Shown here: positions 1-64,000 of the stretch, in pieces
Layout: the number at the start of each line of letters is the position of its first letter
Position numbering within the stretch: position 1 is the stretch's first letter
Source of the DNA: a virus
Taxonomy: Duplodnaviria; Caudoviricetes
IMG/VR virus record: IMGVR_UViG_3300005323_000042
Coordinates: 1-64,000 of that record
Length of the DNA: 64,000 nucleotides
Reading direction: 5' to 3' (one strand)
Translations under genes and position numbers: made by a program
The notes under the pieces: model-generated
What the model was told of the DNA's origin: nothing
Seen by the model: the letters and a program-made list of their open reading frames with translations, nothing else
Database searches by the model: none

Positions 1-3000
1 GAATCGCCAGTTGAGTTGGTGTATTGTATTGTTCCGTAAGTAGTACCACTGTTATTAATGATTTGGAATTTGTTTACTCCAGACGCGCTCGAGATGAGCA
101 CCATGCGATTGATACCGTTAAGATACAGCCAGTTGTCTGTGCTAGATGTGCCAGAACCTTTAATTGTTAGTGCACCATTATAACTGTTATAGAAAGAAAT
201 ATCATTCGACGATTGACTAAGAACTATTTTTTGTCCGGTCACATCAGAAGTTTGTATTATCCCACCAGTAATTTTAGAAGTTGAATTACTAACAGCTGTT
301 AAGGATGTATCAGTAAAATACCAGCCGGCAATTCTTTTTACTGCAGAAGAAATAAGAAAATATAGTTTTGAATTAACAGTATCGTAGTACTGCATTCCAA
401 AAGTTCCTATTCCTGTTCCTCTTGAAATCTTACCCATTTCAAAAAAGTCACCGTCACCATTATCATAAGATGCTTCAAATCTTGGATTAGTTCCAGCATC
501 TAAAAGAACTGAATAATTTCCACTTCTTTTGGTTATAGTAGTTGTGGTAACTTCCCAGGATGCTATTGAATTAGTAGTTCCAAAAGAAGCTATTAAAGCA
601 TTCCTTGAATTATATATTTGCAAATCAACATCATTCCATTGCATTCTTGACGCACCAACATTACCAACTCTAAACCTTGTTGTTGCAGTAGATGATAGCC
701 ATACTCCGTTACCTGTAGTATAGGCAGAAGCTGTTAACCCTATACTTCCTGTTGTACTGGCTTGAAGGGCAAAAGTATCAGATTTAATATCTAATGTTGT
801 TCCACTTCTTCTTATATAATTAGTTGAACTACCATACGATAAAAATCCTCCATCATTATCAATTACTGTACCAACGGAAGTTCCTGCTACAGTAAGAGTA
901 GAAGCGCTAGTTCCTAAGGCTATTTTTGTTGTATCGATATATAATGTGGTACTACCTTTTAAAATAAAAGAAGTAATATTTATATCAACAACTCCATTAT
1001 AAGTAACTTTTATATAATCAGATCCGGATGCATTCCCCTTTACTAATACATTACCTAATGAATCAGCTCTGAATCCTGAATTAGTAGTAGCAGTAGTTGT
1101 CGCATCAGCAAGGGATCCTGCAACCATAGCACCTTTGAAATAACCTACCCCCGATGAATCAAGGCTTATCATTGTAGTGTCAGATCCGCCAGCACTTCTA
1201 CTAATCAGACTAATCGCTCCGCTGGCTAATTCTATTCTACTTTTAGAATTTGCTAAAAATCCAAGAATCAATTTACCATCAGAAGGGTCAAAATTAAAAC
1301 TAACCCCCGTGGTCATATTAGTGCCAAGTTTAAAATATCCTTCAGCAGCTAAAGAAACTGTCTGTATACCAGAGGAAAATAAATTTATTGGTACATTATT
1401 TAATTTAATAGAATTATTTGAAGCAATAATAAAAGAATTTGTATCTGCTACTCCTCCGTCACCAGCATAAAATCCATAATCATTCGATACACTAGTTAAT
1501 CCTGTTAATCTACCACTTCTTGTTCTAACTATTTGAGTTGCAGGAGTGGAAGCCCACGTTGTAACTTGGGTATAAGGAGAATAGGCTCCATTACCACCAG
1601 ATCCGTCAACAGTTGTTGATTCTATAATTCCACTATTAGCCACTCCGTAATCAAGTACCAGTGTTCCAGCATTAATTGTTCCACTACTTAATCCAGCTGT
1701 TCTTGTAAAATTATATCTTTGAGTTTTTGTAGCTGAATCAAATCCACTTGTTCCATAAGTTGTATCAAGAGTTACTGTTCCCCATAAATCTTCTACTACC
1801 AAAGTTCCCGTCGACCTTGTAAAGATTCTCAACCTGACATAATCATTATCAGCGAATACTGCTACTACTGGGGATCCCTCGAATGATTCAACAATTATCT
1901 TTGTATCGGTTCCTATAATAAAATTAGCGTACAACTTAGCACAAGATTTTGATATTATTTGTGAACCCGCTAGTGCCTGTTCCATATCAGCAATGAAAGA
2001 TTGAACATGTAATTCGGTAGCAAATACCGATCTGAAATCAGCATCTCCGGTGGTACTTATTCCCCATGCCGTGGTACGACTAACATAATCTGAGGTCTTT
2101 AACATTCTTGATGTTATTACAACCGAAGTTCCATCATCTTTAACAGCTGAATCTGTTAAATAACTTGAACTCCATTTTGGAAATACATTATCAGCTCCAG
2201 CCAATGTTGTGAATGCTGTAGTGCTACCTGGGCTAACAACAACCCCTTTTGTTAAAGTAGTTGCTCCTGTACCGCCATTTCCTACTCCAAGAGTCCCTGT
2301 TATATGGGTAGTTAATCCTATTTTACCCCAAGAAGGAGCAGTACTTACTCCACCCGATATTAAAGCATTTCCTGTAACTACATCAGATAATTTTGATAAT
2401 GCAGAAGATGAAGTCGCGTATAAAATATCTCCTATTGAATATGATGTTTGACCAGTACCACCATGATCGGCAGCTATCTCAACCCCATGCCAACTACCAG
2501 AAGTTATCGTTCCTACTGTTACAATATTACTTGACCCAGCCCATGTTGATAATGCAGTATTTTCAACATTGTTTATTGATAATAAAGTCCTTACTGTATT
2601 AACTGATAATACTTCCACATTACCAGTCCCAACTGTATCCCTTCCGAGTATGCTATCGGTAGTTATTTGTGCCATCATTGAAAGAGAAACCTTATTAGTT
2701 CCTATTGCAGTAGTAATAGAATTAGTTCCACTTCCAGAAATATCGCCGCTAAGAGTAATAGTATCAACACCCCAAACCCCTGCTCCGTCAGTCTTCAAAA
2801 ATCCCGCTGTTCCGGTTAATGCAGCTATACTAGTTAAATCTGCGTCTAATGGTTGATAAATTAAAGATAAAGAAACGTCATTCTGATAAATTGTTGTTGC
2901 GTTAAATGTTCCATTTATGTCAGTTTTATACCCTCTGCTTACTCTTCCTATCCCAACGTCTCCTGAAGTTGATAAAGTTACAACAGTTCCAACTGTTGTA

Positions 3001-4793
3001 AAGAAGCTTAATTCAGTATCCCCGGCATTTGGTGTATTAGTTCTTGTGCCTCTCATTCCTGCATAACTAGCACCTTCAGTTGTTGTTGGCCTGAATCCAA
3101 CCTCATAAGAACTGGCTGTTGTTGCATTACCTCTTATCTGTATTCCTGAGCTTGGAGCAGCAACTACCTCTAATGGAAATCCTGGCGCTGTCGTCCCAAT
3201 GCCGACGTTGCCATTCTGAAGAATATTTAGTCCATTTGTATTTGTTCCATTCATATTACCAACACTTAAATAAGCACTGGCAGCAGTTGCATTATAATTC
3301 CATTGCAATCCACCATAAAAAGAATTACTTTGTCCAAAAAGAAATCTTGAATTACTATTACTACTTCCAACTACAAAATCTGCTTTTGAAGGTGTGTATG
3401 AGAAAGCATCGCCAACTTGAATGGAGGCGGTTGTTCCAACAATTGTTAGACTGTGTGATGGTGTCGTGGTGCCGATACCAATCTTATGGTTAATACTATC
3501 CACAAAGAAAGTATTTGTATCCACAGTTAAAGAATGCATACCTATATCCACATTAGAAGTGGCTCCAGTATAGGGGATTACGCTATCAGCAAAAGCTACT
3601 TGTTTAGTTCCTCCTGCTGAATCGTAAATTGAGATTAACATATCACCCCCACCTGGAATATTTTCCCAACTAGCAACAGACCCATCCGTTCTTAGGAATT
3701 TACCATTATTTCCTGATTGATTTGGAAAATCAGAAATTGTTGACAAAGTCTGATTGTGGGATGGCAGTGTTACATTTTGTAACAATCTTCCTGAAGTTAT
3801 TACTTCCGTTCCACTTATTGATAAACTAGTTGAATTTAACGTTCCGGTAACTACTGGCCCATTAAAATATCCAGCATATTTATAAATAGTCCCTTGCCCG
3901 CCAGCGGCCGCGCCATAAACACCAATAGAATATAATCCGCCAGTACTTTTTCCATACACACCTATTGAATGACCATAATTAGTATCACCATCGTACATCT
4001 GAGCATTTCCTCGGATGCCAATCATATAATAATCATTCGCTATCTGCGTGGTGTTTATCGCTTCCGATAGTAAACCAAGAGTTTGTGTGGTTGTCGGAGT
4101 TCTTGTAGCTTTAACATATATTGTATTAGAATTTCCTGAACTTCTAAATTCATTAACATTTAAGCTTGAAATAACACTAAAATTATTAGCGTCAGTTGAA
4201 GCATAAATCACACCGTTATTAACCACAATTCCTGGCTCGTATGCTTGCCCTACTTCATTAGCTATTCTAACTGTTGGTACTGATTCATCGTATAATACAA
4301 ATTGACCGTCGTTATCTGTATTTATTTCTACTCTTGTGGTACCGGTTGATGTTTTTATCGTACCACCAATAAAAGTGGAACCCTTTATAGACCCACCGAC
4401 CACAGTAAACGAAGGGGTATTGCCGCCCAAAAGTTTAAACCCATTAACAGATTCATCTTCCTGCCAGCCATATGATATTATAATACCTGGAACAGAAGCA
4501 TCTCCCATCTCCAACGTATTCTTAATATAACTGTAATCAGTAATTAATGTGCCGGTGGCTATTGAATTATAACTTGAACCGATACATAACCAATCTGTTG
4601 ATGGTGTACTCCATGTAGAAAGTCCGGATTTGGCTATATTATTTGTTATATAATAACTATTGGAGTATTGAACTATGTCTTTTCGCCAGTTAGTACAATA
4701 ATATATTGTTCCAGAAGAATATACACCTCTAAATGGACATATTAGTCCATCAATCAGAGGTGTCTCGATTATATTTATAAATCCTGTAGACAT
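1..4793 (-). CDS. Very long tail fibre / receptor-binding protein, >1597 aa, 3' end runs off the window (absent from ORF track)
   Basis: Translated by hand from ATG at 4793 (MSTGFINIIETPLIDG...) with no stop down to position 3. Gly/Ser/Thr-rich with fibre-type motifs KIGIGTTTP, GNVGIGTTAP, HGGTGQTSYSIGDILYA, GNGGTGATTL. Last gene of the baseplate/fibre block. Confidence 0.8.
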   Translation of the reverse strand, partial: MSTGFINIIETPLIDGLICPFRGVYSSGTIYYCTNWRKDIVQYSNSYYITNNIAKSGLSTWSTPSTDWLCIGSSYNSIATGTLITDYSYIKNTLEMGDASVPGIIISYGWQEDESVNGFKLLGGNTPSFTVVGGSIKGSTFIGGTIKTSTGTTRVEINTDNDGQFVLYDESVPTVRIANEVGQAYEPGIVVNNGVIYASTDANNFSVISSLNVNEFRSSGNSNTIYVKATRTPTTTQTLGLLSEAINTTQIANDYYMIGIRGNAQMYDGDTNYGHSIGVYGKSTGGLYSIGVYGAAAGGQGTIYKYAGYFNGPVVTGTLNSTSLSISGTEVITSGRLLQNVTLPSHNQTLSTISDFPNQSGNNGKFLRTDGSVASWENIPGGGDMLISIYDSAGGTKQVAFADSVIPYTGATSNVDIGMHSLTVDTNTFFVDSINHKIGIGTTTPSHSLTIVGTTASIQVGDAFSYTPSKADFVVGSSNSNSRFLFGQSNSFYGGLQWNYNATAASAYLSVGNMNGTNTNGLNILQNGNVGIGTTAPGFPLEVVAAPSSGIQIRGNATTASSYEVGFRPTTTEGASYAGMRGTRTNTPNAGDTELSFFTTVGTVVTLSTSGDVGIGRVSRGYKTDINGTFNATTIYQNDVSLSLIYQPLDADLTSIAALTGTAGFLKTDGAGVWGVDTITLSGDISGSGTNSITTAIGTNKVSLSMMAQITTDSILGRDTVGTGNVEVLSVNTVRTLLSINNVENTALSTWAGSSNIVTVGTITSGSWHGVEIAADHGGTGQTSYSIGDILYATSSSALSKLSDVVTGNALISGGVSTAPSWGKIGLTTHITGTLGVGNGGTGATTLTKGVVVSPGSTTAFTTLAGADNVFPKWSSSYLTDSAVKDDGTSVVITSRMLKTSDYVSRTTAWGISTTGDADFRSVFATELHVQSFIADMEQALAGSQIISKSCAKLYANFIIGTDTKIIVESFEGSPVVAVFADNDYVRLRIFTRSTGTLVVEDLWGTVTLDTTYGTSGFDSATKTQRYNFTRTAGLSSGTINAGTLVLDYGVANSGIIESTTVDGSGGNGAYSPYTQVTTWASTPATQIVRTRSGRLTGLTSVSNDYGFYAGDGGVADTNSFIIASNNSIKLNNVPINLFSSGIQTVSLAAEGYFKLGTNMTTGVSFNFDPSDGKLILGFLANSKSRIELASGAISLISRSAGGSDTTMISLDSSGVGYFKGAMVAGSLADATTTATTNSGFRADSLGNVLVKGNASGSDYIKVTYNGVVDINITSFILKGSTTLYIDTTKIALGTSASTLTVAGTSVGTVIDNDGGFLSYGSSTNYIRRSGTTLDIKSDTFALQASTTGSIGLTASAYTTGNGVWLSSTATTRFRVGNVGASRMQWNDVDLQIYNSRNALIASFGTTNSIASWEVTTTTITKRSGNYSVLLDAGTNPRFEASYDNGDGDFFEMGKISRGTGIGTFGMQYYDTVNSKLYFLISSAVKRIAGWYFTDTSLTAVSNSTSKITGGIIQTSDVTGQKIVLSQSSNDISFYNSYNGALTIKGSGTSSTDNWLYLNGINRMVLISSASGVNKFQIINNSGTTYGTIQYTNSTGD

Positions 4794-4802
4794 ATTTTCC
4801 TA

Positions 4803-5726
4803 TTAATATTGTAGGAAAGGAATTCTTGTACTAGTTATTACAGTGGGTGCACTAGGAAATGGGGCCTTACATGCAACATAAAAGGCAACTTTCTTGTTTT
4901 TAGGACAATCAATTTCTATGAATGTATTTTGGGTTTCCCCGACAACATACCAGGTGCCATTTGCAGCGTCTACTTCAGGTTGTACAGGATATTCATTGGT
5001 TGGTCCAGCTAATACGGCGATATAAATATAAACAACATAACCTTCAATGGTTCTCCATTGTTTTCCGGATATGAATCTTTGAATGCCATCGGCAAAAGGA
5101 TGGTTGGTGATAGTACCTTTTACCTTCATATTGTCCCATTCGAGTCTTATAATGCCATTATTAGGTATATGGGCAGGCGCATTGTAATTCCCGCCTTCAG
5201 TAATATTAGCATTGGTTGCCTTAAGATTCAAAACTGCAGGATGTTGAACAAGATCATCTCTACCATTAAATATACAACTATCTTCAAGATAACCAGCACC
5301 AGATGGTGTTGCGACTCCTATTGTTTTACCAGTGACAAGATCATAGGCTTTTTCGCCATCTATATTTAAAAAATACGCTCTAAAATCATGTGTAATTCCA
5401 TTATCATCAAATTGCATATCCTTTACAAAAAACTGACCAGAATTATCCGATCCTGTCCATGATACAGAAAACGCAGGCAATATACGCCATGTGCTTTCAG
5501 AATTCTTTTTTGTTTCAATAATAACAGAACTGATTGTACCTTCTGTTATATCTACATTCGTAATATCTATTTGGGCAATAGAAATAATTCGTTTGCCAGA
5601 ATAATCTATTTCTTCTGACACCTCCATAGTACAATCTGCAAAACTATTTATTTTTGCTATTGCAACACCGGGTTCCGGTATTTGAAACATTCCTACAAAT
5701 GCATCAGTAGTATTGAATGTGGGCAT
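4803..5726 (-). CDS. Putative tail-tip/fibre-attachment protein, paralog 4 of a tandem quartet (307 aa)
   Basis: Shares IDxxG...ITN segment and C-terminal GYVVY...GTWY...KVAFYV segment with the three upstream ORFs; lies between baseplate and fibre genes. Confidence 0.55.
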   Translation of the reverse strand: MPTFNTTDAFVGMFQIPEPGVAIAKINSFADCTMEVSEEIDYSGKRIISIAQIDITNVDITEGTISSVIIETKKNSESTWRILPAFSVSWTGSDNSGQFFVKDMQFDDNGITHDFRAYFLNIDGEKAYDLVTGKTIGVATPSGAGYLEDSCIFNGRDDLVQHPAVLNLKATNANITEGGNYNAPAHIPNNGIIRLEWDNMKVKGTITNHPFADGIQRFISGKQWRTIEGYVVYIYIAVLAGPTNEYPVQPEVDAANGTWYVVGETQNTFIEIDCPKNKKVAFYVACKAPFPSAPTVITSTRIPFLQY

Positions 5727-5738
5727 AACTATCTCCTT

Positions 5739-7007
5739 TTAATAAACTAGAAAATTCTTTGATATTTTACTTTCTTTAGGTGTTCTTATTTTAAAACCAA
5801 CCCACAGGCCTACCCATTTGCTTGCGGGACACCTGATTTCCGCGATATTTGAAGCAAACTCGTCGACATAATACCATAACTCACCTGTACCAGGATAAAG
5901 ATTGATAGGTTGTTCATCTGTATCTGCGGTATACATATAAACAACATATCCGGTTATAAACTGGACCTGTTCATATGTTAATAATTTTGTTGAACCATCA
6001 AAACCACTTACAACCAATACTCCACTTGGTGCAAAATAATTTTTATCCTGTAAACGAAAATCAAGCCACTTAATCTTTACAAATGAACTTTCGGTTTTTC
6101 CACCTTCTGTCCCGTTAATCAATCGCGCATTATATACGCCATAATATTCTTCGAAATCTTCGATGCCATCAAAAGAAATATTGTATTTATCTATAACGAC
6201 TTCAGTATTGTCTTTATCTTTTCCATAATTAAGATCAGCACCAATAAATTTAAATCTGAAATCATAACAACTTGGTTTATCATATAGAGGTAATTCCTGA
6301 CGGAACGCATAAACCAAAACATCTGGTTTGATATCTACTTTCAGATCTGCCAGAAGTATTAGCTTTTCGAGTCTTATAGTTTCAATTTCTTCTGGAGTTT
6401 CTGTAGTAAATTCTTGATACTTCATATATGAAATAGACAGATAAGCAATCGTGCCGGTTTTTATATTGATGTCCTTAAGCGCAATTCTTACAGTGGTCAT
6501 CTCGTTATTGTTGACGTCTATTCTTCTGTCGTCTGCAGTATCGCCTTCAAGTATCTGTATTGTCGGCAAAGTATTAAATACAAGTGGTTTGACTTCTATA
6601 ATACGAATTAACGTTTGCTCATCGACGGCAATATAATTTCTGTTGTTCTCTTTATCTGAACGAGAGGCATATAATTCTACTCTGAAAATAATTGCCTTAA
6701 TACCCACAACTGTACCATCAATAGTAGTTGGAATAAAAATCTGCGGATCAATATTTATTGATGGACCTTCATCTGTAAGTACGATATCTTCAGTCGAATT
6801 GTCGGTATATATATATTGAAGTTTCCATTTGAATATATAATTATCAAGATAATCTGATGCCGGAGTTACTGCAGATACAGTAAATATATCTTTTGGCGAT
6901 ATCAGATTATTACTACTGTCCAGGGCAACGTAATCAACAGGTATAAGTATTTTTACAGTTGTCGCGTTGCCACTTACATAATATAAACCAGTATATGAGT
7001 TATCCAA
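5739..7007 (-). CDS. Putative tail-tip/fibre-attachment protein, paralog 3 (422 aa, TTG start)
   Basis: C-terminal GYVVYMY...NLYP...WYYV...KWVGLWVGFK motif shared with neighbours; AAGGAAAGGG upstream of start. Confidence 0.55.
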   Translation of the reverse strand: MDNSYTGLYYVSGNATTVKILIPVDYVALDSSNNLISPKDIFTVSAVTPASDYLDNYIFKWKLQYIYTDNSTEDIVLTDEGPSINIDPQIFIPTTIDGTVVGIKAIIFRVELYASRSDKENNRNYIAVDEQTLIRIIEVKPLVFNTLPTIQILEGDTADDRRIDVNNNEMTTVRIALKDINIKTGTIAYLSISYMKYQEFTTETPEEIETIRLEKLILLADLKVDIKPDVLVYAFRQELPLYDKPSCYDFRFKFIGADLNYGKDKDNTEVVIDKYNISFDGIEDFEEYYGVYNARLINGTEGGKTESSFVKIKWLDFRLQDKNYFAPSGVLVVSGFDGSTKLLTYEQVQFITGYVVYMYTADTDEQPINLYPGTGELWYYVDEFASNIAEIRCPASKWVGLWVGFKIRTPKESKISKNFLVY

Positions 7008-7018
7008 TTTCCCTTTCC

Positions 7019-8284
7019 TTATTCGGTTTGTGCAGTGCCACCTACAGTGATGCCGCCCGTAGACCTAAATAATGTTTTGCCAGTCTTATCAGTCGGCATT
7101 ATATCATTTGTAATAGTTGTGTTTGATATTCTTTTTGTCATTGCCCCAACCCAGAAACCAACATATTTTGCTTCCGGCAGATTATATAAGTCAACTATAA
7201 TTTTTGGACGTTTATTATATGGCATCTTGATTGCGGGTACTTCTTTTATTCTGTACCATATTCCATTTGGTTCGGCAGGATCTGGATACAGATTAACTGG
7301 ATCTTCGCCAGACTTCGATATAAACAGCATAATTACATAATAATCGGTTGCATTTGCCTGTAACTTTGATATCTCAGTAACAGTCCCATCACAGTATGTA
7401 GTGGTGAATGAAGGATGTTCAATTATATTATCAAACTGGATTCTTGTACTATTGCCACTTAAGATTTTATTTGCATCATCCTCACTGCTCCACGTACCTT
7501 TAAGAACTTCTGCGGTAACATTCGGAACACCAAAAATTTCCTTATAGTCGGTTATCCCATTAAAGATTTCGCCCTTCCCATCAAGACCAAATCCATAAAG
7601 ATAATTAGTCTTAGCAAAACGTACTTTTGCAACATCAGTAGGATAATAACTTCCTATGAACGGAACATCTGATACAATGGTCAAAGATGCAGTTTTATTG
7701 GCACATATAGGAATAGAACCGGCAGATATAACGGTGTCTGATGAATTGAGTAACTCAACAGAAAAACCGGTTATTTCATTTTCAATAAAAAACGGTGCCG
7801 GATTTGTTGTAATTGTTATCTCTCTCTTTGACATTGCAGCAGTATAATTGCTACCCATCTCATAATAACATTGTGCGATTTCATTATCTGAAGTCAGAAA
7901 TGTAAATCTGAACTTATGATAATAACCGTTTGCATTGGTCGGTATATTTTTAACAATAAAACTTATACTATTATCATTGCCGGTTATACCCTCAACTGAC
8001 AACAATAGCGTATCAAGTGCCTGCCATCTGGCAGGTACATAAGTATATGGAGTCAGATATGTTGTTTCGTCTTCGAAATAAGCAAGGTCAACCCTTACCG
8101 AACAAATACACTTGGAAGAACTACTATCTATATCAAGATTAGTAATACTAACTTTTGCATTTGTAAGAGAACGATATTCACCGCTACTATCGATTTGTTC
8201 TTCAATCTGAAGATTACAACGTCTTATTAACGCAGCACTTGAATATGCGGGCCCTTTTACTAAACCAATAAATCCGTCTTTCAT
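7019..8284 (-). CDS. Putative tail-tip/fibre-attachment protein, paralog 2 (421 aa)
   Basis: IDSSGEYRSLTNAKVSITNLDI and NLYPDP...GIWY...KYVGFWVG motifs shared with neighbours; ATGA overlap with upstream gene. Confidence 0.55.
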   Translation of the reverse strand: MKDGFIGLVKGPAYSSAALIRRCNLQIEEQIDSSGEYRSLTNAKVSITNLDIDSSSSKCICSVRVDLAYFEDETTYLTPYTYVPARWQALDTLLLSVEGITGNDNSISFIVKNIPTNANGYYHKFRFTFLTSDNEIAQCYYEMGSNYTAAMSKREITITTNPAPFFIENEITGFSVELLNSSDTVISAGSIPICANKTASLTIVSDVPFIGSYYPTDVAKVRFAKTNYLYGFGLDGKGEIFNGITDYKEIFGVPNVTAEVLKGTWSSEDDANKILSGNSTRIQFDNIIEHPSFTTTYCDGTVTEISKLQANATDYYVIMLFISKSGEDPVNLYPDPAEPNGIWYRIKEVPAIKMPYNKRPKIIVDLYNLPEAKYVGFWVGAMTKRISNTTITNDIMPTDKTGKTLFRSTGGITVGGTAQTE

Positions 8285-9261
8285 ATATTCAGATTAAGTT
8301 TAAATCCAACCCACAAGCCGATTACTTGTCCGACCTCAACATTCAGGGTAAGTTTGTTGTCGTATTGTTTGCCGAGCGGTATCCATCGTCCGTTTAAATC
8401 TGCTTTCTGAGGAACATCTGAAATAGAAAGATCAAGATTACCTGGTTTCAAACCGGCAGGCGTCAGACTGTTTTCAGATATAAACATATATGGCAGATAA
8501 TATTCGAAACGTTGTATATGGGCAAACTTTAATTTGTGTTTTTCATTATAGGTGTCACAGAAATACTCGCCTTCGAATAATGCATCCCATTGCTTTTGTG
8601 ATTGAATGGTCCATAAATCAAACCATTCAACATTAAATTTATTACTTGTTAATTCGACAACCGTGCCATAACCCTTATTATCAACATCAACCACATCAAT
8701 AGAATCGGTGGATATAAGACTTTTTACTTCAAAGATATCATGGGGCAAGTGCATGCCATGACACGGTAGTTTTTCAACGTAACTGATAATTGGCAAGTCA
8801 TTAATCAATGCAGGGGTATTGTCGGCATTGACATAAATTGCATAAAAATTATAATAAGTTATCGGTTTATTTTCTATCTCAATTGTTGTTTCAAAACTAA
8901 TTGCATTATTTATTCCAAATAGCGGAATCTCTATTAATGTTTTTTTTGTCTGTAGCCATTGGATTGTAGGAGTCTGTGAAAGACGAATTGTATTAGCATA
9001 AACAACTTCATAATAGACAACTATCCTTGCAAGGGAACCAACAGATTCCTGAAGATTGGTAAAATCAAATCTTACAGTTGTTATCTCATCACCCTTGGAA
9101 TCAATGTATACTTTTTCCGGCAATTCGATTACGTCCATAACCGGTAGGTTTGCAAAAGAAACAATATCACTTCCCGATAAGTCTATGCCATAAATACCTT
9201 GGCGTTTCTTATCCGTACTGGATATAAGTTTTTCTGCCTGATATGTAACTTTTTTAGCCAT
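8281..9261 (-). CDS. Putative tail-tip/fibre-attachment protein, paralog 1 (326 aa)
   Basis: IDSKGDEITTVRFDFTNL and NGRWIPL...VIGLWVGFK motifs shared with neighbours. Confidence 0.55.
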   Translation of the reverse strand: MAKKVTYQAEKLISSTDKKRQGIYGIDLSGSDIVSFANLPVMDVIELPEKVYIDSKGDEITTVRFDFTNLQESVGSLARIVVYYEVVYANTIRLSQTPTIQWLQTKKTLIEIPLFGINNAISFETTIEIENKPITYYNFYAIYVNADNTPALINDLPIISYVEKLPCHGMHLPHDIFEVKSLISTDSIDVVDVDNKGYGTVVELTSNKFNVEWFDLWTIQSQKQWDALFEGEYFCDTYNEKHKLKFAHIQRFEYYLPYMFISENSLTPAGLKPGNLDLSISDVPQKADLNGRWIPLGKQYDNKLTLNVEVGQVIGLWVGFKLNLNI

Positions 9262-9878
9262 TAATTCTCAATCGCCGGGGCAGAATAATATGTGACGATA
9301 GGAAATACGCCGAGAGCAGTATATTTCCTAATAATACTTTTTAACTGTTCTTCGTTTACTTCTGTAAGAAGTGTATCTGGGCATTCAATCATTATTGAAG
9401 CGACTGCACCGGTAGGCCTGCCATCATAGTGACCTCTGTCTGCACAACTATAGGCGGTCGTTCTGTTTTTGTCTGTTTCAAAGAATATATCATTGAATCC
9501 GCCGCCAGACACTCTGGCATCTATGATATTGTCATCTACATCAACCATGACTATTGGAATACTGTTCTGATCAACAACAGTATCTGATTTTATATCAAGC
9601 AATTTGGTATTGCTATAAATAGAAACATCAGACGACAGTGTCTTTCTTATAATGCTTTTTGATTTGCCTGCACATTGATAATATGCGGGTGTATCCGCAA
9701 TAGCAGATGTCATTTTATTCAGATGTAATCCTTTCAGATTTTCATATAAGGCATAATCAGACAGCGTTTCATAGGAGAACGGGAATGTCTTACTTAAAAT
9801 ATTTCCTATACGCCATTGAGAATTACGGAAACTGTCAAGCAGCATTGATATATTTGTTAGAATTGTCTGTGTATTCAT
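9261..9878 (-). CDS. Hypothetical baseplate-region protein (205 aa)
   Basis: Full-length ORF in the baseplate block; C-terminal IIRKYTALGVFPIVTY resembles wedge-protein C-termini, but weakly. Confidence 0.45.
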   Translation of the reverse strand: MNTQTILTNISMLLDSFRNSQWRIGNILSKTFPFSYETLSDYALYENLKGLHLNKMTSAIADTPAYYQCAGKSKSIIRKTLSSDVSIYSNTKLLDIKSDTVVDQNSIPIVMVDVDDNIIDARVSGGGFNDIFFETDKNRTTAYSCADRGHYDGRPTGAVASIMIECPDTLLTEVNEEQLKSIIRKYTALGVFPIVTYYSAPAIEN

Positions 9879-9921
9879 AGTGATATAAATTATTGTGCAA
9901 TAAATGGACAGATAAATGCAA
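9879..9921 (-). promoter_or_regulatory. Putative sigma70-like promoter (TTGCAT-N18-CACAAT)
   Basis: In a 76-nt intergenic gap; imperfect -35/-10; spacer shares TCTGT(T)CCA..TTGCA with the element at 38861..38910. Confidence 0.3.
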
Positions 9922-9954
9922 GATCAAGAAACAAATCCGACGAATTGATTTCAC

Positions 9955-10824
9955 TTATTTATCAAAGGTTAATAGTAGAAAATTGTCACTTAAAACAGAA
10001 ACATTTGTAAACTGGGAACAACCAAAAACAGTATTCTTTGGCTTATAAACCACAAGAGGAGCTACGGTATATGTTGCAGTTACCGATGTGGCACTTGTAA
10101 GAATGGCGCCCAATGCAAGATCTGTTATACTACCAGCTGGCAAGGAAACGTTTACACTTGACAGGGGAAACTCAGGGAAAAGGAACAAATTGCCTGCATT
10201 GGTCGTTTTGTAACCGGTTAACGTGACTGTCCTTGATGAGGTATCGTTATTTTTATTTAATATGACAGTGTAAGTTCCGTTGGATATAGTAAATTTAAAA
10301 TGATAGTTATTGTTGTCCAACTGAGACACTGGAGTATAGGTGTATCTTATACTTTCACGAGGTATGCCATTTTCACGTTTATATATTTTCACCATAACAG
10401 GAGAAGTTAAATCTGGAGCAACCGGGAACACCAAAGACAATGCTCCAGCTGTAAAAATACATTTTACAGATTCAGAAGGAAACAGATAATCTTCAAGACT
10501 ATTGCAATAAAAACCACCAGCATTGAGCATAATGGTTTCATTTGCGCCGATATATTTCAGATCATCTTTACATATATGTCCATTCTGGATAAATTCTGCC
10601 GAAGCTTCACCTGCATCATAAAAAGAAGGTATCACCGAACTTGCCAACTCTTCAGGATCAATAAAAGCATGTTTGCCCCAGGTCCATTGATTGGTAAATT
10701 TCTGTTTAGATCTTGCAATCACAGTATCATCTTCGGCAAGTACTCTCTGTGTACTGGTAAAATTACTTTCAAACAAATCATATAGATTTGAATTGATGAC
10801 GGTCGCTGTTCCTGATATTATCAC
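9955..10824 (-). CDS. Hypothetical baseplate-region structural protein (289 aa, GTG start)
   Basis: AAGGAG SD upstream; beta-rich composition; position among baseplate genes. Confidence 0.5.
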   Translation of the reverse strand: MIISGTATVINSNLYDLFESNFTSTQRVLAEDDTVIARSKQKFTNQWTWGKHAFIDPEELASSVIPSFYDAGEASAEFIQNGHICKDDLKYIGANETIMLNAGGFYCNSLEDYLFPSESVKCIFTAGALSLVFPVAPDLTSPVMVKIYKRENGIPRESIRYTYTPVSQLDNNNYHFKFTISNGTYTVILNKNNDTSSRTVTLTGYKTTNAGNLFLFPEFPLSSVNVSLPAGSITDLALGAILTSATSVTATYTVAPLVVYKPKNTVFGCSQFTNVSVLSDNFLLLTFDK

Positions 10825-10844
10825 TTAATCTCCTTAGAAGAACC

Positions 10845-10869
10845 AAATGACGACGTTCCGTCGTCATTT
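10845..10869 (-). terminator. Probable intrinsic terminator
   Basis: Perfect 11-bp inverted repeat AAATGACGACG-ttc-CGTCGTCATTT overlapping the stop of 10868..11242; followed on the minus strand by GGTTCTTCT. Confidence 0.55.
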
Positions 10870-11242
10870 ATACCTTTTCATCTGTAACAATGAACTTTTT
10901 AATTAATTCAAGTTCATCGGAATTGATTGTACTCTTATTAAAATCTTGAAGTTTAAATTTTACATCGGGTACTTCGGTTTCTTCATTTATAAGTGTAAGA
11001 AACTCTTTCTGGAAATCAGCAAGGTTTTCAGGTCTTACTATAGTCTCGTTCTTTGCTTCATTGGATTCACCATACTTAAAGACAAGTTCCTGACGCATTG
11101 TTTCAAGTTCCTGAGCTTTTGGCTGGAGAACTGTATTAACTTCACGGATCTTCCATTTTGTACTTATGTCAAGATCTCTTTCTTTGCCAAGCATTGAAAA
11201 AATAGAAGACATATTTAATACTTCACTAAGTAGTACTTTCAT
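10868..11242 (-). CDS. Small helical phage protein, DUF1617-like (124 aa)
   Basis: Pattern KWKI...ELETMRQELVFKYG...LADFQKEFLTLINEE typical of this fibre-adjacent phage family. Confidence 0.5.
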   Translation of the reverse strand: MKVLLSEVLNMSSIFSMLGKERDLDISTKWKIREVNTVLQPKAQELETMRQELVFKYGESNEAKNETIVRPENLADFQKEFLTLINEETEVPDVKFKLQDFNKSTINSDELELIKKFIVTDEKV

Positions 11243-11263
11243 AATAACCCTTTCCTTTTATTG

Positions 11264-11692
11264 TTATAATTGTTCGTAATTTTGAATTGTTATTGTTGGT
11301 ATGACTTTTAATTGTTGTCCTGTAGATGAAACCATAAATGAAGAATCAAGTACGTCCGCCCACAGGATCTTTTCGGTGCCGTCATTGGTTGTTATGTAAT
11401 AACCATAAACAACCGTGTCGCCTGATGTACTATTGTATGTAAACGTAAATGTAGATTGTATATTTGTTGCCGTTATTGTTCCGTCAACAGAAGCTACTGT
11501 CCATCCAGCTCTCGGAATAATAAGCGCAGTATAACCATGAGTGGTCATTTCGGTAAAATCACTAAGGACACTTGTATCTGATGGAGTAATATTATTTACA
11601 AAGAGATGTAGCGCTTGTGCATTCGGGGCTGCATCCTTTAAAGCCATTTCAAGAAATTTCATTTTGCCGCTGTTCGGCATTATAAGTGACAT
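11264..11692 (-). CDS. Conserved phage virion structural protein (142 aa)
   Basis: LHLFVNNITP...DFTE...GY...W...FTF...VYGYYI pattern common in phage tail regions; CAGGAGTCTACA SD-like leader. Confidence 0.55.
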   Translation of the reverse strand: MSLIMPNSGKMKFLEMALKDAAPNAQALHLFVNNITPSDTSVLSDFTEMTTHGYTALIIPRAGWTVASVDGTITATNIQSTFTFTYNSTSGDTVVYGYYITTNDGTEKILWADVLDSSFMVSSTGQQLKVIPTITIQNYEQL

Positions 11693-11720
11693 TTATGTAG
11701 ACTCCTGTTTAATTCGGTAA

Positions 11721-14180
11721 TTATTTGTTCCATTTACTTGGAAACTGATTTTCAATCTCTTCAAGTATTATCTGTGCATACGAAGAAACGCCGCCAGTTG
11801 GAAAACCTTCTGTCTCAACGTCGTTTAATGATGAAAGTATAACCGGGGACATTCTGAGAATTATATCGCGCTTACATACACTGTATGATATTTTGTTTTC
11901 GTATGACAGGGGAATATTGGTTATAATTGTGTTGTCATATACCGTAAACTGATTTTTGCCGGACTCAAACAAATCCTGTCTGTTTACATATTCGAAGTCA
12001 GTGATATCTATTGAGCTGACAAGAAGATATTCATTGTAATTAATTTTTAACTGTACCTTCTGAACACCGTCAACGGCAAGATATTTTATAGTGCGTTTAT
12101 TTGTACTGTCCAGTAAAGATCTTGCAGGATAATTGAGAATACTATTGTCAGCTATTAATGTTACTGTAAAACCATTTTCTTCAAACCATGTCTTGACATG
12201 GTTAAGAGTTGCAAGTTCGAATAAACCGATAGTTGATTCTATATCATCAAATTTCAGTGTCAGTCTTGATGTAGAGATTCTTATTTCATATTGTGAATCA
12301 CGTTTGATATGAAATACATCTTCGACTTTCAGACCACTCTCGACAGTAATGGCATTAATGAGCCCGTTTCTCGTCGAATCAAAACGGTTACCGAAACAAT
12401 ATTTCAGCCGCTTTATATAATCATGATTTTTTTCACCGGTAAACCGCGGTAAGGAGTGGATAGCACCAATCTGATCAAGTTCATTCAACGCATTAAAAGC
12501 ATTCGGAACCACACTACTGCCGCCGTTGATTCTTATGGCATTATATTTTTCAGCAAATATAATCAGACCGGTATTGCTGTCGGTGATATAAGTATCGTTT
12601 CTGAATATTGTTTTTATTTTATTAAGTCCAACATTAATACAAAGCAAACCGTCGTGATCAAAATACATCTGACCGGCAGAACAATCTTCAGACAACGGCA
12701 ACTGGAATAAAGGGTATTTGCGCTGGCTGTCAACTATGAATGTATCTGTTTCAATCGATTCACCATTTATAAGAAGATCAAGTCTTACAATAAAATCCTG
12801 GTCAAATAACTCATTTTCCAGTGCATATTCTATTATCGGAGTGTAAAAACCGTAAGTATTTTTTAATGTATAATCTGTCCAGTAATTATTGTCGCTGAAA
12901 TTGCGCCAGTCATTATTTTTTGTTTCAGAATCACCATGATTATTATTTGCAACACTCGGCTCATGACAGTACAGGATACTGCCGTCTGTCTTCATAATAA
13001 TGAAACGATACTTGCTGATAAACTTATTCGTCTGTATACGATTGTATTCGCCTGTAATGGTAATCTTACCGGCATCAATCATAACATCGAGATTGACAAG
13101 TGGATCAGGAGTGCGTAGTTCCGTCGTCAGTTTTGCCAATGGCGAATATGTTTGCCATTTATTATAGGCAATCAGATAATTATCCGTTAATACATACAGT
13201 AAATTTTTATCAGCAGCAGGAAGAAAAGAATCGATATCAGTTAATTTTATAAAATCATTTTCAGTATCATCAAAAACCATTAAATCACTATGAGTAGAAA
13301 TTTCAATGTCTTTTACACCGGAATAATAATCGAGTATATCTTTAGATGTATATTCTTTCTGAAGTAGACGTTTGTTGTCTATGTCCCATTGCCAAAATAT
13401 AGATTTTGTTATGCCATCGTTATTCTGCAAGGAATAGGAATCATCTCCCTGCATCTGCGTCTTAGCAACTGTTCCGGTTGTAATCGTAAGAGAGAATTTT
13501 GCCGGCAGATCAAATGCTTCTGTCTCAAGTTTATCAATCTTTCTCCAGGGGATACTGCTCCTTACAAATCCCGGAAGATAAAATATCAGATCTTCTTTCT
13601 GTTGTATTCCATATATATCAATACCACTGATTATAATATGTGTACCGGCAATATCTTCACCAATACTGTTATTAATAAATACAGTGTCACTGTCGGCATC
13701 AAGTTTCAGACATATAGTGCATGGTTCAATAAACAACTTGTCAAGAATAATTGTTTTATTTAATGGAGAATTCTGTAACAGGTATTCCTGGTCAAGTGTT
13801 ACGTTTTCAATAATATTGATACCGGTAGGAAGAGAATTATACCACCAACTTTCATAGTCGTTATGGCTGCTGGCACTTACTGGAATCCATGTTGATCCGT
13901 CATAATATTCAACCGAATTTACATTCGTCGGTTTGGCGACAGTATAACATACGTCTATTGTGTCAAGGAGAAATGTTGACGGAAATCTGTTTTTGGAATG
14001 CCTGTATAAAACATATCCTAACTGATCGATCTGTGATGAAAATCCATTGAGTAGTTGCTGGTATACTGAATATTTGTAGTTTCTGCCAAGTTGATATTTC
14101 GATAACTGATTGGCAGCTATTTTTGTTGTCGGACTATAAAGATAGTCCTGTCTGGTCTCTATATATTTCGAAATTGCCAT
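11721..14180 (-). CDS. Baseplate wedge-type protein (819 aa)
   Basis: Directly downstream of baseplate J; contains LDQIGAIHSLPRFTGEKNHDYIKRL, the wedge-type LD.G...L.R...E....Y..RL motif. Confidence 0.6.
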   Translation of the reverse strand: MAISKYIETRQDYLYSPTTKIAANQLSKYQLGRNYKYSVYQQLLNGFSSQIDQLGYVLYRHSKNRFPSTFLLDTIDVCYTVAKPTNVNSVEYYDGSTWIPVSASSHNDYESWWYNSLPTGINIIENVTLDQEYLLQNSPLNKTIILDKLFIEPCTICLKLDADSDTVFINNSIGEDIAGTHIIISGIDIYGIQQKEDLIFYLPGFVRSSIPWRKIDKLETEAFDLPAKFSLTITTGTVAKTQMQGDDSYSLQNNDGITKSIFWQWDIDNKRLLQKEYTSKDILDYYSGVKDIEISTHSDLMVFDDTENDFIKLTDIDSFLPAADKNLLYVLTDNYLIAYNKWQTYSPLAKLTTELRTPDPLVNLDVMIDAGKITITGEYNRIQTNKFISKYRFIIMKTDGSILYCHEPSVANNNHGDSETKNNDWRNFSDNNYWTDYTLKNTYGFYTPIIEYALENELFDQDFIVRLDLLINGESIETDTFIVDSQRKYPLFQLPLSEDCSAGQMYFDHDGLLCINVGLNKIKTIFRNDTYITDSNTGLIIFAEKYNAIRINGGSSVVPNAFNALNELDQIGAIHSLPRFTGEKNHDYIKRLKYCFGNRFDSTRNGLINAITVESGLKVEDVFHIKRDSQYEIRISTSRLTLKFDDIESTIGLFELATLNHVKTWFEENGFTVTLIADNSILNYPARSLLDSTNKRTIKYLAVDGVQKVQLKINYNEYLLVSSIDITDFEYVNRQDLFESGKNQFTVYDNTIITNIPLSYENKISYSVCKRDIILRMSPVILSSLNDVETEGFPTGGVSSYAQIILEEIENQFPSKWNK

Positions 14181-15352
14181 TAATTAAACTGAACTCCATT
14201 GATATCTGATATAATAAGTTTACAGAAAACAGAAGGAGTATAATCTGTAATGACTTCTTCCTTTATGGAATAATCCAAAACAGGTTTATATATATATGCG
14301 GCAATGTCTATACTTTTAATCTTTGAGTGTAATCCTGTAAGAACTGTAAGAAGATCTTCAACATAATAAGGTTCCTCTATATCAAGATTATTAACATAGT
14401 CTGCAGTATTAGCTGTAATTAAAGATTCCGCAAGGACAATATCATCGTCTGTTGTACCTGATTTATAGGTTACTGTGAAAACAAAAACCATCTTAATATA
14501 TGTTGGGGCCATTGCGGTTACTTTGCTGCCGGCAGCTTTTATATTATTTATTGCTGCCTGAACTTCATCAAGCAACCCACTTGATACTACAGGAGTAGTT
14601 GATTTTATTATTACTCTAGCTGTACCGATACCCGCGTATTTGTCGGTGATAAGTACATCTGCAACGCCGGGCACATTAAAACAGGCAAGGCGGATTGCAG
14701 TTTCATTGGCTGCGGCTCCATGTAGTTTTGCATTAATAATCCTATATCTGAAATTATCATCAGTTTCTTCATCACTTCCATTATCGATAGAATCGACATT
14801 GGTTACAAATAAACTATAACTGGCGGTTGGAGAGTAATTGCTGAACTCAAAAAATCTTAAAGTGCCCGCTTGAACATTTGATGATGATCCTGACGAAACA
14901 GCCTTTACATTTACATATGCAGATGTGTCATTTTTTGGTAGAGTACTGTCAGCAATAACTGAATAATATATTTTATCTTCGCCTCTTTGCGCCCATACAC
15001 GCGTACCAGTTGGTATAACAATATCAACATTATTATTTATTGCACCAAAACTTGATGCATTCGTATAAAATTTCACTGCAGAAGAGTGAGATGATGCCAC
15101 TGTCGCGGCTATTCTTTCAAGACCGAAAATATCTCCGAGATAATCGAGATACTTTCCATATGCCCCATATATAAATCCAACCACAGTATTATAATCAAAG
15201 ACAGTATAAGCCTCTGATAACTGGTTTTTAAAGATTTCCAAAAGCGTTCTGAACTTTGAACCAGGACCGGTAGAGTTAATGACAGTGTTTGACTGCATGT
15301 AATCGATAGATTCTGATATTATCTGATTTGGATCTTTTGCAAACAAGGCCAT
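14180..15352 (-). CDS. Baseplate J-like wedge protein (390 aa)
   Basis: YLDYLGDIFGLER, IPTGTRV, VNVKAVSSGSSSNV, NGSDEETDDNFRYRI motifs of the gpJ/gp6 family. Confidence 0.9.
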   Translation of the reverse strand: MALFAKDPNQIISESIDYMQSNTVINSTGPGSKFRTLLEIFKNQLSEAYTVFDYNTVVGFIYGAYGKYLDYLGDIFGLERIAATVASSHSSAVKFYTNASSFGAINNNVDIVIPTGTRVWAQRGEDKIYYSVIADSTLPKNDTSAYVNVKAVSSGSSSNVQAGTLRFFEFSNYSPTASYSLFVTNVDSIDNGSDEETDDNFRYRIINAKLHGAAANETAIRLACFNVPGVADVLITDKYAGIGTARVIIKSTTPVVSSGLLDEVQAAINNIKAAGSKVTAMAPTYIKMVFVFTVTYKSGTTDDDIVLAESLITANTADYVNNLDIEEPYYVEDLLTVLTGLHSKIKSIDIAAYIYKPVLDYSIKEEVITDYTPSVFCKLIISDINGVQFN

Positions 15353-15353
15353 C

Positions 15354-15851
15354 TTATCTTATCCTTGAATTTTTAGTTGGTGAAATATTTTTCTTGATTG
15401 TTACAGGAACGGCATTTGTTGATGCATCATTAAACACAAGAGAACGTATTTTGTTATGCTGTGTGTCATATGAAAGTATAAAATCACTTGTAACGCCATT
15501 GGTAGTGGTTACGTTAACTTTAAAGGCAATACTCTGTTTGCCGAGTGGAAAAGATTCCACATCAACTTCAGAGGAATAAAGAACAGTATTGTTAACTATT
15601 GCTGTTCGTATCGCCTTGGCAATTTCAAGTCCTGTTTCTCTGGTATTTACGTTCCCCTCATATAAATCTGTATTAAATCCCATGGTCGGCCATAATCCGC
15701 ATTCACCGGGTTTCGTATTAAGTACGGTTCTTATAACCTGGTAAATTGCTCCCGAATAATCATCAAGTGTATCAGCAATGTCGCCGTTGGCAACGATCAA
15801 ATCTCCTTCAAAAGACTCCTGAAGATCTATGAATTTTCTTAACTCACTCAT
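15354..15851 (-). CDS. gp25-like baseplate/sheath-initiator protein (165 aa)
   Basis: GDLIVANGDI...IRTVLNTKPGECGLWPTMG...EIAKAIRTAI pattern; immediately upstream of gpJ. Confidence 0.75.
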   Translation of the reverse strand: MSELRKFIDLQESFEGDLIVANGDIADTLDDYSGAIYQVIRTVLNTKPGECGLWPTMGFNTDLYEGNVNTRETGLEIAKAIRTAIVNNTVLYSSEVDVESFPLGKQSIAFKVNVTTTNGVTSDFILSYDTQHNKIRSLVFNDASTNAVPVTIKKNISPTKNSRIR

Positions 15852-16345
15852 TAAATTAATTCCTTAAGCATATCGGTAAAATCAGATTGTAACTTTGCAA
15901 TAAATACAAGCATATCTTTAACCGGCATATCAATTACAAGAGTGGACAAGGGGGTAATGATTGTTGAAGGCATTGTTGATGTCATCAATCCGTTTAATCT
16001 GTATACACCGCCAATTCTTATATTTTCCGGATGATCGGTAAAGGTTGTAGGTCCAACTATAAAATTGCCATACTTCTCAGTAGATAGCATTCTGTTCTTG
16101 GCTGAACCAAATATGCCGGCAGAAGTTGACGAAACTTTTACTGACGATACGGCAAACTGATCGGCTTTCAGTATTTTATATGAGAATTCATTGTAATCAA
16201 TGGTACCAACTGCCAAAAGACTCTTTTCCTGTGAGTCATCAGTAATGCCGCCAATAAGATTACCATCCTTATCAGTAATCTTTATATAAATGGTGCCATC
16301 TTCCAGTACAAGAACATCATGTACCTTTCCGTATAAAGTTTTCAT
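15851..16345 (-). CDS. Hypothetical baseplate/spike-region protein (164 aa)
   Basis: ORF between hub and gp25-like gene, stop/start overlaps on both sides. Confidence 0.5.
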   Translation of the reverse strand: MKTLYGKVHDVLVLEDGTIYIKITDKDGNLIGGITDDSQEKSLLAVGTIDYNEFSYKILKADQFAVSSVKVSSTSAGIFGSAKNRMLSTEKYGNFIVGPTTFTDHPENIRIGGVYRLNGLMTSTMPSTIITPLSTLVIDMPVKDMLVFIAKLQSDFTDMLKELI

Positions 16346-16578
16346 TAATCCGAACCAAATTGAGATGAATATATTAACGTCGCCCCATATTCAGGACAAG
16401 CAAACGACTTTCTAGTATTCTGGTTAAGACTACCCGTCCGGTGCGCAGTACCATTAACGGGTATAGAGTTGTCAGGATAATCTATTCTGATTTCATCACC
16501 CACAACCGGAAGACCGAGTATCATTATATCATTTGGGTTCTCTTCAAGCAGTATCCAGACGCCTTCTTGTTTTGTCAT
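16345..16578 (-). CDS. Small spike-associated OB-fold-like protein (~77 aa; start probably 16578 rather than 16743)
   Basis: LGLPVVGDEIRIDY resembles the LP.VGD.V.V motif of gpV/gp5 N-terminal OB folds; the longer start overlaps the hub gene by 89 nt. Confidence 0.4.
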   Translation of the reverse strand: MTKQEGVWILLEENPNDIMILGLPVVGDEIRIDYPDNSIPVNGTAHRTGSLNQNTRKSFACPEYGATLIYSSQFGSD

Positions 16579-16654
16579 ATTATTTCTTAATTTTTTATAT
16601 ATAATAAAGCGACAGGGATATATCACATCAATAGCGAAGATTGTCAAATCGATT

Positions 16655-19600
16655 TTACGTTTCGAAAAGTTCTTTGATTGCACTGCCAAATACAGTTGTG
16701 AAGTTATTAAACCCATCATTGAATACTTTAAATTCATTTTCAACCCACTGAATCAATCCGCCAGTTTTATAAGTATTCATTCCCATAATAAAAGGAACAC
16801 CATGTCTGATGACTGGCTGCAGATAAATCGGCTCACGGTTCTTTGCAAGTTGTAATACCTTTGAAGCCAATTGCATCCATAAAATACTTGTTGCAGCTAC
16901 GACAGCAATACCACCTATAGAGAGGGGAGCTGCCGCGGTAAATACAGAACCCAATCCGGTTAAAAGATGAGCGGCACTTGCGGCACTTGCTGTATAACCG
17001 GCAACCGGAAGGATCCCGCCTACAGAACGTTCCAGCAGATCCTGACCCCTATCCCCGGCAAACATTGACATTAAAGCATCAAGATTGGTCATACTTACAA
17101 GGTCACTTACAGTTGAAACCATAGACGGTTCAACACTTGAAATAAAACCTTCACTCGGGGTCATTGAAATAATATGTGTTCTTACTTCGACTGGACCGTA
17201 TGTGTCTGTCTGATCGTCTGAAATAATCATATAATCGTACGGTTTCATCGATGGTTCGCCAAGGGTATCAATCTGTCCTTTATAAAGTTTTTTAGACTGT
17301 CTCCATAGTTCAGCTGCACCGTAGCGGTATGCACCCGTTAGACCGCCCTCATTAATACAATTAGGAAACTCAATACTTGTAGTCCTGATATCTTCTTCCT
17401 GCAGAAAATCGTTCATTTTACATTCTACAACACTGGCAAACCATGCTCCCGATGACCAGTCTTTTCTTTCGTCTTTATCATCTTTGCTATTTGTAGAATA
17501 ACTTACAGCAATATTTGTATAGACATCACGGTAATCAGCGCGCATGTTGTTACTGATAAGATTCGTTTCTGATGTGACTTGAAAATAATTTCTGAAACTA
17601 CGAAGTGTATTTAATCTTGGAGTTTCTGCGGCTTCCACTATCTCTTCAGCTCTTAATAATTTATCTCTGTTTGTATTGTATTTCTGCAAATTATTCACTG
17701 CCATACTGCTGAAAGTATTGCTAATACTATTTAAAGGAGAATACAGATTCAAACTGTAATCGGTTGCCTGCGCAAGATATTGATATCCATTTTTAGCATA
17801 ATCAGTATATGCTTCAACTATACGTCTTGCGGCTTCTACCTTTGGGTTGTTAAGCGACTCACGCAACTTGAACATTTCATTCGCAGTTACCGACCGGCAG
17901 AAATAAGGACTATCTGGAGGACCAAAGAATAGTGTATTTCTCATATCAAACGGAAGTACTTTTGCAACATATCCAGGATACCTGTATGTCATTTCCTGAA
18001 TCATATCCCAGCATGTCAGTCTGTATATCATATAAGTCAGATTCACTCCATTGTATATTTCACCCAATGGATTTTTGATAAACGACCAGATAGTGCTTAA
18101 GGGACTTTCAACAAGTTTATTTAATTCTGTATATATGCCTTCAAGGTTTGATTCATTCGGGGCCATAATATTAAGATCACCCTCGTTCTTTGCCCATGTC
18201 CAGACTAATTGTTTTCTTCCATCAGGTCGTATCTTTGAATAATAACCAAGGAGATTCACACCGGAAGTACCTTCGCTGAATTGCAGGTTGGATGCATTAT
18301 TAAGTTTCCATCTGCCGAAATGCATTATCTCCGGTTGTGTAATACACCAGTTTATTATTTCTTTTGTCTCTGCATTAAGAGTTGTTATATCATCGGGTTC
18401 CTCTTTCATCTTGATATCGTAAACAAGTTCAGCACCAAAACTCTGACAAATCATTTCAAACTCATGATTATGCCCATCGATTGCTGTTACTTGGCCATTG
18501 AACACGGTATTCAGTTCGTTAATATTATTACTATAACCCATACGGCACTGTATTGTCGTACCTTCTTGTAGCATGATGCCACGTAACGGATTTTCAAGTT
18601 CAGTATCGCGTACGACAGTATCTTTATTCTCTGTGTTCGGTGTAGGCTTATACCGTGCAGAAGTAAATTTTCCGGTCAGATCTATAAACCTTATTGTAAT
18701 TACATCAATAGGCTGATCGCTATGTTGTACCAGTCTGATTTCCTGTATTGCATTAAGACCAAACATTTCATTGAGATCCTGTTGCCGTAACGGATAAAGC
18801 TTTTCGGTTGTATCTTCTTCGATAATATAGATTTTATAAACAGGAAAACATCTTGTCATGTCGAACATTCGTTCAACAGAGGAATTTGCAGCAGCTCTGC
18901 GTTTAAACAGAGTTGAGACAAAAGTGTCATCTTCAGAATATGAAAGATAGTTTTCCGACTGACCATTTTTAAACATCTGTACGTTTATGGAATTCTCAAT
19001 TCGTCTATCACTACTGTCCGCAAGATTGGGATATATATTATTGACCTGAAATTTTTTATTCAGTGCCGTGGACTTATTTGCTACAGTCTGGGAAATTTCA
19101 TGTGTAAGATTATGTGCAGTCTTTGATGTATACGGTGTACTGCCATTGTTATCGACATAGAACTTCATAGAATCTACACTACTGTCGTTGCCGATAAGTG
19201 CTTTGATTATGTTGTCGTTATTGGTAGAATAACTATATGTACTTAACTGTTTTGTATACTGCTGAAAACGTTCAACTATTTTTTCTACTTCTTTTTTATG
19301 GCGTAGTTCTTTTTTCTGATTGCTATAGGAGTCAAAATATTTACGTGGCTGATAAAAATAATAATCCGGAGTAATTGTCGGAGGCAACTGAAAATCCATA
19401 TATGCCGACTGTTTGATCGTTCCGATCTCAGCTTTGATTTCTGCAGGATATAATTTCTGAATAGACGGAAAATATTTATAAAGTATTTCTGAATATTTTG
19501 AAACCCATAATTTCAAAACTTCATACAATTGCATACCTGTTTTATTATCGTTGATTACTTTCTGCACATCGGCATTAAGATGTATGTTTATTCCATAAAC

Positions 19601-22246
19601 GTCTTTCTGACCAGATTTCCAGTATATATCAGAAATATTCTCGAGTTCATCAATCAGTTTCAGGATACAATCTTTTACCTGTAACTCTTTTGCTTCTTCT
19701 ACGTCGGTATGAGTATTTGTATTTGTAGCGCAGGTGCTGTCCTTGTATTTATTAGCAATCCACCGTACAGTTTTATAATTATCATCAAGAGCAGATGCAA
19801 CTTCACCGCGTATGGCATTGGCAGCCTCTGAAAGATGTATTGCATAACTCGGTGTACCGATACTTGTGCCATCTGTTGATGGTGGGGTGACTGTATTTGT
19901 AAGTTTACGGTCTTCAAGCCAGGCTGAAATTTTAAATGAAGACTTGCTAAAAACGAGTTGCAACAGGTCTTTATAATATCCTTCTATGGTTAAGTTTTCC
20001 TGTCCAAATCCGAAGGCTTCGTTCATCTTTTCACGTACCTGTGTAAAATCGGTCATTGCAATACTTACCAAAGAAGCACCTGGAATTTCGGGACTTGTTT
20101 GAATGTTTACGTTATCGACAATAAATCTATTGCCACCCTGAACAACATTTATATAACCATGCTTGATGCCAAGTCCGTCAACAGACGCTACTTCTCCGAA
20201 TCTTATCGTATTATCAGATATAATATTGAGTATCTGTTGAAGCTTTATAAGTTGCGCATCGCCTGCCTCTCCATTAATACTTATATTCATATTGACTTTT
20301 TCGACATGTCCTCCAAGCCATTGATGTGTTGCATATTTATAACCTGACAATGGTATCCGCGGAATTTCGTTATAACCGACATTACTCAAATATGCAATCT
20401 GAAAATTCGTATTTGTCTTTAAGTCAACGGTCCATTTATGTGCAATACGTACATAAATAGTATCTGTATATACATTGGGCCTCAGTATATCAAAACTACC
20501 GGCGGGGAGTGAATTTAAAAAATTCTGCACTTCCTTTGTTTTCTTTGATTCAGTATCATTTAATACGACAACAGTTTCAGTCATCTTCTCTTTTGACACT
20601 GCAGAAACATTTACTTCCGGCAAAACATTTGGATTCGCAACATTGATATTATCATTGTCCGGAATGCCCATATTATAACCTTTGTAATAGGTAGTAGATT
20701 TTTTACTGGTTGCTGTTTGTTCTTCTTTCTGAGTCTTGACAATTTCTTCAAGTTCTTTTCTTGACTTGGCTGCTGTTTGGTAAGATGTGGTGTCAAAGAT
20801 ATATTTTTCGGGATCCTGTCTCGTACCATGATATATTACTTCATAGTGCAGATGTATGCCGGTTGAATCGCCTGTACTTCCGGTATTGCCTATATTCTGT
20901 CCTTTAACAACCTTCTGTCCGGAATTTACAGCAAAGGAAGACATATGTGCATAGAATGTCTTATAACCTGATCCATGGTCGATCTCAATACAGTTGCCGT
21001 AACCTCTTCTGGAACCAACAAAAGAAATGATTCCCGCAGCTGCAGCCGATATAACTTTCGGACTTCCGGTTGCAATATCTATTCCTGTATGCATTTTATA
21101 TGTCTTGTGTATAGGATGTAGTCTCATGCCGAATTTACTAGTTATCTTTCCACTTACAGGTTTAATGGAAGGGGTAGTATCAAGACTGTCTGCTATAATA
21201 ACTTCATCAATAGCTCCTTTTGGAGTGTTTGCCATGAAATCTTTTACAATTACTTTTGAAGTCTGGTCCGCAGTCAGATACTTTAATTTTAATTCGAGAT
21301 ATGTAAAATACTGGAATTCAATACTATTATTATTAAGATCATGATTGTATTCGTTTAATACAAAACCATTATCGGATATACGTCTTTCAAGTGTCTTATA
21401 TTCTTTTGCAAAGAACTCATAGAAGGCTTTGCTTTTACCTGTAGTAAATACAGCCGATGACGGACTGAATATTTTTCCGTTGACGGCATTCGGATGACGA
21501 AGTATAATTGTATTGTCACCATCTTTGCCTAAAGGACCACGTTTATAATCGCCGACAAAAACAACTCTATCCATAAACGGCAGGTAGTTAAACAACAAAA
21601 AATCAAATGTAACGCGTATGATTTCAGGAGATTCAGGATCTGTCTCCATCTGATGGGATTGATATGTAAGCATTATTTCAATGTCTTCGTTATCTTCAAT
21701 CTGATCTCCTGTCACTTCTATGGCGGCTGCAACGAGGCGTTTGCGCAAGTATTCATTTCTCACATGGCAGAAAGGCATTGTCCTTAATTGTGTAAGCAGT
21801 GGAATGAGTTTATAACGGATTTCATCACTTAGTGTAACCGGTTTATTTTTGATATTAACAAGAGGATTTGCAGTAAACAACAGCGAGATACGAACTGAAA
21901 TTTCTCCATGTCCGGTATCAAGTTTAACAGAATGCTTGCTTCTTATCTGTGGTATATCTATAGAGTTATTATTAATACTTACCGCAATGTCCTGTGGCGG
22001 TATTGTAAACCAGATATCATTTATTAACATTGCCCCCGGTTGACTGGAAGCTTTAGCCGCAAGTGTATTATTATATTTTTTGTAATTAGCCACAAAAGAA
22101 TCTGACCGAAGATAAGTCTGCAGGTCATTGTCAAATATTCCTTTCTCTGCATTTGACGTATATAAATATTTGCATACTTCCTTGTACCAGGTGTCTTCAA
22201 GTTGTAGAATAGATGAAGGAGCATTTTGTGATTTGGTAGTGGACAT
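16655..22246 (-). CDS. Giant baseplate hub-like protein with internal M23 (LytM) peptidoglycan endopeptidase (1863 aa)
   Basis: M23 motifs HTGIDIA, GYGNCIEIDH, TFYAHM, GSTGDSTGIHLHYEV at ~20800..21160; hub-type EGTTIQCRMGYSNNINELNTVFNGQVTAI at ~18480..18570. Confidence 0.8.
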   Translation of the reverse strand: MSTTKSQNAPSSILQLEDTWYKEVCKYLYTSNAEKGIFDNDLQTYLRSDSFVANYKKYNNTLAAKASSQPGAMLINDIWFTIPPQDIAVSINNNSIDIPQIRSKHSVKLDTGHGEISVRISLLFTANPLVNIKNKPVTLSDEIRYKLIPLLTQLRTMPFCHVRNEYLRKRLVAAAIEVTGDQIEDNEDIEIMLTYQSHQMETDPESPEIIRVTFDFLLFNYLPFMDRVVFVGDYKRGPLGKDGDNTIILRHPNAVNGKIFSPSSAVFTTGKSKAFYEFFAKEYKTLERRISDNGFVLNEYNHDLNNNSIEFQYFTYLELKLKYLTADQTSKVIVKDFMANTPKGAIDEVIIADSLDTTPSIKPVSGKITSKFGMRLHPIHKTYKMHTGIDIATGSPKVISAAAAGIISFVGSRRGYGNCIEIDHGSGYKTFYAHMSSFAVNSGQKVVKGQNIGNTGSTGDSTGIHLHYEVIYHGTRQDPEKYIFDTTSYQTAAKSRKELEEIVKTQKEEQTATSKKSTTYYKGYNMGIPDNDNINVANPNVLPEVNVSAVSKEKMTETVVVLNDTESKKTKEVQNFLNSLPAGSFDILRPNVYTDTIYVRIAHKWTVDLKTNTNFQIAYLSNVGYNEIPRIPLSGYKYATHQWLGGHVEKVNMNISINGEAGDAQLIKLQQILNIISDNTIRFGEVASVDGLGIKHGYINVVQGGNRFIVDNVNIQTSPEIPGASLVSIAMTDFTQVREKMNEAFGFGQENLTIEGYYKDLLQLVFSKSSFKISAWLEDRKLTNTVTPPSTDGTSIGTPSYAIHLSEAANAIRGEVASALDDNYKTVRWIANKYKDSTCATNTNTHTDVEEAKELQVKDCILKLIDELENISDIYWKSGQKDVYGINIHLNADVQKVINDNKTGMQLYEVLKLWVSKYSEILYKYFPSIQKLYPAEIKAEIGTIKQSAYMDFQLPPTITPDYYFYQPRKYFDSYSNQKKELRHKKEVEKIVERFQQYTKQLSTYSYSTNNDNIIKALIGNDSSVDSMKFYVDNNGSTPYTSKTAHNLTHEISQTVANKSTALNKKFQVNNIYPNLADSSDRRIENSINVQMFKNGQSENYLSYSEDDTFVSTLFKRRAAANSSVERMFDMTRCFPVYKIYIIEEDTTEKLYPLRQQDLNEMFGLNAIQEIRLVQHSDQPIDVITIRFIDLTGKFTSARYKPTPNTENKDTVVRDTELENPLRGIMLQEGTTIQCRMGYSNNINELNTVFNGQVTAIDGHNHEFEMICQSFGAELVYDIKMKEEPDDITTLNAETKEIINWCITQPEIMHFGRWKLNNASNLQFSEGTSGVNLLGYYSKIRPDGRKQLVWTWAKNEGDLNIMAPNESNLEGIYTELNKLVESPLSTIWSFIKNPLGEIYNGVNLTYMIYRLTCWDMIQEMTYRYPGYVAKVLPFDMRNTLFFGPPDSPYFCRSVTANEMFKLRESLNNPKVEAARRIVEAYTDYAKNGYQYLAQATDYSLNLYSPLNSISNTFSSMAVNNLQKYNTNRDKLLRAEEIVEAAETPRLNTLRSFRNYFQVTSETNLISNNMRADYRDVYTNIAVSYSTNSKDDKDERKDWSSGAWFASVVECKMNDFLQEEDIRTTSIEFPNCINEGGLTGAYRYGAAELWRQSKKLYKGQIDTLGEPSMKPYDYMIISDDQTDTYGPVEVRTHIISMTPSEGFISSVEPSMVSTVSDLVSMTNLDALMSMFAGDRGQDLLERSVGGILPVAGYTASAASAAHLLTGLGSVFTAAAPLSIGGIAVVAATSILWMQLASKVLQLAKNREPIYLQPVIRHGVPFIMGMNTYKTGGLIQWVENEFKVFNDGFNNFTTVFGSAIKELFET

Positions 22247-22264
22247 TATTTTTCTCCTGTGGTT

Positions 22265-25200
22265 TTATCTAGACCAGGAATTGTATTTCTCTTCTTTATT
22301 AAGATTATTGATATGTTCTTCATCGGCAGATTGGTTTCGGTTAATGAAAGTATTCTGATTAATAAATCCCATTTTACCTAACTGCATTCTGATTGTCTGT
22401 GCATTACTGGAAACCGGAACAGTACCACGTATACTGTGTTTGAAACCTGTGCCTCTCGGCTGATACACGGCGCCTGTTGGCGGATCAATTGCTTCTGCGC
22501 CCTGTGGAATCTGTTTTTGTGATTCTTCACGTACTTCCTGTTGCTGCATGGCATTATCTCTTGGTCGCAAGAGATAACCGGCAGCCAAAGCTCCACCCGC
22601 GATAAGTTGAAATGTTCTGTTCTTTAAAACCCTTGGAGCCGTCTCGGCAATCACATCACCAAGAGTATTGGATGTTCTGCGGAATGAATTGTCTACAGGC
22701 GTTATATCGTGCAGTGCGTTTACCTGGGCATTACTTATCGGTATAGACCCGATATCATTCATCCGCCCATGAATCCTGTTTACCTGATCGACATTATGAA
22801 CCTGTTTGGTAGCATATTTTAAATAATCTGCATAATCAATTTTGACTTTATCTCCGGACTTTAACCAGTTCTTAACATCATCTATCGTCGTAAAGTCATT
22901 GAATATATTACCTAATTTTCCATTGAATTCAACATCAAGGGCGCCACGTTCACCGGGAAGATGCTCGTTCATCTTTGCAGTGTACTGCATAAACTTTTCG
23001 GCCCTGTTCTCAAGCTTTCCTGAAGCAGAGTCAAAAACACTAAGATAGTCAGCTGCATCCACTTCGTTTGTGAAGAGTTTACCGCCGATAAACATTTCAG
23101 GAGTCGACACTGCCATATGGTCAAAAGCCCGTGCTTTTTCCCAGACTCCTATTCCGGTATTATCAAAAGCCTCTGCGAGTTTTGAATTGAAACGCATCGA
23201 ATATGGATATGTTTCATTATATCCTTTTGCAATGTTTCCGGACTCAGTAAAGGCAGATTCAATATAACTCGATATATTCTTGCTCATTCCTTTGACTGTT
23301 GACTTTTTGTTCAGGTATGTCTGTCTTATAAGTGGAACGGCAACAGAGTCGGATTCCTCGATCATCTTTGCGCGCAATGCTTCACTCTTTGGTGTCAGTC
23401 CAAGCACAGGATCAAAATCCTTGTCAAGCATTGCTTTAGACTGTACGGGATCACTTACATGTACGGTAAGATCGTCTATAGCCCCATGAACAATCGACCG
23501 AACATTTTCATCATATACACCGCCGCTTGTCATCATAAGATCTTTCATAAGCGCTTCTTCATCTATTGCCCTGGCAACAGTAACACCCTCTGTTCCGTAG
23601 GCGGGATGTCTTGTTACAACTTGTGGAATACCCTTACGCATAGCTGTCTCGCGCAACTCTGCGCCCTGCAACCCGCCTTTTTTAAGTTGTTCATACAATT
23701 CTGTCTGTTCAAGTATCTGTGTGAAATTCTTACTTGAGTATCCGGCAAGATCTTTATTCACAACACTGTCTATTGTAAGTCCATATCTGGAAAGTGTTTT
23801 CTGTACGGCGCCCGGAGAACCCTCCTTGGCTATAAGCGTTTCAAGAAGGCCCTTATCAAATACACCTCTGCCGCGATAAACTTTCATTGTCGCATCTGAC
23901 ATTGCAGAAGTTAAATTAACATGTTGACCAAGAACATTAACCCACGACTGCTTAAGGTCGTTATATAATTCTTGCTGACCATCCCATCCTTTGGAAGCGG
24001 CCATCAGATAATCACGCGTGGTTTTTGAAAGTAGTTTTCTTATTGGTTCATCCTGAGATGCAAAGCCTTTATTGCTTACAATGTTTGTCCAGTGAGATTC
24101 TGTTGTAGAGAGGGGAACATTATTGCCATTGATAGTGGTATAAAATGCGGCATTGTCAGGAATAGGTTTGTTTTTCCATTCAGTCATACCCTGAGCTATC
24201 TGCATCGCTCTGTTTCTTGCAACCTTTGTACTGGTTGATGTAAGTTCTTCAATTGTTTCTGTGCCGCTGATGTCCGCCCAATTAAGCTTAATATGTCGTC
24301 CCTCAATAGGCTTATTAAGAACCGGCATAAACTCATTGTATAATTCATGCATTACCTTCTTATTATAATTAAAATGACTACGCACGAAATCTGCAGCAGC
24401 ATTCTGTTTTGATACACTCAGTGTATTTTCCAGAATTGAGTTTACCTGCACTTTATTGGATGGATCAATACCCATCAGTATTGGACTCTTGTCGGTTGTA
24501 TAAATATCAGTATTTATACTTGCCATACCGCCTGTCTTCTGTTCGTCTTCACTTAGCAATCTCATATAAGGTGCAAGGGCAGGATTTTTTTCTGCAGATG
24601 CTAAAGTTTCAGCGTTGGTCAAAGACCGTATACGGTTAAAACTATCGCCACCTTTTCTTATGCCTTCCTTCAGAACCCTAAAATCACTATCAAGCATTGT
24701 ATTTAGTTCTTTATGGAATTCCGGTCTTACTGTTTTATGTTTGCTTATCATATTATCAAGCATTTCGGTTGCGCGGGCAGCTGCAACCTTGTTTTTGCTT
24801 GATGTTGTATTTATTAATTTTATTGCCGACTCTGCATTAATATCACCGGACTGTATTACATCTTCGAGCACCATTCTGGCAGTAACGAGTCTTCTCATAT
24901 GTTCCTGTCTTAACCGCATTGAATAGATTGATTTAACAGTGCCCCAGTTTTTACCAACCATCCCAACTTTACTTCTGAATGTAGTATCAAGTCTGATACC
25001 TTCGTTTGTCAAAGAAATATCGTTCAGCAATACCCTTCCTCGTCCGACCCGAACTTTGCCGGTAGTTGTTTCGAGAATAGTGCCATTATCAAACATATCC
25101 TTTAGCGCTATGCCATTCTTGAAACCTCTTGCATCCGAATACTGCTGAAGAATTTCCGGCATATTGCCCTGGCGTATCATGTATTTAAGTTTTTGTCCGC

Positions 25201-26548
25201 GTGTAGCATTTGCAGCAAGCGAAGCATGAGACTTGTTTCCCATCTTCTCATAGTAAAAATCGAACAGGTCATCGAAAAATGACACCGTCTTCTTCGGCAT
25301 TATAGCATCTTCCAGTTTTAGTGTTATCGGATGATTGCTTAATACTGTTTTACTTGCAAGTGATTTATTAATCCATACATCTTCTTTTCCAAGGTGTGGC
25401 ATTGCAACACCGCCAACATCATATCCGGAATCAGTCAGCGCATCAAAGATTGCATCGTTTGCGCTTAACCGCAGAGTAGGTACCGGAATGGCATTTGTAT
25501 TATTCAGGAGGTCCAGTGCGAATCTATTTGGAGCAGCGCCCTCTATTCTGGCAGATTTATTTAACATCTGGTGCAGGGCATGATTACCTTCTGCGACACT
25601 TATCTCTTTGGCAATACCAAGATCAAGATCAGGAATATTGAGCCTTGCGCTTGCAACCGCGTCAACTGATTTTAAAAATGTCGGGGAAGTTTTTCCTCCG
25701 TATGTTTCGAAATTTCTATTAAAGTTCTCAACATATCTTTTTCTTTCCCTGCTATTTTTCAGACCGTTTGGTATTACGGTATTCATATGTGCTTTGGTAA
25801 TATAACCGCTTGGAGTCATATCCGGTTCATGAAGAACATATTTGTTTATATCCATATTGAGTTTTTTAATCTCTTTTTTCTTCTGATATGTCTTCATTGG
25901 GGAACTGAGAATTTCATTTACTTTATATAGTTTATAAGTATTGAAATCCATCGCATTTGAACGTACGAAAGAAGTAATGTCGCCTGAAACTTCATTGTTT
26001 AATATTGCCCTGGTGGCATCTTCCGGCAGGAAGAACTGCGGTACATAATATTGATGACCGGCATTCGTAGATGCAATCCGGATAGCACCATTGTCAGAAA
26101 CAAAACCTAATGAGATACCATGTTTTTTCTTTCCGGTGTGCATAACAATTTCTTTGGCGCCATTCTCATATATTTTCACACCAAAGTGAAACTCATTATT
26201 TGTTAAGGACTGAGTATATTCAATAACATTCTGAAAACTTTTATTACCCGCCTCACCATATATTAATTGATTCAGTTTTTTTACATCTGTAACTTTTAAA
26301 TACTGACCATCAATAACGGCATCTGCAAAACCAACATCTGCTATATTGGACATCTGCGTTGCAAGACTCTCATCAGGCACAAGAGGTGTATCTATCCAAC
26401 TTTTATGACTGGACCCCATCCTGTCTTTGCGTCCTTTAATATCCTGATAGGTACGGTACAATTCCTTGGCGGCTATACCGCCGGCCCCGATCATTCCGAG
26501 AAGACCTATATTAGCGCCTATTGATGATGTGTATTGGGATTCTGACAT
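22265..26548 (-). CDS. Putative virion-associated single-subunit two-barrel RNA polymerase (1427 aa)
   Basis: Motifs in beta-then-beta' order: VAMPHLGKEDVWINKSL (E389/D390), GKNWGTVKS (K533/K539), YRGRGVF (R894), VVTRHP (R980/P982), LDKDFDPVLGL (D1042/D1044/D1046); located in the tail module next to the tape-measure-like gene. Confidence 0.7.
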   Translation of the reverse strand: MSESQYTSSIGANIGLLGMIGAGGIAAKELYRTYQDIKGRKDRMGSSHKSWIDTPLVPDESLATQMSNIADVGFADAVIDGQYLKVTDVKKLNQLIYGEAGNKSFQNVIEYTQSLTNNEFHFGVKIYENGAKEIVMHTGKKKHGISLGFVSDNGAIRIASTNAGHQYYVPQFFLPEDATRAILNNEVSGDITSFVRSNAMDFNTYKLYKVNEILSSPMKTYQKKKEIKKLNMDINKYVLHEPDMTPSGYITKAHMNTVIPNGLKNSRERKRYVENFNRNFETYGGKTSPTFLKSVDAVASARLNIPDLDLGIAKEISVAEGNHALHQMLNKSARIEGAAPNRFALDLLNNTNAIPVPTLRLSANDAIFDALTDSGYDVGGVAMPHLGKEDVWINKSLASKTVLSNHPITLKLEDAIMPKKTVSFFDDLFDFYYEKMGNKSHASLAANATRGQKLKYMIRQGNMPEILQQYSDARGFKNGIALKDMFDNGTILETTTGKVRVGRGRVLLNDISLTNEGIRLDTTFRSKVGMVGKNWGTVKSIYSMRLRQEHMRRLVTARMVLEDVIQSGDINAESAIKLINTTSSKNKVAAARATEMLDNMISKHKTVRPEFHKELNTMLDSDFRVLKEGIRKGGDSFNRIRSLTNAETLASAEKNPALAPYMRLLSEDEQKTGGMASINTDIYTTDKSPILMGIDPSNKVQVNSILENTLSVSKQNAAADFVRSHFNYNKKVMHELYNEFMPVLNKPIEGRHIKLNWADISGTETIEELTSTSTKVARNRAMQIAQGMTEWKNKPIPDNAAFYTTINGNNVPLSTTESHWTNIVSNKGFASQDEPIRKLLSKTTRDYLMAASKGWDGQQELYNDLKQSWVNVLGQHVNLTSAMSDATMKVYRGRGVFDKGLLETLIAKEGSPGAVQKTLSRYGLTIDSVVNKDLAGYSSKNFTQILEQTELYEQLKKGGLQGAELRETAMRKGIPQVVTRHPAYGTEGVTVARAIDEEALMKDLMMTSGGVYDENVRSIVHGAIDDLTVHVSDPVQSKAMLDKDFDPVLGLTPKSEALRAKMIEESDSVAVPLIRQTYLNKKSTVKGMSKNISSYIESAFTESGNIAKGYNETYPYSMRFNSKLAEAFDNTGIGVWEKARAFDHMAVSTPEMFIGGKLFTNEVDAADYLSVFDSASGKLENRAEKFMQYTAKMNEHLPGERGALDVEFNGKLGNIFNDFTTIDDVKNWLKSGDKVKIDYADYLKYATKQVHNVDQVNRIHGRMNDIGSIPISNAQVNALHDITPVDNSFRRTSNTLGDVIAETAPRVLKNRTFQLIAGGALAAGYLLRPRDNAMQQQEVREESQKQIPQGAEAIDPPTGAVYQPRGTGFKHSIRGTVPVSSNAQTIRMQLGKMGFINQNTFINRNQSADEEHINNLNKEEKYNSWSR

Positions 26549-26569
26549 AATTTTTTCTTATATTTAATC

Positions 26570-26577
26570 GTGGACTC
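26570..26577 (-). promoter_or_regulatory. GAGTCCAC leader motif upstream of the putative RNAP gene
   Basis: Same core as the motif in the leaders of the capsid, decoration and tube genes; 21 nt upstream of the ATG. Confidence 0.35.
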
Positions 26578-26606
26578 GTAAAATTGCTGTGAAGTAAGTG
26601 AGTGTG

Positions 26607-26627
26607 CCCGGCGAAAGCCGGGTTTTT
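26607..26627 (+). terminator. Plus-strand (antisense) intrinsic terminator-like hairpin
   Basis: CCCGGC-GAAA-GCCGGG followed by TTTTT on the plus strand, between two minus-strand genes. Confidence 0.55.
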
Positions 26628-26628
26628 A

Positions 26629-29600
26629 TTAATAGTGAAACAATCCCATATCGCGCATTTTCTCGCGTATATCTTTCTTATTATTTTGCTTACCTTGAAA
26701 GTCTATAACAGAAGATCCTCTTATGGGAGTAGAAATTATCCTGGCATCATGCATACCAAGGTTTGTAAGATAATTCTGTATATCATTTTTCGAAGTTATT
26801 GAACTGGAACTGGGAACAGGTGTTGGCATATCTCCGTAAAGATCTGTCGTTGCGTCGAGTATTTGTGCCTGCCGTTCGTCTTGCCGCCAGAGATCAAAGT
26901 CACGAATATTCTTGCCAAGATTATTGGCTACCTTAACTTTGAAAGCATTGAGATTAACGTCGGGAGCGTAACCTATAAAATTTCTATCAGGTACATTATT
27001 TCCGAGTACAACCGGTTCCGTAGTAGTTTGAACAGGCGCCATATTGCTTTCTAATTGTTTTGCAACATCCAGATCATGCATTGTCATTGCATCACTGTGT
27101 GCCCAGTGGGCATTTAACACCTGTGCTGTCTGAGGATTAATTGTTTGTAATATCTGACTGCGTTTATCAGTTTCTGTTTCGCCTGCAAAAGCAGCGAAGA
27201 ATCTTTGTTCTCTTTTTGGAAGCAGACCAATTGCATTGGATATATTGGCCAACGGGTTAGAACCCTCAAGTGCCGCACGCTTACCGGACCTGTAATATGC
27301 CGCGGCTTCAAACTCGCCTTGCTCGGATGCGACATTGGCTTTTTCCTCAAGTAGTCTGTTTTTCGCAAATTGCATTGCCGAAAAGTAACTGTCCAGTTCC
27401 GCATTTTCTGCAGTTTCCTTTGGAATAAAATTACCAAAGGTAAGGATGTTCATTGTTTTATTGATGGCAGGTTTAATAAAATCCTTGTAAGGATGTTCCC
27501 ATGATTTAAATGATTTGTCGAGCAATACCATAGATTTATATTCTGTCATAGGATCTACCGGACCTGAAAACTTGTGCATAGGTGCAATTGGATAGAGAGA
27601 TTCTGTCGGAAGCATTCTGCCTGCTTTCTTTACGGCAAGCCAATAAGCACCGAGTGGACCGCTGCCGGTATCGAATCTTGTATCATTTTTTACTTCCTCT
27701 TCTCTGCGTAAGGTTTCCTGGTAGAGATTCACACCGGCCTGATTAAGCTGGTTATTTATTATCTGACTTTCAACTGCGTTTCTGAACATATGATATTCAG
27801 CAGAATACGGGGCAACATCGGAAAGAATCTGCATTTTATGTACAGCAGGGTAGTCGTCTGGATTCAATCCGCTCAGGTAAGGATACAAAGTTTCATAACC
27901 TCTACCAGGCAATCTCAATTCACCATTTTCAATAATCGAGAAAGGGTCACCGTACTTAAGATCTTCACGTCCTATCCATTCGGGCATTTTGTTTCTGATA
28001 GCTGCATGAACATATTCGGTATCATAATCTCTGTCTGGGTTTAATCTTCTATACCATTCGTTTAATCCGGCCAGATCTCCAACGTTCTGATCCCAATAAG
28101 AACGTTGTGCAGACATGATTCTACCGGAAGATTCATAACGCATGGAAGGAATTATGAACGATTGTCCACTAGCCATCGTATCTTTGACAGACCTTAATGC
28201 AAAACCCTGTAAGCCAAAGGTATCAGTCAATGATTTGCCAAGTTCAGATGCATAGCCCTGAACAGTTGACGGGGAAGTAATCGTCGGATAAATTCCCTTT
28301 GTACTTATTGCATCGATTCCATTTATAGATTCCGGTATATCCGCTGTAATCTGTGGCTCCTGTGCCGGATGTAATTTGCCGGCTGTCTCCGGATGTGCAA
28401 GAACAGTTGGCTTCAATACCTGCTTTAAAGGACTGAATAGTTTTTCGGGTAACCCTGCACCATAGTCTGTTGGCCCCCAGTAAGCATAAGGCCGTTCCTC
28501 ATCAAGCGCACGTTCCATATAATATGGATCAAACAATCTTTTTATAAAACGCTTAACAGGTTTATTATAATATTCTTCAGGCATGATGCCTTTTTCACGG
28601 GCGTCAGTTTTTGCCCGGACAGTCCAATGCGGTTGATAATAATCTATTTCTCCGCCTTCAAACGGAGTATTACCCATAGTCCAGAACCGTCCTCTGCGGA
28701 CAGGTATCCATTCTTCACCATGATAAATTTTATTAAGTTCTTCGGGCGTCTTATTGGATCCAAGGGAACCAAGCAAGAATGGAGTAATGACAGCAGCGCC
28801 AATTGCAGCACCGGTCATGGCGAACGCGCCAACACGACCTTTGCCGGTAAGATTAGCAAGACGTGCCGCTTTGCCGGAGATACCACCTAAACTTTCTGCC
28901 TTATAAGCAAAATCAAAGAACCATTTTGGTGCGGCCATTTTTCCATTCAATGGCGCCCTGCCGACATTAGACAGTCCTGCAATAGTACCGCCTGCAATAG
29001 CGCCGGTCAGTAGCACCGCAAGAAGCCCCGTAAACTTATGTGTACCAGGAGCTTTCTCTTCCTGGTATTTATTCAGAGCAGTAAGTCCTGTTTTCTCAGA
29101 GACATGGGAATATAATTTTGTTACATCCTGGTAAGCCTGTGCGGCTATACCTTTTGCATCAGTACCAAGGACTGATTTTAATACTGCATTACTTATTTTC
29201 CATGCAGCTATACCGGCAATGATTTTTGGGAATCCATGTGTAATATGGCGTTTCCATAATCTTGCTGTATTACCACGAAGATAATTTGCACCACCTACAC
29301 CAAGCTGGTCGCGAAAATATTTATTGTATAACGATCCGACTTTCTTAAATGTTCTTCCACCAAGACCCTGGTCAGCTTCAAGTGCCCGGTACCACTTGGT
29401 CTTTGACAGGTTGCCGAATAACTCCATAGGGTTATCAAGCAAGCGCATATAATTTTGTGTTGCAACAGTTGTCCATGCAGAAGCGGTTTCGCCGAATGCC
29501 CGAAGTTTTGATGTACCACCGGTTATTACAAAATCACTGTCAGGAATATGCAGATTATATTGTTCATATAATGCTTTGGTAAACCTCGACATTCTGTTTC

Positions 29601-30135
29601 CGGGACCGGTTTTGCCCGGGACGACTTTTGCATATTTGAGCAATATATCGTCAATTCCGGATTGGTTCTGATAAAGGAGTTTGCCATTCTGAAAACGCAT
29701 TCTGCCGGATTGCAGATGCGCATTAGTAATTTTTCCACCGGAAATCTGCTTTAAGTAATCGCCTTGTTTGGTAAGCCACTCTGGTTTCAGATTGATGGCA
29801 AGATTAGAATAAACCCTGGCGCCGTATATACTCGATGCAGAAAATGCGCGCGGCATTTTGAATAACTGTTCTTCGGCAACAGCCATTGCATTCCATATCA
29901 GATCTCTTACAGTTGCAGTCTTTGCGGTACGGTATGTGTGCCAAACGTCGCCGTTGATAGTAAACTTATCTGCATACCGGAGTTTTGTAATATCTATCTT
30001 TGTTGGAATCTTACCAAGAACATAATTCAAACCAACAACAGCAGCACCCTTCCAGGCCATAGATATGGTTGTCTCGAAGGGTGACTTTTTGTAAGACTCG
30101 TTCTGTGAAGAATATGTGGCGTTTTTAAGATTCAA
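26629..30135 (-). CDS. Tape-measure-like / DNA-ejection protein (1168 aa, TTG start)
   Basis: Directly follows a tail chaperone; Ala/Gly-rich helical protein with hydrophobic segments (FTGLLAVLLTGAIAGGTIAGL; AFAMTGAAIGAAVITPFLLG). Confidence 0.6.
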   Translation of the reverse strand: MNLKNATYSSQNESYKKSPFETTISMAWKGAAVVGLNYVLGKIPTKIDITKLRYADKFTINGDVWHTYRTAKTATVRDLIWNAMAVAEEQLFKMPRAFSASSIYGARVYSNLAINLKPEWLTKQGDYLKQISGGKITNAHLQSGRMRFQNGKLLYQNQSGIDDILLKYAKVVPGKTGPGNRMSRFTKALYEQYNLHIPDSDFVITGGTSKLRAFGETASAWTTVATQNYMRLLDNPMELFGNLSKTKWYRALEADQGLGGRTFKKVGSLYNKYFRDQLGVGGANYLRGNTARLWKRHITHGFPKIIAGIAAWKISNAVLKSVLGTDAKGIAAQAYQDVTKLYSHVSEKTGLTALNKYQEEKAPGTHKFTGLLAVLLTGAIAGGTIAGLSNVGRAPLNGKMAAPKWFFDFAYKAESLGGISGKAARLANLTGKGRVGAFAMTGAAIGAAVITPFLLGSLGSNKTPEELNKIYHGEEWIPVRRGRFWTMGNTPFEGGEIDYYQPHWTVRAKTDAREKGIMPEEYYNKPVKRFIKRLFDPYYMERALDEERPYAYWGPTDYGAGLPEKLFSPLKQVLKPTVLAHPETAGKLHPAQEPQITADIPESINGIDAISTKGIYPTITSPSTVQGYASELGKSLTDTFGLQGFALRSVKDTMASGQSFIIPSMRYESSGRIMSAQRSYWDQNVGDLAGLNEWYRRLNPDRDYDTEYVHAAIRNKMPEWIGREDLKYGDPFSIIENGELRLPGRGYETLYPYLSGLNPDDYPAVHKMQILSDVAPYSAEYHMFRNAVESQIINNQLNQAGVNLYQETLRREEEVKNDTRFDTGSGPLGAYWLAVKKAGRMLPTESLYPIAPMHKFSGPVDPMTEYKSMVLLDKSFKSWEHPYKDFIKPAINKTMNILTFGNFIPKETAENAELDSYFSAMQFAKNRLLEEKANVASEQGEFEAAAYYRSGKRAALEGSNPLANISNAIGLLPKREQRFFAAFAGETETDKRSQILQTINPQTAQVLNAHWAHSDAMTMHDLDVAKQLESNMAPVQTTTEPVVLGNNVPDRNFIGYAPDVNLNAFKVKVANNLGKNIRDFDLWRQDERQAQILDATTDLYGDMPTPVPSSSSITSKNDIQNYLTNLGMHDARIISTPIRGSSVIDFQGKQNNKKDIREKMRDMGLFHY

Positions 30136-30138
30136 TTA

Positions 30139-30753
30139 TTAAAGTTCTTTTAATCTTTTGTTTTCTTTTTCAAAATCAACTGATGGTTTTTCTTCTTTTT
30201 CCCCGATAGCGAATGGTACACTAGGAACATTGTTTGTCATGAGTAGTTCTGTTTGTGCGATAAGTTTTGTCAGTTCAGGCCATTCCATATTATCAAAGGT
30301 GCCTGCATCTACCTTAAGTGCTGCGGCAACATAATTTATAATTCTTCTTTCAATATCTGTTTCGGCATCAACTCGCATTGCTTCGATATCTTCAAATATC
30401 TTTTGAGGATATGCCGCTCCTGACATTGCAACAATGGCACTATATACATTCTCTATTGATCCAGCAGGAATGATTTGCATAAGTTCTTCAATAGATATAT
30501 ATCCATTTGCAATATCTGTCGGAGTCAATTCGCCTCTCTTGTATAATGCAAAAGGACACGCATATTCAATAACACATTGCTCAAATAACATATCCTTAAT
30601 GTCTTCCTCCATATTGGAAAACACTGTAAGCAGATTTCTGAACGACTTAAATTCACCCCAAGGTATAATATGAAAAACGACCGCATGGCCGTCTTCAGTA
30701 TTTATAAGGTATAGATTTCTATGTTGTTGTTTGGCTTGTAAAATGGAGTTCAT
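30139..30753 (-). CDS. Tail assembly chaperone-like protein 2 (204 aa)
   Basis: LFEQCVI and PAGSIENVYSAIVAMSG match LFNNCVL and GAGTVDAVAFQIKYASN of 36863..37366; precedes the tape-measure-like gene. Confidence 0.6.
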   Translation of the reverse strand: MNSILQAKQQHRNLYLINTEDGHAVVFHIIPWGEFKSFRNLLTVFSNMEEDIKDMLFEQCVIEYACPFALYKRGELTPTDIANGYISIEELMQIIPAGSIENVYSAIVAMSGAAYPQKIFEDIEAMRVDAETDIERRIINYVAAALKVDAGTFDNMEWPELTKLIAQTELLMTNNVPSVPFAIGEKEEKPSVDFEKENKRLKEL

Positions 30754-32561
30754 AAGGTATTGAGATCAATATTGATAAAAGACTCATTGAAATCCAGAGA
30801 CAGTACGGAGGAATTAAAATCATATATAACTTCAGATCCAGTCTCTCCCGGAAGATAATATCTTGTATGTTTGGTTGCAGGCTGTTGCCTGTTATCGTAA
30901 CGCTCTACCTTTACGCCAGGTATTGTGGATTTTGTATTTAATGTTTTCTGTGTCAGTTTATGAATAGCAACTTCACTGCTCCATTCAGAACTATTAGATT
31001 CACCGAAGATAGCCTTGTACCTGAATTTATATATATCTGTTCGTGGAACTGTATAAATATTAGAGGTAAGATTTTTCCAGGTTTTATTCTCATAAACCTG
31101 CGTAACGTAATCTACAGCATATTTAACTTCATCATAATCTATTATAATTTTGTCATGGTAAGGCCGTAAGGTTATATTCCCGATAGTACCGTAATCGACT
31201 TCTGCTGATACAGTTGCAGACCAGGATGTCTCTTCCAGTTCGTCAAATACATTTGTGTATTGCGCCTTGTATCTGAATGTGTATGTCCCGGGCGCAGGTG
31301 CCGTATAACTCTGACCACAACTTATATATCCGTCTCCGCCATCTACCTGAACTACATATGCAGAGGCATTTGTAACGGTTGAATATGATACATTTATTAC
31401 ATCGTTAGTAATAGTCAATTGTATTGTACCTACTGTTCCTATATGATCTGTAATTTCTATAGTTGATATTTCACTATAATCAGTTTCTGATGTGGCATTT
31501 AAAGCTTTATAACGAAAAGAATAAGTCCCAGTAATTAAAACCGTAACTGGACTTATTACTGCAACCCAATTACCATTTATATATTGTTCAATTATATAAG
31601 AAGTAGCGCAATCAACTAAATCATAAGCTATTGTAATTATTTTATTATTTGAAGATAGATATATAGAGCCAATTTGACATATTGTTTCTAATCCCTCTAT
31701 TATTTTAATTGCAAAACTTTCGAGCCTGCTTAAATTTCCTGATGCATCTTGTGTATAGAAAGAAAATGTTTCACTTCCCGTTACGTTACTATGCCATGTA
31801 TAAGTTTCCAGCGTGCCATCGTAAATAATAGTGCCGTCACTTTTCTTTATAACAGTTGAATTAAACGCTGACTGCAAATAGTTTTTCCATGTAAAAGTAA
31901 CCGATTGATTGTCTCCAGCTTTTATAGCAACGACTTCTAATGGTGGATGTAGTGGCAATGTACTTGAATAACCATTATCGGTTTTCCCATATCCTCCATT
32001 TTCAATCCAACCCGTTCCCCAAAAACTACTTGATCTAAATAATCTTATCCATAAGTCATAAACATTTTCAGTTTGATAGGCACTTTTAAGTAAAGCATAA
32101 TAACCCGCAACCATTGGTGTAGCCCAACTTTCCTCTGTAGCGTTTTCAACAGTACAGGAAAATAAATCCAACCCGGGACCATAACTTCTTTCATTTACAC
32201 TAACTCCACCGCCGATACATCTTGTTCCTTTCATTAAGAAAGCAGGAGAAGATAAATAAATATGAGAGTTACTGCCATGCGCATTAAATACTGCAATCCC
32301 ATATTCTAAAGCATGTTCCCATTCCAATTTATAGGAATAAACTCCGGAATAACTTCTTATAATTATTTGATAATTATTATCTATTGCATATTGCACACAA
32401 GCAGCTATCGATTTTTGATAAGTAACAATATTACCAGCAGGTGTACCCGTCCCAATTTCAGCTATATGGCAGTCCCAAGTGGCTACCTTTTCTAAAAATA
32501 CAAGTCTTACACTTTCTTCATGCGATTCATATCCAACTGTTCCTATTACTAATGCTTTCAT
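30750..32561 (-). CDS. Subtilase (S8)-like domain fused to FN3-like beta-sandwich repeats and a sheath-arm-like C-terminus (603 aa)
   Basis: AIDNNYQIIIRS, GIAVFNAHGSN, RSYGPGLDLFS and EESWATPMVAGYYALLK align by eye with the subtilisin C-terminal half; repeated YxFRYKA strands; C-terminal IPGVKV...IDLN. Confidence 0.6.
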   Translation of the reverse strand: MKALVIGTVGYESHEESVRLVFLEKVATWDCHIAEIGTGTPAGNIVTYQKSIAACVQYAIDNNYQIIIRSYSGVYSYKLEWEHALEYGIAVFNAHGSNSHIYLSSPAFLMKGTRCIGGGVSVNERSYGPGLDLFSCTVENATEESWATPMVAGYYALLKSAYQTENVYDLWIRLFRSSSFWGTGWIENGGYGKTDNGYSSTLPLHPPLEVVAIKAGDNQSVTFTWKNYLQSAFNSTVIKKSDGTIIYDGTLETYTWHSNVTGSETFSFYTQDASGNLSRLESFAIKIIEGLETICQIGSIYLSSNNKIITIAYDLVDCATSYIIEQYINGNWVAVISPVTVLITGTYSFRYKALNATSETDYSEISTIEITDHIGTVGTIQLTITNDVINVSYSTVTNASAYVVQVDGGDGYISCGQSYTAPAPGTYTFRYKAQYTNVFDELEETSWSATVSAEVDYGTIGNITLRPYHDKIIIDYDEVKYAVDYVTQVYENKTWKNLTSNIYTVPRTDIYKFRYKAIFGESNSSEWSSEVAIHKLTQKTLNTKSTIPGVKVERYDNRQQPATKHTRYYLPGETGSEVIYDFNSSVLSLDFNESFINIDLNTL

Positions 32562-32773
32562 ATAGGTTTATCATTCTCACGATCAACAATAATCTCTATT
32601 ACATCTGTACATCCTTTAATCAATCTTCTTGTATTTGTATCTGTATTATCTATTTCCTTTAATAAAGAACTGGTTATAAACAAATCTTTTATAGTTAAAT
32701 TATTTTCAGTTACTATGTTTTTTAATTCATAGCATTCATCATACTGCTTTTTTAGTTTTATCTTAACTTTCAT
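32558..32773 (-). CDS. Small hypothetical protein (71 aa), possibly a fibre assembly factor
   Basis: ATGA overlaps with both flanking genes; follows the fibre-like gene. Confidence 0.5.
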   Translation of the reverse strand: MKVKIKLKKQYDECYELKNIVTENNLTIKDLFITSSLLKEIDNTDTNTRRLIKGCTDVIEIIVDRENDKPI

Positions 32774-34284
32774 TCATTTGCACCAATAACAGTTAATGAA
32801 CCTTGAGCATTGTAATAAAACAATTTCTGAATACCCATATCCTCACCTCTGAATAGTGTACAATTATAATTACCATATACAGCTGTGGCATCGGTAAAAT
32901 CCACAGAGGTATTTTCATCACTAAAGAAATCTTCGATTCTATTATATCTGAAAAAGCTACTTATAGTACAGTAACCAAAACCTGAACCAACAGTATTATG
33001 ATTAAAACCCTCGCTTATAGAATGATGCTCAAAACTCTGCCCAATTGTATTATATTGGAAGTCTTTACCTATACAATTTTCATTACAATTGTATCCTATA
33101 CTATTGTAGGCAAAAGCTCTTCCAACAAAGTTTAAATTAAATCCTAAACCTATAACATTATTTTGGGTGGATAAAGCTAAAGAAACATCACCCATAACAT
33201 TACAATAAAAATCACCTAAAATAATGTTATCATTAAAATTGGTAAGTGTATTTAGATAACAATTATTCCCAAAAGTATTATGATTAAAACTAAAACCGGT
33301 AGAATTTCGACTAAAACCATTTCCTAAAGAATTGCTATAAAAATTGTTTGCATTAAGTGTATTATCAGTAAAACCACGCCCTATTTTATTATCATATACA
33401 ATAGTTCCAAAAAATACACTATTGCATTTACTTAAAATATCAAATGAAGAATTGTTCAACTCTGGTTTTATAATATTATTATAAATTGTTGTATAAGAAG
33501 ACTCAACGCCACTAATTGTAGGTGCAGTTGAAAACATTTTATAATCCATATAAAGAGAGGTGGTATTAACCGTAACAGGCCAGAAATTCCCATTAAGTTC
33601 CCAATTACCTTCAGTTGTACTTACATAAGATAAATCAGTCCATTCAAATTTTTTCCAACTTGATTTATTAGAAAATTGCTGTGCTCCTAAATCATTTAAT
33701 TTTATATATATTTCAGTAGTATTAGTTTTTTTAACTACAGTACCTCTACCATAATCATGATCAGCTCCAGTAGCATCAAGACTTGATGGTGAAATCTGCC
33801 ATCTACGAAATTTTACATTTCTGAAATCGAATGGTATATCATTATTCTTTGCAGTATCTATCCTGCGATAGATATAACCTTTAGTACAACCTGGAACTAC
33901 CACTTGATCACTTGTAACTTCATAATAAATTATATCTTCAGGAAAACTTGCACTATATGCTTCGGGAGCAAGTTTATTAACTGCGATTGCAGTAACTATC
34001 AATGGTTCTACTGCCGGAGTATTGATATCAGATGTTCTCGGAATTGTATGTACAGAAGCATAATCTGTAATTCTGTATCTACGTCCTATTATTAATCCCG
34101 AACTATTTATCAATGCAGTTAAAGTGGCATAAGTAATGTTTTGAATATTTGCTTCATAAAAATCTTTTTCAGTTTCGTCAATATTGACAGTAATACAGTT
34201 TTTCGTTTTATCGATAAAAATTTCACCATCCTTGAGCGATCCTTTATCGGTTGTTGTTCCTCTTCTTAATTGTAATGTGCCCAT
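32770..34284 (-). CDS. Fibre/receptor-binding protein with Mtd-type N-terminus and Asn-ladder beta-helix (504 aa)
   Basis: N-terminal LQLRRGT...GEIFID (major tropism determinant N-terminal type); C-terminal ~10-residue N-x-(I/V/F)-G-x-x-F repeats (NTFGNNCYL, NVIGLGFNL, NSIGYNCNE, NTIGQSFEH, NTVGSGFGY). Confidence 0.7.
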   Translation of the reverse strand: MGTLQLRRGTTTDKGSLKDGEIFIDKTKNCITVNIDETEKDFYEANIQNITYATLTALINSSGLIIGRRYRITDYASVHTIPRTSDINTPAVEPLIVTAIAVNKLAPEAYSASFPEDIIYYEVTSDQVVVPGCTKGYIYRRIDTAKNNDIPFDFRNVKFRRWQISPSSLDATGADHDYGRGTVVKKTNTTEIYIKLNDLGAQQFSNKSSWKKFEWTDLSYVSTTEGNWELNGNFWPVTVNTTSLYMDYKMFSTAPTISGVESSYTTIYNNIIKPELNNSSFDILSKCNSVFFGTIVYDNKIGRGFTDNTLNANNFYSNSLGNGFSRNSTGFSFNHNTFGNNCYLNTLTNFNDNIILGDFYCNVMGDVSLALSTQNNVIGLGFNLNFVGRAFAYNSIGYNCNENCIGKDFQYNTIGQSFEHHSISEGFNHNTVGSGFGYCTISSFFRYNRIEDFFSDENTSVDFTDATAVYGNYNCTLFRGEDMGIQKLFYYNAQGSLTVIGANE

Positions 34285-34302
34285 TGTTATTTTTCCTTAT
34301 AG

Positions 34303-34482
34303 TTATTTGTTCAAATCAATATTTCGATCGTACATCACTAAGTCGATATCTTCATACGTATCATTTAAGTCGATGTTTGTTGAAGTGGTGGAACTTGCGG
34401 TTTGTCGTGCCGGATTTTTTATTCTCTCTATTTCACCATAATAGACAAAAACTCCAGGCAAGTTATTGTATGTATTGTACAT
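34303..34482 (-). CDS. 59-aa microprotein with tail-sheath N-terminal-arm-like sequence (below ORF-track cutoff)
   Basis: MYNTYNNLPGVFVYYGEIERIKNPARQTASSTTSTNIDLNDTYEDIDLVMYDRNIDLNK; GGAG SD upstream; fills the gap before the fibre gene; N-terminus matches sheath MYNQYHNLPGVYV. Confidence 0.75.
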   Translation of the reverse strand: MYNTYNNLPGVFVYYGEIERIKNPARQTASSTTSTNIDLNDTYEDIDLVMYDRNIDLNK

Positions 34483-34543
34483 AACATTACTCCGTTGTTA
34501 TTTGATTGTATTGTGTTGTATTAAATCCCTGGTCCCGAAGAAA

Positions 34544-34951
34544 TTAGAATGTATTTATTATAGATGCTTTTAATGCTGTAGTCCCTTCATTAAAACAGGC
34601 AGCAGATGCATAGATATTTTGATTGTTAGTTGTGAATGTTTCCCATTTGCCGATACTGCCGACAGAACAATAACAATCTTCATATACCACTATCGGTACA
34701 TGGTTTATTATCAAGTTGCTGAAGATCTTTATTTGCATATCTCCGTGCTCGTCTTTTGCGGCAATGGAAACAAAGAATGGTTTATATGGTTTTAATCTGT
34801 CACTTAACTCTTCAAATATTATTTTGCATCCCCACTTGCCGTTGATGACATTATCTGATTGGCCATATCTCTGACATTGATGCTCACAGGCTATTGTATT
34901 AATTTTTGCAATGAAATCTGAGGAATTCGAATGTCTCTTTTGGATCGTCAT
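34544..34951 (-). CDS. Hypothetical protein (<=135 aa, start uncertain)
   Basis: Only ORF filling this gap; overlaps the upstream gene by 53 nt; no recognisable motif. Confidence 0.35.
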   Translation of the reverse strand: MTIQKRHSNSSDFIAKINTIACEHQCQRYGQSDNVINGKWGCKIIFEELSDRLKPYKPFFVSIAAKDEHGDMQIKIFSNLIINHVPIVVYEDCYCSVGSIGKWETFTTNNQNIYASAACFNEGTTALKASIINTF

Positions 34952-35225
34952 TACATATCCACGTAACCATGTTGTTGGTTTTTTCTAGTAGTTCGACATT
35001 AATCTTTTTATTACCAACATTTAATTCGTACTCACATTTTTCCTGCAGTTGATTATTATTAGTTTCTATCATTCCAGTAAGAACGTACTTTGGTTTGGGT
35101 TGTTGTTCCTTCATTACATAAATAGATCCCATTTCTCTTGTTCTTCTAAGAATAAACGACATTTTTGTAACAGGAATATCTCCCAGTGTTATTTTAAGTG
35201 TATCATTTGATAATATTGTATTCAT
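34899..35225 (-). CDS. Small protein with partial tube-fold resemblance (108 aa)
   Basis: TREMGSIYVMKEQQP resembles tube QREKGPIYTMRQSADP; KITLGDIPV resembles VIYINDMPL of 37386..38054. Confidence 0.4.
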   Translation of the reverse strand: MNTILSNDTLKITLGDIPVTKMSFILRRTREMGSIYVMKEQQPKPKYVLTGMIETNNNQLQEKCEYELNVGNKKINVELLEKTNNMVTWICNDDPKETFEFLRFHCKN

Positions 35226-35227
35226 TA

Positions 35228-35533
35228 TTAATCCGCATCTACTATATTTAATTTGTTAAGTAGGTTCTCGTATTCTTCATCTGTATTAATAATTCCGAAA
35301 TCTTTTGATTTGACATATTCTTCGAAGACGAATGTTTCACCTTTCTGTACATCACTGTTAGCATTAAAGAATAACATTACTTTATTGCCGGTAAGTCTCA
35401 TCTGGTGTGCAAATGATTTTATCAAAGATATATTATGTTTTTTAAGTCCGTTACTTATTGGCTGGGAACTCATTGTACCATTATCATAATAGTAAGAGAT
35501 CATATGATCTCTTACGTGAATAAGTATATTCAT
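35228..35533 (-). CDS. Hypothetical protein (101 aa)
   Basis: ORF with ATGA overlap to the upstream gene. Confidence 0.55.
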   Translation of the reverse strand: MNILIHVRDHMISYYYDNGTMSSQPISNGLKKHNISLIKSFAHQMRLTGNKVMLFFNANSDVQKGETFVFEEYVKSKDFGIINTDEEYENLLNKLNIVDAD

Positions 35534-35958
35534 TGTTTTTTATTCCCAATAAATTCGGGTAATTCACCACCTTCAATAACAACAGGGGCATTCTTGTGTG
35601 TAATTGCCAAATCAATGTTAAGCGCTTCAATATTATCCTGTAAGTATTTCGATATTTTGATAAAGCCTTTCTCTTCTATTTTGTTGTCAAACCCGCGGAA
35701 TTTTACTCTTGCAGGATATATATTGCAACCCTCATGAATTAATCGCAGTCTTTGTATAATTGAGTCGAGACGTTCTTTATCTTCTATTGTTGTGGCAGAT
35801 AACATCTTACCTAATTCTTGTAGTTCTTCATTTGGATTTTCGATATTATCGTAATCAAATACGATTGCCCAGCCAAAGAGATGGAGCGCCCTATTGGTCC
35901 ACCAATTTAAACCGGTCGCCCGGAATTCTTCCCAGTTTCTTCTTTCTACCATTTTCAT
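35530..35958 (-). CDS. Conserved hypothetical phage protein (142 aa)
   Basis: WEEFRATGLNWWTNRALHLFGWAIV...YPARVKFRGF pattern that I recognise from uncharacterised phage proteins; AAGGAAGGG SD. Confidence 0.65.
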   Translation of the reverse strand: MKMVERRNWEEFRATGLNWWTNRALHLFGWAIVFDYDNIENPNEELQELGKMLSATTIEDKERLDSIIQRLRLIHEGCNIYPARVKFRGFDNKIEEKGFIKISKYLQDNIEALNIDLAITHKNAPVVIEGGELPEFIGNKKQ

Positions 35959-35970
35959 TTTATCCCTTCC

Positions 35971-36384
35971 TTAAAATTTATTGTCAAGCATTACATTGTT
36001 AATCCCGGTAGCAATCATGTCTATTTGGTCTTCGTTCAACGCTTTATCCATCTTGAACTTTTCACAGATCCCGTGCATAACTTCATGCCAGATTGTTTGC
36101 CAGATATCTTCCTTGGTTCTGTCTTTAACATATACTCTTATTGTGCTTGTCCAATAGTCTATTTGTCCCCAGTAAGCTTCGCGTTGATGGACATCTACAT
36201 CGCAAGGATTATTGACGTACAATATTTTATAAGTGGTATCCAGTATTTTAACACTGGGCGGAAATTGACTTAACTTAATCTTCCTGCTGGGTTTCTGACC
36301 AGAAGGATTAATATTTGGCTTGGGTGTAATTGGCGGTGTATTTACATTACCACGATGTTCTTTATTCGGTATTAGTGTTTTCAT
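35971..36384 (-). CDS. HExxH zinc metallopeptidase-like protein (ImmA/IrrE-like, 137 aa)
   Basis: YWGQIDY...IRVY...QTIWHEVMHGI, a minimal zincin motif; AAGGGAAGGG SD. Confidence 0.65.
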   Translation of the reverse strand: MKTLIPNKEHRGNVNTPPITPKPNINPSGQKPSRKIKLSQFPPSVKILDTTYKILYVNNPCDVDVHQREAYWGQIDYWTSTIRVYVKDRTKEDIWQTIWHEVMHGICEKFKMDKALNEDQIDMIATGINNVMLDNKF

Positions 36385-36402
36385 TTACCCTTCCCTTGAA
36401 TG

Positions 36403-36852
36403 TTATTTTAATAAAGTGATGCCACCGAATGTATATTTGATAGTTCTTATAACGACAAGATCATCAACAGATATGCCCGATTCTTCTCCTATATAAGTAA
36501 GCCCGTAGAATTTTTTGGTAGCTTTATGTCCAAACTCATCAGCGAAGCATAATTCTATTTCATTGATAGATTCGAGATCATGCTCTTCTGTTGTAGTGAG
36601 ATCTACAAGCCGTATCTCACGTGCGCCACCAGGATAGTTTTTCCAGCTAATAGTTTGTGCAAACCCGTAGTCTTTACCATCAATTCTTAAGCTTACATCA
36701 GAACCACTGAAAATCACAGTACCTGTTGATTTTGGTGCAGTTACATACTCTATAGGCAAAGAAGGTTTTACCTTCTTGCCTTTGAACAGAGCGATTAGCT
36801 TTTTAATTAGCTTCTTTATGTCAGTATATAATGTATCCGGATAGTTATTCAA
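36403..36852 (-). CDS. Short tail-tube paralog lacking the central loop (149 aa, TTG start)
   Basis: FSGSDV...AQTISW and ADEFGHKATKKFYGLTYIGEESGISVDDLV match tube FGGSDI...LQAISW and ANEYGQSMKKVIVGLEILNEGGGVSVDDLV. Confidence 0.7.
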   Translation of the reverse strand: MNNYPDTLYTDIKKLIKKLIALFKGKKVKPSLPIEYVTAPKSTGTVIFSGSDVSLRIDGKDYGFAQTISWKNYPGGAREIRLVDLTTTEEHDLESINEIELCFADEFGHKATKKFYGLTYIGEESGISVDDLVVIRTIKYTFGGITLLK

Positions 36853-36862
36853 TCGTCACCTC

Positions 36863-37366
36863 TTATAACTTTTGAATTAAATCAACGAGCATTGCTTCAG
36901 GTAAATAGTTAGAAGCATACTTAATTTGAAATGCAACAGCATCCACTGTACCTGCGCCGATTGTTGCTTTTAATTCATCACTGACAGTCGGGTATAGCAC
37001 ACAGTTATTAAATAACAGTTCATTAAACAATTCGTCTATCTGCGCCTGTGTAGTATTCTTTGGAAGCTGTTTCGATATCTTTTTAACTTCGGGTCTTGTA
37101 ACGTACCTATAAATAAATATTTCATTGGGGCTGAAACGTGTAGCATATACCTGATCGCCATACATATCCTTCCACTGATCGACCGTTTCCTTACTAGGGC
37201 CACCCTCCTGTACGATAATATCCATCATGGTGGTTGTATTATTTTCTTTATCTTTGTTTATTTCATTGGTTGCATCTTCAATGGTCTTGTCATCTATATC
37301 CATTTGGTTTGCTACCTGTGACTGTAGTGCGATCATCTGATTTGTAAAGTCTTTTTTATTAGACAT
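36863..37366 (-). CDS. Tail assembly chaperone-like protein 1 (167 aa)
   Basis: DQWKDMYG..VY...FIYRYVTRPEVK...NNCVLYP...GAGTVDAVAFQI pattern; follows the tube genes. Confidence 0.7.
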   Translation of the reverse strand: MSNKKDFTNQMIALQSQVANQMDIDDKTIEDATNEINKDKENNTTTMMDIIVQEGGPSKETVDQWKDMYGDQVYATRFSPNEIFIYRYVTRPEVKKISKQLPKNTTQAQIDELFNELLFNNCVLYPTVSDELKATIGAGTVDAVAFQIKYASNYLPEAMLVDLIQKL

Positions 37367-37385
37367 GTTTTATTCCTTTTGTTTT

Positions 37386-38054
37386 TTAAATTAGTACCTT
37401 TGCTATGAATTCATAACCGACAGATACGGGTGCCGCCGATGACTCTCTTGTCGTTTGCTGTGTGCGTATGAATGCATCTATAAATACCTTCTCTTCATAA
37501 TCTGTCGAATCGGCATAACTGCCGATTCTGAAATCGCGTATTTTTATTTGTAACGGACCTATAAATTCCGGATGAACAGGAGTGCCTTCGTCGGGACATT
37601 TCCAATATGTGTTCTTTAATGTCTTAATCGTTTCTGCATCAACTTCCTGTGCATACAGAAGTGTTTCCATATTATTGTAACTTGTTGAGAAATCTGTCAG
37701 GGGTTGAAAGTATTCGCCGGTCGCGTTTGGCAAATTTGTTTCGTTAGGCAGATGTACTCTTGTTGAACTAAGAGCTTCTTCAACAGTCTTGTCCTCTGAA
37801 TTCTTTTGTTCTTTTGCTTTATTAATGTGGGCAAGGATATAACCATTGTTTGTGTAATTAACTGTAAATGTGCCATTGGCTATTGCTTTGCCCATAATAA
37901 CAGTATCAAAATGATAACTCTTATATCCATATATCGGTATTTGTCCCGCAGTATATATTCCCATAATAGATGTCACTTCTGCAAGCGGCATATCGTTTAT
38001 GTATATAACTGCTTGCGATCCGGTAAAGTACTGTGTTGTAAGTCTTGAACTCAT
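37386..38054 (-). CDS. Tube-fold protein 3 (tube initiator-like, 222 aa)
   Basis: YFTGSQAVIYIND...IPIYGY...GKAIANGTFTVN is homologous to the major tube. Confidence 0.7.
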   Translation of the reverse strand: MSSRLTTQYFTGSQAVIYINDMPLAEVTSIMGIYTAGQIPIYGYKSYHFDTVIMGKAIANGTFTVNYTNNGYILAHINKAKEQKNSEDKTVEEALSSTRVHLPNETNLPNATGEYFQPLTDFSTSYNNMETLLYAQEVDAETIKTLKNTYWKCPDEGTPVHPEFIGPLQIKIRDFRIGSYADSTDYEEKVFIDAFIRTQQTTRESSAAPVSVGYEFIAKVLI

Positions 38055-38860
38055 TACATAAACCTCAGTCTGTCCTGTTTAATCTGTTCTATTGCAGTAT
38101 TATAATCTTCAACTGTCAGTTTCGAAGAGTTAATGCCATTGTTGTTTATTGAATTAATTAATTCTGTCGATGTAACAGAACGCATAGGGGAGACGTGTCT
38201 GGCGAGATAGTTAACAGAATTTTCAGTGATAAGATCATTTACAGAGTGGACCTGCCCTTCATTCATAAAATCCACGCCGTAGATGCCGAGTCTTGACATA
38301 TTACCAAGTTCATTTTCAAAGACAACGAGTATATCAAGTGGAGGCAACTGGTCAATACGATATAGTTTACTGTCAACTGCTTCAGCAGATTCATATGCAA
38401 GAGCATAATCAAAAAGTTCATGCAATATGCGGTCTTTCATAACGGTAAAAATCATTGTACCGGCTATTGTCACATTACCGCGTGTAAAACCTCTGGCCGC
38501 AGTATAACCAAGAGATCTTACTGCTTCCTTGTCCCTGTAAACAGAATAACTTAATGTTTGTATTTCATCCAGTTCAATTATGGTCCTTGATACTGTAAGA
38601 TTATCCCATGCTTTTTTAAGTTTATCCGCTTCTTCTGCAAAGTTTGTAATCTCAACACCGTTATCAATATCAGAAGATTCATCAGCCAAATCCTGAAGAC
38701 TTTTGACCTGATCTTTGTATTCCTGCATAACGCTGTTTACATTTGACATGATTGCATATACCTTAACATCGGTTCCGGCATATGAAACGCTGTCATTATA
38801 TTTGAGCGTTTTATTTTCTATATCTATAACAGTTGTCGATAGAACTTCTGTTTCAGCCAT
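38054..38860 (-). CDS. Tube-fold protein 2 (268 aa)
   Basis: SYAGTDV, IQTLSYSVYRDK...GFTRG...IAGTMIF, LPPLDI...NEGQVHSVNDLITE are homologous to the major tube. Confidence 0.75.
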   Translation of the reverse strand: MAETEVLSTTVIDIENKTLKYNDSVSYAGTDVKVYAIMSNVNSVMQEYKDQVKSLQDLADESSDIDNGVEITNFAEEADKLKKAWDNLTVSRTIIELDEIQTLSYSVYRDKEAVRSLGYTAARGFTRGNVTIAGTMIFTVMKDRILHELFDYALAYESAEAVDSKLYRIDQLPPLDILVVFENELGNMSRLGIYGVDFMNEGQVHSVNDLITENSVNYLARHVSPMRSVTSTELINSINNNGINSSKLTVEDYNTAIEQIKQDRLRFM

Positions 38861-38910
38861 CAGTTTCTCTTGAAATTAATATTGCAAATGTTGGAACAGA
38901 GATTTGTCAA
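38861..38910 (-). promoter_or_regulatory. Putative sigma70-like promoter (TTGACA-N18-TGCAAT) re-initiating after the tube terminator
   Basis: Perfect TTGACA at 38910..38905 immediately after the terminator; weak -10. Confidence 0.4.
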
Positions 38911-38916
38911 ATCAAC

Positions 38917-38957
38917 AAAAAAAATCCCCTTATCCTGTAGAATCAGGAAAGGGGATT
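38917..38957 (-). terminator. Intrinsic terminator after the major tube gene
   Basis: Minus strand AATCCCCTTTCCTG-ATTCTA-CAGGATAAGGGGATT followed by a T run. Confidence 0.8.
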
Positions 38958-38979
38958 GTATAATCGATTTTACTATTTA

Positions 38980-39639
38980 TTAAGTTGAGGTTACAACCGG
39001 CGTTCCGCCTGCTCTTGTAAGCCTTAACCATTGTGTCATTGAACGTGCAATATAGGTGTACTGTTCTTCCATAACGAGATCGTCAACTGATACCCCGCCA
39101 CCCTCGTTGAGGATTTCAAGGCCAACAATGACTTTCTTCATGGACTGACCGTATTCATTTGCAGCAATCATATTTACATCGAAAGGTAAAATCTGATCGC
39201 CATACCAAGCCTCGACGTTCTTTCTGGAGAATGTTGAATTATCCGCATCATAAGGTGAATAATCAACATCATTAACGCCGTCTTCAAATAACTGATCTAA
39301 TGTGACCGCACCCTCGCCAGGATCGGTTGCTCTCCAATCGGTTGTATTAGCCCAGAATTTTCGGCTCTCGGCAGGAATATCGTTTAAGAAAGCCTGTCTG
39401 TCTATTGTAATGAAAACAAGTGATCCTGCAATTGCCCGTTTACCTCTTGCGAATGCAAGCGGATCTGCAGACTGCCTCATAGTATATATCGGACCTTTCT
39501 CTCTTTGAACAGACCACGAAATTGCCTGTAGAGTGCCAAGCATTTTGTTTCCTACAACAGCAATGATATCAGAGCCGCCAAAGGACACATAGGCACCTTT
39601 TTCCATGTCTTGAGTATTATAACCTGTACTAACTGCCAT
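38980..39639 (-). CDS. Major tail tube protein (219 aa)
   Basis: Immediately after the sheath; SFGGSDI...LQAISWSVQREKGPIYTM...FARGKRAIAGSLVF tube motifs; strong SD and downstream terminator. Confidence 0.85.
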   Translation of the reverse strand: MAVSTGYNTQDMEKGAYVSFGGSDIIAVVGNKMLGTLQAISWSVQREKGPIYTMRQSADPLAFARGKRAIAGSLVFITIDRQAFLNDIPAESRKFWANTTDWRATDPGEGAVTLDQLFEDGVNDVDYSPYDADNSTFSRKNVEAWYGDQILPFDVNMIAANEYGQSMKKVIVGLEILNEGGGVSVDDLVMEEQYTYIARSMTQWLRLTRAGGTPVVTST

Positions 39640-39653
39640 TTTGTGGACTCCTA
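39640..39653 (-). promoter_or_regulatory. AGGAGTCCACA leader motif / SD
   Basis: TAGGAGTCCACAAA-ATG; recurs before the capsid and decoration genes. Confidence 0.55.
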
Positions 39654-39662
39654 TTTATTTTA

Positions 39663-41864
39663 TTATTTACTTAACTTTGTATAGATTGTTAATCGTCTCA
39701 TCTCACTCGCTGTAACAATTTCAAGTTTCAGAGCGGCTTCACCCCTGATTTCCATAGCACGTGTAGCTTTGATTGTGGCATTACCACCAAGGATATATGG
39801 TGATGTGCCTTCTGCAAAGCGTTTCAGCAATGAACGTATCTCTTCCTGAAGGGACAATCTTATATTTGAATTTGTAAGTGAACCGATATATTTTTCAGCG
39901 ATCTTGCGGATGGACTCAAGTATTACAGCTGCTACTCTGCAGGTTGATCTGCGGGACCAGTCTGATGTTGACAGGGCGCCTGTCGGGGCATCTACTACTT
40001 TTACATAACCATCGGTATTCGTGTCATATATTATATAACCAGCGCCAACGAGGGCATCTTTGGATACTTTTGGAAGTGTGAACGGCAGTCTTGCTTTGAT
40101 AGAAACTGTTTTGCCGGTTGCAGGTATATTAGGATCTAGTTTCATTATCAAACCAGCGTATACGCCAGCACCAGGTGTCAGATAGCCAGATGTGGTTCCG
40201 TCATAGGATGTGTTAACAATAAGCGGATGAGCTATAACATCAACGTACCTTCCGATATCGGCGACCTGTCCATTATCAGTATCAACGATTGGCGTTCCAT
40301 CAACATATCCGTTGTCTGTTCTAAACAAACCTGCGGAAACGTTTCTTGAACCAACTCTAAATTTATAACCCAACAGACCTGTTCCTGAACGTGTAATTGT
40401 ACCAGACGTTATATCATATGTCGGGGCTTTGCCGATCCAGGTTGTAACTGCAGGTTTAGAATAGTTTTTAGGACCAACCATTGCGATAACACCGGAAGCC
40501 TCATTGGAGTTGGTGCTCAGACTGTCACAGTAAACGGCGAGCTGATGACCGAAGTTTGCTTCGTTAAAAGAAATATCAGGAGCGGCTATTGCTGTTGTAA
40601 TGCCTGCATCTGAGGTACATGTCAAAACTTTTTCAATTGACAACTTGCCGGTTGCAAAAGCTTTAGCTGCAAAACCATCTATACCAAGTTCATAAGCTGA
40701 AGGTAAGGCATCAGCGGTATCTATATTGACGTCAAATGCATTTTTGAATGCAAAGAACAACTGTCCATTGAATGTAAATTCATATATCTTACCGAGAAAA
40801 TCGCCTGTAGGACTTACATAATTAGGACTGTCTGTTTCATCATATTTACAGAAACCATCGTTGTCAACAACATTGGGAGCGTTGAAATAAACACCGGTAG
40901 GATAAACCATATCAATATTTGCTGCTTCAAGATCCCAGTAAGCCCTTTGTAAAGCTGCAAACTTTTCATTGTAAGTAAGATCAAGGCCGTCATTGGCGGC
41001 AACAAATTTAATTTTATGTTGTGCCGTACCTGCTTCTGCGCCGCCGGTTATTGTCCAGTTTTCAGCGTTAGTTACTGTAACAACGCCGTCTGCATATGTA
41101 AGCTTTTTTGATACTGTGACTGTATATGTAGAACTGTTCAATGTTACATAGTCAATTATATATACACCGTCGCCAGCTGTACCAGTTGTCTGTGCAAGTT
41201 CAACTACCTGGCCGGCCTTAAAACTGTTGTCTGAAGTTGTGAATGTTTTACTGTCTGTTACAAATGCAATGGTTTTTGTCGAACCAACATTGTAAGAAGA
41301 ATTAGTGAAATTCTTCAGATCTGCAAAACTTGGACAACTTGCCAATGTTGACGAACTGCCTATTGTAATATTGGATGCTGTAAGGGTTGCGTCGCCATAT
41401 ACTAAAAATTCGCCATTATCAATTCCTGCTGCACTATCAAAAAGAATTTCACCGGTTGTTGCATCGAGTATTCTTATTGTTTCTGCTGAGGTTGAAGTAT
41501 TATAATTGTAATATAATTTATATTCTGTTCCCGCTCCATCGTATGCTTTCTTTGTTACGATTGTATGACCGTTTACAAAGTCAAGCATGACAGGTGTAGC
41601 ACCAATTCTATAAGCAGCAACATATTTTGCACCACTTTCAAGAACCTCGTAAATACCTTTCATTAAAGTGCCTTCTTTGGTTCCATCAGGATCGTATAAA
41701 TATTCTGCAGCCATAGTATCAGTAACTAGATACAGTGAGTTCGGTCCGTCAGGAGCAGTTCCCAAGACCAAAGTCACTTCGCCAGGTATGCTTTCGATAA
41801 CACTTAAGTTACCGTCCTCTTTGTTAACATAAACGCCTGGAAGATTATGGTACTGATTGTACAT
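39663..41864 (-). CDS. Contractile tail sheath protein (733 aa)
   Basis: N-terminal NLPGVYV...LVLGTA; C-terminal STCRVAAVILESIRKIAEKYIG...LQEEIRSLL...LEIVTASEMRRLTI sheath pattern; precedes the tube. Confidence 0.9.
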   Translation of the reverse strand: MYNQYHNLPGVYVNKEDGNLSVIESIPGEVTLVLGTAPDGPNSLYLVTDTMAAEYLYDPDGTKEGTLMKGIYEVLESGAKYVAAYRIGATPVMLDFVNGHTIVTKKAYDGAGTEYKLYYNYNTSTSAETIRILDATTGEILFDSAAGIDNGEFLVYGDATLTASNITIGSSSTLASCPSFADLKNFTNSSYNVGSTKTIAFVTDSKTFTTSDNSFKAGQVVELAQTTGTAGDGVYIIDYVTLNSSTYTVTVSKKLTYADGVVTVTNAENWTITGGAEAGTAQHKIKFVAANDGLDLTYNEKFAALQRAYWDLEAANIDMVYPTGVYFNAPNVVDNDGFCKYDETDSPNYVSPTGDFLGKIYEFTFNGQLFFAFKNAFDVNIDTADALPSAYELGIDGFAAKAFATGKLSIEKVLTCTSDAGITTAIAAPDISFNEANFGHQLAVYCDSLSTNSNEASGVIAMVGPKNYSKPAVTTWIGKAPTYDITSGTITRSGTGLLGYKFRVGSRNVSAGLFRTDNGYVDGTPIVDTDNGQVADIGRYVDVIAHPLIVNTSYDGTTSGYLTPGAGVYAGLIMKLDPNIPATGKTVSIKARLPFTLPKVSKDALVGAGYIIYDTNTDGYVKVVDAPTGALSTSDWSRRSTCRVAAVILESIRKIAEKYIGSLTNSNIRLSLQEEIRSLLKRFAEGTSPYILGGNATIKATRAMEIRGEAALKLEIVTASEMRRLTIYTKLSK

Positions 41865-41888
41865 TGTTGATCTCCTATGTTTGTAGTT

Positions 41889-42584
41889 TTATTTTTTAAT
41901 TAATTCAATAGCAAGAGTTTCAAGTGTTTTTTCATAAACAAGTTTGATAGCCTGAGTTCTGACAAGGTAGACAAGCGGGCATGAGTACCATGTGAAATTT
42001 GATATCTCATTGAATTTATCTTCGTCGCGGCCTTCGAACCTTAATTGCAGTAATCCTTTTGCACGAAAAATATATCTATACGTATCAAGGATATCTTCAA
42101 GTTTATATGCAAATTTGTCTGCATCTCTGTAGTTTTTTGACCAGGCGCCGAGTCGTATTGTGTTGTCGTAGAATTTTGAAAAAACAAGAACTTTATAGCC
42201 GGGATTTAGTTTGTCTTCCACAATGTCACGAAGATTCCATCTTGAATCTTTGCGGCCTTCATGGGGTTTCATGCCTTTTTCTGTCGTAGCGTAACTGCGT
42301 GCAATTACACTATAACGCAGTGCATTCTGCTCATCCTTTATATCCGTGCCCCATGCATGTTCCGGCTTAAACGTAAAGGATTTAAATTCCTGGGTTGAAC
42401 TTTGTAACTTGTTCAGCAGATCATACAGGTCGTCTATAAATTCCGGCAGATCATAACCCCTTATAAAATTGCCGACAGATACCTCTTCATCGGGCATTGT
42501 AATCGGACCAATATTGTCAACCATATTAACTATGATTGAATTGATTTCAGGATCTGTATGCTGAGGCTCAAAAAATCTTGACAT
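41889..42584 (-). CDS. Neck / tail-completion (terminator-like) protein (231 aa)
   Basis: Position between head-closure gene and sheath; FYDNTIRLGAWSKNYRDADKFAYKLEDIL pattern. Confidence 0.55.
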   Translation of the reverse strand: MSRFFEPQHTDPEINSIIVNMVDNIGPITMPDEEVSVGNFIRGYDLPEFIDDLYDLLNKLQSSTQEFKSFTFKPEHAWGTDIKDEQNALRYSVIARSYATTEKGMKPHEGRKDSRWNLRDIVEDKLNPGYKVLVFSKFYDNTIRLGAWSKNYRDADKFAYKLEDILDTYRYIFRAKGLLQLRFEGRDEDKFNEISNFTWYSCPLVYLVRTQAIKLVYEKTLETLAIELIKK

Positions 42585-43108
42585 TATTTTTGTACCTCAC
42601 AGATACACTGATAAAATTCTATCCTTCCATCATCGGAACACATTTCATTAACTCTGATAATTGTCATTTCAAGCTCTGCGGTAACAGGATTGATTACATT
42701 ACCTGTTTCATCTATGGAGATCAGGATAATATTGTCGTGGTATTCGACATGGTGTTTTGATGGTACATAAATAGTCTCTTTAATCGGCGATTCAGGACTG
42801 GCTTCTCCAACTAATTCATCCTGACGCATTCTTAGCGGAGTACTCTTTATGCGTATTAGGCGTTCGGTGCAAAGAAATCCATTTCTTGTCGTGGCAAAAC
42901 CCCTGTCTTTGTCCTTGCCTTCGCCGGTAACTTTATATGTATCGCTGCTGCGGAGAGAAGTGCCATTGTTGTCTTTTATAATACTCTGCCATACGGCCCA
43001 ACGTCCGCGCGATTTCTCGTCGCCACTACCATATATCATCGCGTCAAATCCGGAACGCAGATCTATATCTGTATAGATATTAAATGTGTCTGTTGCTAAA
43101 TAACTCAT
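42584..43108 (-). CDS. Head-closure/neck protein (174 aa)
   Basis: Synteny; beta-rich with TIYV...DNIILI...IIRVNEMCSDDGRIEFYQC. Confidence 0.5.
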   Translation of the reverse strand: MSYLATDTFNIYTDIDLRSGFDAMIYGSGDEKSRGRWAVWQSIIKDNNGTSLRSSDTYKVTGEGKDKDRGFATTRNGFLCTERLIRIKSTPLRMRQDELVGEASPESPIKETIYVPSKHHVEYHDNIILISIDETGNVINPVTAELEMTIIRVNEMCSDDGRIEFYQCICEVQK

Positions 43109-44463
43109 AAGTATGTTATTGTATCATGCCAGGTGAATGCATCGAATCCTTCCCAGCCGAGTATATATTTTGAATCTTCATAAAAACGACTGTTGACACC
43201 TGGATTATATCTGTCCCACATTCTGCCAATGTCACTGTTGATATGATTGGAACTGCGCTTGAAGAAAGGATTGGCATAACCGTACGCAAGAAGCGATTTG
43301 ATTTTTGCAATACTATCTTTTGTATCCTTTACAAGACTGTTGTAAAGTTTAATTCTCTCTTTACTGGAGACTGCAAGTGAAAAATCACCGAGTTCTTTTT
43401 TAACATAATCGTGTATACCAGAGAAGGCATAATTATTTACGAGTATATTGTACAGCGCTGTATAAAGTGTAAGTTTCTGACGTAGAATTGTTCTTCTTTT
43501 TTCATCAGGAACCCTGTTACCAACTGTCTGATATGCCTCTTCTGAAGCATAATAAATCGAGAGCGCAAGTGCGATATCGGTAATACCTGTTAAAACCGTG
43601 CCTGCAACAAGTCTTAATAATTTTGTTGACGAATAATATGGATCAAGTTTTGCAACATAACTGAATGCATAATCATTTGGCATCAAACTTCCGTTTTCTG
43701 ACGCGAAACCCTTTTTTATAAAAATTGATATAACTACATTCCCAAGTTCTATATCGTCAGGAAGAACTATATCAACCGTTTTATCATCAACAGAGTTAAT
43801 CGAAATGTCAGCATCAACAACCGTCGGCTGTTCATCAGACAATATGTTACCTGCATAGACAATTATCTTCGACAGCGATTGTGCACTTACATCAAGACTG
43901 AATGTTACTGATATATCTTTTCCTGTTATAAGAAACGAGTCGGCTTTTGGCGATGTGGATTCAACGTACATACCTGCCGTTGTAATATCTGTATCGTTTG
44001 CAAATACGACATTACTGCCAATAATAGAGACTGTTGTTGTTGGAATCGGCACTACAATTTCTTCTGTCATATCCTCTTCTCTTGTTGTAAAAGAGAATAC
44101 GGCTATCTTTGCAGGCATATTGCCGGCAGTGTCAGCTATTGTATTTGAAATACTCACCGTGTATAAGGTATTAGACTGTAGTTTTGATGTGGGTTTAAAA
44201 GTAAGAGTGCAGTCGTCTGTAGTGATTTTTCCCTGTACGATTCCGGTAAAGGCATCTGTAAAAAAATCATCCGTTGCAAATACACCTTCAGGCTGAGGGA
44301 TAGTATCCTTTATAACCAGTATGTTCGTCTTGTTAGTAGATAAGGTAACAGACGAATCATCAACAGTATTTGCATCGATTGTTTTGTCAAATACTATTTT
44401 GATTTCCGGAAGCAAAGAAACAAGTGTTGCGCCGGACAGAGGTATTGTAGATACGACTTGCAT
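43105..44463 (-). CDS. Head-tail adaptor-like protein with two N-terminal Ig-like (Big_5/SbsA-type) domains (452 aa)
   Basis: VVSTIPLSGAT.V...IKIVFDKTID...LTFKPTSKLQSNTLYTVSI and VESTSPKADS...ISVTFS..; helical C-terminal part in the adaptor position. Confidence 0.65.
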   Translation of the reverse strand: MQVVSTIPLSGATLVSLLPEIKIVFDKTIDANTVDDSSVTLSTNKTNILVIKDTIPQPEGVFATDDFFTDAFTGIVQGKITTDDCTLTFKPTSKLQSNTLYTVSISNTIADTAGNMPAKIAVFSFTTREEDMTEEIVVPIPTTTVSIIGSNVVFANDTDITTAGMYVESTSPKADSFLITGKDISVTFSLDVSAQSLSKIIVYAGNILSDEQPTVVDADISINSVDDKTVDIVLPDDIELGNVVISIFIKKGFASENGSLMPNDYAFSYVAKLDPYYSSTKLLRLVAGTVLTGITDIALALSIYYASEEAYQTVGNRVPDEKRRTILRQKLTLYTALYNILVNNYAFSGIHDYVKKELGDFSLAVSSKERIKLYNSLVKDTKDSIAKIKSLLAYGYANPFFKRSSNHINSDIGRMWDRYNPGVNSRFYEDSKYILGWEGFDAFTWHDTITYL

Positions 44464-44469
44464 TATATC

Positions 44470-45072
44470 TTATTCGCTTTTCGTCATTAAACCAATTTGG
44501 TTAATCGGTATTGATATTTTGTTGATTAATTCAATCCTGCCGGTAATGAGATTTATAACAGATGCGCGTGCTTTTTTTTCTTTTCGGTTTTCGACTTCGA
44601 GCATTGCATTTAACAGTGTCATATCATCGATGCCGGGATTTACAATATTGTCAATTAAGGCGTTGTCTTCAGTTTTATTTTTACCAATTATCTTGTTGAT
44701 TTCGACAACGGTTTTACTTAATATTTCTTCTGCTTCAGCGAGATATGCTTTGTACTTAATTTCTCTTTGCACATCTCTTGATACTGGAACAGCTTCCTGT
44801 TTTTTCTCTTCTCGTATCTCAGTTGTCTTAGTTAATCTCTGGATAGTTTCGTAAATAATATTTTCATTACTGTCAGTGGTAATAAGTCCTTTTGATAAAC
44901 CAAGTTTTATTTCGCGGAGTGTATTCAAACTAAGTTTGTCAAGTTCAATTTCCATCGAAGTTTTATCTCCACCAAGATGCAGCGTCTTGTCCGTGGTAAA
45001 CCAGAAAGGAACCAGTATAGGCTCTTTTGACAATGTGTTTTTTATTTCACCAAGTGATATTTTAATCTTCAT
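44470..45072 (-). CDS. Hypothetical capsid-downstream protein (~200 aa; start likely 45072)
   Basis: GAGG SD before the second ATG; C-terminal EVENRKEKKARASVINLITGRI helix of the type often found after capsid genes. Confidence 0.55.
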   Translation of the reverse strand: MKIKISLGEIKNTLSKEPILVPFWFTTDKTLHLGGDKTSMEIELDKLSLNTLREIKLGLSKGLITTDSNENIIYETIQRLTKTTEIREEKKQEAVPVSRDVQREIKYKAYLAEAEEILSKTVVEINKIIGKNKTEDNALIDNIVNPGIDDMTLLNAMLEVENRKEKKARASVINLITGRIELINKISIPINQIGLMTKSE

Positions 45073-45098
45073 TCCCTTCCTCATAAAATTTAATCACA

Positions 45099-45114
45099 GG
45101 GGCCTTACGGCCCC
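45099..45114 (-). other. GC hairpin with GTAA tetraloop downstream of the capsid gene
   Basis: GGGGCC-GTAA-GGCCCC on the minus strand; no clear U tract. Confidence 0.55.
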
Positions 45115-45129
45115 CATGTTTATTCATTG

Positions 45130-46386
45130 TTATCCATTACTATGTTTAGTTCCATCAGCATTTAATATCTGATTGGAAGTAGACTGGGTTATCGGTGTGA
45201 AAGTAGAGATAGTAGGCTGTACTGGTACGACTAACTTGTTAGGTGTAATCTTAACGTTTTTAAATACGCCTACCGCGGCACCCTCATTATAAGGGACAAC
45301 CTGATAACGTTCTCTTATTTTCAGAAAATGCAAATCCCTGACTCTGTCAGGTACTTCTTCCATAGTTGCCTCTTCATCAACTATCAGTGCTCCCAAGTTG
45401 TTTGTATCAACTAAGAAGATATTAGCTAATTTGGAAACAGGGTTATAAGGAATGTACGGACATACAATAACCTGAAGTGGGAATCCAATGTATCCAGGAA
45501 GTTTTGGAGCGCCCTGGCCGTTGTATTCAGGAAGATTAGCAACAGTGTTTGACTGGTTGCTTGTGCCAGGACCTGCTTTGCTCATTATGCCTCTGTCGAA
45601 AGGATAAGAGTTTAATGGATTGCCGGACCAGCCGTTAAACCATGATCCACCGCCATGATTAAGAGCGAAAGCTCTCAACTGAGGATCGGTAAGAAACATA
45701 GTGTAGGTGAGAGGATGAACTAAAAGTGCGTTTGGAACGAAACCATTCTGTAACAACTGACCATATGCCTGATAGATATCGTCGATTGTCAAAGAACCAT
45801 TTGCAGTACCGTCTACGTCATAACCATTGGTATTACCAAAGATCGAGCTGGAGGGTGCAACGTTATCATGAGTAACTACGCCCATTCTTGTCAACATTGA
45901 AAAGATTTTCTTTTCTTTGTGACGGGCTAAAGCCTGACCCATTTTTTTAACGTATAAACCTAACTGATCATAAAGGCTGTAGCGTCTCCATTCATCGGAG
46001 AATTTCATGGCGATACCAGCTTTCCCGATGGTGATACCCTGAGCGCCAGGCCCAAAGTTCACACTGACTTCCGGATACTCACCAGACTCGTCAATATCAT
46101 CCGCTACAAATGCACCAATAGCGCCATATGACATCTGCATTCCAGGTTTATACTGGATTCTCTCTAAGAGAGTAGCGCCGATTAGTTGCGGCTCAATGGC
46201 TTCTCTTACCAAGTTTTCAATAGTTATCTGGAAAAATTGGGTTGAATTAGGATGAGAAAGAGCATCTTCCATTTCGATTGGATAGGATTCGCCACTTGTT
46301 TCATCGATAAATAAACCGTTATTTTTCCACACAGAACTATATTGTTCTTGGCTTAAATCTTTCATGTCTTTTAATTTGAAAGGCAT
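45130..46386 (-). CDS. Major capsid protein, HK97 fold (418 aa)
   Basis: VREAIEPQLIGATLL, AIGAFVADDIDESGEYPE, IGKAGIAMKFSDEW, QALARHKEKKIF, PNALLVHPLTY, LKIRERY; follows protease and decoration genes. Confidence 0.9.
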   Translation of the reverse strand: MPFKLKDMKDLSQEQYSSVWKNNGLFIDETSGESYPIEMEDALSHPNSTQFFQITIENLVREAIEPQLIGATLLERIQYKPGMQMSYGAIGAFVADDIDESGEYPEVSVNFGPGAQGITIGKAGIAMKFSDEWRRYSLYDQLGLYVKKMGQALARHKEKKIFSMLTRMGVVTHDNVAPSSSIFGNTNGYDVDGTANGSLTIDDIYQAYGQLLQNGFVPNALLVHPLTYTMFLTDPQLRAFALNHGGGSWFNGWSGNPLNSYPFDRGIMSKAGPGTSNQSNTVANLPEYNGQGAPKLPGYIGFPLQVIVCPYIPYNPVSKLANIFLVDTNNLGALIVDEEATMEEVPDRVRDLHFLKIRERYQVVPYNEGAAVGVFKNVKITPNKLVVPVQPTISTFTPITQSTSNQILNADGTKHSNG

Positions 46387-46400
46387 TGTGTGGACTCCTT
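46387..46400 (-). promoter_or_regulatory. AGGAGTCCACA leader motif / SD of the capsid gene
   Basis: AAGGAGTCCACACA-ATG. Confidence 0.6.
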
Positions 46401-46448
46401 GTGTTTATTAATTGTTTGTGTTTTTTGTAAGTTTTTTAAAAGCAGGTA

Positions 46449-46493
46449 CTTCCCCACAAGAGCCGGCGTCAACCGAACTCTTGCGGAGGGAAG
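46449..46493 (-). other. Long GC-rich stem-loop in the capsid-gene leader
   Basis: CTTCCC-TC-CGCAAGAG-T-TCGG-TTGACG-CCGG-CTCTTGTG-GGGAAG pairs over ~18 bp, in an otherwise A-rich 114-nt gap. Confidence 0.6.
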
Positions 46494-46500
46494 GGGGGGA

Positions 46501-47586
46501 TTATATAATCACGTTGATTCTAACTACTTTAGCGTTTGTAGCTGTGGTAATGCCGGCATAAGTAATATTATCCGGTAAACCAGCAGTTGCAGTTCCCGGA
46601 GCTTTATCAAGCGCAGTTAAACTGGTAACATTTGGTAAATATGTTTTAACATATTCAAGAAAATCTTTAGGGAAGGTAGAGTCGATAAAGAGAACCTTAC
46701 CTAATACACTGCCCAATGTATTATTTACATATGATTCAACTAAATCAATCTTTGCATTGACATTAGTTGCCATAGAGGCTAATAATGTATCAACAGCACC
46801 GGAGACCCTGTCAAATTCAGCTTTAAGTTCTGCATCTGTAGGAGCGCCACCCGTGCCAGCTGCAAAAGCTGATGCGGTAATATTTGCAGGATCGGAAATT
46901 GCAGAAATACTCATCGCTGACAACGGACAGAAGTTACTGTTTTTGTTAAATGTAACAAGTCCGTAAGATGGTGTTCCTTCAAATACAGTCATACCCGGGA
47001 GGATAAGACCCGACGTATTTGCAACAACCGGTAACTCGATGAAATAACGGGTTAATATTGATGCGCCTGTCTGCAGGTTATAGTTAGTGTAGGTATAATC
47101 GATTGGATTGCCATCCTGTCCGGCGCCTGAACCTTTCCAAACGTCATAAGGAGCAATACCTGTTGGTTTACCAATCGGGTTATTTAAAGTTGAAGCAGCA
47201 TTGTAACTTGCGAAGAAGGATGCAACTACAGGTTCATTTACCGTTACTGCATCGCCTGCAAAGTTTTTCTTGCCATCATCAACATCATTTTGTGTATAAA
47301 CATTGCCGAAGTTTGCTTTGGCTGCAATGAAAGCGTCTTTATCTGCATATGCATTTGCAATAGCAGTAACAACGTCAATTGCCAAACCGGCAGGAACTAA
47401 TTTTCCGTTAACATCCTGTGCAACGACTTTACCGTAACTGATTACTTTCCAGTCGCCGACTTTATTGTCAAATCGAACGTTTGGAAGATAAGCAGCAGGC
47501 ACATAGTGTTGTGCGGGACGGATGCCTTCGCTTCTCTCTATGTTAGGAGTGGTAGAAGCATACATCAAATTTGCTTTTTTAAACAT
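46501..47586 (-). CDS. Head decoration / minor capsid protein (361 aa)
   Basis: Between protease and capsid genes; VISYGKVVAQDVNGKLVPAG...PTGIAPYDV pattern; strong SD. Confidence 0.7.
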   Translation of the reverse strand: MFKKANLMYASTTPNIERSEGIRPAQHYVPAAYLPNVRFDNKVGDWKVISYGKVVAQDVNGKLVPAGLAIDVVTAIANAYADKDAFIAAKANFGNVYTQNDVDDGKKNFAGDAVTVNEPVVASFFASYNAASTLNNPIGKPTGIAPYDVWKGSGAGQDGNPIDYTYTNYNLQTGASILTRYFIELPVVANTSGLILPGMTVFEGTPSYGLVTFNKNSNFCPLSAMSISAISDPANITASAFAAGTGGAPTDAELKAEFDRVSGAVDTLLASMATNVNAKIDLVESYVNNTLGSVLGKVLFIDSTFPKDFLEYVKTYLPNVTSLTALDKAPGTATAGLPDNITYAGITTATNAKVVRINVII

Positions 47587-47599
47587 GTGTGGACTCCTG
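47587..47599 (-). promoter_or_regulatory. AGGAGTCCACA leader motif / SD
   Basis: CAGGAGTCCACAC-ATG. Confidence 0.6.
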
Positions 47600-47607
47600 T
47601 GTTTTAG

Positions 47608-49539
47608 TTATTCTGATTTTACTTTTTTCTTAAGGTCTTGTATTTTGATATTTTGCGTCTTCTTGAAATTTTCAGCAACACGCAAATCTTTGGTTCTTAG
47701 TTTGAGATAAGTTTTTTCCGTTTGTTCTTCCAGCTTTGTAATCTGTTCAGGTGTAACTTCATTGTCTTCTGAATTTACAACGAACTGATTGGTCGTATTT
47801 CGTACAACTGCCGGGACAAAGTCTTTATTGAATATTGCGGAGAAGTTTTTATATGTAGCCTTAAGTTCTACTAATGATTGACTTTTAAAAGAGTCTCTCA
47901 TTTTTTCTATATCAACCTTTGGATCTTCCTTATCCTGGAAACTCAAAATATTATTGATATAATTTTCTTTTAATTCATCTGTCATCTCGGCAACGAGGTT
48001 ATTTAATGATGTCTCGTTGTCCTTCCACAGATCAAATTCTTTTTTATAGTTGTTTATTCTGCCTTCAAATTCTGTAATCTGATCTTTATTTAATTCTGCA
48101 ACTATATTGTCTTTAGTATCAGAATTAAGTTCAAGAATTTTATTAATTATAGGCAGAGCATCGCCGCCTTTTGCATATAATGAAAGAAGCAATTCAAGAA
48201 TAGCTTTTTCTTTTTCTGCATCCGGTCCTTCCGGTTGTTTCCAACCTGAAGCGGATATTGAAAATGAGTAATAAACTTCATCTGTATTTTCAGTTACAGA
48301 TGTATTGGTATTTGTGTTGTCGGTTGAAGTCGGTGTTCTTTCTGCAATAAAACCAAGTAATTCGGTTTTTTCTTCACAATCTTCAACGGTTTCAATTAGT
48401 TGTTTTACGGCAGCAATATATGCATCGTTCGGTACCGGAAAGTTTCTTCCGCGACCAAGAAACATTTTGTCTTCAAGTTTTTTAATCTCTTCAAAGGCAA
48501 GTCTCTGATCTTCAGAAACAGATTCCGTAATCTTTGCATGCAATTCCTGCGCATCAAGTGCATATAAGTCTTGTAATTTCATGCCTGATATATCTCCATT
48601 GTTTTTGTATTCAGTGTCTTGTGAAATAAAAGTGTCGTTGTTATTGTCGTAGTAGTATAACTGCAGGTCACTTACAGGTGTGTTTTCGGGATTTGTTATA
48701 AGAAGAGAATCCTGTGCAACTGCTGCAACAACAAGGGATGATCTTTCAAAGGTGGATTTTGCTTTCTGTAAATTATCGGCCAGCGACATATTTACCTGTA
48801 TTGCAAATTTCTTTATCTCTTCATTTGCAGCGATGGAATCTGCCGGTTCATTGACATATGAGTACTCGTCATAGGTCATGTCGCCGAATATCAGAAACAT
48901 TGGTCCTGAACCGTAACTCTTTCCTTTGATATGTTCGCATACGTCACTTTTTACCCAGTCGGTAAAACATTCGGAACATATCAAAGAGTCGGTACCATAA
49001 CCTATACTTATCGTATGGTATCTGCCGTCGATTATTTTTTCAATTGCAGCCGGATCAGTAATATTAGCTACTGTCTGTATATAACCAAGCCCTTCAAATC
49101 GCTTGTCATAAAGGAATGGTTTGATTTTTTTGATATACTGAAGGGTTTTTTTGTTATGTTCTGATGTATTTATAATCTGATCATATAAAGATTGGGGAAT
49201 CATAGGGTGGGGAGTTTCGATATAACTTGCGCGTTTAACTCTTCCTATCGGGTCTTTCTTATCTTCATGATGTATCAGGGCAGGTTTTTCGTAGGGGTTT
49301 GTAAAACTGTCTTTGCCGTTCTTAACAAAATAAGGGGCGTAGTAATGCCAGTGTCCGGTAAGACGAGCGGCATGTGTTACTCTTGCCTTTACCTGCAAAC
49401 CCTGTATAGTATCTCCGGATACTTCATCTTTCTGTCTTTCTATACTTGAAAGAATCGTATCAAGAAATTGATTACGTCTGTCTCTTTCAACCTGGTATTG
49501 TCTGAGACTGATATAATCAGTAAATAATGGTTGGCTCAC
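47608..49539 (-). CDS. Prohead protease with C-terminal scaffold (start probably GTG 49539)
   Basis: KPALIHHEDKKDPIGRV, IIDGRYHTISIG, CSECFTDW...CEHIKG, DEYSYVNEPAD; acidic coiled-coil C-terminus; GGAGATCCACACC before the GTG. Confidence 0.8.
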   Translation of the reverse strand: MSQPLFTDYISLRQYQVERDRRNQFLDTILSSIERQKDEVSGDTIQGLQVKARVTHAARLTGHWHYYAPYFVKNGKDSFTNPYEKPALIHHEDKKDPIGRVKRASYIETPHPMIPQSLYDQIINTSEHNKKTLQYIKKIKPFLYDKRFEGLGYIQTVANITDPAAIEKIIDGRYHTISIGYGTDSLICSECFTDWVKSDVCEHIKGKSYGSGPMFLIFGDMTYDEYSYVNEPADSIAANEEIKKFAIQVNMSLADNLQKAKSTFERSSLVVAAVAQDSLLITNPENTPVSDLQLYYYDNNNDTFISQDTEYKNNGDISGMKLQDLYALDAQELHAKITESVSEDQRLAFEEIKKLEDKMFLGRGRNFPVPNDAYIAAVKQLIETVEDCEEKTELLGFIAERTPTSTDNTNTNTSVTENTDEVYYSFSISASGWKQPEGPDAEKEKAILELLLSLYAKGGDALPIINKILELNSDTKDNIVAELNKDQITEFEGRINNYKKEFDLWKDNETSLNNLVAEMTDELKENYINNILSFQDKEDPKVDIEKMRDSFKSQSLVELKATYKNFSAIFNKDFVPAVVRNTTNQFVVNSEDNEVTPEQITKLEEQTEKTYLKLRTKDLRVAENFKKTQNIKIQDLKKKVKSE

Positions 49540-49562
49540 GGTGTGGATCTCCAAAAAATTAG

Positions 49563-51341
49563 TTAGTCGAGCGATTCAAGCAGTGCTATTGTCTTTTTGA
49601 CTAAGAGGTCGGTTGCGGATTCTGGCGAAATAATCCCTTTGTTAATTCTTGTATAGGCATCATTAACATAGTCGTCAATATGCAGTATAATACGATAGCA
49701 ATTATCGGGACTGAGATTTGCCAGGTCAAGTGAAAAAATGTGATTTATTAGTCTTATTTTTGTAGAATCAATGTCATAAATCGTCAGATTGTCCAAAAAT
49801 AGTCTTAAAGTCCCCTCTTCTGAGGAAATAGATGACTTTCTCTTTGTCGGACCAAGCGACTTACCATGTTGATTGGTCGGTTGCTGTCTGTTCTTGGCTA
49901 TGTTCTTTGCCTTACTTGAAGAAGAAGATGTAGAACTGGTTGTTTTTGGTTTTGAGGCATTGATTTCTTTTGCGGATTCAGTTTCAAAACGAATCTTTTC
50001 CTTTTCGTACTTATGCAGATATAACTTCTCACGCTCTTCGTCATCATCGATGACCGGTTGGCGGTTTCTATGACGCATTTCATCTTCAGTTAAACTGTTC
50101 ATTGAATACATAAGAGCGTTGTGATTCTCGGTCTTCATCATTGACTCAAGATCAATTTCGTTAAAGTCTATCATTACAATATTTTGATCATCAAGACATG
50201 TGATATTATATCTTTCAAGAAGAAGTTCGTTCAGGATTTCGAAATTAAACTGGTATTCAAATTCCTGCTGATAATCTTTCACATCATCAATAAGAATGCG
50301 TGATGCATTATCCGCTGTACTACGGTTCATACCATCACCTTCGCCCATATCAAGCGAAGAAACACCGGCTGACGTATAAGCTCTGCGTTTGAAGTGATCG
50401 AGATATTTTTCAACAGGAAGTATTTTATCAAAACCAAGAGTATCAAATTTCAATCTGTGGCTCACAACAATACCACCTGACACAGGCATCTCATTGATCT
50501 TTGACGTCCATAGATCAACTTCATTTGTATTGTCCTGATAGATTTCGGTAGGAAAATCGTCTGTGCCGATTGTAAGTATGAAAAGAGGGAAGAGATATTG
50601 TTCTATAAGAAGTTCGACGTTTTCTTCTATGCGCCTTAAAGCACGGATGTCATCGATAGCTGGCTGAAGTCCGGGAGCGGCAAAGATAAATCCTGCACGT
50701 TTGTTAAATACAAAATGAACAACATCATCTGCTACATATTCCTTTGACCTACCGTCTGGCATTTCCTGCATATACCAGGTAGGGTTCCCGTATTTATCTG
50801 TCTTGACAAGCATTGTCTCCGGAGCAACTCTGAAGTAAGCACATACCGGCTGAAGATCTTTCTCGCCATTATAGGTTCTAACTCTTCTCGTTTTGCCACC
50901 GGAATTCTTCTTGTCACGCAGTTTTATCCAGAACGCATTATGATACCTTACCAAATCACCAAGTGTATCTTTGACAAGCAGTCTGAATGGATAATTCTGT
51001 GCAATTTCAATCTGTTTAAGTCGCTGACTTACATATGCAACAGTTGCATTATTTTTGCCAATCAATTCCCAGCCCTGTTTTACACTTAAGGCTCTTTTCT
51101 TTTTAATAGCCTGCCGTATAATACCGTCTGCATCCTCAGCTGTACTGATTTCATAGAGATTGTATTCCGGAATCTGATATTCTTCTTCGGTAAAGTTATA
51201 CTTGCGGAAGTTGAATACATTCTTACGTTTTACCGGCAGTGTTTTCAATGGAACACTTATCGGTTTGCCTGAACCTGCCACACCTGGCAGTTCAAGCACA
51301 TTTAAATCATTTAGATTAATAAAATCTGATTGAATATTCAT
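49563..51341 (-). CDS. Portal protein (592 aa)
   Basis: YNLYEI...IRQAIKKK..L..KQGW, DLVRYHNAFW, DVVHF, APGLQPAIDDIRALRRIEE portal pattern; synteny terL-portal-protease. Confidence 0.85.
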   Translation of the reverse strand: MNIQSDFINLNDLNVLELPGVAGSGKPISVPLKTLPVKRKNVFNFRKYNFTEEEYQIPEYNLYEISTAEDADGIIRQAIKKKRALSVKQGWELIGKNNATVAYVSQRLKQIEIAQNYPFRLLVKDTLGDLVRYHNAFWIKLRDKKNSGGKTRRVRTYNGEKDLQPVCAYFRVAPETMLVKTDKYGNPTWYMQEMPDGRSKEYVADDVVHFVFNKRAGFIFAAPGLQPAIDDIRALRRIEENVELLIEQYLFPLFILTIGTDDFPTEIYQDNTNEVDLWTSKINEMPVSGGIVVSHRLKFDTLGFDKILPVEKYLDHFKRRAYTSAGVSSLDMGEGDGMNRSTADNASRILIDDVKDYQQEFEYQFNFEILNELLLERYNITCLDDQNIVMIDFNEIDLESMMKTENHNALMYSMNSLTEDEMRHRNRQPVIDDDEEREKLYLHKYEKEKIRFETESAKEINASKPKTTSSTSSSSSKAKNIAKNRQQPTNQHGKSLGPTKRKSSISSEEGTLRLFLDNLTIYDIDSTKIRLINHIFSLDLANLSPDNCYRIILHIDDYVNDAYTRINKGIISPESATDLLVKKTIALLESLD

Positions 51342-51358
51342 TTTAGGGCTCGTGTATT

Positions 51359-53299
51359 TTATCGGCTGGTTATCTTGTTAATCCAAGCTTCAACTTGTTC
51401 CTGAGAGTATTCTTCAAGGCCATATGCATTTATGCATGACTTGAAATCGAGAAATAGTTTTGGATGTTTTGTAATTTGTGATGTAGAATTTGTAACTGAT
51501 ACCCGTTTTGCAAGAATACTTTTTGCTTTATTTATTTTTGTAATTGTTTTTTTATAGGTGTCGATCTTTTTCTGATCAAGTTGATAAATATTCGCACCCT
51601 GTTCAAGTGATATTTTATAATCAACATCGTCTTTGATGTCTTGTAGAACAGAATTATCAAGGATATTAACAGAGTCATCATCAAAGAAATCGTCAGGGAT
51701 TGAAACGTCAACTATTACGGCTACATTAACAGACTTAACTAAATTTCCAGGCACCGTGTTTGTTACAACCGCAGTCTGGGCAGACTTTGTATCTGCTTCT
51801 TCGTCGTTATAAAGAGAATCAAGTTCATCCTGAAGGACATCGTTTAAGTCATCTATATACGTAAGCCATGGTTTTGTGGAATATGCTGCTGCGCATATTG
51901 CAGTCTTAACTTTTGAAAAATATTCACTTAGTTTTGCGCGCGATTTGATAGATCCAATATTTTTCCCGGCCTCATACATTTCATATATCAAACTGGCCCA
52001 GTTGCCAAGTTGTTCGAGTTCCACAAGCATGCTTATCATTTCGCCTTCGCTTGTTACGGAAAGTTGAGTGGCCTTTTCTATCTCAGATGTTATTCCACCA
52101 ACATATGATTTTATACTTCTTGAACCGGTGCGCATGATATTAACAAACTCTGTTTGCAGATTCTGTATGTTGTTTGCTGTTTTCGATATAGTAAGGTCAA
52201 CCGTATCTGCACTGACGTTTACCTTTATAAGTTGTGCTTCAAGTGCATCTGCAATACAATCTATTGCAGAGAATACAGTGCCTACAAGATTTGTAATAAT
52301 CGACAACAACGCATCAAGTGCGCCTGTTATAAAAATATTAAGACTTCCTGCTGGCAATGATAATTGATATGCATATTGAATAAAAAGTTTTCTTGATTTC
52401 TCCTGCATAAAGTTCAGCATGCTCAAGATACCAGCTAAATCAGGCAGACATACAAAATTCATCAACCCTTCTATTATCGAACATACATTTGACATCAGAT
52501 GCAGTCCTGCCAGATGGGTCTTCAGATCAATAAGCGTTGACAGCGAAGCAAGCAGGCTGCCATAGTAATGATTAACAAAATCCTTGAACGGCTGTATTTT
52601 TTTAAACCTTTCAATTGAATAAAGAATGCGCGCATCACACGGGATACAATCTTCATACAGTTTTTTAAGTTTATTCTTAAACTCGTCGTCGTCAGACTGG
52701 ATTGTATTACTTAAGTTTTGTATCGCGTCGTAATTAGAATTAAGTTGCGCTATATGATCGACTATTATATCGGTAACAAAAAAATCTTCTGCTCCCTTAT
52801 CGATAAGAAATTTTCTGTACCTGTCTTTTATTATTGCTGTAGAATGCAATACAGGATTACTGGGTACACTGGTATCTTTCAGTGATGAATCCAGTTTATC
52901 CTGGAGAACTGCATTCGACACCTCTGCGGCGGCGATAGACTTCTCAAGTTTTAAGAGATCTGTATATTGACCATATGTAAATTCAGTCAACTGTGCACCA
53001 TACAAAGATTGTACAGCATTTATCAGCACAGAGTCATCAATACTGATTGGCATATTAAGATCAAGCATAGCCGAACGCGCTGTCAATACATTGAGTATCT
53101 TGATATAATCTTTGACAAGACTCTGAGTAGCGGATGAAAACGTATCAAGTTCAGTTATAAAATTATTATATTGTTCTTCCGGAGAGTCATTACTGTTTGT
53201 AATTTCATTTATATAAGTCGCCGCTTCAACGGTCGGCTCGTCACGCCGAATGACAGGTTGCTTAAATAATTTATTTGAATCTTCTTTTGATATGCTCAT
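51359..53299 (-). CDS. Hypothetical helical virion protein (646 aa)
   Basis: Long ORF upstream of the portal; CIPCDAR and VCSIIEGLMNFVCLPDLAGILSML Cys/hydrophobic segments. Confidence 0.6.
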   Translation of the reverse strand: MSISKEDSNKLFKQPVIRRDEPTVEAATYINEITNSNDSPEEQYNNFITELDTFSSATQSLVKDYIKILNVLTARSAMLDLNMPISIDDSVLINAVQSLYGAQLTEFTYGQYTDLLKLEKSIAAAEVSNAVLQDKLDSSLKDTSVPSNPVLHSTAIIKDRYRKFLIDKGAEDFFVTDIIVDHIAQLNSNYDAIQNLSNTIQSDDDEFKNKLKKLYEDCIPCDARILYSIERFKKIQPFKDFVNHYYGSLLASLSTLIDLKTHLAGLHLMSNVCSIIEGLMNFVCLPDLAGILSMLNFMQEKSRKLFIQYAYQLSLPAGSLNIFITGALDALLSIITNLVGTVFSAIDCIADALEAQLIKVNVSADTVDLTISKTANNIQNLQTEFVNIMRTGSRSIKSYVGGITSEIEKATQLSVTSEGEMISMLVELEQLGNWASLIYEMYEAGKNIGSIKSRAKLSEYFSKVKTAICAAAYSTKPWLTYIDDLNDVLQDELDSLYNDEEADTKSAQTAVVTNTVPGNLVKSVNVAVIVDVSIPDDFFDDDSVNILDNSVLQDIKDDVDYKISLEQGANIYQLDQKKIDTYKKTITKINKAKSILAKRVSVTNSTSQITKHPKLFLDFKSCINAYGLEEYSQEQVEAWINKITSR

Positions 53300-53904
53300 T
53301 AGGAGTTCCCGTTATTGACATATTCATTATCACCTGTATCAACTGTAGATTCATCAACATCAAATGGTCTGTATTTGGATGCATTGCTGAACTCTTCGGA
53401 AACACTTAAAACGGGGGAGAATTCTTTAGCGGTTTTTCTAGGATTCCTGTGTTTCATTGATTTAGTATAGTTGCTGGTTTCGGCGACATAATCCTGTTCA
53501 CCGGTGTTGTGTGCTTTAGGTTGTGTTGAGAATGTATCTGCGGATTCTATAGTTGTAGATGCTATAGTTGAGTCTGTACCACCTTTGTGTGTATTAGGAA
53601 GAACCTGTACGGTATGTGAATGCGATTTTAAGGCACTGTCTATACTTTCAATACTTTTATTTGTCTTTTCAAACTCTTTCTTTATTTCATCCTTTATATC
53701 TTTAGCCCACAACTCAAGATCGTCTTTATGAACGTATTCGCTTGCGATAAAAGGGTAGAGGAGTATATATAGCTGTATTAACTGATCCTTGGTTACTTCT
53801 ACAGGCGACAAGTTGAATGTCTGAAGCTTTTTAATATCACCGGCAAGCCTTACTGCCCAACTGCCAATTGTGGTAATGTCATCATTTAATTTCTGTTCAG
53901 CCAT
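53299..53904 (-). CDS. Hypothetical protein with HxH motif (201 aa)
   Basis: Coiled coil followed by LKSHSHTV...HKGGT, similar to metal-binding spike tips. Confidence 0.45.
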   Translation of the reverse strand: MAEQKLNDDITTIGSWAVRLAGDIKKLQTFNLSPVEVTKDQLIQLYILLYPFIASEYVHKDDLELWAKDIKDEIKKEFEKTNKSIESIDSALKSHSHTVQVLPNTHKGGTDSTIASTTIESADTFSTQPKAHNTGEQDYVAETSNYTKSMKHRNPRKTAKEFSPVLSVSEEFSNASKYRPFDVDESTVDTGDNEYVNNGNS

Positions 53905-54869
53905 TAGAATTTATTCCATGTGTTGACGTGTTCGCTGTAGGTTAAAGGAGTGGTAAATAAGGCAAGTGTATGAAGATTCCCCTTGAAGTCGCTTCCGCCA
54001 ATTACAATATTGCCATCTATTGACAGGTCTACTGCTTCTTCGGGAACATCAACCAATGCCGCGACATTGCCATTGACAGATATGATTATATCGTCTGTTG
54101 ATGTAAGTGAGACCCCGAATGTGTAAACTTCATTATAATCTTCAGCAGAAACGTCAGCCTTAACGGTACTTGCGCCAAGTCTCACAAACGGTTCACGTGC
54201 CGCAGTTAAACCAAATGCAAAGCCACTCGTGCTGCATATTACCTGTTCTGTGTCAACTTCATCAACCAGGACTTTAACGAATAATGTCATAGCTGACAGA
54301 CCGCCATTTAGTGGAAACGTTACCAAATCGGACGAATCCTTGAAAGAGACGATACCGCAACCAAACATCATCTGGGTATCAGATAATGTTCCTGATGTAG
54401 ATGAAATATCTGTATAAGAACTTGTTGTTGTCAAAGAACCTTTTGTTTCTGTAAATTCAAATAATGCTTCAAGATCTGAAGTTGTAAAATGGGCACTGGT
54501 ATATGTGACATCAAGAGCAAAGTTAGTATAATCGATTATTACATCTCCTGTCTGTTCGACTATAATGTGCAGATAGACCGATTCATTTGGTAAAATCGTT
54601 TTTAATGCATTATTTGTTGTATAACTGTGAACAACACCGGCAACTGTACTGGTTGGTAAAAGCACAGAATCTGATGTGGCGGACCTTACATATGCGGGAG
54701 TTCCGGTCGAAGTAATTATAACATTATTAAGAATCATCTTTGATTCATTCTTTATTGCGATAACAGTATGTCCGTATCTCTGTTTATCAAGAATTACCGG
54801 AATACTCTCTGTCTTTATGGGCAGGAAACAATTGTTGTTTATATCAAAGACGTATAATTTTAATTCCAT
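53904..54869 (-). CDS. LamG/concanavalin-A-like domain protein (321 aa)
   Basis: LFEFTE..G...FGCG...F...SAMTLFVKV...ISVNG...IVIGG..FKGNLHTLALFTTPLT, a LamG-like pattern. Confidence 0.65.
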   Translation of the reverse strand: MELKLYVFDINNNCFLPIKTESIPVILDKQRYGHTVIAIKNESKMILNNVIITSTGTPAYVRSATSDSVLLPTSTVAGVVHSYTTNNALKTILPNESVYLHIIVEQTGDVIIDYTNFALDVTYTSAHFTTSDLEALFEFTETKGSLTTTSSYTDISSTSGTLSDTQMMFGCGIVSFKDSSDLVTFPLNGGLSAMTLFVKVLVDEVDTEQVICSTSGFAFGLTAAREPFVRLGASTVKADVSAEDYNEVYTFGVSLTSTDDIIISVNGNVAALVDVPEEAVDLSIDGNIVIGGSDFKGNLHTLALFTTPLTYSEHVNTWNKF

Positions 54870-54877
54870 ATGAATAA

Positions 54878-56854
54878 TTAGATTTGTTTTCTGAAATTTG
54901 TATTATTAAGGGGTTTTCTCCGGATGATCCTTATAGGAACGCTTTGTCTACGCTGTACAGTCCCGTTTTCAGGATTTGGTTTTAAAGACGATGTGGCATG
55001 TGAATTTAACCATATCTCACGTTCGCGTTCCTTGTCTCTCTGGAGTGCCTGGTCTTGCGGAGACAATTTTGGTTTGTTTGTTTTGCCTGCGATATGACCG
55101 AACTCTTTATTCTCAATAAACCGTATAGCATCTTGTATATGCGGCTTGCCAAGTGATGAATATTCCATATGGAAGCCGAACAAAGCCAGGATAAGCGCAT
55201 CAAGACGGTGATCTCCCAGTTTGGGATCTCCGACATACACAGGAAGCCCTTTGGGTGTTACATGATCTATTGCATAACCATGTAACTGTTTAATTAGTAT
55301 TTCATCTTCATCACTGATTTCAATAAGACCGTTTTCAAACACACGGACCGCATTGTTAACCATATAAGGTTTACCAGGTTTCTTAACTACCTGCTTTGTC
55401 CATGGATCTCTTATCTCTACCATAGACGAGAAGTTAATTGCCTTTGCTTTCAATAGCATTTTATCTACTGAGTTAGGTTGTGCTTTTAACCCCATCTCAT
55501 GAATATTTTCAATCTGACCGGCGCCATGTCCATAATCGACATATATAAATGAGCATCTCCATTTTCTATTGAGTTCGCGTATTTTACGTACGGCCATTGT
55601 CTGTGTCCAGCCTTCAACTGATATTGACGCCTGGTCAACAATGCGGTATTTTTGTCTTGTAGTATCAAAACCCAGAACATATATCTGGGTGCCGTTCTGT
55701 GTGTCATTCCAGTCAACACCAACACCATACACCCAGCCGGCAGCAACCTGTTGTGTTATGTAGGCATATTCTTCAATTGCCAGTTCAACAAACTGAGACT
55801 GAAATACTCCTTCGCCATCGGCAGAGAAGTCGGCAAGAACTTCATGCCTGTAACCGGCGTCTGTAAGCTGACTGCGGAAAGTCTGTTCCATTTCATAAGA
55901 CCAATTCGGATGGAACCTGTCGGTAGGGAAGTAGAAACTAACAAAGTCAGGATCAAAACAACGGTCATAGAAATAGTCCTTCATACCTTTAGGTGTTGAT
56001 GATACCACAAGTTCTACATTATTGTTTTCTGCAAGCAGGGCAATTACACTATCGATATCATATGAGTCGAGATATGAAGCTTCATCAAGAATAAGAATGT
56101 CAGCAGGCTGACCGCGTATAGCATCGGAACCGGAAACAAAACCCTTGATTGTAACGCCATTGGTAAGCTCAAGCATATCGTGCGGACTTTTACGCGTAGG
56201 TATTTTATTACCGACAACCATTTCCATCAGTTTTGGATTGCCATCAATAAGCAGTTCAACCATTTTAAATATTAAATCTATTTGCGATTGATTAGGTGTG
56301 AACAGTACAATATTAAATGCCGGTGATGTTGTGCTATACCAGGTGAATGCCCGATGAATAATCCTAACTGCCATCGATAATGTTTTTCCGATACGACGAC
56401 CAGCACGAAATGCTATTCTTTTTGAACGGCAGCGTATCATCTGCGCCTGGTACGGAATTCCTTTTCTGGATGTCCTGCCCTTCCATCCGCCATGTCGTTG
56501 TAGAAGATTCTTTTCTGCCCATAAGACCGGATCATATATTGACAAAACTTCATCAAGCTGATTATCGTTAAATCTGGTTTTTATCTGTTCGGGCAGAAGT
56601 TTTTCATAATACTCCTTACGCGGGTCGACAAGGAAAGCAGGATCATGCTGCATTGCCTGATAGACCCATTTTTTCTTATTTACTTTAGCCTCGGAAATCT
56701 GCTGATCGAATGTAGCCTTCAGAAATTCAGGGTCGGCATCGACAGACTGGTATTCCTCGATCTTTGCCTCGAGTTGTTCCTCGTCTTTATAGATCTCATA
56801 AAAATGACTATATGGATCAACTATAAATTTATTTGGCTTTTTTGTTTTTGACAT
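54878..56854 (-). CDS. terL: Terminase large subunit (658 aa)
   Basis: Walker A RAGRRIGKT, Walker B ILILDEASY, SSTPKG coupling motif, RNase H-like nuclease GVGVDWN...YVDYGHG...DHRLDA. Confidence 0.95.
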   Translation of the reverse strand: MSKTKKPNKFIVDPYSHFYEIYKDEEQLEAKIEEYQSVDADPEFLKATFDQQISEAKVNKKKWVYQAMQHDPAFLVDPRKEYYEKLLPEQIKTRFNDNQLDEVLSIYDPVLWAEKNLLQRHGGWKGRTSRKGIPYQAQMIRCRSKRIAFRAGRRIGKTLSMAVRIIHRAFTWYSTTSPAFNIVLFTPNQSQIDLIFKMVELLIDGNPKLMEMVVGNKIPTRKSPHDMLELTNGVTIKGFVSGSDAIRGQPADILILDEASYLDSYDIDSVIALLAENNNVELVVSSTPKGMKDYFYDRCFDPDFVSFYFPTDRFHPNWSYEMEQTFRSQLTDAGYRHEVLADFSADGEGVFQSQFVELAIEEYAYITQQVAAGWVYGVGVDWNDTQNGTQIYVLGFDTTRQKYRIVDQASISVEGWTQTMAVRKIRELNRKWRCSFIYVDYGHGAGQIENIHEMGLKAQPNSVDKMLLKAKAINFSSMVEIRDPWTKQVVKKPGKPYMVNNAVRVFENGLIEISDEDEILIKQLHGYAIDHVTPKGLPVYVGDPKLGDHRLDALILALFGFHMEYSSLGKPHIQDAIRFIENKEFGHIAGKTNKPKLSPQDQALQRDKEREREIWLNSHATSSLKPNPENGTVQRRQSVPIRIIRRKPLNNTNFRKQI

Positions 56855-57236
56855 TCGTTCTTTTAATCTTCTTTATAAGTGCGTTCGGTATCTTCAACCA
56901 TTTGTCTTGTCTCTTAAATTGAATTACAATTTCCGGCTGACATTGTGTGAGATATGAGAAGAATTGATATATGAATTCAACCTGCAACGTTTTCTTTACG
57001 ATGCCTATAAACAGGTTTATAAACAGTCCTTCATAGCCTGTTATTATCTGATGACATACTTCACATAGTGTTATTCCATTGGTAAGTTCATATACAAGTT
57101 TCGGAAAGTCGACTTTGCGTTTTATATGATGGGCATTTATGGTTCCACGGCAATCACAGAGCTGACATTGAAATTTATCTCGTCTGAAAATCTTGTCGCG
57201 CCACCTGATATATGCTTTTGAATTATACTTAAACAT
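56829..57236 (-). CDS. HNH endonuclease (terminase-associated type; start likely 57236)
   Basis: WRDKIFRRDKFQCQLC...NAHHIK...NGITLCEVCH. Confidence 0.9.
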   Translation of the reverse strand: MFKYNSKAYIRWRDKIFRRDKFQCQLCDCRGTINAHHIKRKVDFPKLVYELTNGITLCEVCHQIITGYEGLFINLFIGIVKKTLQVEFIYQFFSYLTQCQPEIVIQFKRQDKWLKIPNALIKKIKRTNVKNKKAK

Positions 57237-57978
57237 CCTCGAACCTCTCAAGTATCGGTTCAATCAGTTTGTTACGTACTATATCTGAACTTTTAAAGTT
57301 GTTAAAGACGCCAATGCCATCTATATCGCTAAGTTTTTTTATTGCAAAGAGAAGTCCGTTTTCTTCTTTGCCCCTTTTTCTGTCGCACTGCATCAGATCG
57401 CCTGATATGAAATATTTTGTATTCTCGCCTATACGTGTAAGAAATGTTTTCATCTGTCCTTTTGTGCAGTTCTGCGCTTCTTCAAAGATGACAATAGCAT
57501 TGTCAATATTAAGTCCTCTCATATATGCAAGAGGAACAACCTGAAGCAGACCACGTTCTCTGAGCTTGTTTACTTTCTTTTCACCAAGAATTTTTGAGAA
57601 CAGGTAGACAGTTGAATATATATATGGGGCCATCTTTTCATCGACATCGCCAGGTAGGAATCCAAGTTCTTCTTCTGATTCGACCGCTGGAGTTAATATT
57701 ATTATCTGCTTGTATGGAGAGTTTTCTTCTCCGAATAATTCAATTGCTTTCCAGACCGATAAAAAAGATTTACCCGTACCCGCAGGACCAGCGCAAAGTG
57801 TGATTTCATTTTCTGACATTAGTTCCCAGAATTTTTTCTGAGATTCATTGCGAAACTGTATGTTAACTCTCCTTATTTTTAATGACTTTTTTAAATCATC
57901 GTTTGATATATTTACTGATAAACGTTCGTCTATTGGCTGCATTTCTCTGGGTGCAGCATTTCTTTTAGCTTTAGCCAT
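57229..57978 (-). CDS. phoH: PhoH-family ATPase (249 aa)
   Basis: GPAGTGKS, LGFLPGDVDEKMAPY, PLAYMRG, EEAQN, FLTRIG, GDLMQCD, DIVRNKLI. Confidence 0.95.
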   Translation of the reverse strand: MAKAKRNAAPREMQPIDERLSVNISNDDLKKSLKIRRVNIQFRNESQKKFWELMSENEITLCAGPAGTGKSFLSVWKAIELFGEENSPYKQIIILTPAVESEEELGFLPGDVDEKMAPYIYSTVYLFSKILGEKKVNKLRERGLLQVVPLAYMRGLNIDNAIVIFEEAQNCTKGQMKTFLTRIGENTKYFISGDLMQCDRKRGKEENGLLFAIKKLSDIDGIGVFNNFKSSDIVRNKLIEPILERFEDV

Positions 57979-58019
57979 TGATTGTAGTCCGAAGTTGTGA
58001 GTGGAGGGCAGTATTTTTA

Positions 58020-58778
58020 TTAATACATACCGTAGTTAAGATTCCAGGCTTCGTTGCCCAGAGTGGAGCGAACATTGAATTGAGAGGTGCGGATTGCATT
58101 TAAAGATCGGGCGCGCATTGTCATTGCTGCCTCGCTGTCCTTGAAGTGTCCACCTACATCAGGAATAGACCATCGCCTACCGATCTTTGCCATCTTTAAT
58201 GGAACATCTATTGCAAATCCGCCGATTACTCCGCCGACTGCTCCGCCGACAAAACCGCCGACGCTTGAACCGATTCTATACCCTAATGATGCGCCGACTT
58301 CACGGGCCATACCGACGCCTATACCGCCAAGTCCTCTCTGCTGCATCTCCTGATTTACAGACAGCAACATAAAAGCGCTCTGAGCAGATGGTGTTGCCAT
58401 CTTTGTTCCGGCTTTTGTCATTATACTTTTTTTAGTGCCATTGATCATCTGCTCTTCGTATTCAGATGCAACGACATTATGTTTCGGCCATAATATTCCA
58501 TGTATAGTCTCATCCCATTCGTTTGCAAGGCGTGTTCTTCCCGGCCTGTAACCGCGGATTTCTTCTTTGAGATTATTGAATATGGATTGGCGTTTACCTT
58601 TTAGTCCGGGCTTGATTTTATGTTTGTCGTAAAAATTTCTGACAGATTCATAGTTATTATAATAGAACTTTTCTTCTCGTTTCAGAAGAGACCTGCCAAG
58701 ATAATATCCACCAAGACCAAGAGCGCCATAACCAAACATTTTCCCGTAATTGACATTATCTTCTTGTGACATATACAT
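58020..58778 (-). CDS. Glycine-zipper protein, putative ejection/pilot protein (252 aa)
   Basis: GASLGYRIGSSVGGFVGGAVGGVIGG GxxxG array; basic; C-terminal AMTMRARSLNAIRTS...LGNEA. Confidence 0.55.
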   Translation of the reverse strand: MYMSQEDNVNYGKMFGYGALGLGGYYLGRSLLKREEKFYYNNYESVRNFYDKHKIKPGLKGKRQSIFNNLKEEIRGYRPGRTRLANEWDETIHGILWPKHNVVASEYEEQMINGTKKSIMTKAGTKMATPSAQSAFMLLSVNQEMQQRGLGGIGVGMAREVGASLGYRIGSSVGGFVGGAVGGVIGGFAIDVPLKMAKIGRRWSIPDVGGHFKDSEAAMTMRARSLNAIRTSQFNVRSTLGNEAWNLNYGMY

Positions 58779-58781
58779 TGT

Positions 58782-59498
58782 TTATGCCTTTCTTCCGTAT
58801 GTACTGGCAATTTTTCTAAATGGTCTTGCATAGCTAAGTCCGGCCCTGCGATATACACCCATGGCGACACCGCCCATTACTGCGCCTTTAAATGCGCCGC
58901 CAAACATTGATTCTCTTTCGCTGAAAGCACCGTAACCCGCACCAATCACAGCTCCACCAATAGCACCATGACCTGCACCACGTACAAATGCACTCATATT
59001 ATTCGATAATGTTGCCGGAATTTTAGAATTCATAGCATCCTGTGCACGCCGCATGTAATATGCCGTATCTCCCATCTGATAAGTATAAACGGTATTAACA
59101 GCGGAATCAAAAGCTGAGTTTGCATAGCCGGTAGCCCTTCCCGTGCTAAAAGCTTTATTATAGTTTTTATCTGCATTGGAAAAGAAATCACCAGCCTTAC
59201 TAAAGGAGTTTTTAAAGCTAAAAGACCCAAAATTTTTACCCAGATTGAGAGTAGGACTACCAGCAGCCTTGTAAGCATTGCCTACATTCTTAAATGTCCT
59301 ACCGGCTTTTAATCCTATAGCAGCACCTGCGCCGATAAGGAATCCGGTTCCCAGCGAATAATTATCGTCACCAGCTTTATTAACGGCATAAGTGCCGCCC
59401 GCACCGAGTACGCCTCCGACAATACCTTGTCTTAGAACTTTTCCGCCGATTGGCAGAAGGTCTTTCCCAAATTTTGACCAACCACTGACACTAGGCAT
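58782..59498 (-). CDS. Glycine-zipper protein, putative ejection/pilot protein (238 aa)
   Basis: GIVGGVLGAGG, GTGFLIGAGAAIG, GAGHGAIGGAVIGAGYG, GAFKGAVMGGVAMG; GGAGG SD. Confidence 0.55.
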   Translation of the reverse strand: MPSVSGWSKFGKDLLPIGGKVLRQGIVGGVLGAGGTYAVNKAGDDNYSLGTGFLIGAGAAIGLKAGRTFKNVGNAYKAAGSPTLNLGKNFGSFSFKNSFSKAGDFFSNADKNYNKAFSTGRATGYANSAFDSAVNTVYTYQMGDTAYYMRRAQDAMNSKIPATLSNNMSAFVRGAGHGAIGGAVIGAGYGAFSERESMFGGAFKGAVMGGVAMGVYRRAGLSYARPFRKIASTYGRKA

Positions 59499-59508
59499 AT
59501 ATGCCTCC

Positions 59509-60440
59509 TTACATTATATTATGTTTGTTTCTGTTGTTAAATACTTTTTTATACCATTGTGTTTTAATTGAGTGTACCGATCTATTTTTAAACGTAACTA
59601 ACAACTTTTCATTTGAATCACTATGCGGATCTATTTGTTTTAATAACTCAAGTTCTTCTTGTGACCAATAATTAACTTTAGATGGAATAATAGTTTTTCT
59701 TTTACGTTCAAGGTATGTTGTGTTATTTTTGTATAAGTAATTTTGAATAGCAATTACATTATTGATTGAATTGTATTCGAGCCTGAAATGCTTCCATTAG
59801 TTGTTATTTGTTTATGTATAATACCGACTTCTGTTGAGAGTATATAATTAAGTCTTTCAATAAACGGTTTGCTTGCAGATACAATTACAAAATGTACCCC
59901 GGTTTTAGTCCCCAAATATCCATCACCGTCAAAATATCCAAGTATAAAACTGTGCCAAAACTGTTGTGGAATTTTATCAAAAACCTGTTCACTTAATGTT
60001 TTAGTTTTATTGGGGGTAATATGTTTGTTGATTATGTCTTCATATAGTTGGGCGCATAAAATATTAATATAACAAGCACTGTTGTTTGTTGTTATCGATT
60101 TGTTAAACAGTTTGCCAAACTTAGACAAATGATCACAGTCCTTGATTGCCAGACGTATATTGACAGATTTTCTTTTACTATGAAGACTTCCATCGGCAGC
60201 AATAAACCCTAATCAATATGCTTTTTCATTTGTATCAATTGTAGAGAAGTAATTGTTGTTGTATCTATTTAACCTTGGCGCACCTACTCCAGTTGGTTTT
60301 AATCCATATTTCTTTAACACAGATTCTGCTACAAACGGCGTAATATTAAGTTGTTTAGCAATGTGGTTTGCGACTGTAATTCCACTTTTATATAAAGCTA
60401 TTATTTCATTATTTCTTGATATAGTATTGAGTTTTTTCAT
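59509..60440 (-). pseudogene. Free-standing double-motif LAGLIDADG homing endonuclease, inactivated
   Basis: Motif 1 EKAY*LGFIAADGS has TGA at 60213..60215 where Trp is expected; motif 2 FILGYFDGDG; a 1-nt frameshift near 59797 separates the C-terminus (...YLYKNNTTYLERK...WSQEELELLK...) ending TAA at 59509..59511. Confidence 0.85.
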
Positions 60441-60446
60441 AAATAA

Positions 60447-63125
60447 TTACATTAGATGGTGTTGGTTGTGTTGTGACCAGATTTGAAGTCCTATACCTTG
60501 TGTAGATGTCATAACCTGTTCCCGCTTCTCTTTTATTCTTCTATAACCTTCGCCGCTTGTAGGCATGCCTCTCTTTATCGTGCGAAGATACGACATCTCC
60601 TCACTGAAAATTTTCCTATTCTCGTCAAGCTGTAATGCCATCTCTTCCAATGATGGTTTGTCTTTTTCATATGCCTGGAGTGTTTCAAGACCTGCTGTTT
60701 TGGGCAAAGATGATTTATCAAGTATTCCGCGCGCAATATCGTTTTCAACTCTTGCTCTTGTGCGTTCTACTTTTGCAATGAGAGATTCGTATTGACGAGG
60801 ATTATAATTGACAATAAATGTTTTCTGTTGTTTCAAATTATCACGACTGATATACTGCAGATAACCACGCTCTGTACCGGTGTTGCCAAGATAAAATTGC
60901 ATCTGTGCAACATGCTGTGGTTTTGGTTTTCCTTCTCTCTGAATGGCATTAAAAATTCCGCCCGAAACAGTTTTATAATCACCTATACCTTGGGCGGTTT
61001 TTATATCCATATGACCGGAAATACCGTGCTGATAATTAACAGTAAGAACTTCTGCATTTGATGCAGTCCCGTTTGTAAGTTCCTGTGCCTGTAAATACTG
61101 ATGCAATGCAGTACCGGCCTGTGCTGATGCTGCAACGTATTCGCTTGGCTCTTTATCTTCTTCTGTCATGTACTTGTATAGATCTGCGTCTGACAATCCG
61201 ATCTTTGAAGCACGGACCATCTGATAGCGGTATATATCTTCAGCTTCATTATATGAAGGGTTAAGTTGCGGATTTGGTCCTTGATAACCTGATCCAAAAT
61301 CAGTCATCTTCTTTATATTAAATTTATTAACGGAACCAGGACCAGCATTAGGATGCAACCCCTCTATGGTATTGTATGAATCATCTTTGGCAGATATTCT
61401 ATTCGAAACAGGCAACAGGCCAACCAGCAATTCGCCTGCAGAATAACCACCGAATGCAGCCATTGCATATTGCATTTTATCTGAGTTTAGAATATTCTTT
61501 ATTTTGAGCAGTGTTTGATTTTGTGTTTTTGCTCTTTTTAAATATGCATTTATACCAAGGATAGCAGCATCGTCTGCAAATGAGAGTGCAAAATTAACAA
61601 GACCGTTTCTTTTATCTTCCTCACCGTTTTTCTTATCAGCGTATTTTTTAGCCGCACCAACAAAAGCTCCGAGAGTAAACGCAGTATACTTACCATTCCA
61701 CCCTGAACCGAAATCAGTCATAGACTGAATATTTGTTTTGTTAACGCCTCCGCCAGGATGCAAACCTTCGATAGTATTATAAGTGTCATCTTTGGATGAG
61801 ATTCTTCCGGGTGGGGGAGCGTTATATCCTGAAGACAACTCACTATATAACATAGCAGCGCCTACTATACTGGCAGTGATACCGGCAGGTTTAAGCCACT
61901 TTTTATTTCTGCTTATCCATCCAAAGCCGTCCATTGCAGCAGACCCCGATGATCCTGCTATGGACTTAATAATTCTGTCTTCTGCTTTCTTATTTCTGTT
62001 TAATATTTCTACTTCTATATCGCCGAAACTCTGTCCAGCATTGCGCATCTGTCTTACTTCATTTTCAAACCGGTTGAACCTGGAAGTATATTCGGCATTT
62101 GTATAACCATACTTGGTTCTCTTGATGCCGCCGAATTTATTCGATGCAAACACCTCATCAAGCGTATCCATGTATATTTGTTTACCCTTGATGTTTTTCT
62201 TTTTAGTTCCGCCCGGAACAGCATATAATCTTTTTTTACCTTTCTCTTCGCGTTTAACTTTATTAAAAGCCATATCGAGAAGAGAATTGTCTACCGACTG
62301 ATGTGCCCATGTAGTTTGTTGTGAAGCAATCTTTTTAAATACATCAAGCCTGTTATCGCGAAGTGTTCCCTGTGTATCAAGTTCATGCAGCGAAGATGTA
62401 AGAAAATCATATACATGTTTATTCAAAGCAACGTCACTGGCATCATGTAACTGTTCTCCAAGTCCAAGAGCCGCACCGAAGAAATTCATCTTTGTGCCGG
62501 TTATATAATCTCCTTTGAAATCAGTAAGTATATTCTTTTCTTCAAGAATACTAAACGCATACTGTGCAAGATCTCTGGTATCGACGACGGCAACCTTGCC
62601 GACTTTCAGTCGTTGATTTATCTTGCTGATATAGGATCTATATCCTTCATGGTTGATTTTAGATCTGTTTAACCTGACAGCGGTTGATAGTTTGCCTTTT
62701 GTAACACCGAACGCCGCCCTTAGTTCGCTGACGGTTTCTTCCGGAAGTTCCTGTGATATTGCTGCTAAATCAAATCCAATATTATGGCCAATTATCAGCC
62801 CGCCACCTTTAAGGTGCGGGACAATGTCAGACATCAGAGACTCGGAGATACTCGATGTAAACTGACTGGACTTTATGTTGTCTTTATTGAACTGGTTAAG
62901 AACTTCAGAATAACCCTGTTTGCTGTAAACAGACCACTTGGACATATCAGGGTTACTAAGATATTTAGCATTCAGACTTCCTGACTTGGCATTATACGGC
63001 AACGAAGCATATGAATATATTCTATGCTTCTTAAGCAGACCTCCGGTTTCGGTATCAAAGAAAATACCTCTATCCTTGGCAACTGCATTTAATTCTGCTA
63101 TGTTAACCGGATATGGATTATTCAT
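60447..63125 (-). CDS. Two-nuclease protein: N-terminal DEDDh 3'-5' exonuclease plus C-terminal PD-(D/E)XK (RecB/Cas4-like) nuclease (892 aa)
   Basis: FFDTETGG (D24/E26), GHNIGFDL, VDTRDL, LHDASDV; C-terminal GTALHQYL...SGHMD...GDYKT...AQMQFYL...GYLQYISRD. Confidence 0.8.
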   Translation of the reverse strand: MNNPYPVNIAELNAVAKDRGIFFDTETGGLLKKHRIYSYASLPYNAKSGSLNAKYLSNPDMSKWSVYSKQGYSEVLNQFNKDNIKSSQFTSSISESLMSDIVPHLKGGGLIIGHNIGFDLAAISQELPEETVSELRAAFGVTKGKLSTAVRLNRSKINHEGYRSYISKINQRLKVGKVAVVDTRDLAQYAFSILEEKNILTDFKGDYITGTKMNFFGAALGLGEQLHDASDVALNKHVYDFLTSSLHELDTQGTLRDNRLDVFKKIASQQTTWAHQSVDNSLLDMAFNKVKREEKGKKRLYAVPGGTKKKNIKGKQIYMDTLDEVFASNKFGGIKRTKYGYTNAEYTSRFNRFENEVRQMRNAGQSFGDIEVEILNRNKKAEDRIIKSIAGSSGSAAMDGFGWISRNKKWLKPAGITASIVGAAMLYSELSSGYNAPPPGRISSKDDTYNTIEGLHPGGGVNKTNIQSMTDFGSGWNGKYTAFTLGAFVGAAKKYADKKNGEEDKRNGLVNFALSFADDAAILGINAYLKRAKTQNQTLLKIKNILNSDKMQYAMAAFGGYSAGELLVGLLPVSNRISAKDDSYNTIEGLHPNAGPGSVNKFNIKKMTDFGSGYQGPNPQLNPSYNEAEDIYRYQMVRASKIGLSDADLYKYMTEEDKEPSEYVAASAQAGTALHQYLQAQELTNGTASNAEVLTVNYQHGISGHMDIKTAQGIGDYKTVSGGIFNAIQREGKPKPQHVAQMQFYLGNTGTERGYLQYISRDNLKQQKTFIVNYNPRQYESLIAKVERTRARVENDIARGILDKSSLPKTAGLETLQAYEKDKPSLEEMALQLDENRKIFSEEMSYLRTIKRGMPTSGEGYRRIKEKREQVMTSTQGIGLQIWSQHNQHHLM
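61284..61400 (-). repeat. Peptide repeat copy 2 (39 aa)
   Basis: RISAKDDSYNTIEGLHPNAGPGSVNKFNIKKMTDFGSGY. Confidence 0.9.
61698..61805 (-). repeat. Peptide repeat copy 1 (36 aa)
   Basis: RISSKDDTYNTIEGLHPGGGVNKTNIQSMTDFGSGW. Confidence 0.9.
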
Positions 63126-63127
63126 TA

Positions 63128-63454
63128 TTAGCTGTGCAGGTACATTGTCTCAAGTGAATCTGAAGTGAAAGCAAATTTTCTGCGCCCGCATGCATATTGG
63201 CTGGCATTTTTAATTATAATTATATGCTGTTTATGTTCGTCTTCGTAGGTATCTTTTATAATAGTTATATCAATTCTACTACCGATAGGCAGTGTGTTGA
63301 TGAGACTTAATTGTAACTCACCACCTATATGATCGTTATATATGTCAAGCCGTATGGATTTGGCGCGAACCTCATTGTCATTGAACTTGACAACAATCTC
63401 ACATCCTTCGTATAGAGTACATGTAGAAATATATTCAACTGACAGACATTGCAT
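63128..63454 (-). CDS. Small protein resembling a minimal tube fold (start likely 63454)
   Basis: YEGCEIVVKFNDNEVRAKSIRLDIY vs FTGSQAVIYINDMPLAEVTSIMGIY (37386..38054); IGGELQL vs IAGSLVF; RKFAFTSDSL vs EQYTYIARSM. Confidence 0.5.
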   Translation of the reverse strand: MQCLSVEYISTCTLYEGCEIVVKFNDNEVRAKSIRLDIYNDHIGGELQLSLINTLPIGSRIDITIIKDTYEDEHKQHIIIIKNASQYACGRRKFAFTSDSLETMYLHS

Positions 63455-63458
63455 AGAG

Positions 63459-63656
63459 TTACTGATGTTTGATTTTTTTAACTTCATGAAGCAACACAGA
63501 GTTTAATGCAGGTATGAGTTTTTCAATATATTCCTGAGACAGATATCCATCCTCAACTATAAAAGTCATCACAACTTTTTTAATCTTGCCGACAGTTAAA
63601 GATGCACCATCTTCACGGTCAACTGTCACCCTGTATTTTATTTTGTCTTTCTTCAT
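63459..63656 (-). CDS. Hypothetical protein (65 aa)
   Basis: ORF fills the gap between its neighbours. Confidence 0.5.
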   Translation of the reverse strand: MKKDKIKYRVTVDREDGASLTVGKIKKVVMTFIVEDGYLSQEYIEKLIPALNSVLLHEVKKIKHQ

Positions 63657-63669
63657 CTTGATTTTTCAC

Positions 63670-63954
63670 TTATCCAAAAAAGCCACTCTCACACATTGAA
63701 ATGATGAGGCGTTTCTTGATAATTTCTTGATTATATATTTCTTCAGTATCCATTATATATCTAAGCAAATCATACGCTATCTGTGCATGTTCTTCGGTCT
63801 CAAAGAAACTGTTAAATAATTTGCTACTTGATTCATAAAGAGATATGAAATTTGTTATTGTCAGCATTGCTGCCAGATGCATTTTAAATTTATATTCATC
63901 ATAGCATGCCGGACGTTCCAAAACGTATTCTTTTGGAATGTTTATCTGATACAT
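63670..63954 (-). CDS. Hypothetical protein (94 aa)
   Basis: TAATG overlap with the upstream partial ORF. Confidence 0.55.
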   Translation of the reverse strand: MYQINIPKEYVLERPACYDEYKFKMHLAAMLTITNFISLYESSSKLFNSFFETEEHAQIAYDLLRYIMDTEEIYNQEIIKKRLIISMCESGFFG

Positions 63955-64000
63955 TATTTCTTCCCGTCTTCCTCTTCTACATAGGGAATCTCTGTAGCGT
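63954..64000 (-). CDS. 3' end of an ORF entering from the right edge (...ATEIPYVEEEDGKK*)
   Basis: Open frame to the window edge ending in TAA that overlaps the next ATG. Confidence 0.4.
   Translation of the reverse strand, partial: ATEIPYVEEEDGKK

Follow-up and report, generated by a model that had tools for sequence, protein, structure and literature searches.

A candidate single-chain two-barrel RNA polymerase in the tape-measure slot of a contractile-tailed phage

Gene B and the surrounding tail module

The window, which is the whole 64,000-nucleotide stretch of phage DNA analysed here, carries a tail module on its minus strand, with gene B flanked closely by two other large genes:

39663..41864, minus strand: tail sheath gene (phrog_16991 tail sheath, E 3e-52)
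26629..30135, minus strand: gene A, 1168 aa, virion-protein homologue directly upstream of gene B
22265..26548, minus strand: gene B, 1427 aa, one open reading frame with an ATG start; candidate single-chain two-barrel RNA polymerase (RNAP) in the tape-measure slot
16655..22246, minus strand: gene C, 1863 aa, baseplate-hub-like, carrying an M23 peptidase; begins 18 nt after gene B ends

The presence of the sheath gene indicates that the tail is contractile. Using tblastn, we found that gene A matches ME3_35 (E 6e-47, 88% coverage) and also gp145 of Bacillus phage 0305phi8-36, a virion protein by mass spectrometry; it adjoins gene B in every case, as a conserved protein of ~1170 aa in the relatives. 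Gene C matches Pfam M23 (E 2e-29) and, by tblastn, the 'baseplate hub' ME3_37 and 0305phi8-36 gp147, which contains a T4 gp27 domain (PMC2147016). In all eight fully flanked contigs the order is sheath, tube, small genes, A, B, hydrolase-bearing C and further small genes; in six of these contigs Baseplate_J comes next. Every relative contig of sufficient length places B between sheath, tube, chaperones and A on one side and a gp27-like hub with a cell-wall hydrolase on the other, and the cultured phages 0305phi8-36, ME3, WH1 and KLEB27-3 have the identical gene order. Synteny with orf146 of 0305phi8-36, which follows chaperones and gp145 and precedes the gp27-like hub, thus puts gene B in the tape-measure slot. 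A separate open reading frame for an 876-aa polymerase candidate lies 2.4 kb beyond the window; it contains DCDGD and resembles RdRP-named clusters (0.95–0.97).

Conserved residues in gene B and its homologues

The following features were located in gene B:

26468..26521, minus strand: N-terminal Gly/Ala-rich hydrophobic helix, aa 10–27 (Kyte–Doolittle 1.5–1.6)
24911..25489, minus strand: beta-type barrel region with a helical insert, about aa 354–546
25382..25384, minus strand: E389, acidic residue in the G-x-E-G motif of the beta-type barrel (E in 10/12, D in 2/12)
24932..24952, minus strand: K533-x-W-G-x-x-K539, candidate active-site lysine pair (K533 12/12, K539 11/12, W535 at least 90%)
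23327..23896, minus strand: beta'-type double-psi beta-barrel, aa 885–1074
23603..23611, minus strand: R980-H-P982, equivalent of the beta' NRxP motif (R and P 12/12)
23411..23425, minus strand: D1042-K-D1044-F-D1046 (DKDFD), candidate metal-binding Asp triad (three Asp 12/12)
23201..23275, minus strand: candidate bridge helix, aa 1092–1116; a 25-residue helix in the AF2 model (763–787), with invariant I1106 and Y1116
23078..23104, minus strand: candidate trigger-loop base, L-P-E-x-x-I-G-x-K, aa 1149–1157; two short model helices, with invariant E1151 and I1154
22565..22615, minus strand: C-terminal hydrophobic helix, aa 1312–1328, kept in 12/12 members
22268..22564, minus strand: conserved C-terminal module, from QEVREES... 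to ...YNxWN, densest in invariant columns

The reading frame, and every peptide that the sequence-only reading had quoted from it, were found at the residues and nucleotides given for them; VAMPHLGKEDVW... corresponds to aa 381–400 and QVVTRHPAYG to aa 976–985. In a single sequence such motifs could arise by chance, as DxDxD appears in 22.6% of shuffles of the gene B protein and the signature [RK]xPx{20,100}DxDxD in 6.4%, so the case rests on the homologues. Eleven of these were obtained (1390–1541 aa), ten via an exhaustive HMMER scan and one via an IMG/VR scan. The relatives show 19–31% identity, or 18–27% when their cores are compared with that of the window protein; the core alignment comprises 12 sequences and 971 columns. 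Just 13 of these columns are invariant, and they include six of the ten residues that had been named beforehand (hypergeometric P = 3e-10).

The residues proposed for catalysis account for much of this conservation. D1042, D1044 and D1046, whose conservation in homologues was a check set in advance, are present in all 12 sequences, as are R980 and P982 of the proposed beta'-type motif, and the proposed lysine pair is retained within G-K-x-W-G-x-x-K. The pairing of E389-D390 with the acidic pair of the beta subunit survives in part: position 389 is acidic throughout, but position 390 is Gly in 10/12 and Ala in 1/12. Two further alignments to RNAP were not supported by conservation: the arginine of KVYRGRGVF (R894), offered as a beta'-type motif, is kept in 1/12 only, and INTDIYTT, which had been paired with VDIVLNP, sits in a variable region of the family. 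Following the beta'-type barrel, and inside the model ranges aligned to beta', the bridge-helix and trigger-loop candidates contribute four more invariant residues (I1106, Y1116, E1151 and I1154), with P1150, G1155 and K1157 at 10/12.

Each of the 12 members has one R-x-P...DxDxD signature, with 53–72 residues between R-x-P and the triad, and all 12 satisfy [RK]xPx{20,100}DxDxD, the filter by which Chaban et al. 2024 called viral RNAPs (PMC10770324). Two members have an additional, nearer K-x-P ahead of the same triad, and the triad is the sole DxDxD in 11/12. The catalytic loop of the family reads D-h-D-x-D (DKDFD or DLDxD); its fourth position is Gly in 0/12, the usual Gly being absent.

Outside the core, the Gly-rich hydrophobic helices near both termini lie where the sequence-only reading had quoted them, at aa 14–27 and 1315–1327. 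The N-terminal one has a counterpart in 12/12 family members and in ME3_36, and the C-terminal one is also found in ME3_36, WH1 gp095 and KLEB27-3 gp034. The C-terminal module contains the invariant columns Q1337, R1340, E1341, V1361, G1375, G1394, I1402, N1423 and W1425. The tape-measure slot and the hydrophobic segments of gene B do suit a tape measure.

We then compared the family with the proteins in the same slot of cultured phages. 0305phi8-36 gp146, ME3_36, WH1 gp095 and KLEB27-3 gp034 all lie between A and C homologues and share the C-terminal hydrophobic helix and the tail module with the gene B family, although they are longer (1603–2537 aa versus about 1400–1540 aa); none is annotated as a polymerase. 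The expectation that annotation would label such a protein hypothetical or a tape measure was borne out by the 0305phi8-36 equivalent ('hypothetical tape measure protein') and that of ME3 ('hypothetical protein'). gp146 was assigned as the tape measure (PMC2147016) and has been detected in virions by mass spectrometry. R-x-P...DxDxD signatures are present in ME3_36, WH1 gp095 and KLEB27-3 gp034, the latter two of which are annotated as structural proteins and have the canonical NRYPT...DHDGD or DYDGD, while gp146, the best-studied slot-mate, has no DxDxD anywhere. Using hhalign, R980-H-P982 aligned onto NRYPT of WH1 gp095 and KLEB27-3 gp034, and the C-terminal module showed a weak link to the C-termini of the Bacillus-phage slot-mates (E 0.0018). 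By sequence as a whole, hhalign connects the family to the Bacillus-phage slot-mates weakly (probability 15–22%); between gene B and the slot-mates tblastn gave no match and hmmsearch nothing significant, the similarity being at noise level.

Predicted structure and profile searches

Sequence searches of the gene B protein against Pfam, PHROGs, NCBIfam, PDB and GenBank phages gave no match. No sequence profile linked it to an RNAP family, whether in PHROGs, NCBIfam, a profile search of the PDB or a Pfam search of five gene B fragments at E up to 10; PF00623, PF00562, PF05183 and other curated RNAP models left gene B unmatched, with the fragments taken to E 10, and the genome searched in six frames with PF00623 gave no match. 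For PF05183, the profile of the RdRP/YonO/QDE-1 clade, the DxDGD loop is missing as well. The 5002-position tape-measure PHROG did not match gene B either. A missing match to curated profiles is usual among divergent viral RNAPs according to the literature, and its absence here therefore weighs little against membership.

A template-free AF2 model of the core, covering about aa 330–1300 and based on 12 sequences, had a pLDDT of 76.8 and a pTM of 0.75. The two-barrel fold had been set as a check beforehand, and in the model a beta-type region comes first and a beta'-type double-psi beta-barrel (DPBB) second, with the Asp triad inside the modelled barrel (model residues 713–717). The model matches DPBB domains and RNAP beta' subunits, its N-terminal half corresponds to beta-type subunits, and it also retrieves the single-chain enzymes P23-45 gp96, P74-26 gp62 and QDE-1. 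In a Foldseek search of the PDB, each of the 50 best matches of the core model was the largest subunit of an RNAP (E 4.5e-3 to 5e-2). For the N-domain model alone, RNAP second-largest subunits made up ~40 of the 50 best Foldseek matches and all of the top seven matches from a second aligner. DPBB superpositions had an rmsd of ~2 Å across ~90 residues. Two independently folded constructs of gene B gave the same topology, and two aligners both retrieved beta subunits with the N-terminal half and beta' subunits with the C-terminal half.

A search of BFVD with the gene B model returned the second half of ME3_36 (Foldseek E 4e-8) and a 1258-residue piece (E 2e-10), followed by viral proteins annotated as RNAPs and by giant crAss-like proteins. 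Most of aa 330–1300 is modelled as a globular alpha/beta two-barrel fold, which does not fit a long helical tape-measure ruler with a length proportional to the tail.

Interpretation and comparison with known RNA polymerases

Residue conservation, the predicted fold and the retrieval of RNAPs from both PDB and BFVD all support the claim that the tail module encodes a hidden single-chain RNAP with two barrels, and the gene B product is very probably such an enzyme. A modelling artefact, with D-x-D-x-D, K and R-x-P belonging to some other enzyme or metal-binding module of a tail protein, would fit the shallow alignment of 12 sequences, the uniformly modest PDB scores and the lack of any family match by sequence profile. 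DxDxD is found in calcium-binding and phosphatase motifs as well. We nevertheless consider this very improbable, because two separately folded constructs converged on one topology, different aligners recovered the fitting subunit type for each half, the barrels superpose at about 2 Å over about 90 residues, and the order and spacing of the motifs agree with the published RNAP signature. Alternatively, the gene B protein could serve mainly as a tape measure or in ejection, with a two-barrel core that was exapted as a catalytically dead scaffold and a conserved acidic loop that binds a metal or a partner for structural purposes. This is consistent with the slot being the tape-measure slot (PMC2147016), which gp146 fills in 0305phi8-36 without DxDxD, and with a loop that lacks the canonical Gly and the poor conservation of the E-D pair (389–390), R894 and other RNAP motifs. 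Dead enzymes, however, normally shed their catalytic residues, whereas here the catalytic set (three Asp, R-x-P and two Lys) accounts for roughly half of the small number of positions that are invariant at 18–27% identity. Active phage RNAPs with non-canonical loops are on record, such as DNDKD and DDDKD in the phiKZ and AR9 nvRNAPs, and DFDID, and aa 330–1300 are modelled mostly as globular alpha/beta with no helical ruler, so we regard a dead scaffold as unlikely.

It is a separate matter whether an active two-barrel RNAP encoded by gene B would travel in the virion, or be co-expressed late and act within the infected cell, where it might serve late transcription or priming. Fold and motifs fit a non-virion enzyme equally well, and the lumen of the tail tube should be too narrow for a core of about 110 kDa in its folded state. 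Against this, in all sufficiently flanked relatives gene B lies in the tail operon between a virion-protein homologue and the hub, the slot-mates carry annotations as virion or structural proteins, and the conserved hydrophobic helices at the termini of the gene B protein are of a kind usual in proteins that are ejected or act as tape measures. Synthesis only late in infection would make a polymerase of little use unless it were carried to the next cell, and the genome already has a separate, non-structural RNAP candidate (876 aa). We therefore think a purely intracellular role improbable, and infer that the gene B protein is packaged and injected.

The explanation that we favour as a whole, and consider reasonably probable, is that gene B encodes a diverged two-barrel RNAP that is packaged in the tail, ejected and transcribes the pre-early genes. 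It would be a highly diverged, single-chain DPBB DNA-dependent RNAP, in which the beta-type barrel (about aa 350–550) would supply K533 and K539, and the beta'-type barrel (aa 885–1074) would supply R980/P982 and the Mg-binding D1042/D1044/D1046, followed by a bridge-helix-like helix and then a trigger-loop-like element. Expressed from the late tail operon of a contractile-tailed phage of the 0305phi8-36/ME3 lineage, the protein would be assembled into the tail along with A and the hub C. On contraction it may exit via the tube, with the hydrophobic helices holding it at a membrane channel, and transcribe the first-entering (pre-early) genes without host RNAP. One pre-early target may be the gene for the RdRP/YonO-like 876-aa polymerase candidate, a relay that would parallel the vRNAP-to-nvRNAP relay of Thermus phage P23-45. 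More tentatively, and with some doubt on our part, RNAPs in the tape-measure slot may be old and widespread, occurring in large myoviruses of the 0305phi8-36/ME3 type, some siphoviruses and Microcystis phages; they might be stored in or at the contractile tail, leave through the tube together with A and C, and then form a membrane-anchored ejectosome linking the entry of the genome to pre-early transcription that does not depend on the host. On this wider reading, the 'tape measure' of 0305phi8-36/ME3-lineage phages would be an enzyme, and tail length may depend on another protein such as A.

If the favoured explanation is correct, a type of virion enzyme known only from one group of long-tailed Thermus phages would extend to myoviruses, some of them cultured. 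The precedent is gp96 of P23-45, which has a homologue in P74-26 and in which a virion RNAP and the tail tape measure form one fusion protein (Chaban et al. 2024, PMC10770324). Like gp96, the candidate RNAP of gene B is encoded at the tape-measure position of the tail module. As a siphovirus, P23-45 has a non-contractile tail of 800 nm, in contrast to the contractile tail of the gene B phage. Its gp96 is a polypeptide of 5002 aa in which the N-terminal RNAP is fused to a ruler with membrane and M23 domains, whereas gene B is a separate reading frame for a protein of 1.4 kaa with hydrophobic helices at both ends, and M23 is in gene C. The catalytic loops also differ (DFDGD in gp96, DKDFD or DLDxD in the gene B family), with no detectable sequence similarity, and activity and virion location have been demonstrated for gp96, while gene B is known here from its sequence and predicted structure. 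Among other single-chain enzymes, phi14:2 gp66, a crAss-like virion RNAP, belongs to a podovirus-like virion and not to a tail tape-measure slot, and YonO of Bacillus SPbeta is not a virion protein. The gene B model scores as well or better against multisubunit beta' as against the RdRP-like clade (QDE-1). Finally, the jumbo phages phiKZ and AR9 are also myoviruses, whose virion and non-virion multisubunit RNAPs free the phage from host RNAP, and their nvRNAP subunits (7s00_d, 7s00_C, 7ogp_A and 7ogp_C) are among the best structural matches of both gene B halves; each of these enzymes, however, is divided among four to five polypeptides and can be recognised from its sequence; packaging is in the head, and the genes lie outside the tail module.

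Position of the candidate polymerase in the tail module

The late phage genes in the window form one strand-biased block on the minus strand, with the following features:

54878-56854, minus strand: terminase
49563-51341, minus strand: portal
45130-46386, minus strand: major head protein
39663-41864, minus strand: tail sheath
38980-39639 and 38054-38860, minus strand: two tube-like genes after the sheath, matching phrog_9206
26629-30135, minus strand: gene A, 1168 aa, upstream of B
22265-26548, minus strand: gene B, 1427 aa, the candidate single-chain two-barrel RNA polymerase (RNAP)
16655-22246, minus strand: gene C, 1863 aa, hub-like, downstream of B
14180-15352, minus strand: Baseplate_J-type wedge

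The ORF of B proved to be real, as the sequence-only reading had proposed, with an ATG start, and all of the peptides quoted in that reading were found in B at the residue and nucleotide positions assigned to them. The protein has no cysteines. Of its two hydrophobic segments, the Gly-rich one at aa 9-27 is strong and that at aa 1312-1328 weaker. The genes B and C are closely coupled: the spacer between them is 18 nt (22247-22264), with a strong AGGAG before C, while B's own leader is merely A-rich, and among the relatives the two genes lie anywhere between a 16-nt overlap and a 3-nt gap (e.g. L004:14185-14200, a relative's locus). The 80-nt spacer between A and B holds a GC-rich 7-bp stem with a GAAA loop directly after the A stop codon (26606-26623); as its T-run is on the plus strand only, it is no canonical terminator for the coding (minus) strand. 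phrog_9206, matched by the tube-like genes, carries the label 'major head protein', and the RefSeq record of Bacillus phage 0305phi8-36 likewise gives this name to its tail tube and tube-paralog genes. As these genes share the product name, the head label seems to have spread as an annotation error.

The same gene order was found in 8/8 relative contigs with full flanks: sheath (~700-730 aa), tube and about four small genes, followed by A (~1165-1195 aa, longer where an intein is present), the B-family gene, C (1755-2125 aa, with M23, SLT or lysozyme in 7/8) and about three small genes, then Baseplate_J (6/8). Annotated records of cultured jumbo myoviruses show the same A-B-C order, with homologs of A in Acinetobacter phage ME3 (gp35; E 6e-47, 88% coverage) and 0305phi8-36 (gp145), and of C in ME3 (gp37, 'baseplate hub') and 0305phi8-36 (gp147). 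The latter is a T4 gp27-type hub according to Hardies et al. (PMC2147016), and gp145 and gp146 of the same phage are recorded as virion proteins by mass spectrometry, with gp146 assigned as the putative tape measure (PMC2147016). The conserved order and the 0305phi8-36 assignments therefore place B at the tape-measure slot of a contractile tail. The M23-bearing C was also considered as the tape measure and was rejected, its homologs being gp27-type hubs.

A, the homolog of the mass-spectrometry-verified gp145, is conserved far better than B, with 77 residues invariant in 10 sequences, ME3_35 among them, and a mean column identity of 56% in 7 sequences, and has no Pfam, NCBIfam or PDB-profile match. 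Its homologs in two relatives (L004:4801-9495 and L009:5401-9987) carry two independent inteins, both with Cys at the start and HN at the end followed by S/T, one of them 397 aa with a LAGLIDADG domain. The insertion sites differ and both are highly conserved, after window-protein residues 747 (LRLPGRGY/xALHPEL) and 488 (RRGRFWEFG/TSPFEG).

Conserved residues and predicted fold of the B family

B gave no match in Pfam (whole protein, and five fragments at E 10), PHROGs, NCBIfam or the ESM Atlas, nothing by tblastn against 50,697 GenBank phage records, and chance matches only among PDB sequences (phmmer with the single sequence and a profile search). A six-frame PF00623 search of the 81-kb genome gave no match to B, and a word-indexed protein search with the whole protein, the alignment or the C-terminal region returned the query itself only. 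Ten relatives (1390-1541 aa; E 4.5e-109 to 1.6e-07; 23-35% identity) were obtained by an exhaustive HMMER scan of 1.84 billion cluster representatives with aa 150-1349 as the query. The IMG/VR scan with the single protein found no relatives; searching with the family alignment gave two loci, of which L014 was new and the other known. Two metagenome scans found no further relatives, so the family is rare. Seven loci from one metagenome pattern search were rejected, all being chance matches by tblastn.

Judged from the single sequence alone, the motifs of B are statistically unremarkable: DxDxD arises in 22.6% of shuffles of B, and the signature [RK]xPx{20,100}DxDxD in 6.4%. We aligned 11 sequences of the family over the full length and 12 over the core (aa 330-1300). 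K533, K539, R980, P982, D1042, D1044 and D1046 are among the columns invariant outside the termini in the full-length alignment, and in the core alignment only 13/971 columns are invariant, six of which are among the ten residues named in the sequence-only reading (hypergeometric P = 3e-10). The Asp triad proposed as the catalytic loop is indeed conserved in the homologs, being present in every member of the family. In the core alignment K539 is kept in 11/12, and position 389 is acidic in all 12 members (E in 10). Three other pairings with E. coli RNAP are not supported by conservation: D390 is replaced by Gly in 10/12 and by Ala in one, R894 is kept in 1/12, and INTDIYTT lies in a variable region. 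The candidate bridge helix and trigger loop contain the invariant residues I1106, Y1116, E1151 and I1154.

The R-x-P...DxDxD signature is found once in every member, its two motifs being 53-72 residues apart, and two members have an additional, nearer K-x-P before the same triad. This is the filter by which Chaban et al. 2024 called viral two-barrel RNAPs (PMC10770324). The loop of the family reads D-(L/K/W/E/N/Q)-D-x-D, and the missing canonical Gly in B is within known variation, because DNDKD, DDDKD, DFDID and DQDPD are among the loops of active or accepted RNAPs tabulated in the same study (PMC10770324).

The core of B (aa 330-1300) was modelled with AlphaFold2 without templates from the 12-sequence alignment (mean pLDDT 76.8, pTM 0.75); blocks within model residues 556-745 are mostly at pLDDT 73-94, and the R-x-P loop is at ~60. 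Foldseek against the PDB gave no match at E <= 1e-3, and the best 50 matches (E 4.5e-3 to 5e-2) were all largest subunits of multisubunit RNAPs, including bacterial beta', Pol II/Pol III and AR9 nvRNAP. When the N-terminal half was folded alone (aa 335-705; pLDDT 77.7), beta subunits made up ~40 of the best 50 matches. The two halves of the predicted structure thus retrieve beta- and beta'-type subunits respectively, as the claim of a two-barrel fold had anticipated, and the conserved residues are located in the model where the RNAP fold would need them.

Proteins of the same slot in cultured phages and a second polymerase candidate

The proteins at B's position in four cultured phages (slot-mates) are as follows:

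L022:13173-17984, plus strand: ME3_36, 1603 aa, 'hypothetical protein'; a single R-E-P...DHDQD signature
L024:10593-18140, minus strand: WH1 gp095, 2515 aa, 'virion structural protein'; NRYPT...ADHDGD
L025:7004-14308, plus strand: KLEB27-3 gp034, 2434 aa, 'structural protein'; NRYPT...ADYDGD
L023:14624-22237, plus strand: 0305phi8-36 gp146; no DxDxD anywhere in the sequence

RNAP signatures are thus present in ME3_36, WH1 gp095 and KLEB27-3 gp034, with polymerase annotation in 0/3, and ME3_36 has N- and C-terminal hydrophobic helices as in B. A search of the slot-mates with the B-family HMM (hmmsearch) was not significant. The hhalign match to WH1 and KLEB27-3 was weak (probability 22%, E 1e-3) and pairs R-x-P with NRYPT, together with the C-terminal helix and module, leaving the Asp loops unaligned because their spacing differs; the C-terminal module alone gave a probability of 15%. 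gp146, the founding 'tape measure' of the slot, aligns poorly with WH1 and KLEB27-3 over their motif region, and its polymerase core may have been lost or replaced. In Moorella phage MTATph1 (L026:6513-10442 and 12928-13869) the gene in this slot is apparently split by an inserted transposase gene, with a downstream piece (313 aa) that retains the C-terminal module common to WH1 and KLEB27-3. No papers on WH1 or KLEB27-3 were found in the open-access literature.

Foldseek of the B model against BFVD, a set of predicted viral structures, gave four significant matches: an unnamed 1258-residue piece (E 1.9e-10), which may, from its length, be the second half of WH1 gp095; the second half of ME3 protein A0A172Q021 (1603 aa; E 4.3e-08); A0A8S5SD80_1, a 'minor tail protein' of the uncultured siphovirus ctnpt50 (E 6.7e-08); and A0A075BUT7_2, which is uncharacterised and comes from Microcystis phage MaMV-DC (E 9.3e-07). 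The last two hint at tail-associated RNAP-like proteins beyond B's lineage. Below these four were annotated DNA-directed RNAPs of nudi-, pitho-, mimi- and poxviruses and crAss-like giant proteins.

A second candidate is found ~4.9 kb past the window end, on the strand opposite to B:

L002:4916-7546 (genome 68916-71546), plus strand: 876-aa ORF with a DCDGD motif, outside the window

Its nearest neighbours by language model and structure are clusters named RNA-dependent RNA polymerase (scores 0.95-0.97, TM 0.43); these ESM Atlas clusters carry PF05183 in part (46% of one cluster). It has no match in Pfam, PHROGs, NCBIfam, PDB, GenBank phages or two partial IMG/VR relatives, and hhalign against the B family overlaid the DxDxD motifs without significance (E 0.72). 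The ORF is probably a YonO/QDE-1-like non-virion RNAP, like orf99 of 0305phi8-36, an RdRP-family polymerase outside the structural region. As a lead, B and this ORF might fit a relay from virion to non-virion RNAP as demonstrated for P23-45 (PMC10770324).

Interpretation and relation to known systems

The reading best supported by family conservation and modelling takes B as a two-barrel RNAP in a single chain, putatively active and encoded within the tail module. Each Z score of its structure matches is middling on its own by the tool's scale; the weight of the fold evidence is in its specificity, as two different aligners agree in matching each half of the predicted model to its own type of RNAP subunit, and we regard a modelling artefact as very improbable. 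An exapted, dead scaffold, a possible fate of gp146, seems unlikely for B, whose family keeps the Asp triad throughout.

Packaging, ejection, template and timing we infer from gene position, slot-mate annotation and the P23-45 precedent. Physically, the chief difficulty is the folded core, which at ~110 kDa is too large for the tube lumen; B might be stored unfolded or extended, as is thought for tape measures, or elsewhere in the baseplate or neck. An unpackaged, intracellular polymerase would avoid this difficulty and is set against a gene position in the slot of a recorded virion protein; we consider it improbable. Outside the catalytic residues, conservation in B is highest in the terminal hydrophobic helices and the C-terminal module, which may have a part in assembly or membrane insertion.

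Virion RNAPs let the phage programme start independently of the host enzyme, and account for rifampicin-resistant early transcription and resistance to host shut-down. How a polymerase core of this size would be stored in and pass through a contractile tail is a question raised by the family, which is relevant to phage-transcription specialists and would give reconstructions of two-barrel polymerase evolution a further, deeply diverged branch. The giant 'hypothetical', 'tape measure' and 'structural' proteins of Acinetobacter ME3, Bacillus WH1 and KLEB27-3 would be re-labelled, and these cultured phages allow direct testing of the idea. The RNAP-encoding Caudovirales lineage of Weinheimer and Aylward, whose beta/beta' genes were reportedly found by standard searches, was set aside as the home of B, which matches no RNAP profile.

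In the open-access literature we did not come across any RNAP reported from the tape-measure slot of a myovirus, although an earlier description elsewhere is possible, and a jumbo-phage survey and the 0305phi8-36 papers make no mention of one. The tape-measure-associated two-barrel virion RNAP has so far been described in one siphovirus group only, Thermus P23-45, in 2024 (PMC10770324). If contractile-tailed phages have in this slot a second such family, unrelated to the first in sequence, the association would be a recurrent solution and not the curiosity of one thermophilic virus. In contrast to the siphovirus P23-45, the B family occurs in contractile-tailed phages, and it has no sequence relationship to P23-45 gp96, from which it also differs in its loop chemistry and in that the predicted RNAP is a separate protein with a hydrophobic helix near each end, while the hydrolase is encoded by the gene that follows.

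Follow-up and report, generated by a model that had tools for sequence, protein, structure and literature searches.

A 59-residue protein of an uncultured phage opens with a copy of the N-terminal arm of the phage's own tail sheath: a possible strand-donating tag

In contractile tails, the arms of the sheath protein, N-terminal as well as C-terminal, combine with a hairpin from a next-ring subunit into a four-stranded hinge sheet (10.64898/2026.09.14.750843; PMC10304247), the N-arm strand of the P2 sheath protein gpFI corresponding to Gly7-Val10 (10.64898/2026.09.14.750843). The baseplate-side ring is completed by a sheath initiator and the head-side ring by a terminator, both of which imitate sheath strands (PMC10491603, PMC11972413). 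Terminators mostly donate one strand to the top ring, with the phiTE terminator donating three (PMC11972413), and therefore the N-arm position of the top ring would be unfilled in typical tails. Examples of strand donation are provided by the pyocin R2 collar, the C-arm of the Milano terminator, the C-terminal extension of the phiTE terminator and the termini of P1 gp24, and by sheath initiators of the P2 gpW and T4 gp25 type. All these are conserved core tail proteins with folds of their own, whose imitation of sheath strands is known from structures. Hinge-sheet strand mimicry by core terminators and initiators is accordingly part of the published record, where no paper was found on a stand-alone micro-protein, or a terminal tag, copying the sheath arm in sequence.

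The gene considered here, ORF59, lies in a window of 64,000 nucleotides (the whole stretch of DNA under consideration) taken from an 81-kb IMG/VR virus record, which represents the genome of an uncultured large contractile-tailed phage and is estimated to be 61% complete. Bases 1-64,800 of the record form one minus-strand late operon, and the same genotype turned up in five samples, on five contigs of up to 181.5 kb. The features on which the comparison of sheath and ORF59 is based are the following.

39663..41864, minus strand: contractile tail sheath gene, 733 aa, identified by phrog_16991 and Foldseek
41823..41864, minus strand: sheath N-terminal arm, residues 1-14, the original of the copy
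34490..34493, minus strand: Shine-Dalgarno motif GGAG of ORF59, 7 nt 5' of the ATG, read from the sequence
34303..34482, minus strand: ORF59, 59 aa, coordinates including the stop codon, with a sole possible ATG
34441..34482, minus strand: ORF59 residues 1-14, copy of the sheath N-terminal arm, with NLPGVFV
34378..34440, minus strand: ORF59 residues 15-35, polar Ser/Thr-rich linker, defined by composition and presumably flexible
34306..34377, minus strand: ORF59 residues 36-59, three I-D-L units at 9-residue spacing

The original prediction took as its premise that the phage builds a contractile sheath with an N-terminal strand arm, and this premise was borne out by several lines of evidence. 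The 733-aa protein matches the PHROG family phrog_16991, annotated as tail sheath, with E=3e-52, and its AlphaFold model (15 homologues, mean pLDDT 67) retrieved in Foldseek the solved sheaths of phi812, phiCD508, T4 (gp18), phiKZ, P1 and AFP. In the modelled monomer, residues 1-28 have no structure (pLDDT below 50), as would be expected of an arm that folds only against a neighbouring subunit. Residues N7, L8, P9, G10, K15, D17 and G18 are kept in fifteen sheath homologues that share 38-54% identity. Sequence searches of the PDB with the sheath profile, and with the 20-residue arm, gave nothing useful.

Micro-proteins of about 59 aa are frequently omitted from phage annotation. The 59-aa frame announced for positions 34303..34482 of the minus strand is indeed there, with an ATG start, and so are the three I-D-L units attributed to it (I-D-L-N, I-D-L-V and I-D-L-N). 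The product is small and acidic in composition, and the ORF was predicted as a gene on 5 independent contigs. It sits 61 nt from the preceding 135-aa gene and 18 nt from the following 504-aa gene; without it there would be a gap of 259 nt at this point, which would be the widest of the whole operon, the biggest gap between tail genes being about 119 nt. Codon usage gives ORF59 a log-odds of +0.22 bits per codon, against reference values of 0.00 to 0.49 for real small genes of the operon, a mean of 0.31 (sd 0.12) for 59-codon windows of long genes and a mean of -0.09 (sd 0.18) for spurious plus-strand ORFs. The two plus-strand ORFs that overlap it score -0.38 and -0.04 bits per codon. ORF59 is thus very probably a real gene, from which we infer that it is translated. 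It is in the same frame as the 504-aa gene, and a fusion of the two products by read-through was considered and rejected as unlikely because the intervening stretch 34285-34305 of the minus strand (TAA CTA TAA plus 12 further bases) contains a double stop.

The central observation is that ORF59 starts as the sheath of the same phage does. Aligned from Met1 to Met1, 10 of the first 13 residues are identical, one more than the nine originally claimed. Pairwise BLASTP aligned residues 1-13 of ORF59 with residues 1-13 of the sheath (E=3e-5), and when ORF59 residues 1-20 were compared by Smith-Waterman with every segment of the 81-kb genome in six-frame translation, the sheath came out best with a score of 59, the runner-up scoring 42. 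In an anchored comparison of residues 2-13 over all 3,828 protein pairs of the genome, ORF59 and the sheath shared 9/12 positions and the runner-up pair 5/12. The likeness extends to the sheath family as a whole: a profile made from the first 20 columns of the sheaths of 14 relatives, with the phage's own sheath left out, matched ORF59 residues 1-14 with E=2e-4, the following match having E=0.59. The N-L-P-G of the family is present in ORF59, with the G-V-F-V strand after it. At position 6, ORF59 carries the family-typical Asn where its own sheath has His; Tyr2 and Tyr5 of ORF59, on the other hand, are found among the 15 sheath homologues only in the phage's own sheath. These two shared tyrosines point to an arm that derives from the sheath of this lineage, or has co-evolved with it. 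The arm observation is statistically solid; the gene is so far known from a single genotype.

Compared with known sheath N-arms (the S4 strand, as in P2 gpFI Gly7-Val10, P1 gp22 and the phiTE sheath), the ORF59 arm likewise occupies the extreme N-terminus, has G-V-x-V after N-L-P, matches its own sheath family's profile and, by prediction, has no structure when alone. Unlike those arms, it is attached to no sheath body and has a 59-aa gene to itself, located in an accessory island. The likeness ends after residue 13-14, and the invariant K15, D17 and G18 of the sheaths are replaced by Y15, E17 and I18; neither BLASTP nor Smith-Waterman detected any likeness past residue 13, and none of the sheath domains that follow the arm is present in ORF59. 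A single-chain handshake, in which the ORF59 C-terminus would imitate the sheath C-arm, was rejected: profiles of the last 15, 25 and 45 sheath columns matched neither ORF59 nor the tail of the 603-aa protein described below.

The island in which ORF59 resides, and the two larger products that enter the discussion, are placed as follows.

30750..36852, minus strand: accessory island of 10 genes, between conserved 167-aa and 204-aa tail genes
32770..34284, minus strand: 504-aa fibre-like gene, beginning 18 nt past ORF59 and served by a separate AAGGA ribosome site
30750-32561, minus strand: gene of the 603-aa protein
30753..30923, minus strand: C-terminal module of the 603-aa protein, residues 547-603, with IPGVKV, a linker and three D-containing units

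The gene order within the island is 149, 137, 142, 101, 108 and 135 aa, then ORF59, then 504, 71 and 603 aa. Relatives of the phage have the order sheath, three tube-like genes, a gene of ~167 aa, one of ~204 aa and one of ~1,170 aa, and in eight of the related loci (L007, L008, L010, L013 and L015-L018) the ~167-aa gene leads directly to the ~204-aa gene; the island was absent from every relative examined. Since another locus, L014, carries a different gene (451 aa) at the same junction, this could be a hot spot for insertions. The first island gene, of 149 aa (36403-36852, minus strand), is a shortened tube paralogue, with BLASTP E=7e-7 to the 219-aa tube protein and a match to phrog_9206. 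The second product, of 137 aa (35971-36384, minus strand), has an H-E-x-x-H motif and matches phrog_1233, a family of unassigned function, with E=1e-16; it may be a small metallopeptidase.

Searches for ORF59 homologues returned only ORF59 itself, in a word-indexed search of 5.8 billion proteins, in phmmer against 1.84 billion representatives, in IMG/VR and in the ESM Atlas. Three weak phmmer matches were judged spurious, as they corresponded to PD40 propeller or low-complexity repeat proteins. Similarly, no second copy of the arm was found in relatives, when 80 related loci were inspected over 10 kb on each side of the sheath gene. The five contigs of the genotype are ~100% identical, with 0-3 differences in 7.5 kb. 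Because ORF59 has no homologues, the island is missing in relatives and the contigs are identical, conservation neither supports nor refutes a function for ORF59. ORF59 is very probably a small late gene restricted to this phage lineage.

A second element of the original prediction was that the module formed by ORF59 also ends the 603-aa protein, and this stands in part. The 603-aa protein has, within its last 57 residues, I-P-G-V-K-V, a linker and the units Y-D-F-N, L-D-F-N and I-D-L-N. The three units have the same register and the exact same 9-residue spacing in both proteins, ending 2 residues before the stop in the 603-aa protein and 1 residue before it in ORF59. In the genome translated in all six frames, PGVxV has only three occurrences, namely in the sheath, ORF59 and the 603-aa protein, and the three-unit repeat pattern is confined in the genome to the latter two. 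This pattern, which was defined post hoc with both sequences already seen, had 0 matches in 2,000 shuffled proteomes and 0 in the 80 related loci. Against this, BLASTP between ORF59 and the 603-aa C-terminal end is not significant (E=0.13), and in the genome-wide Smith-Waterman comparison the 603-aa protein ranks 4 with a score of 43, an unrelated protein reaching 47. The AlphaFold model of the 603-aa protein is uninformative in this respect, residues 541-603 being unstructured (pLDDT ~30). On balance, the two modules probably have a common origin. The further claim that the 603-aa tail mimics the sheath arm found no statistical support, the sheath N-terminus profile leaving this protein undetected.

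Taken together, these data are compatible with a model that has some prospect of being right, short of an even chance, in which ORF59 serves as a tag that donates a strand to the hinge sheet of the sheath, most probably at the head-proximal ring. The protein would comprise three parts: a hinge-strand copy of 14 residues, a linker of polar character and, at the C-terminus, a strand-prone piece of 24 residues. The N-terminal strand would take the place that the N-arm of a subunit from the next ring normally has in the four-stranded hinge (handshake) sheet. A free position of this kind is assumed at the head-proximal ring only, beside the strand of the tail terminator, which would make six per virion; Pfam and PHROG searches recognised no tail terminator in this phage, so that the free slot is an assumption of the model. 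The C-terminal piece would hold a product of the island, most simply the 504-aa fibre encoded 18 nt downstream, and the 603-aa protein could be tethered by a related contact through its similar C-terminal module. The proposed mechanism is that of terminators and initiators, which are not sheath proteins themselves and make an end ring's hinge sheet complete by strand imitation. Unlike these, ORF59 is an orphan micro-protein and a direct sequence copy of the arm, perhaps accompanied by a C-terminal tag on a second protein.

The strand-donating idea is physically reasonable. The island is absent from relatives and therefore its products need a route of attachment to the conserved tail, and the presence in the island of a tube paralogue also speaks for docking. 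Against it, the copy spans just 13-14 residues and has lost K15, D17 and G18, the six sites would be contested between ORF59 and the 603-aa tail, and in the 603-aa protein the arm-like strand lies within the chain and is missed by the sheath profile. The broader proposal, that accessory islands carry their own plug as a portable way of adding appendages to a conserved contractile tail, must be considered doubtful at present. If the arm copy does dock in the hinge sheet, copying a dozen sheath residues would offer new fibres or enzymes a simple evolutionary route to the tail, and strand mimicry, known for core terminators and initiators, would be found in accessory micro-proteins as well. The arm copy would then also be a natural peptide tag by which cargo could be displayed on phage tails, tailocins and other contractile injection systems.

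The alternative that survives best, although we regard it as unlikely, is that ORF59 is a small factor for fibre assembly or joining that works through its three-unit C-terminal piece, with the sheath likeness reflecting generic strand chemistry or shared ancestry and no shared binding site. The position of ORF59, 18 nt 5' of the fibre gene, agrees with such a role, and what it has in common with the 603-aa protein lies mainly in the C-terminal repeat and not in the arm. The Mtd identity first proposed for the fibre-like 504-aa protein found no support in family searches, with 0 Pfam and 0 PHROG families matched. The N-terminal domain of the 603-aa protein, put forward as a subtilase, also matched 0 Pfam or PHROG families, and one Foldseek match, to the serine peptidase Vpr, appeared among many to FN3, the assignment otherwise depending on motifs recognised by eye. 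In 6 homologues of this subtilase-like domain the Ser145 and His95 columns are invariant, and the position of the usual catalytic Asp is occupied by Gly. Five homologues of the 603-aa protein share only the first ~290 residues, their ends being unrelated and none of the five carrying the C-terminal module; each is preceded, in unrelated phages, by a gene of 58-86 aa. In one case (L096) this small-gene/subtilase-like pair adjoins a fibre gene, from which it can be argued that the whole region is a fibre accessory cassette. What stands against the fibre-factor explanation is an anchored sheath match far beyond the genome background, which moreover fits the family profile and includes two residues, Tyr2 and Tyr5, unique to the phage's own sheath.

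Over residues 47-490, the 504-aa protein has 42% identity with proteins from other viral contigs, which are large and AT-rich; these relatives do not share the N-terminus and have no ORF59-like gene upstream. Co-variation was approached through the homologues of the 603-aa and 504-aa proteins, the ends being unrelated in the former and the N-terminus missing in the latter.

It is quite unlikely, in our estimation, that ORF59 is an evolutionary leftover, i.e., that the island picked up the first codons of a sheath gene as it formed or moved, the resulting ORF being functionless or translated without consequence. Several facts are nevertheless in keeping with such an origin: the resemblance to the sheath is limited to residues 1-13, codons 1-3 and the codon for Tyr5 have the same DNA sequence as in the sheath gene, the truncated tube paralogue shows that the island holds another derivative of a tail gene, and constraint is not visible in a protein with neither homologues nor population variation. 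The remaining DNA comparison points the other way. The DNA upstream of ORF59, including the ribosome site, is unrelated to that upstream of the sheath gene, and 5/9 identical residues with degenerate codons differ at synonymous sites, a combination that led us to reject a recent DNA duplication as the source of the arm. Because these residues were kept although 5/9 synonymous sites differ, the match is held at the protein level. Furthermore, the 46 codons after the arm have stayed open, with phage-like codon usage and the same 9-residue phasing as the 603-aa C-terminal end, which speaks against a relic.

A role without cargo, in which the arm copy, by binding sheath subunits before their assembly or the end at which the sheath grows, would limit polysheath or mark the sheath end, is very unlikely. 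This regulator or cap would draw on the same sequence evidence of arm mimicry as the strand-donating tag, and small size and acidic composition would suit it; however, all relatives build the same tail without ORF59, which is hard to square with a core assembly role, and the presence of the same module on the multi-domain 603-aa protein would be left unexplained. The weakest alternative, that ORF59 is a chance ORF and the region a non-coding spacer or an RNA element, is highly improbable: its shortness and its orphan status without homologues would be in line with it, but the ribosome site, codon usage, strand and would-be gap length are all against it, as are an Rfam search of the region that matched no family and an ordinary RNA folding stability (z=0.11), on which an RNA element was rejected, and promoter or terminator signals of which none exceeds background.

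Some minor observations were made in the course of the analysis. The overlap of a small gene (58-86 aa) with the start of a subtilase-like gene recurs in the unrelated phages L096, L097 and L098, the pair being represented here by 32558-32773 and 30750-32561 (minus strand). The AT-rich viral contigs that harbour relatives of the 504-aa protein reach up to 235 kb, and on one of the loci (L092, 3315-8982) the relatives of its central and C-terminal part are three tandem paralogues (508, 525 and 596 aa) that have their N-terminus in common. Locus L010 (15408-20102), in the place of the ~1,170-aa gene that follows the tail chaperone-like genes, encodes a protein of 1,564 aa with weak intein and LAGLIDADG matches. 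Finally, the tube and its paralogues (38054-39639 and 37386-38054, minus strand) match phrog_9206, which is labelled major head protein; this label looks wrong for a tube family, because of the position of the genes and their tube-like paralogy.
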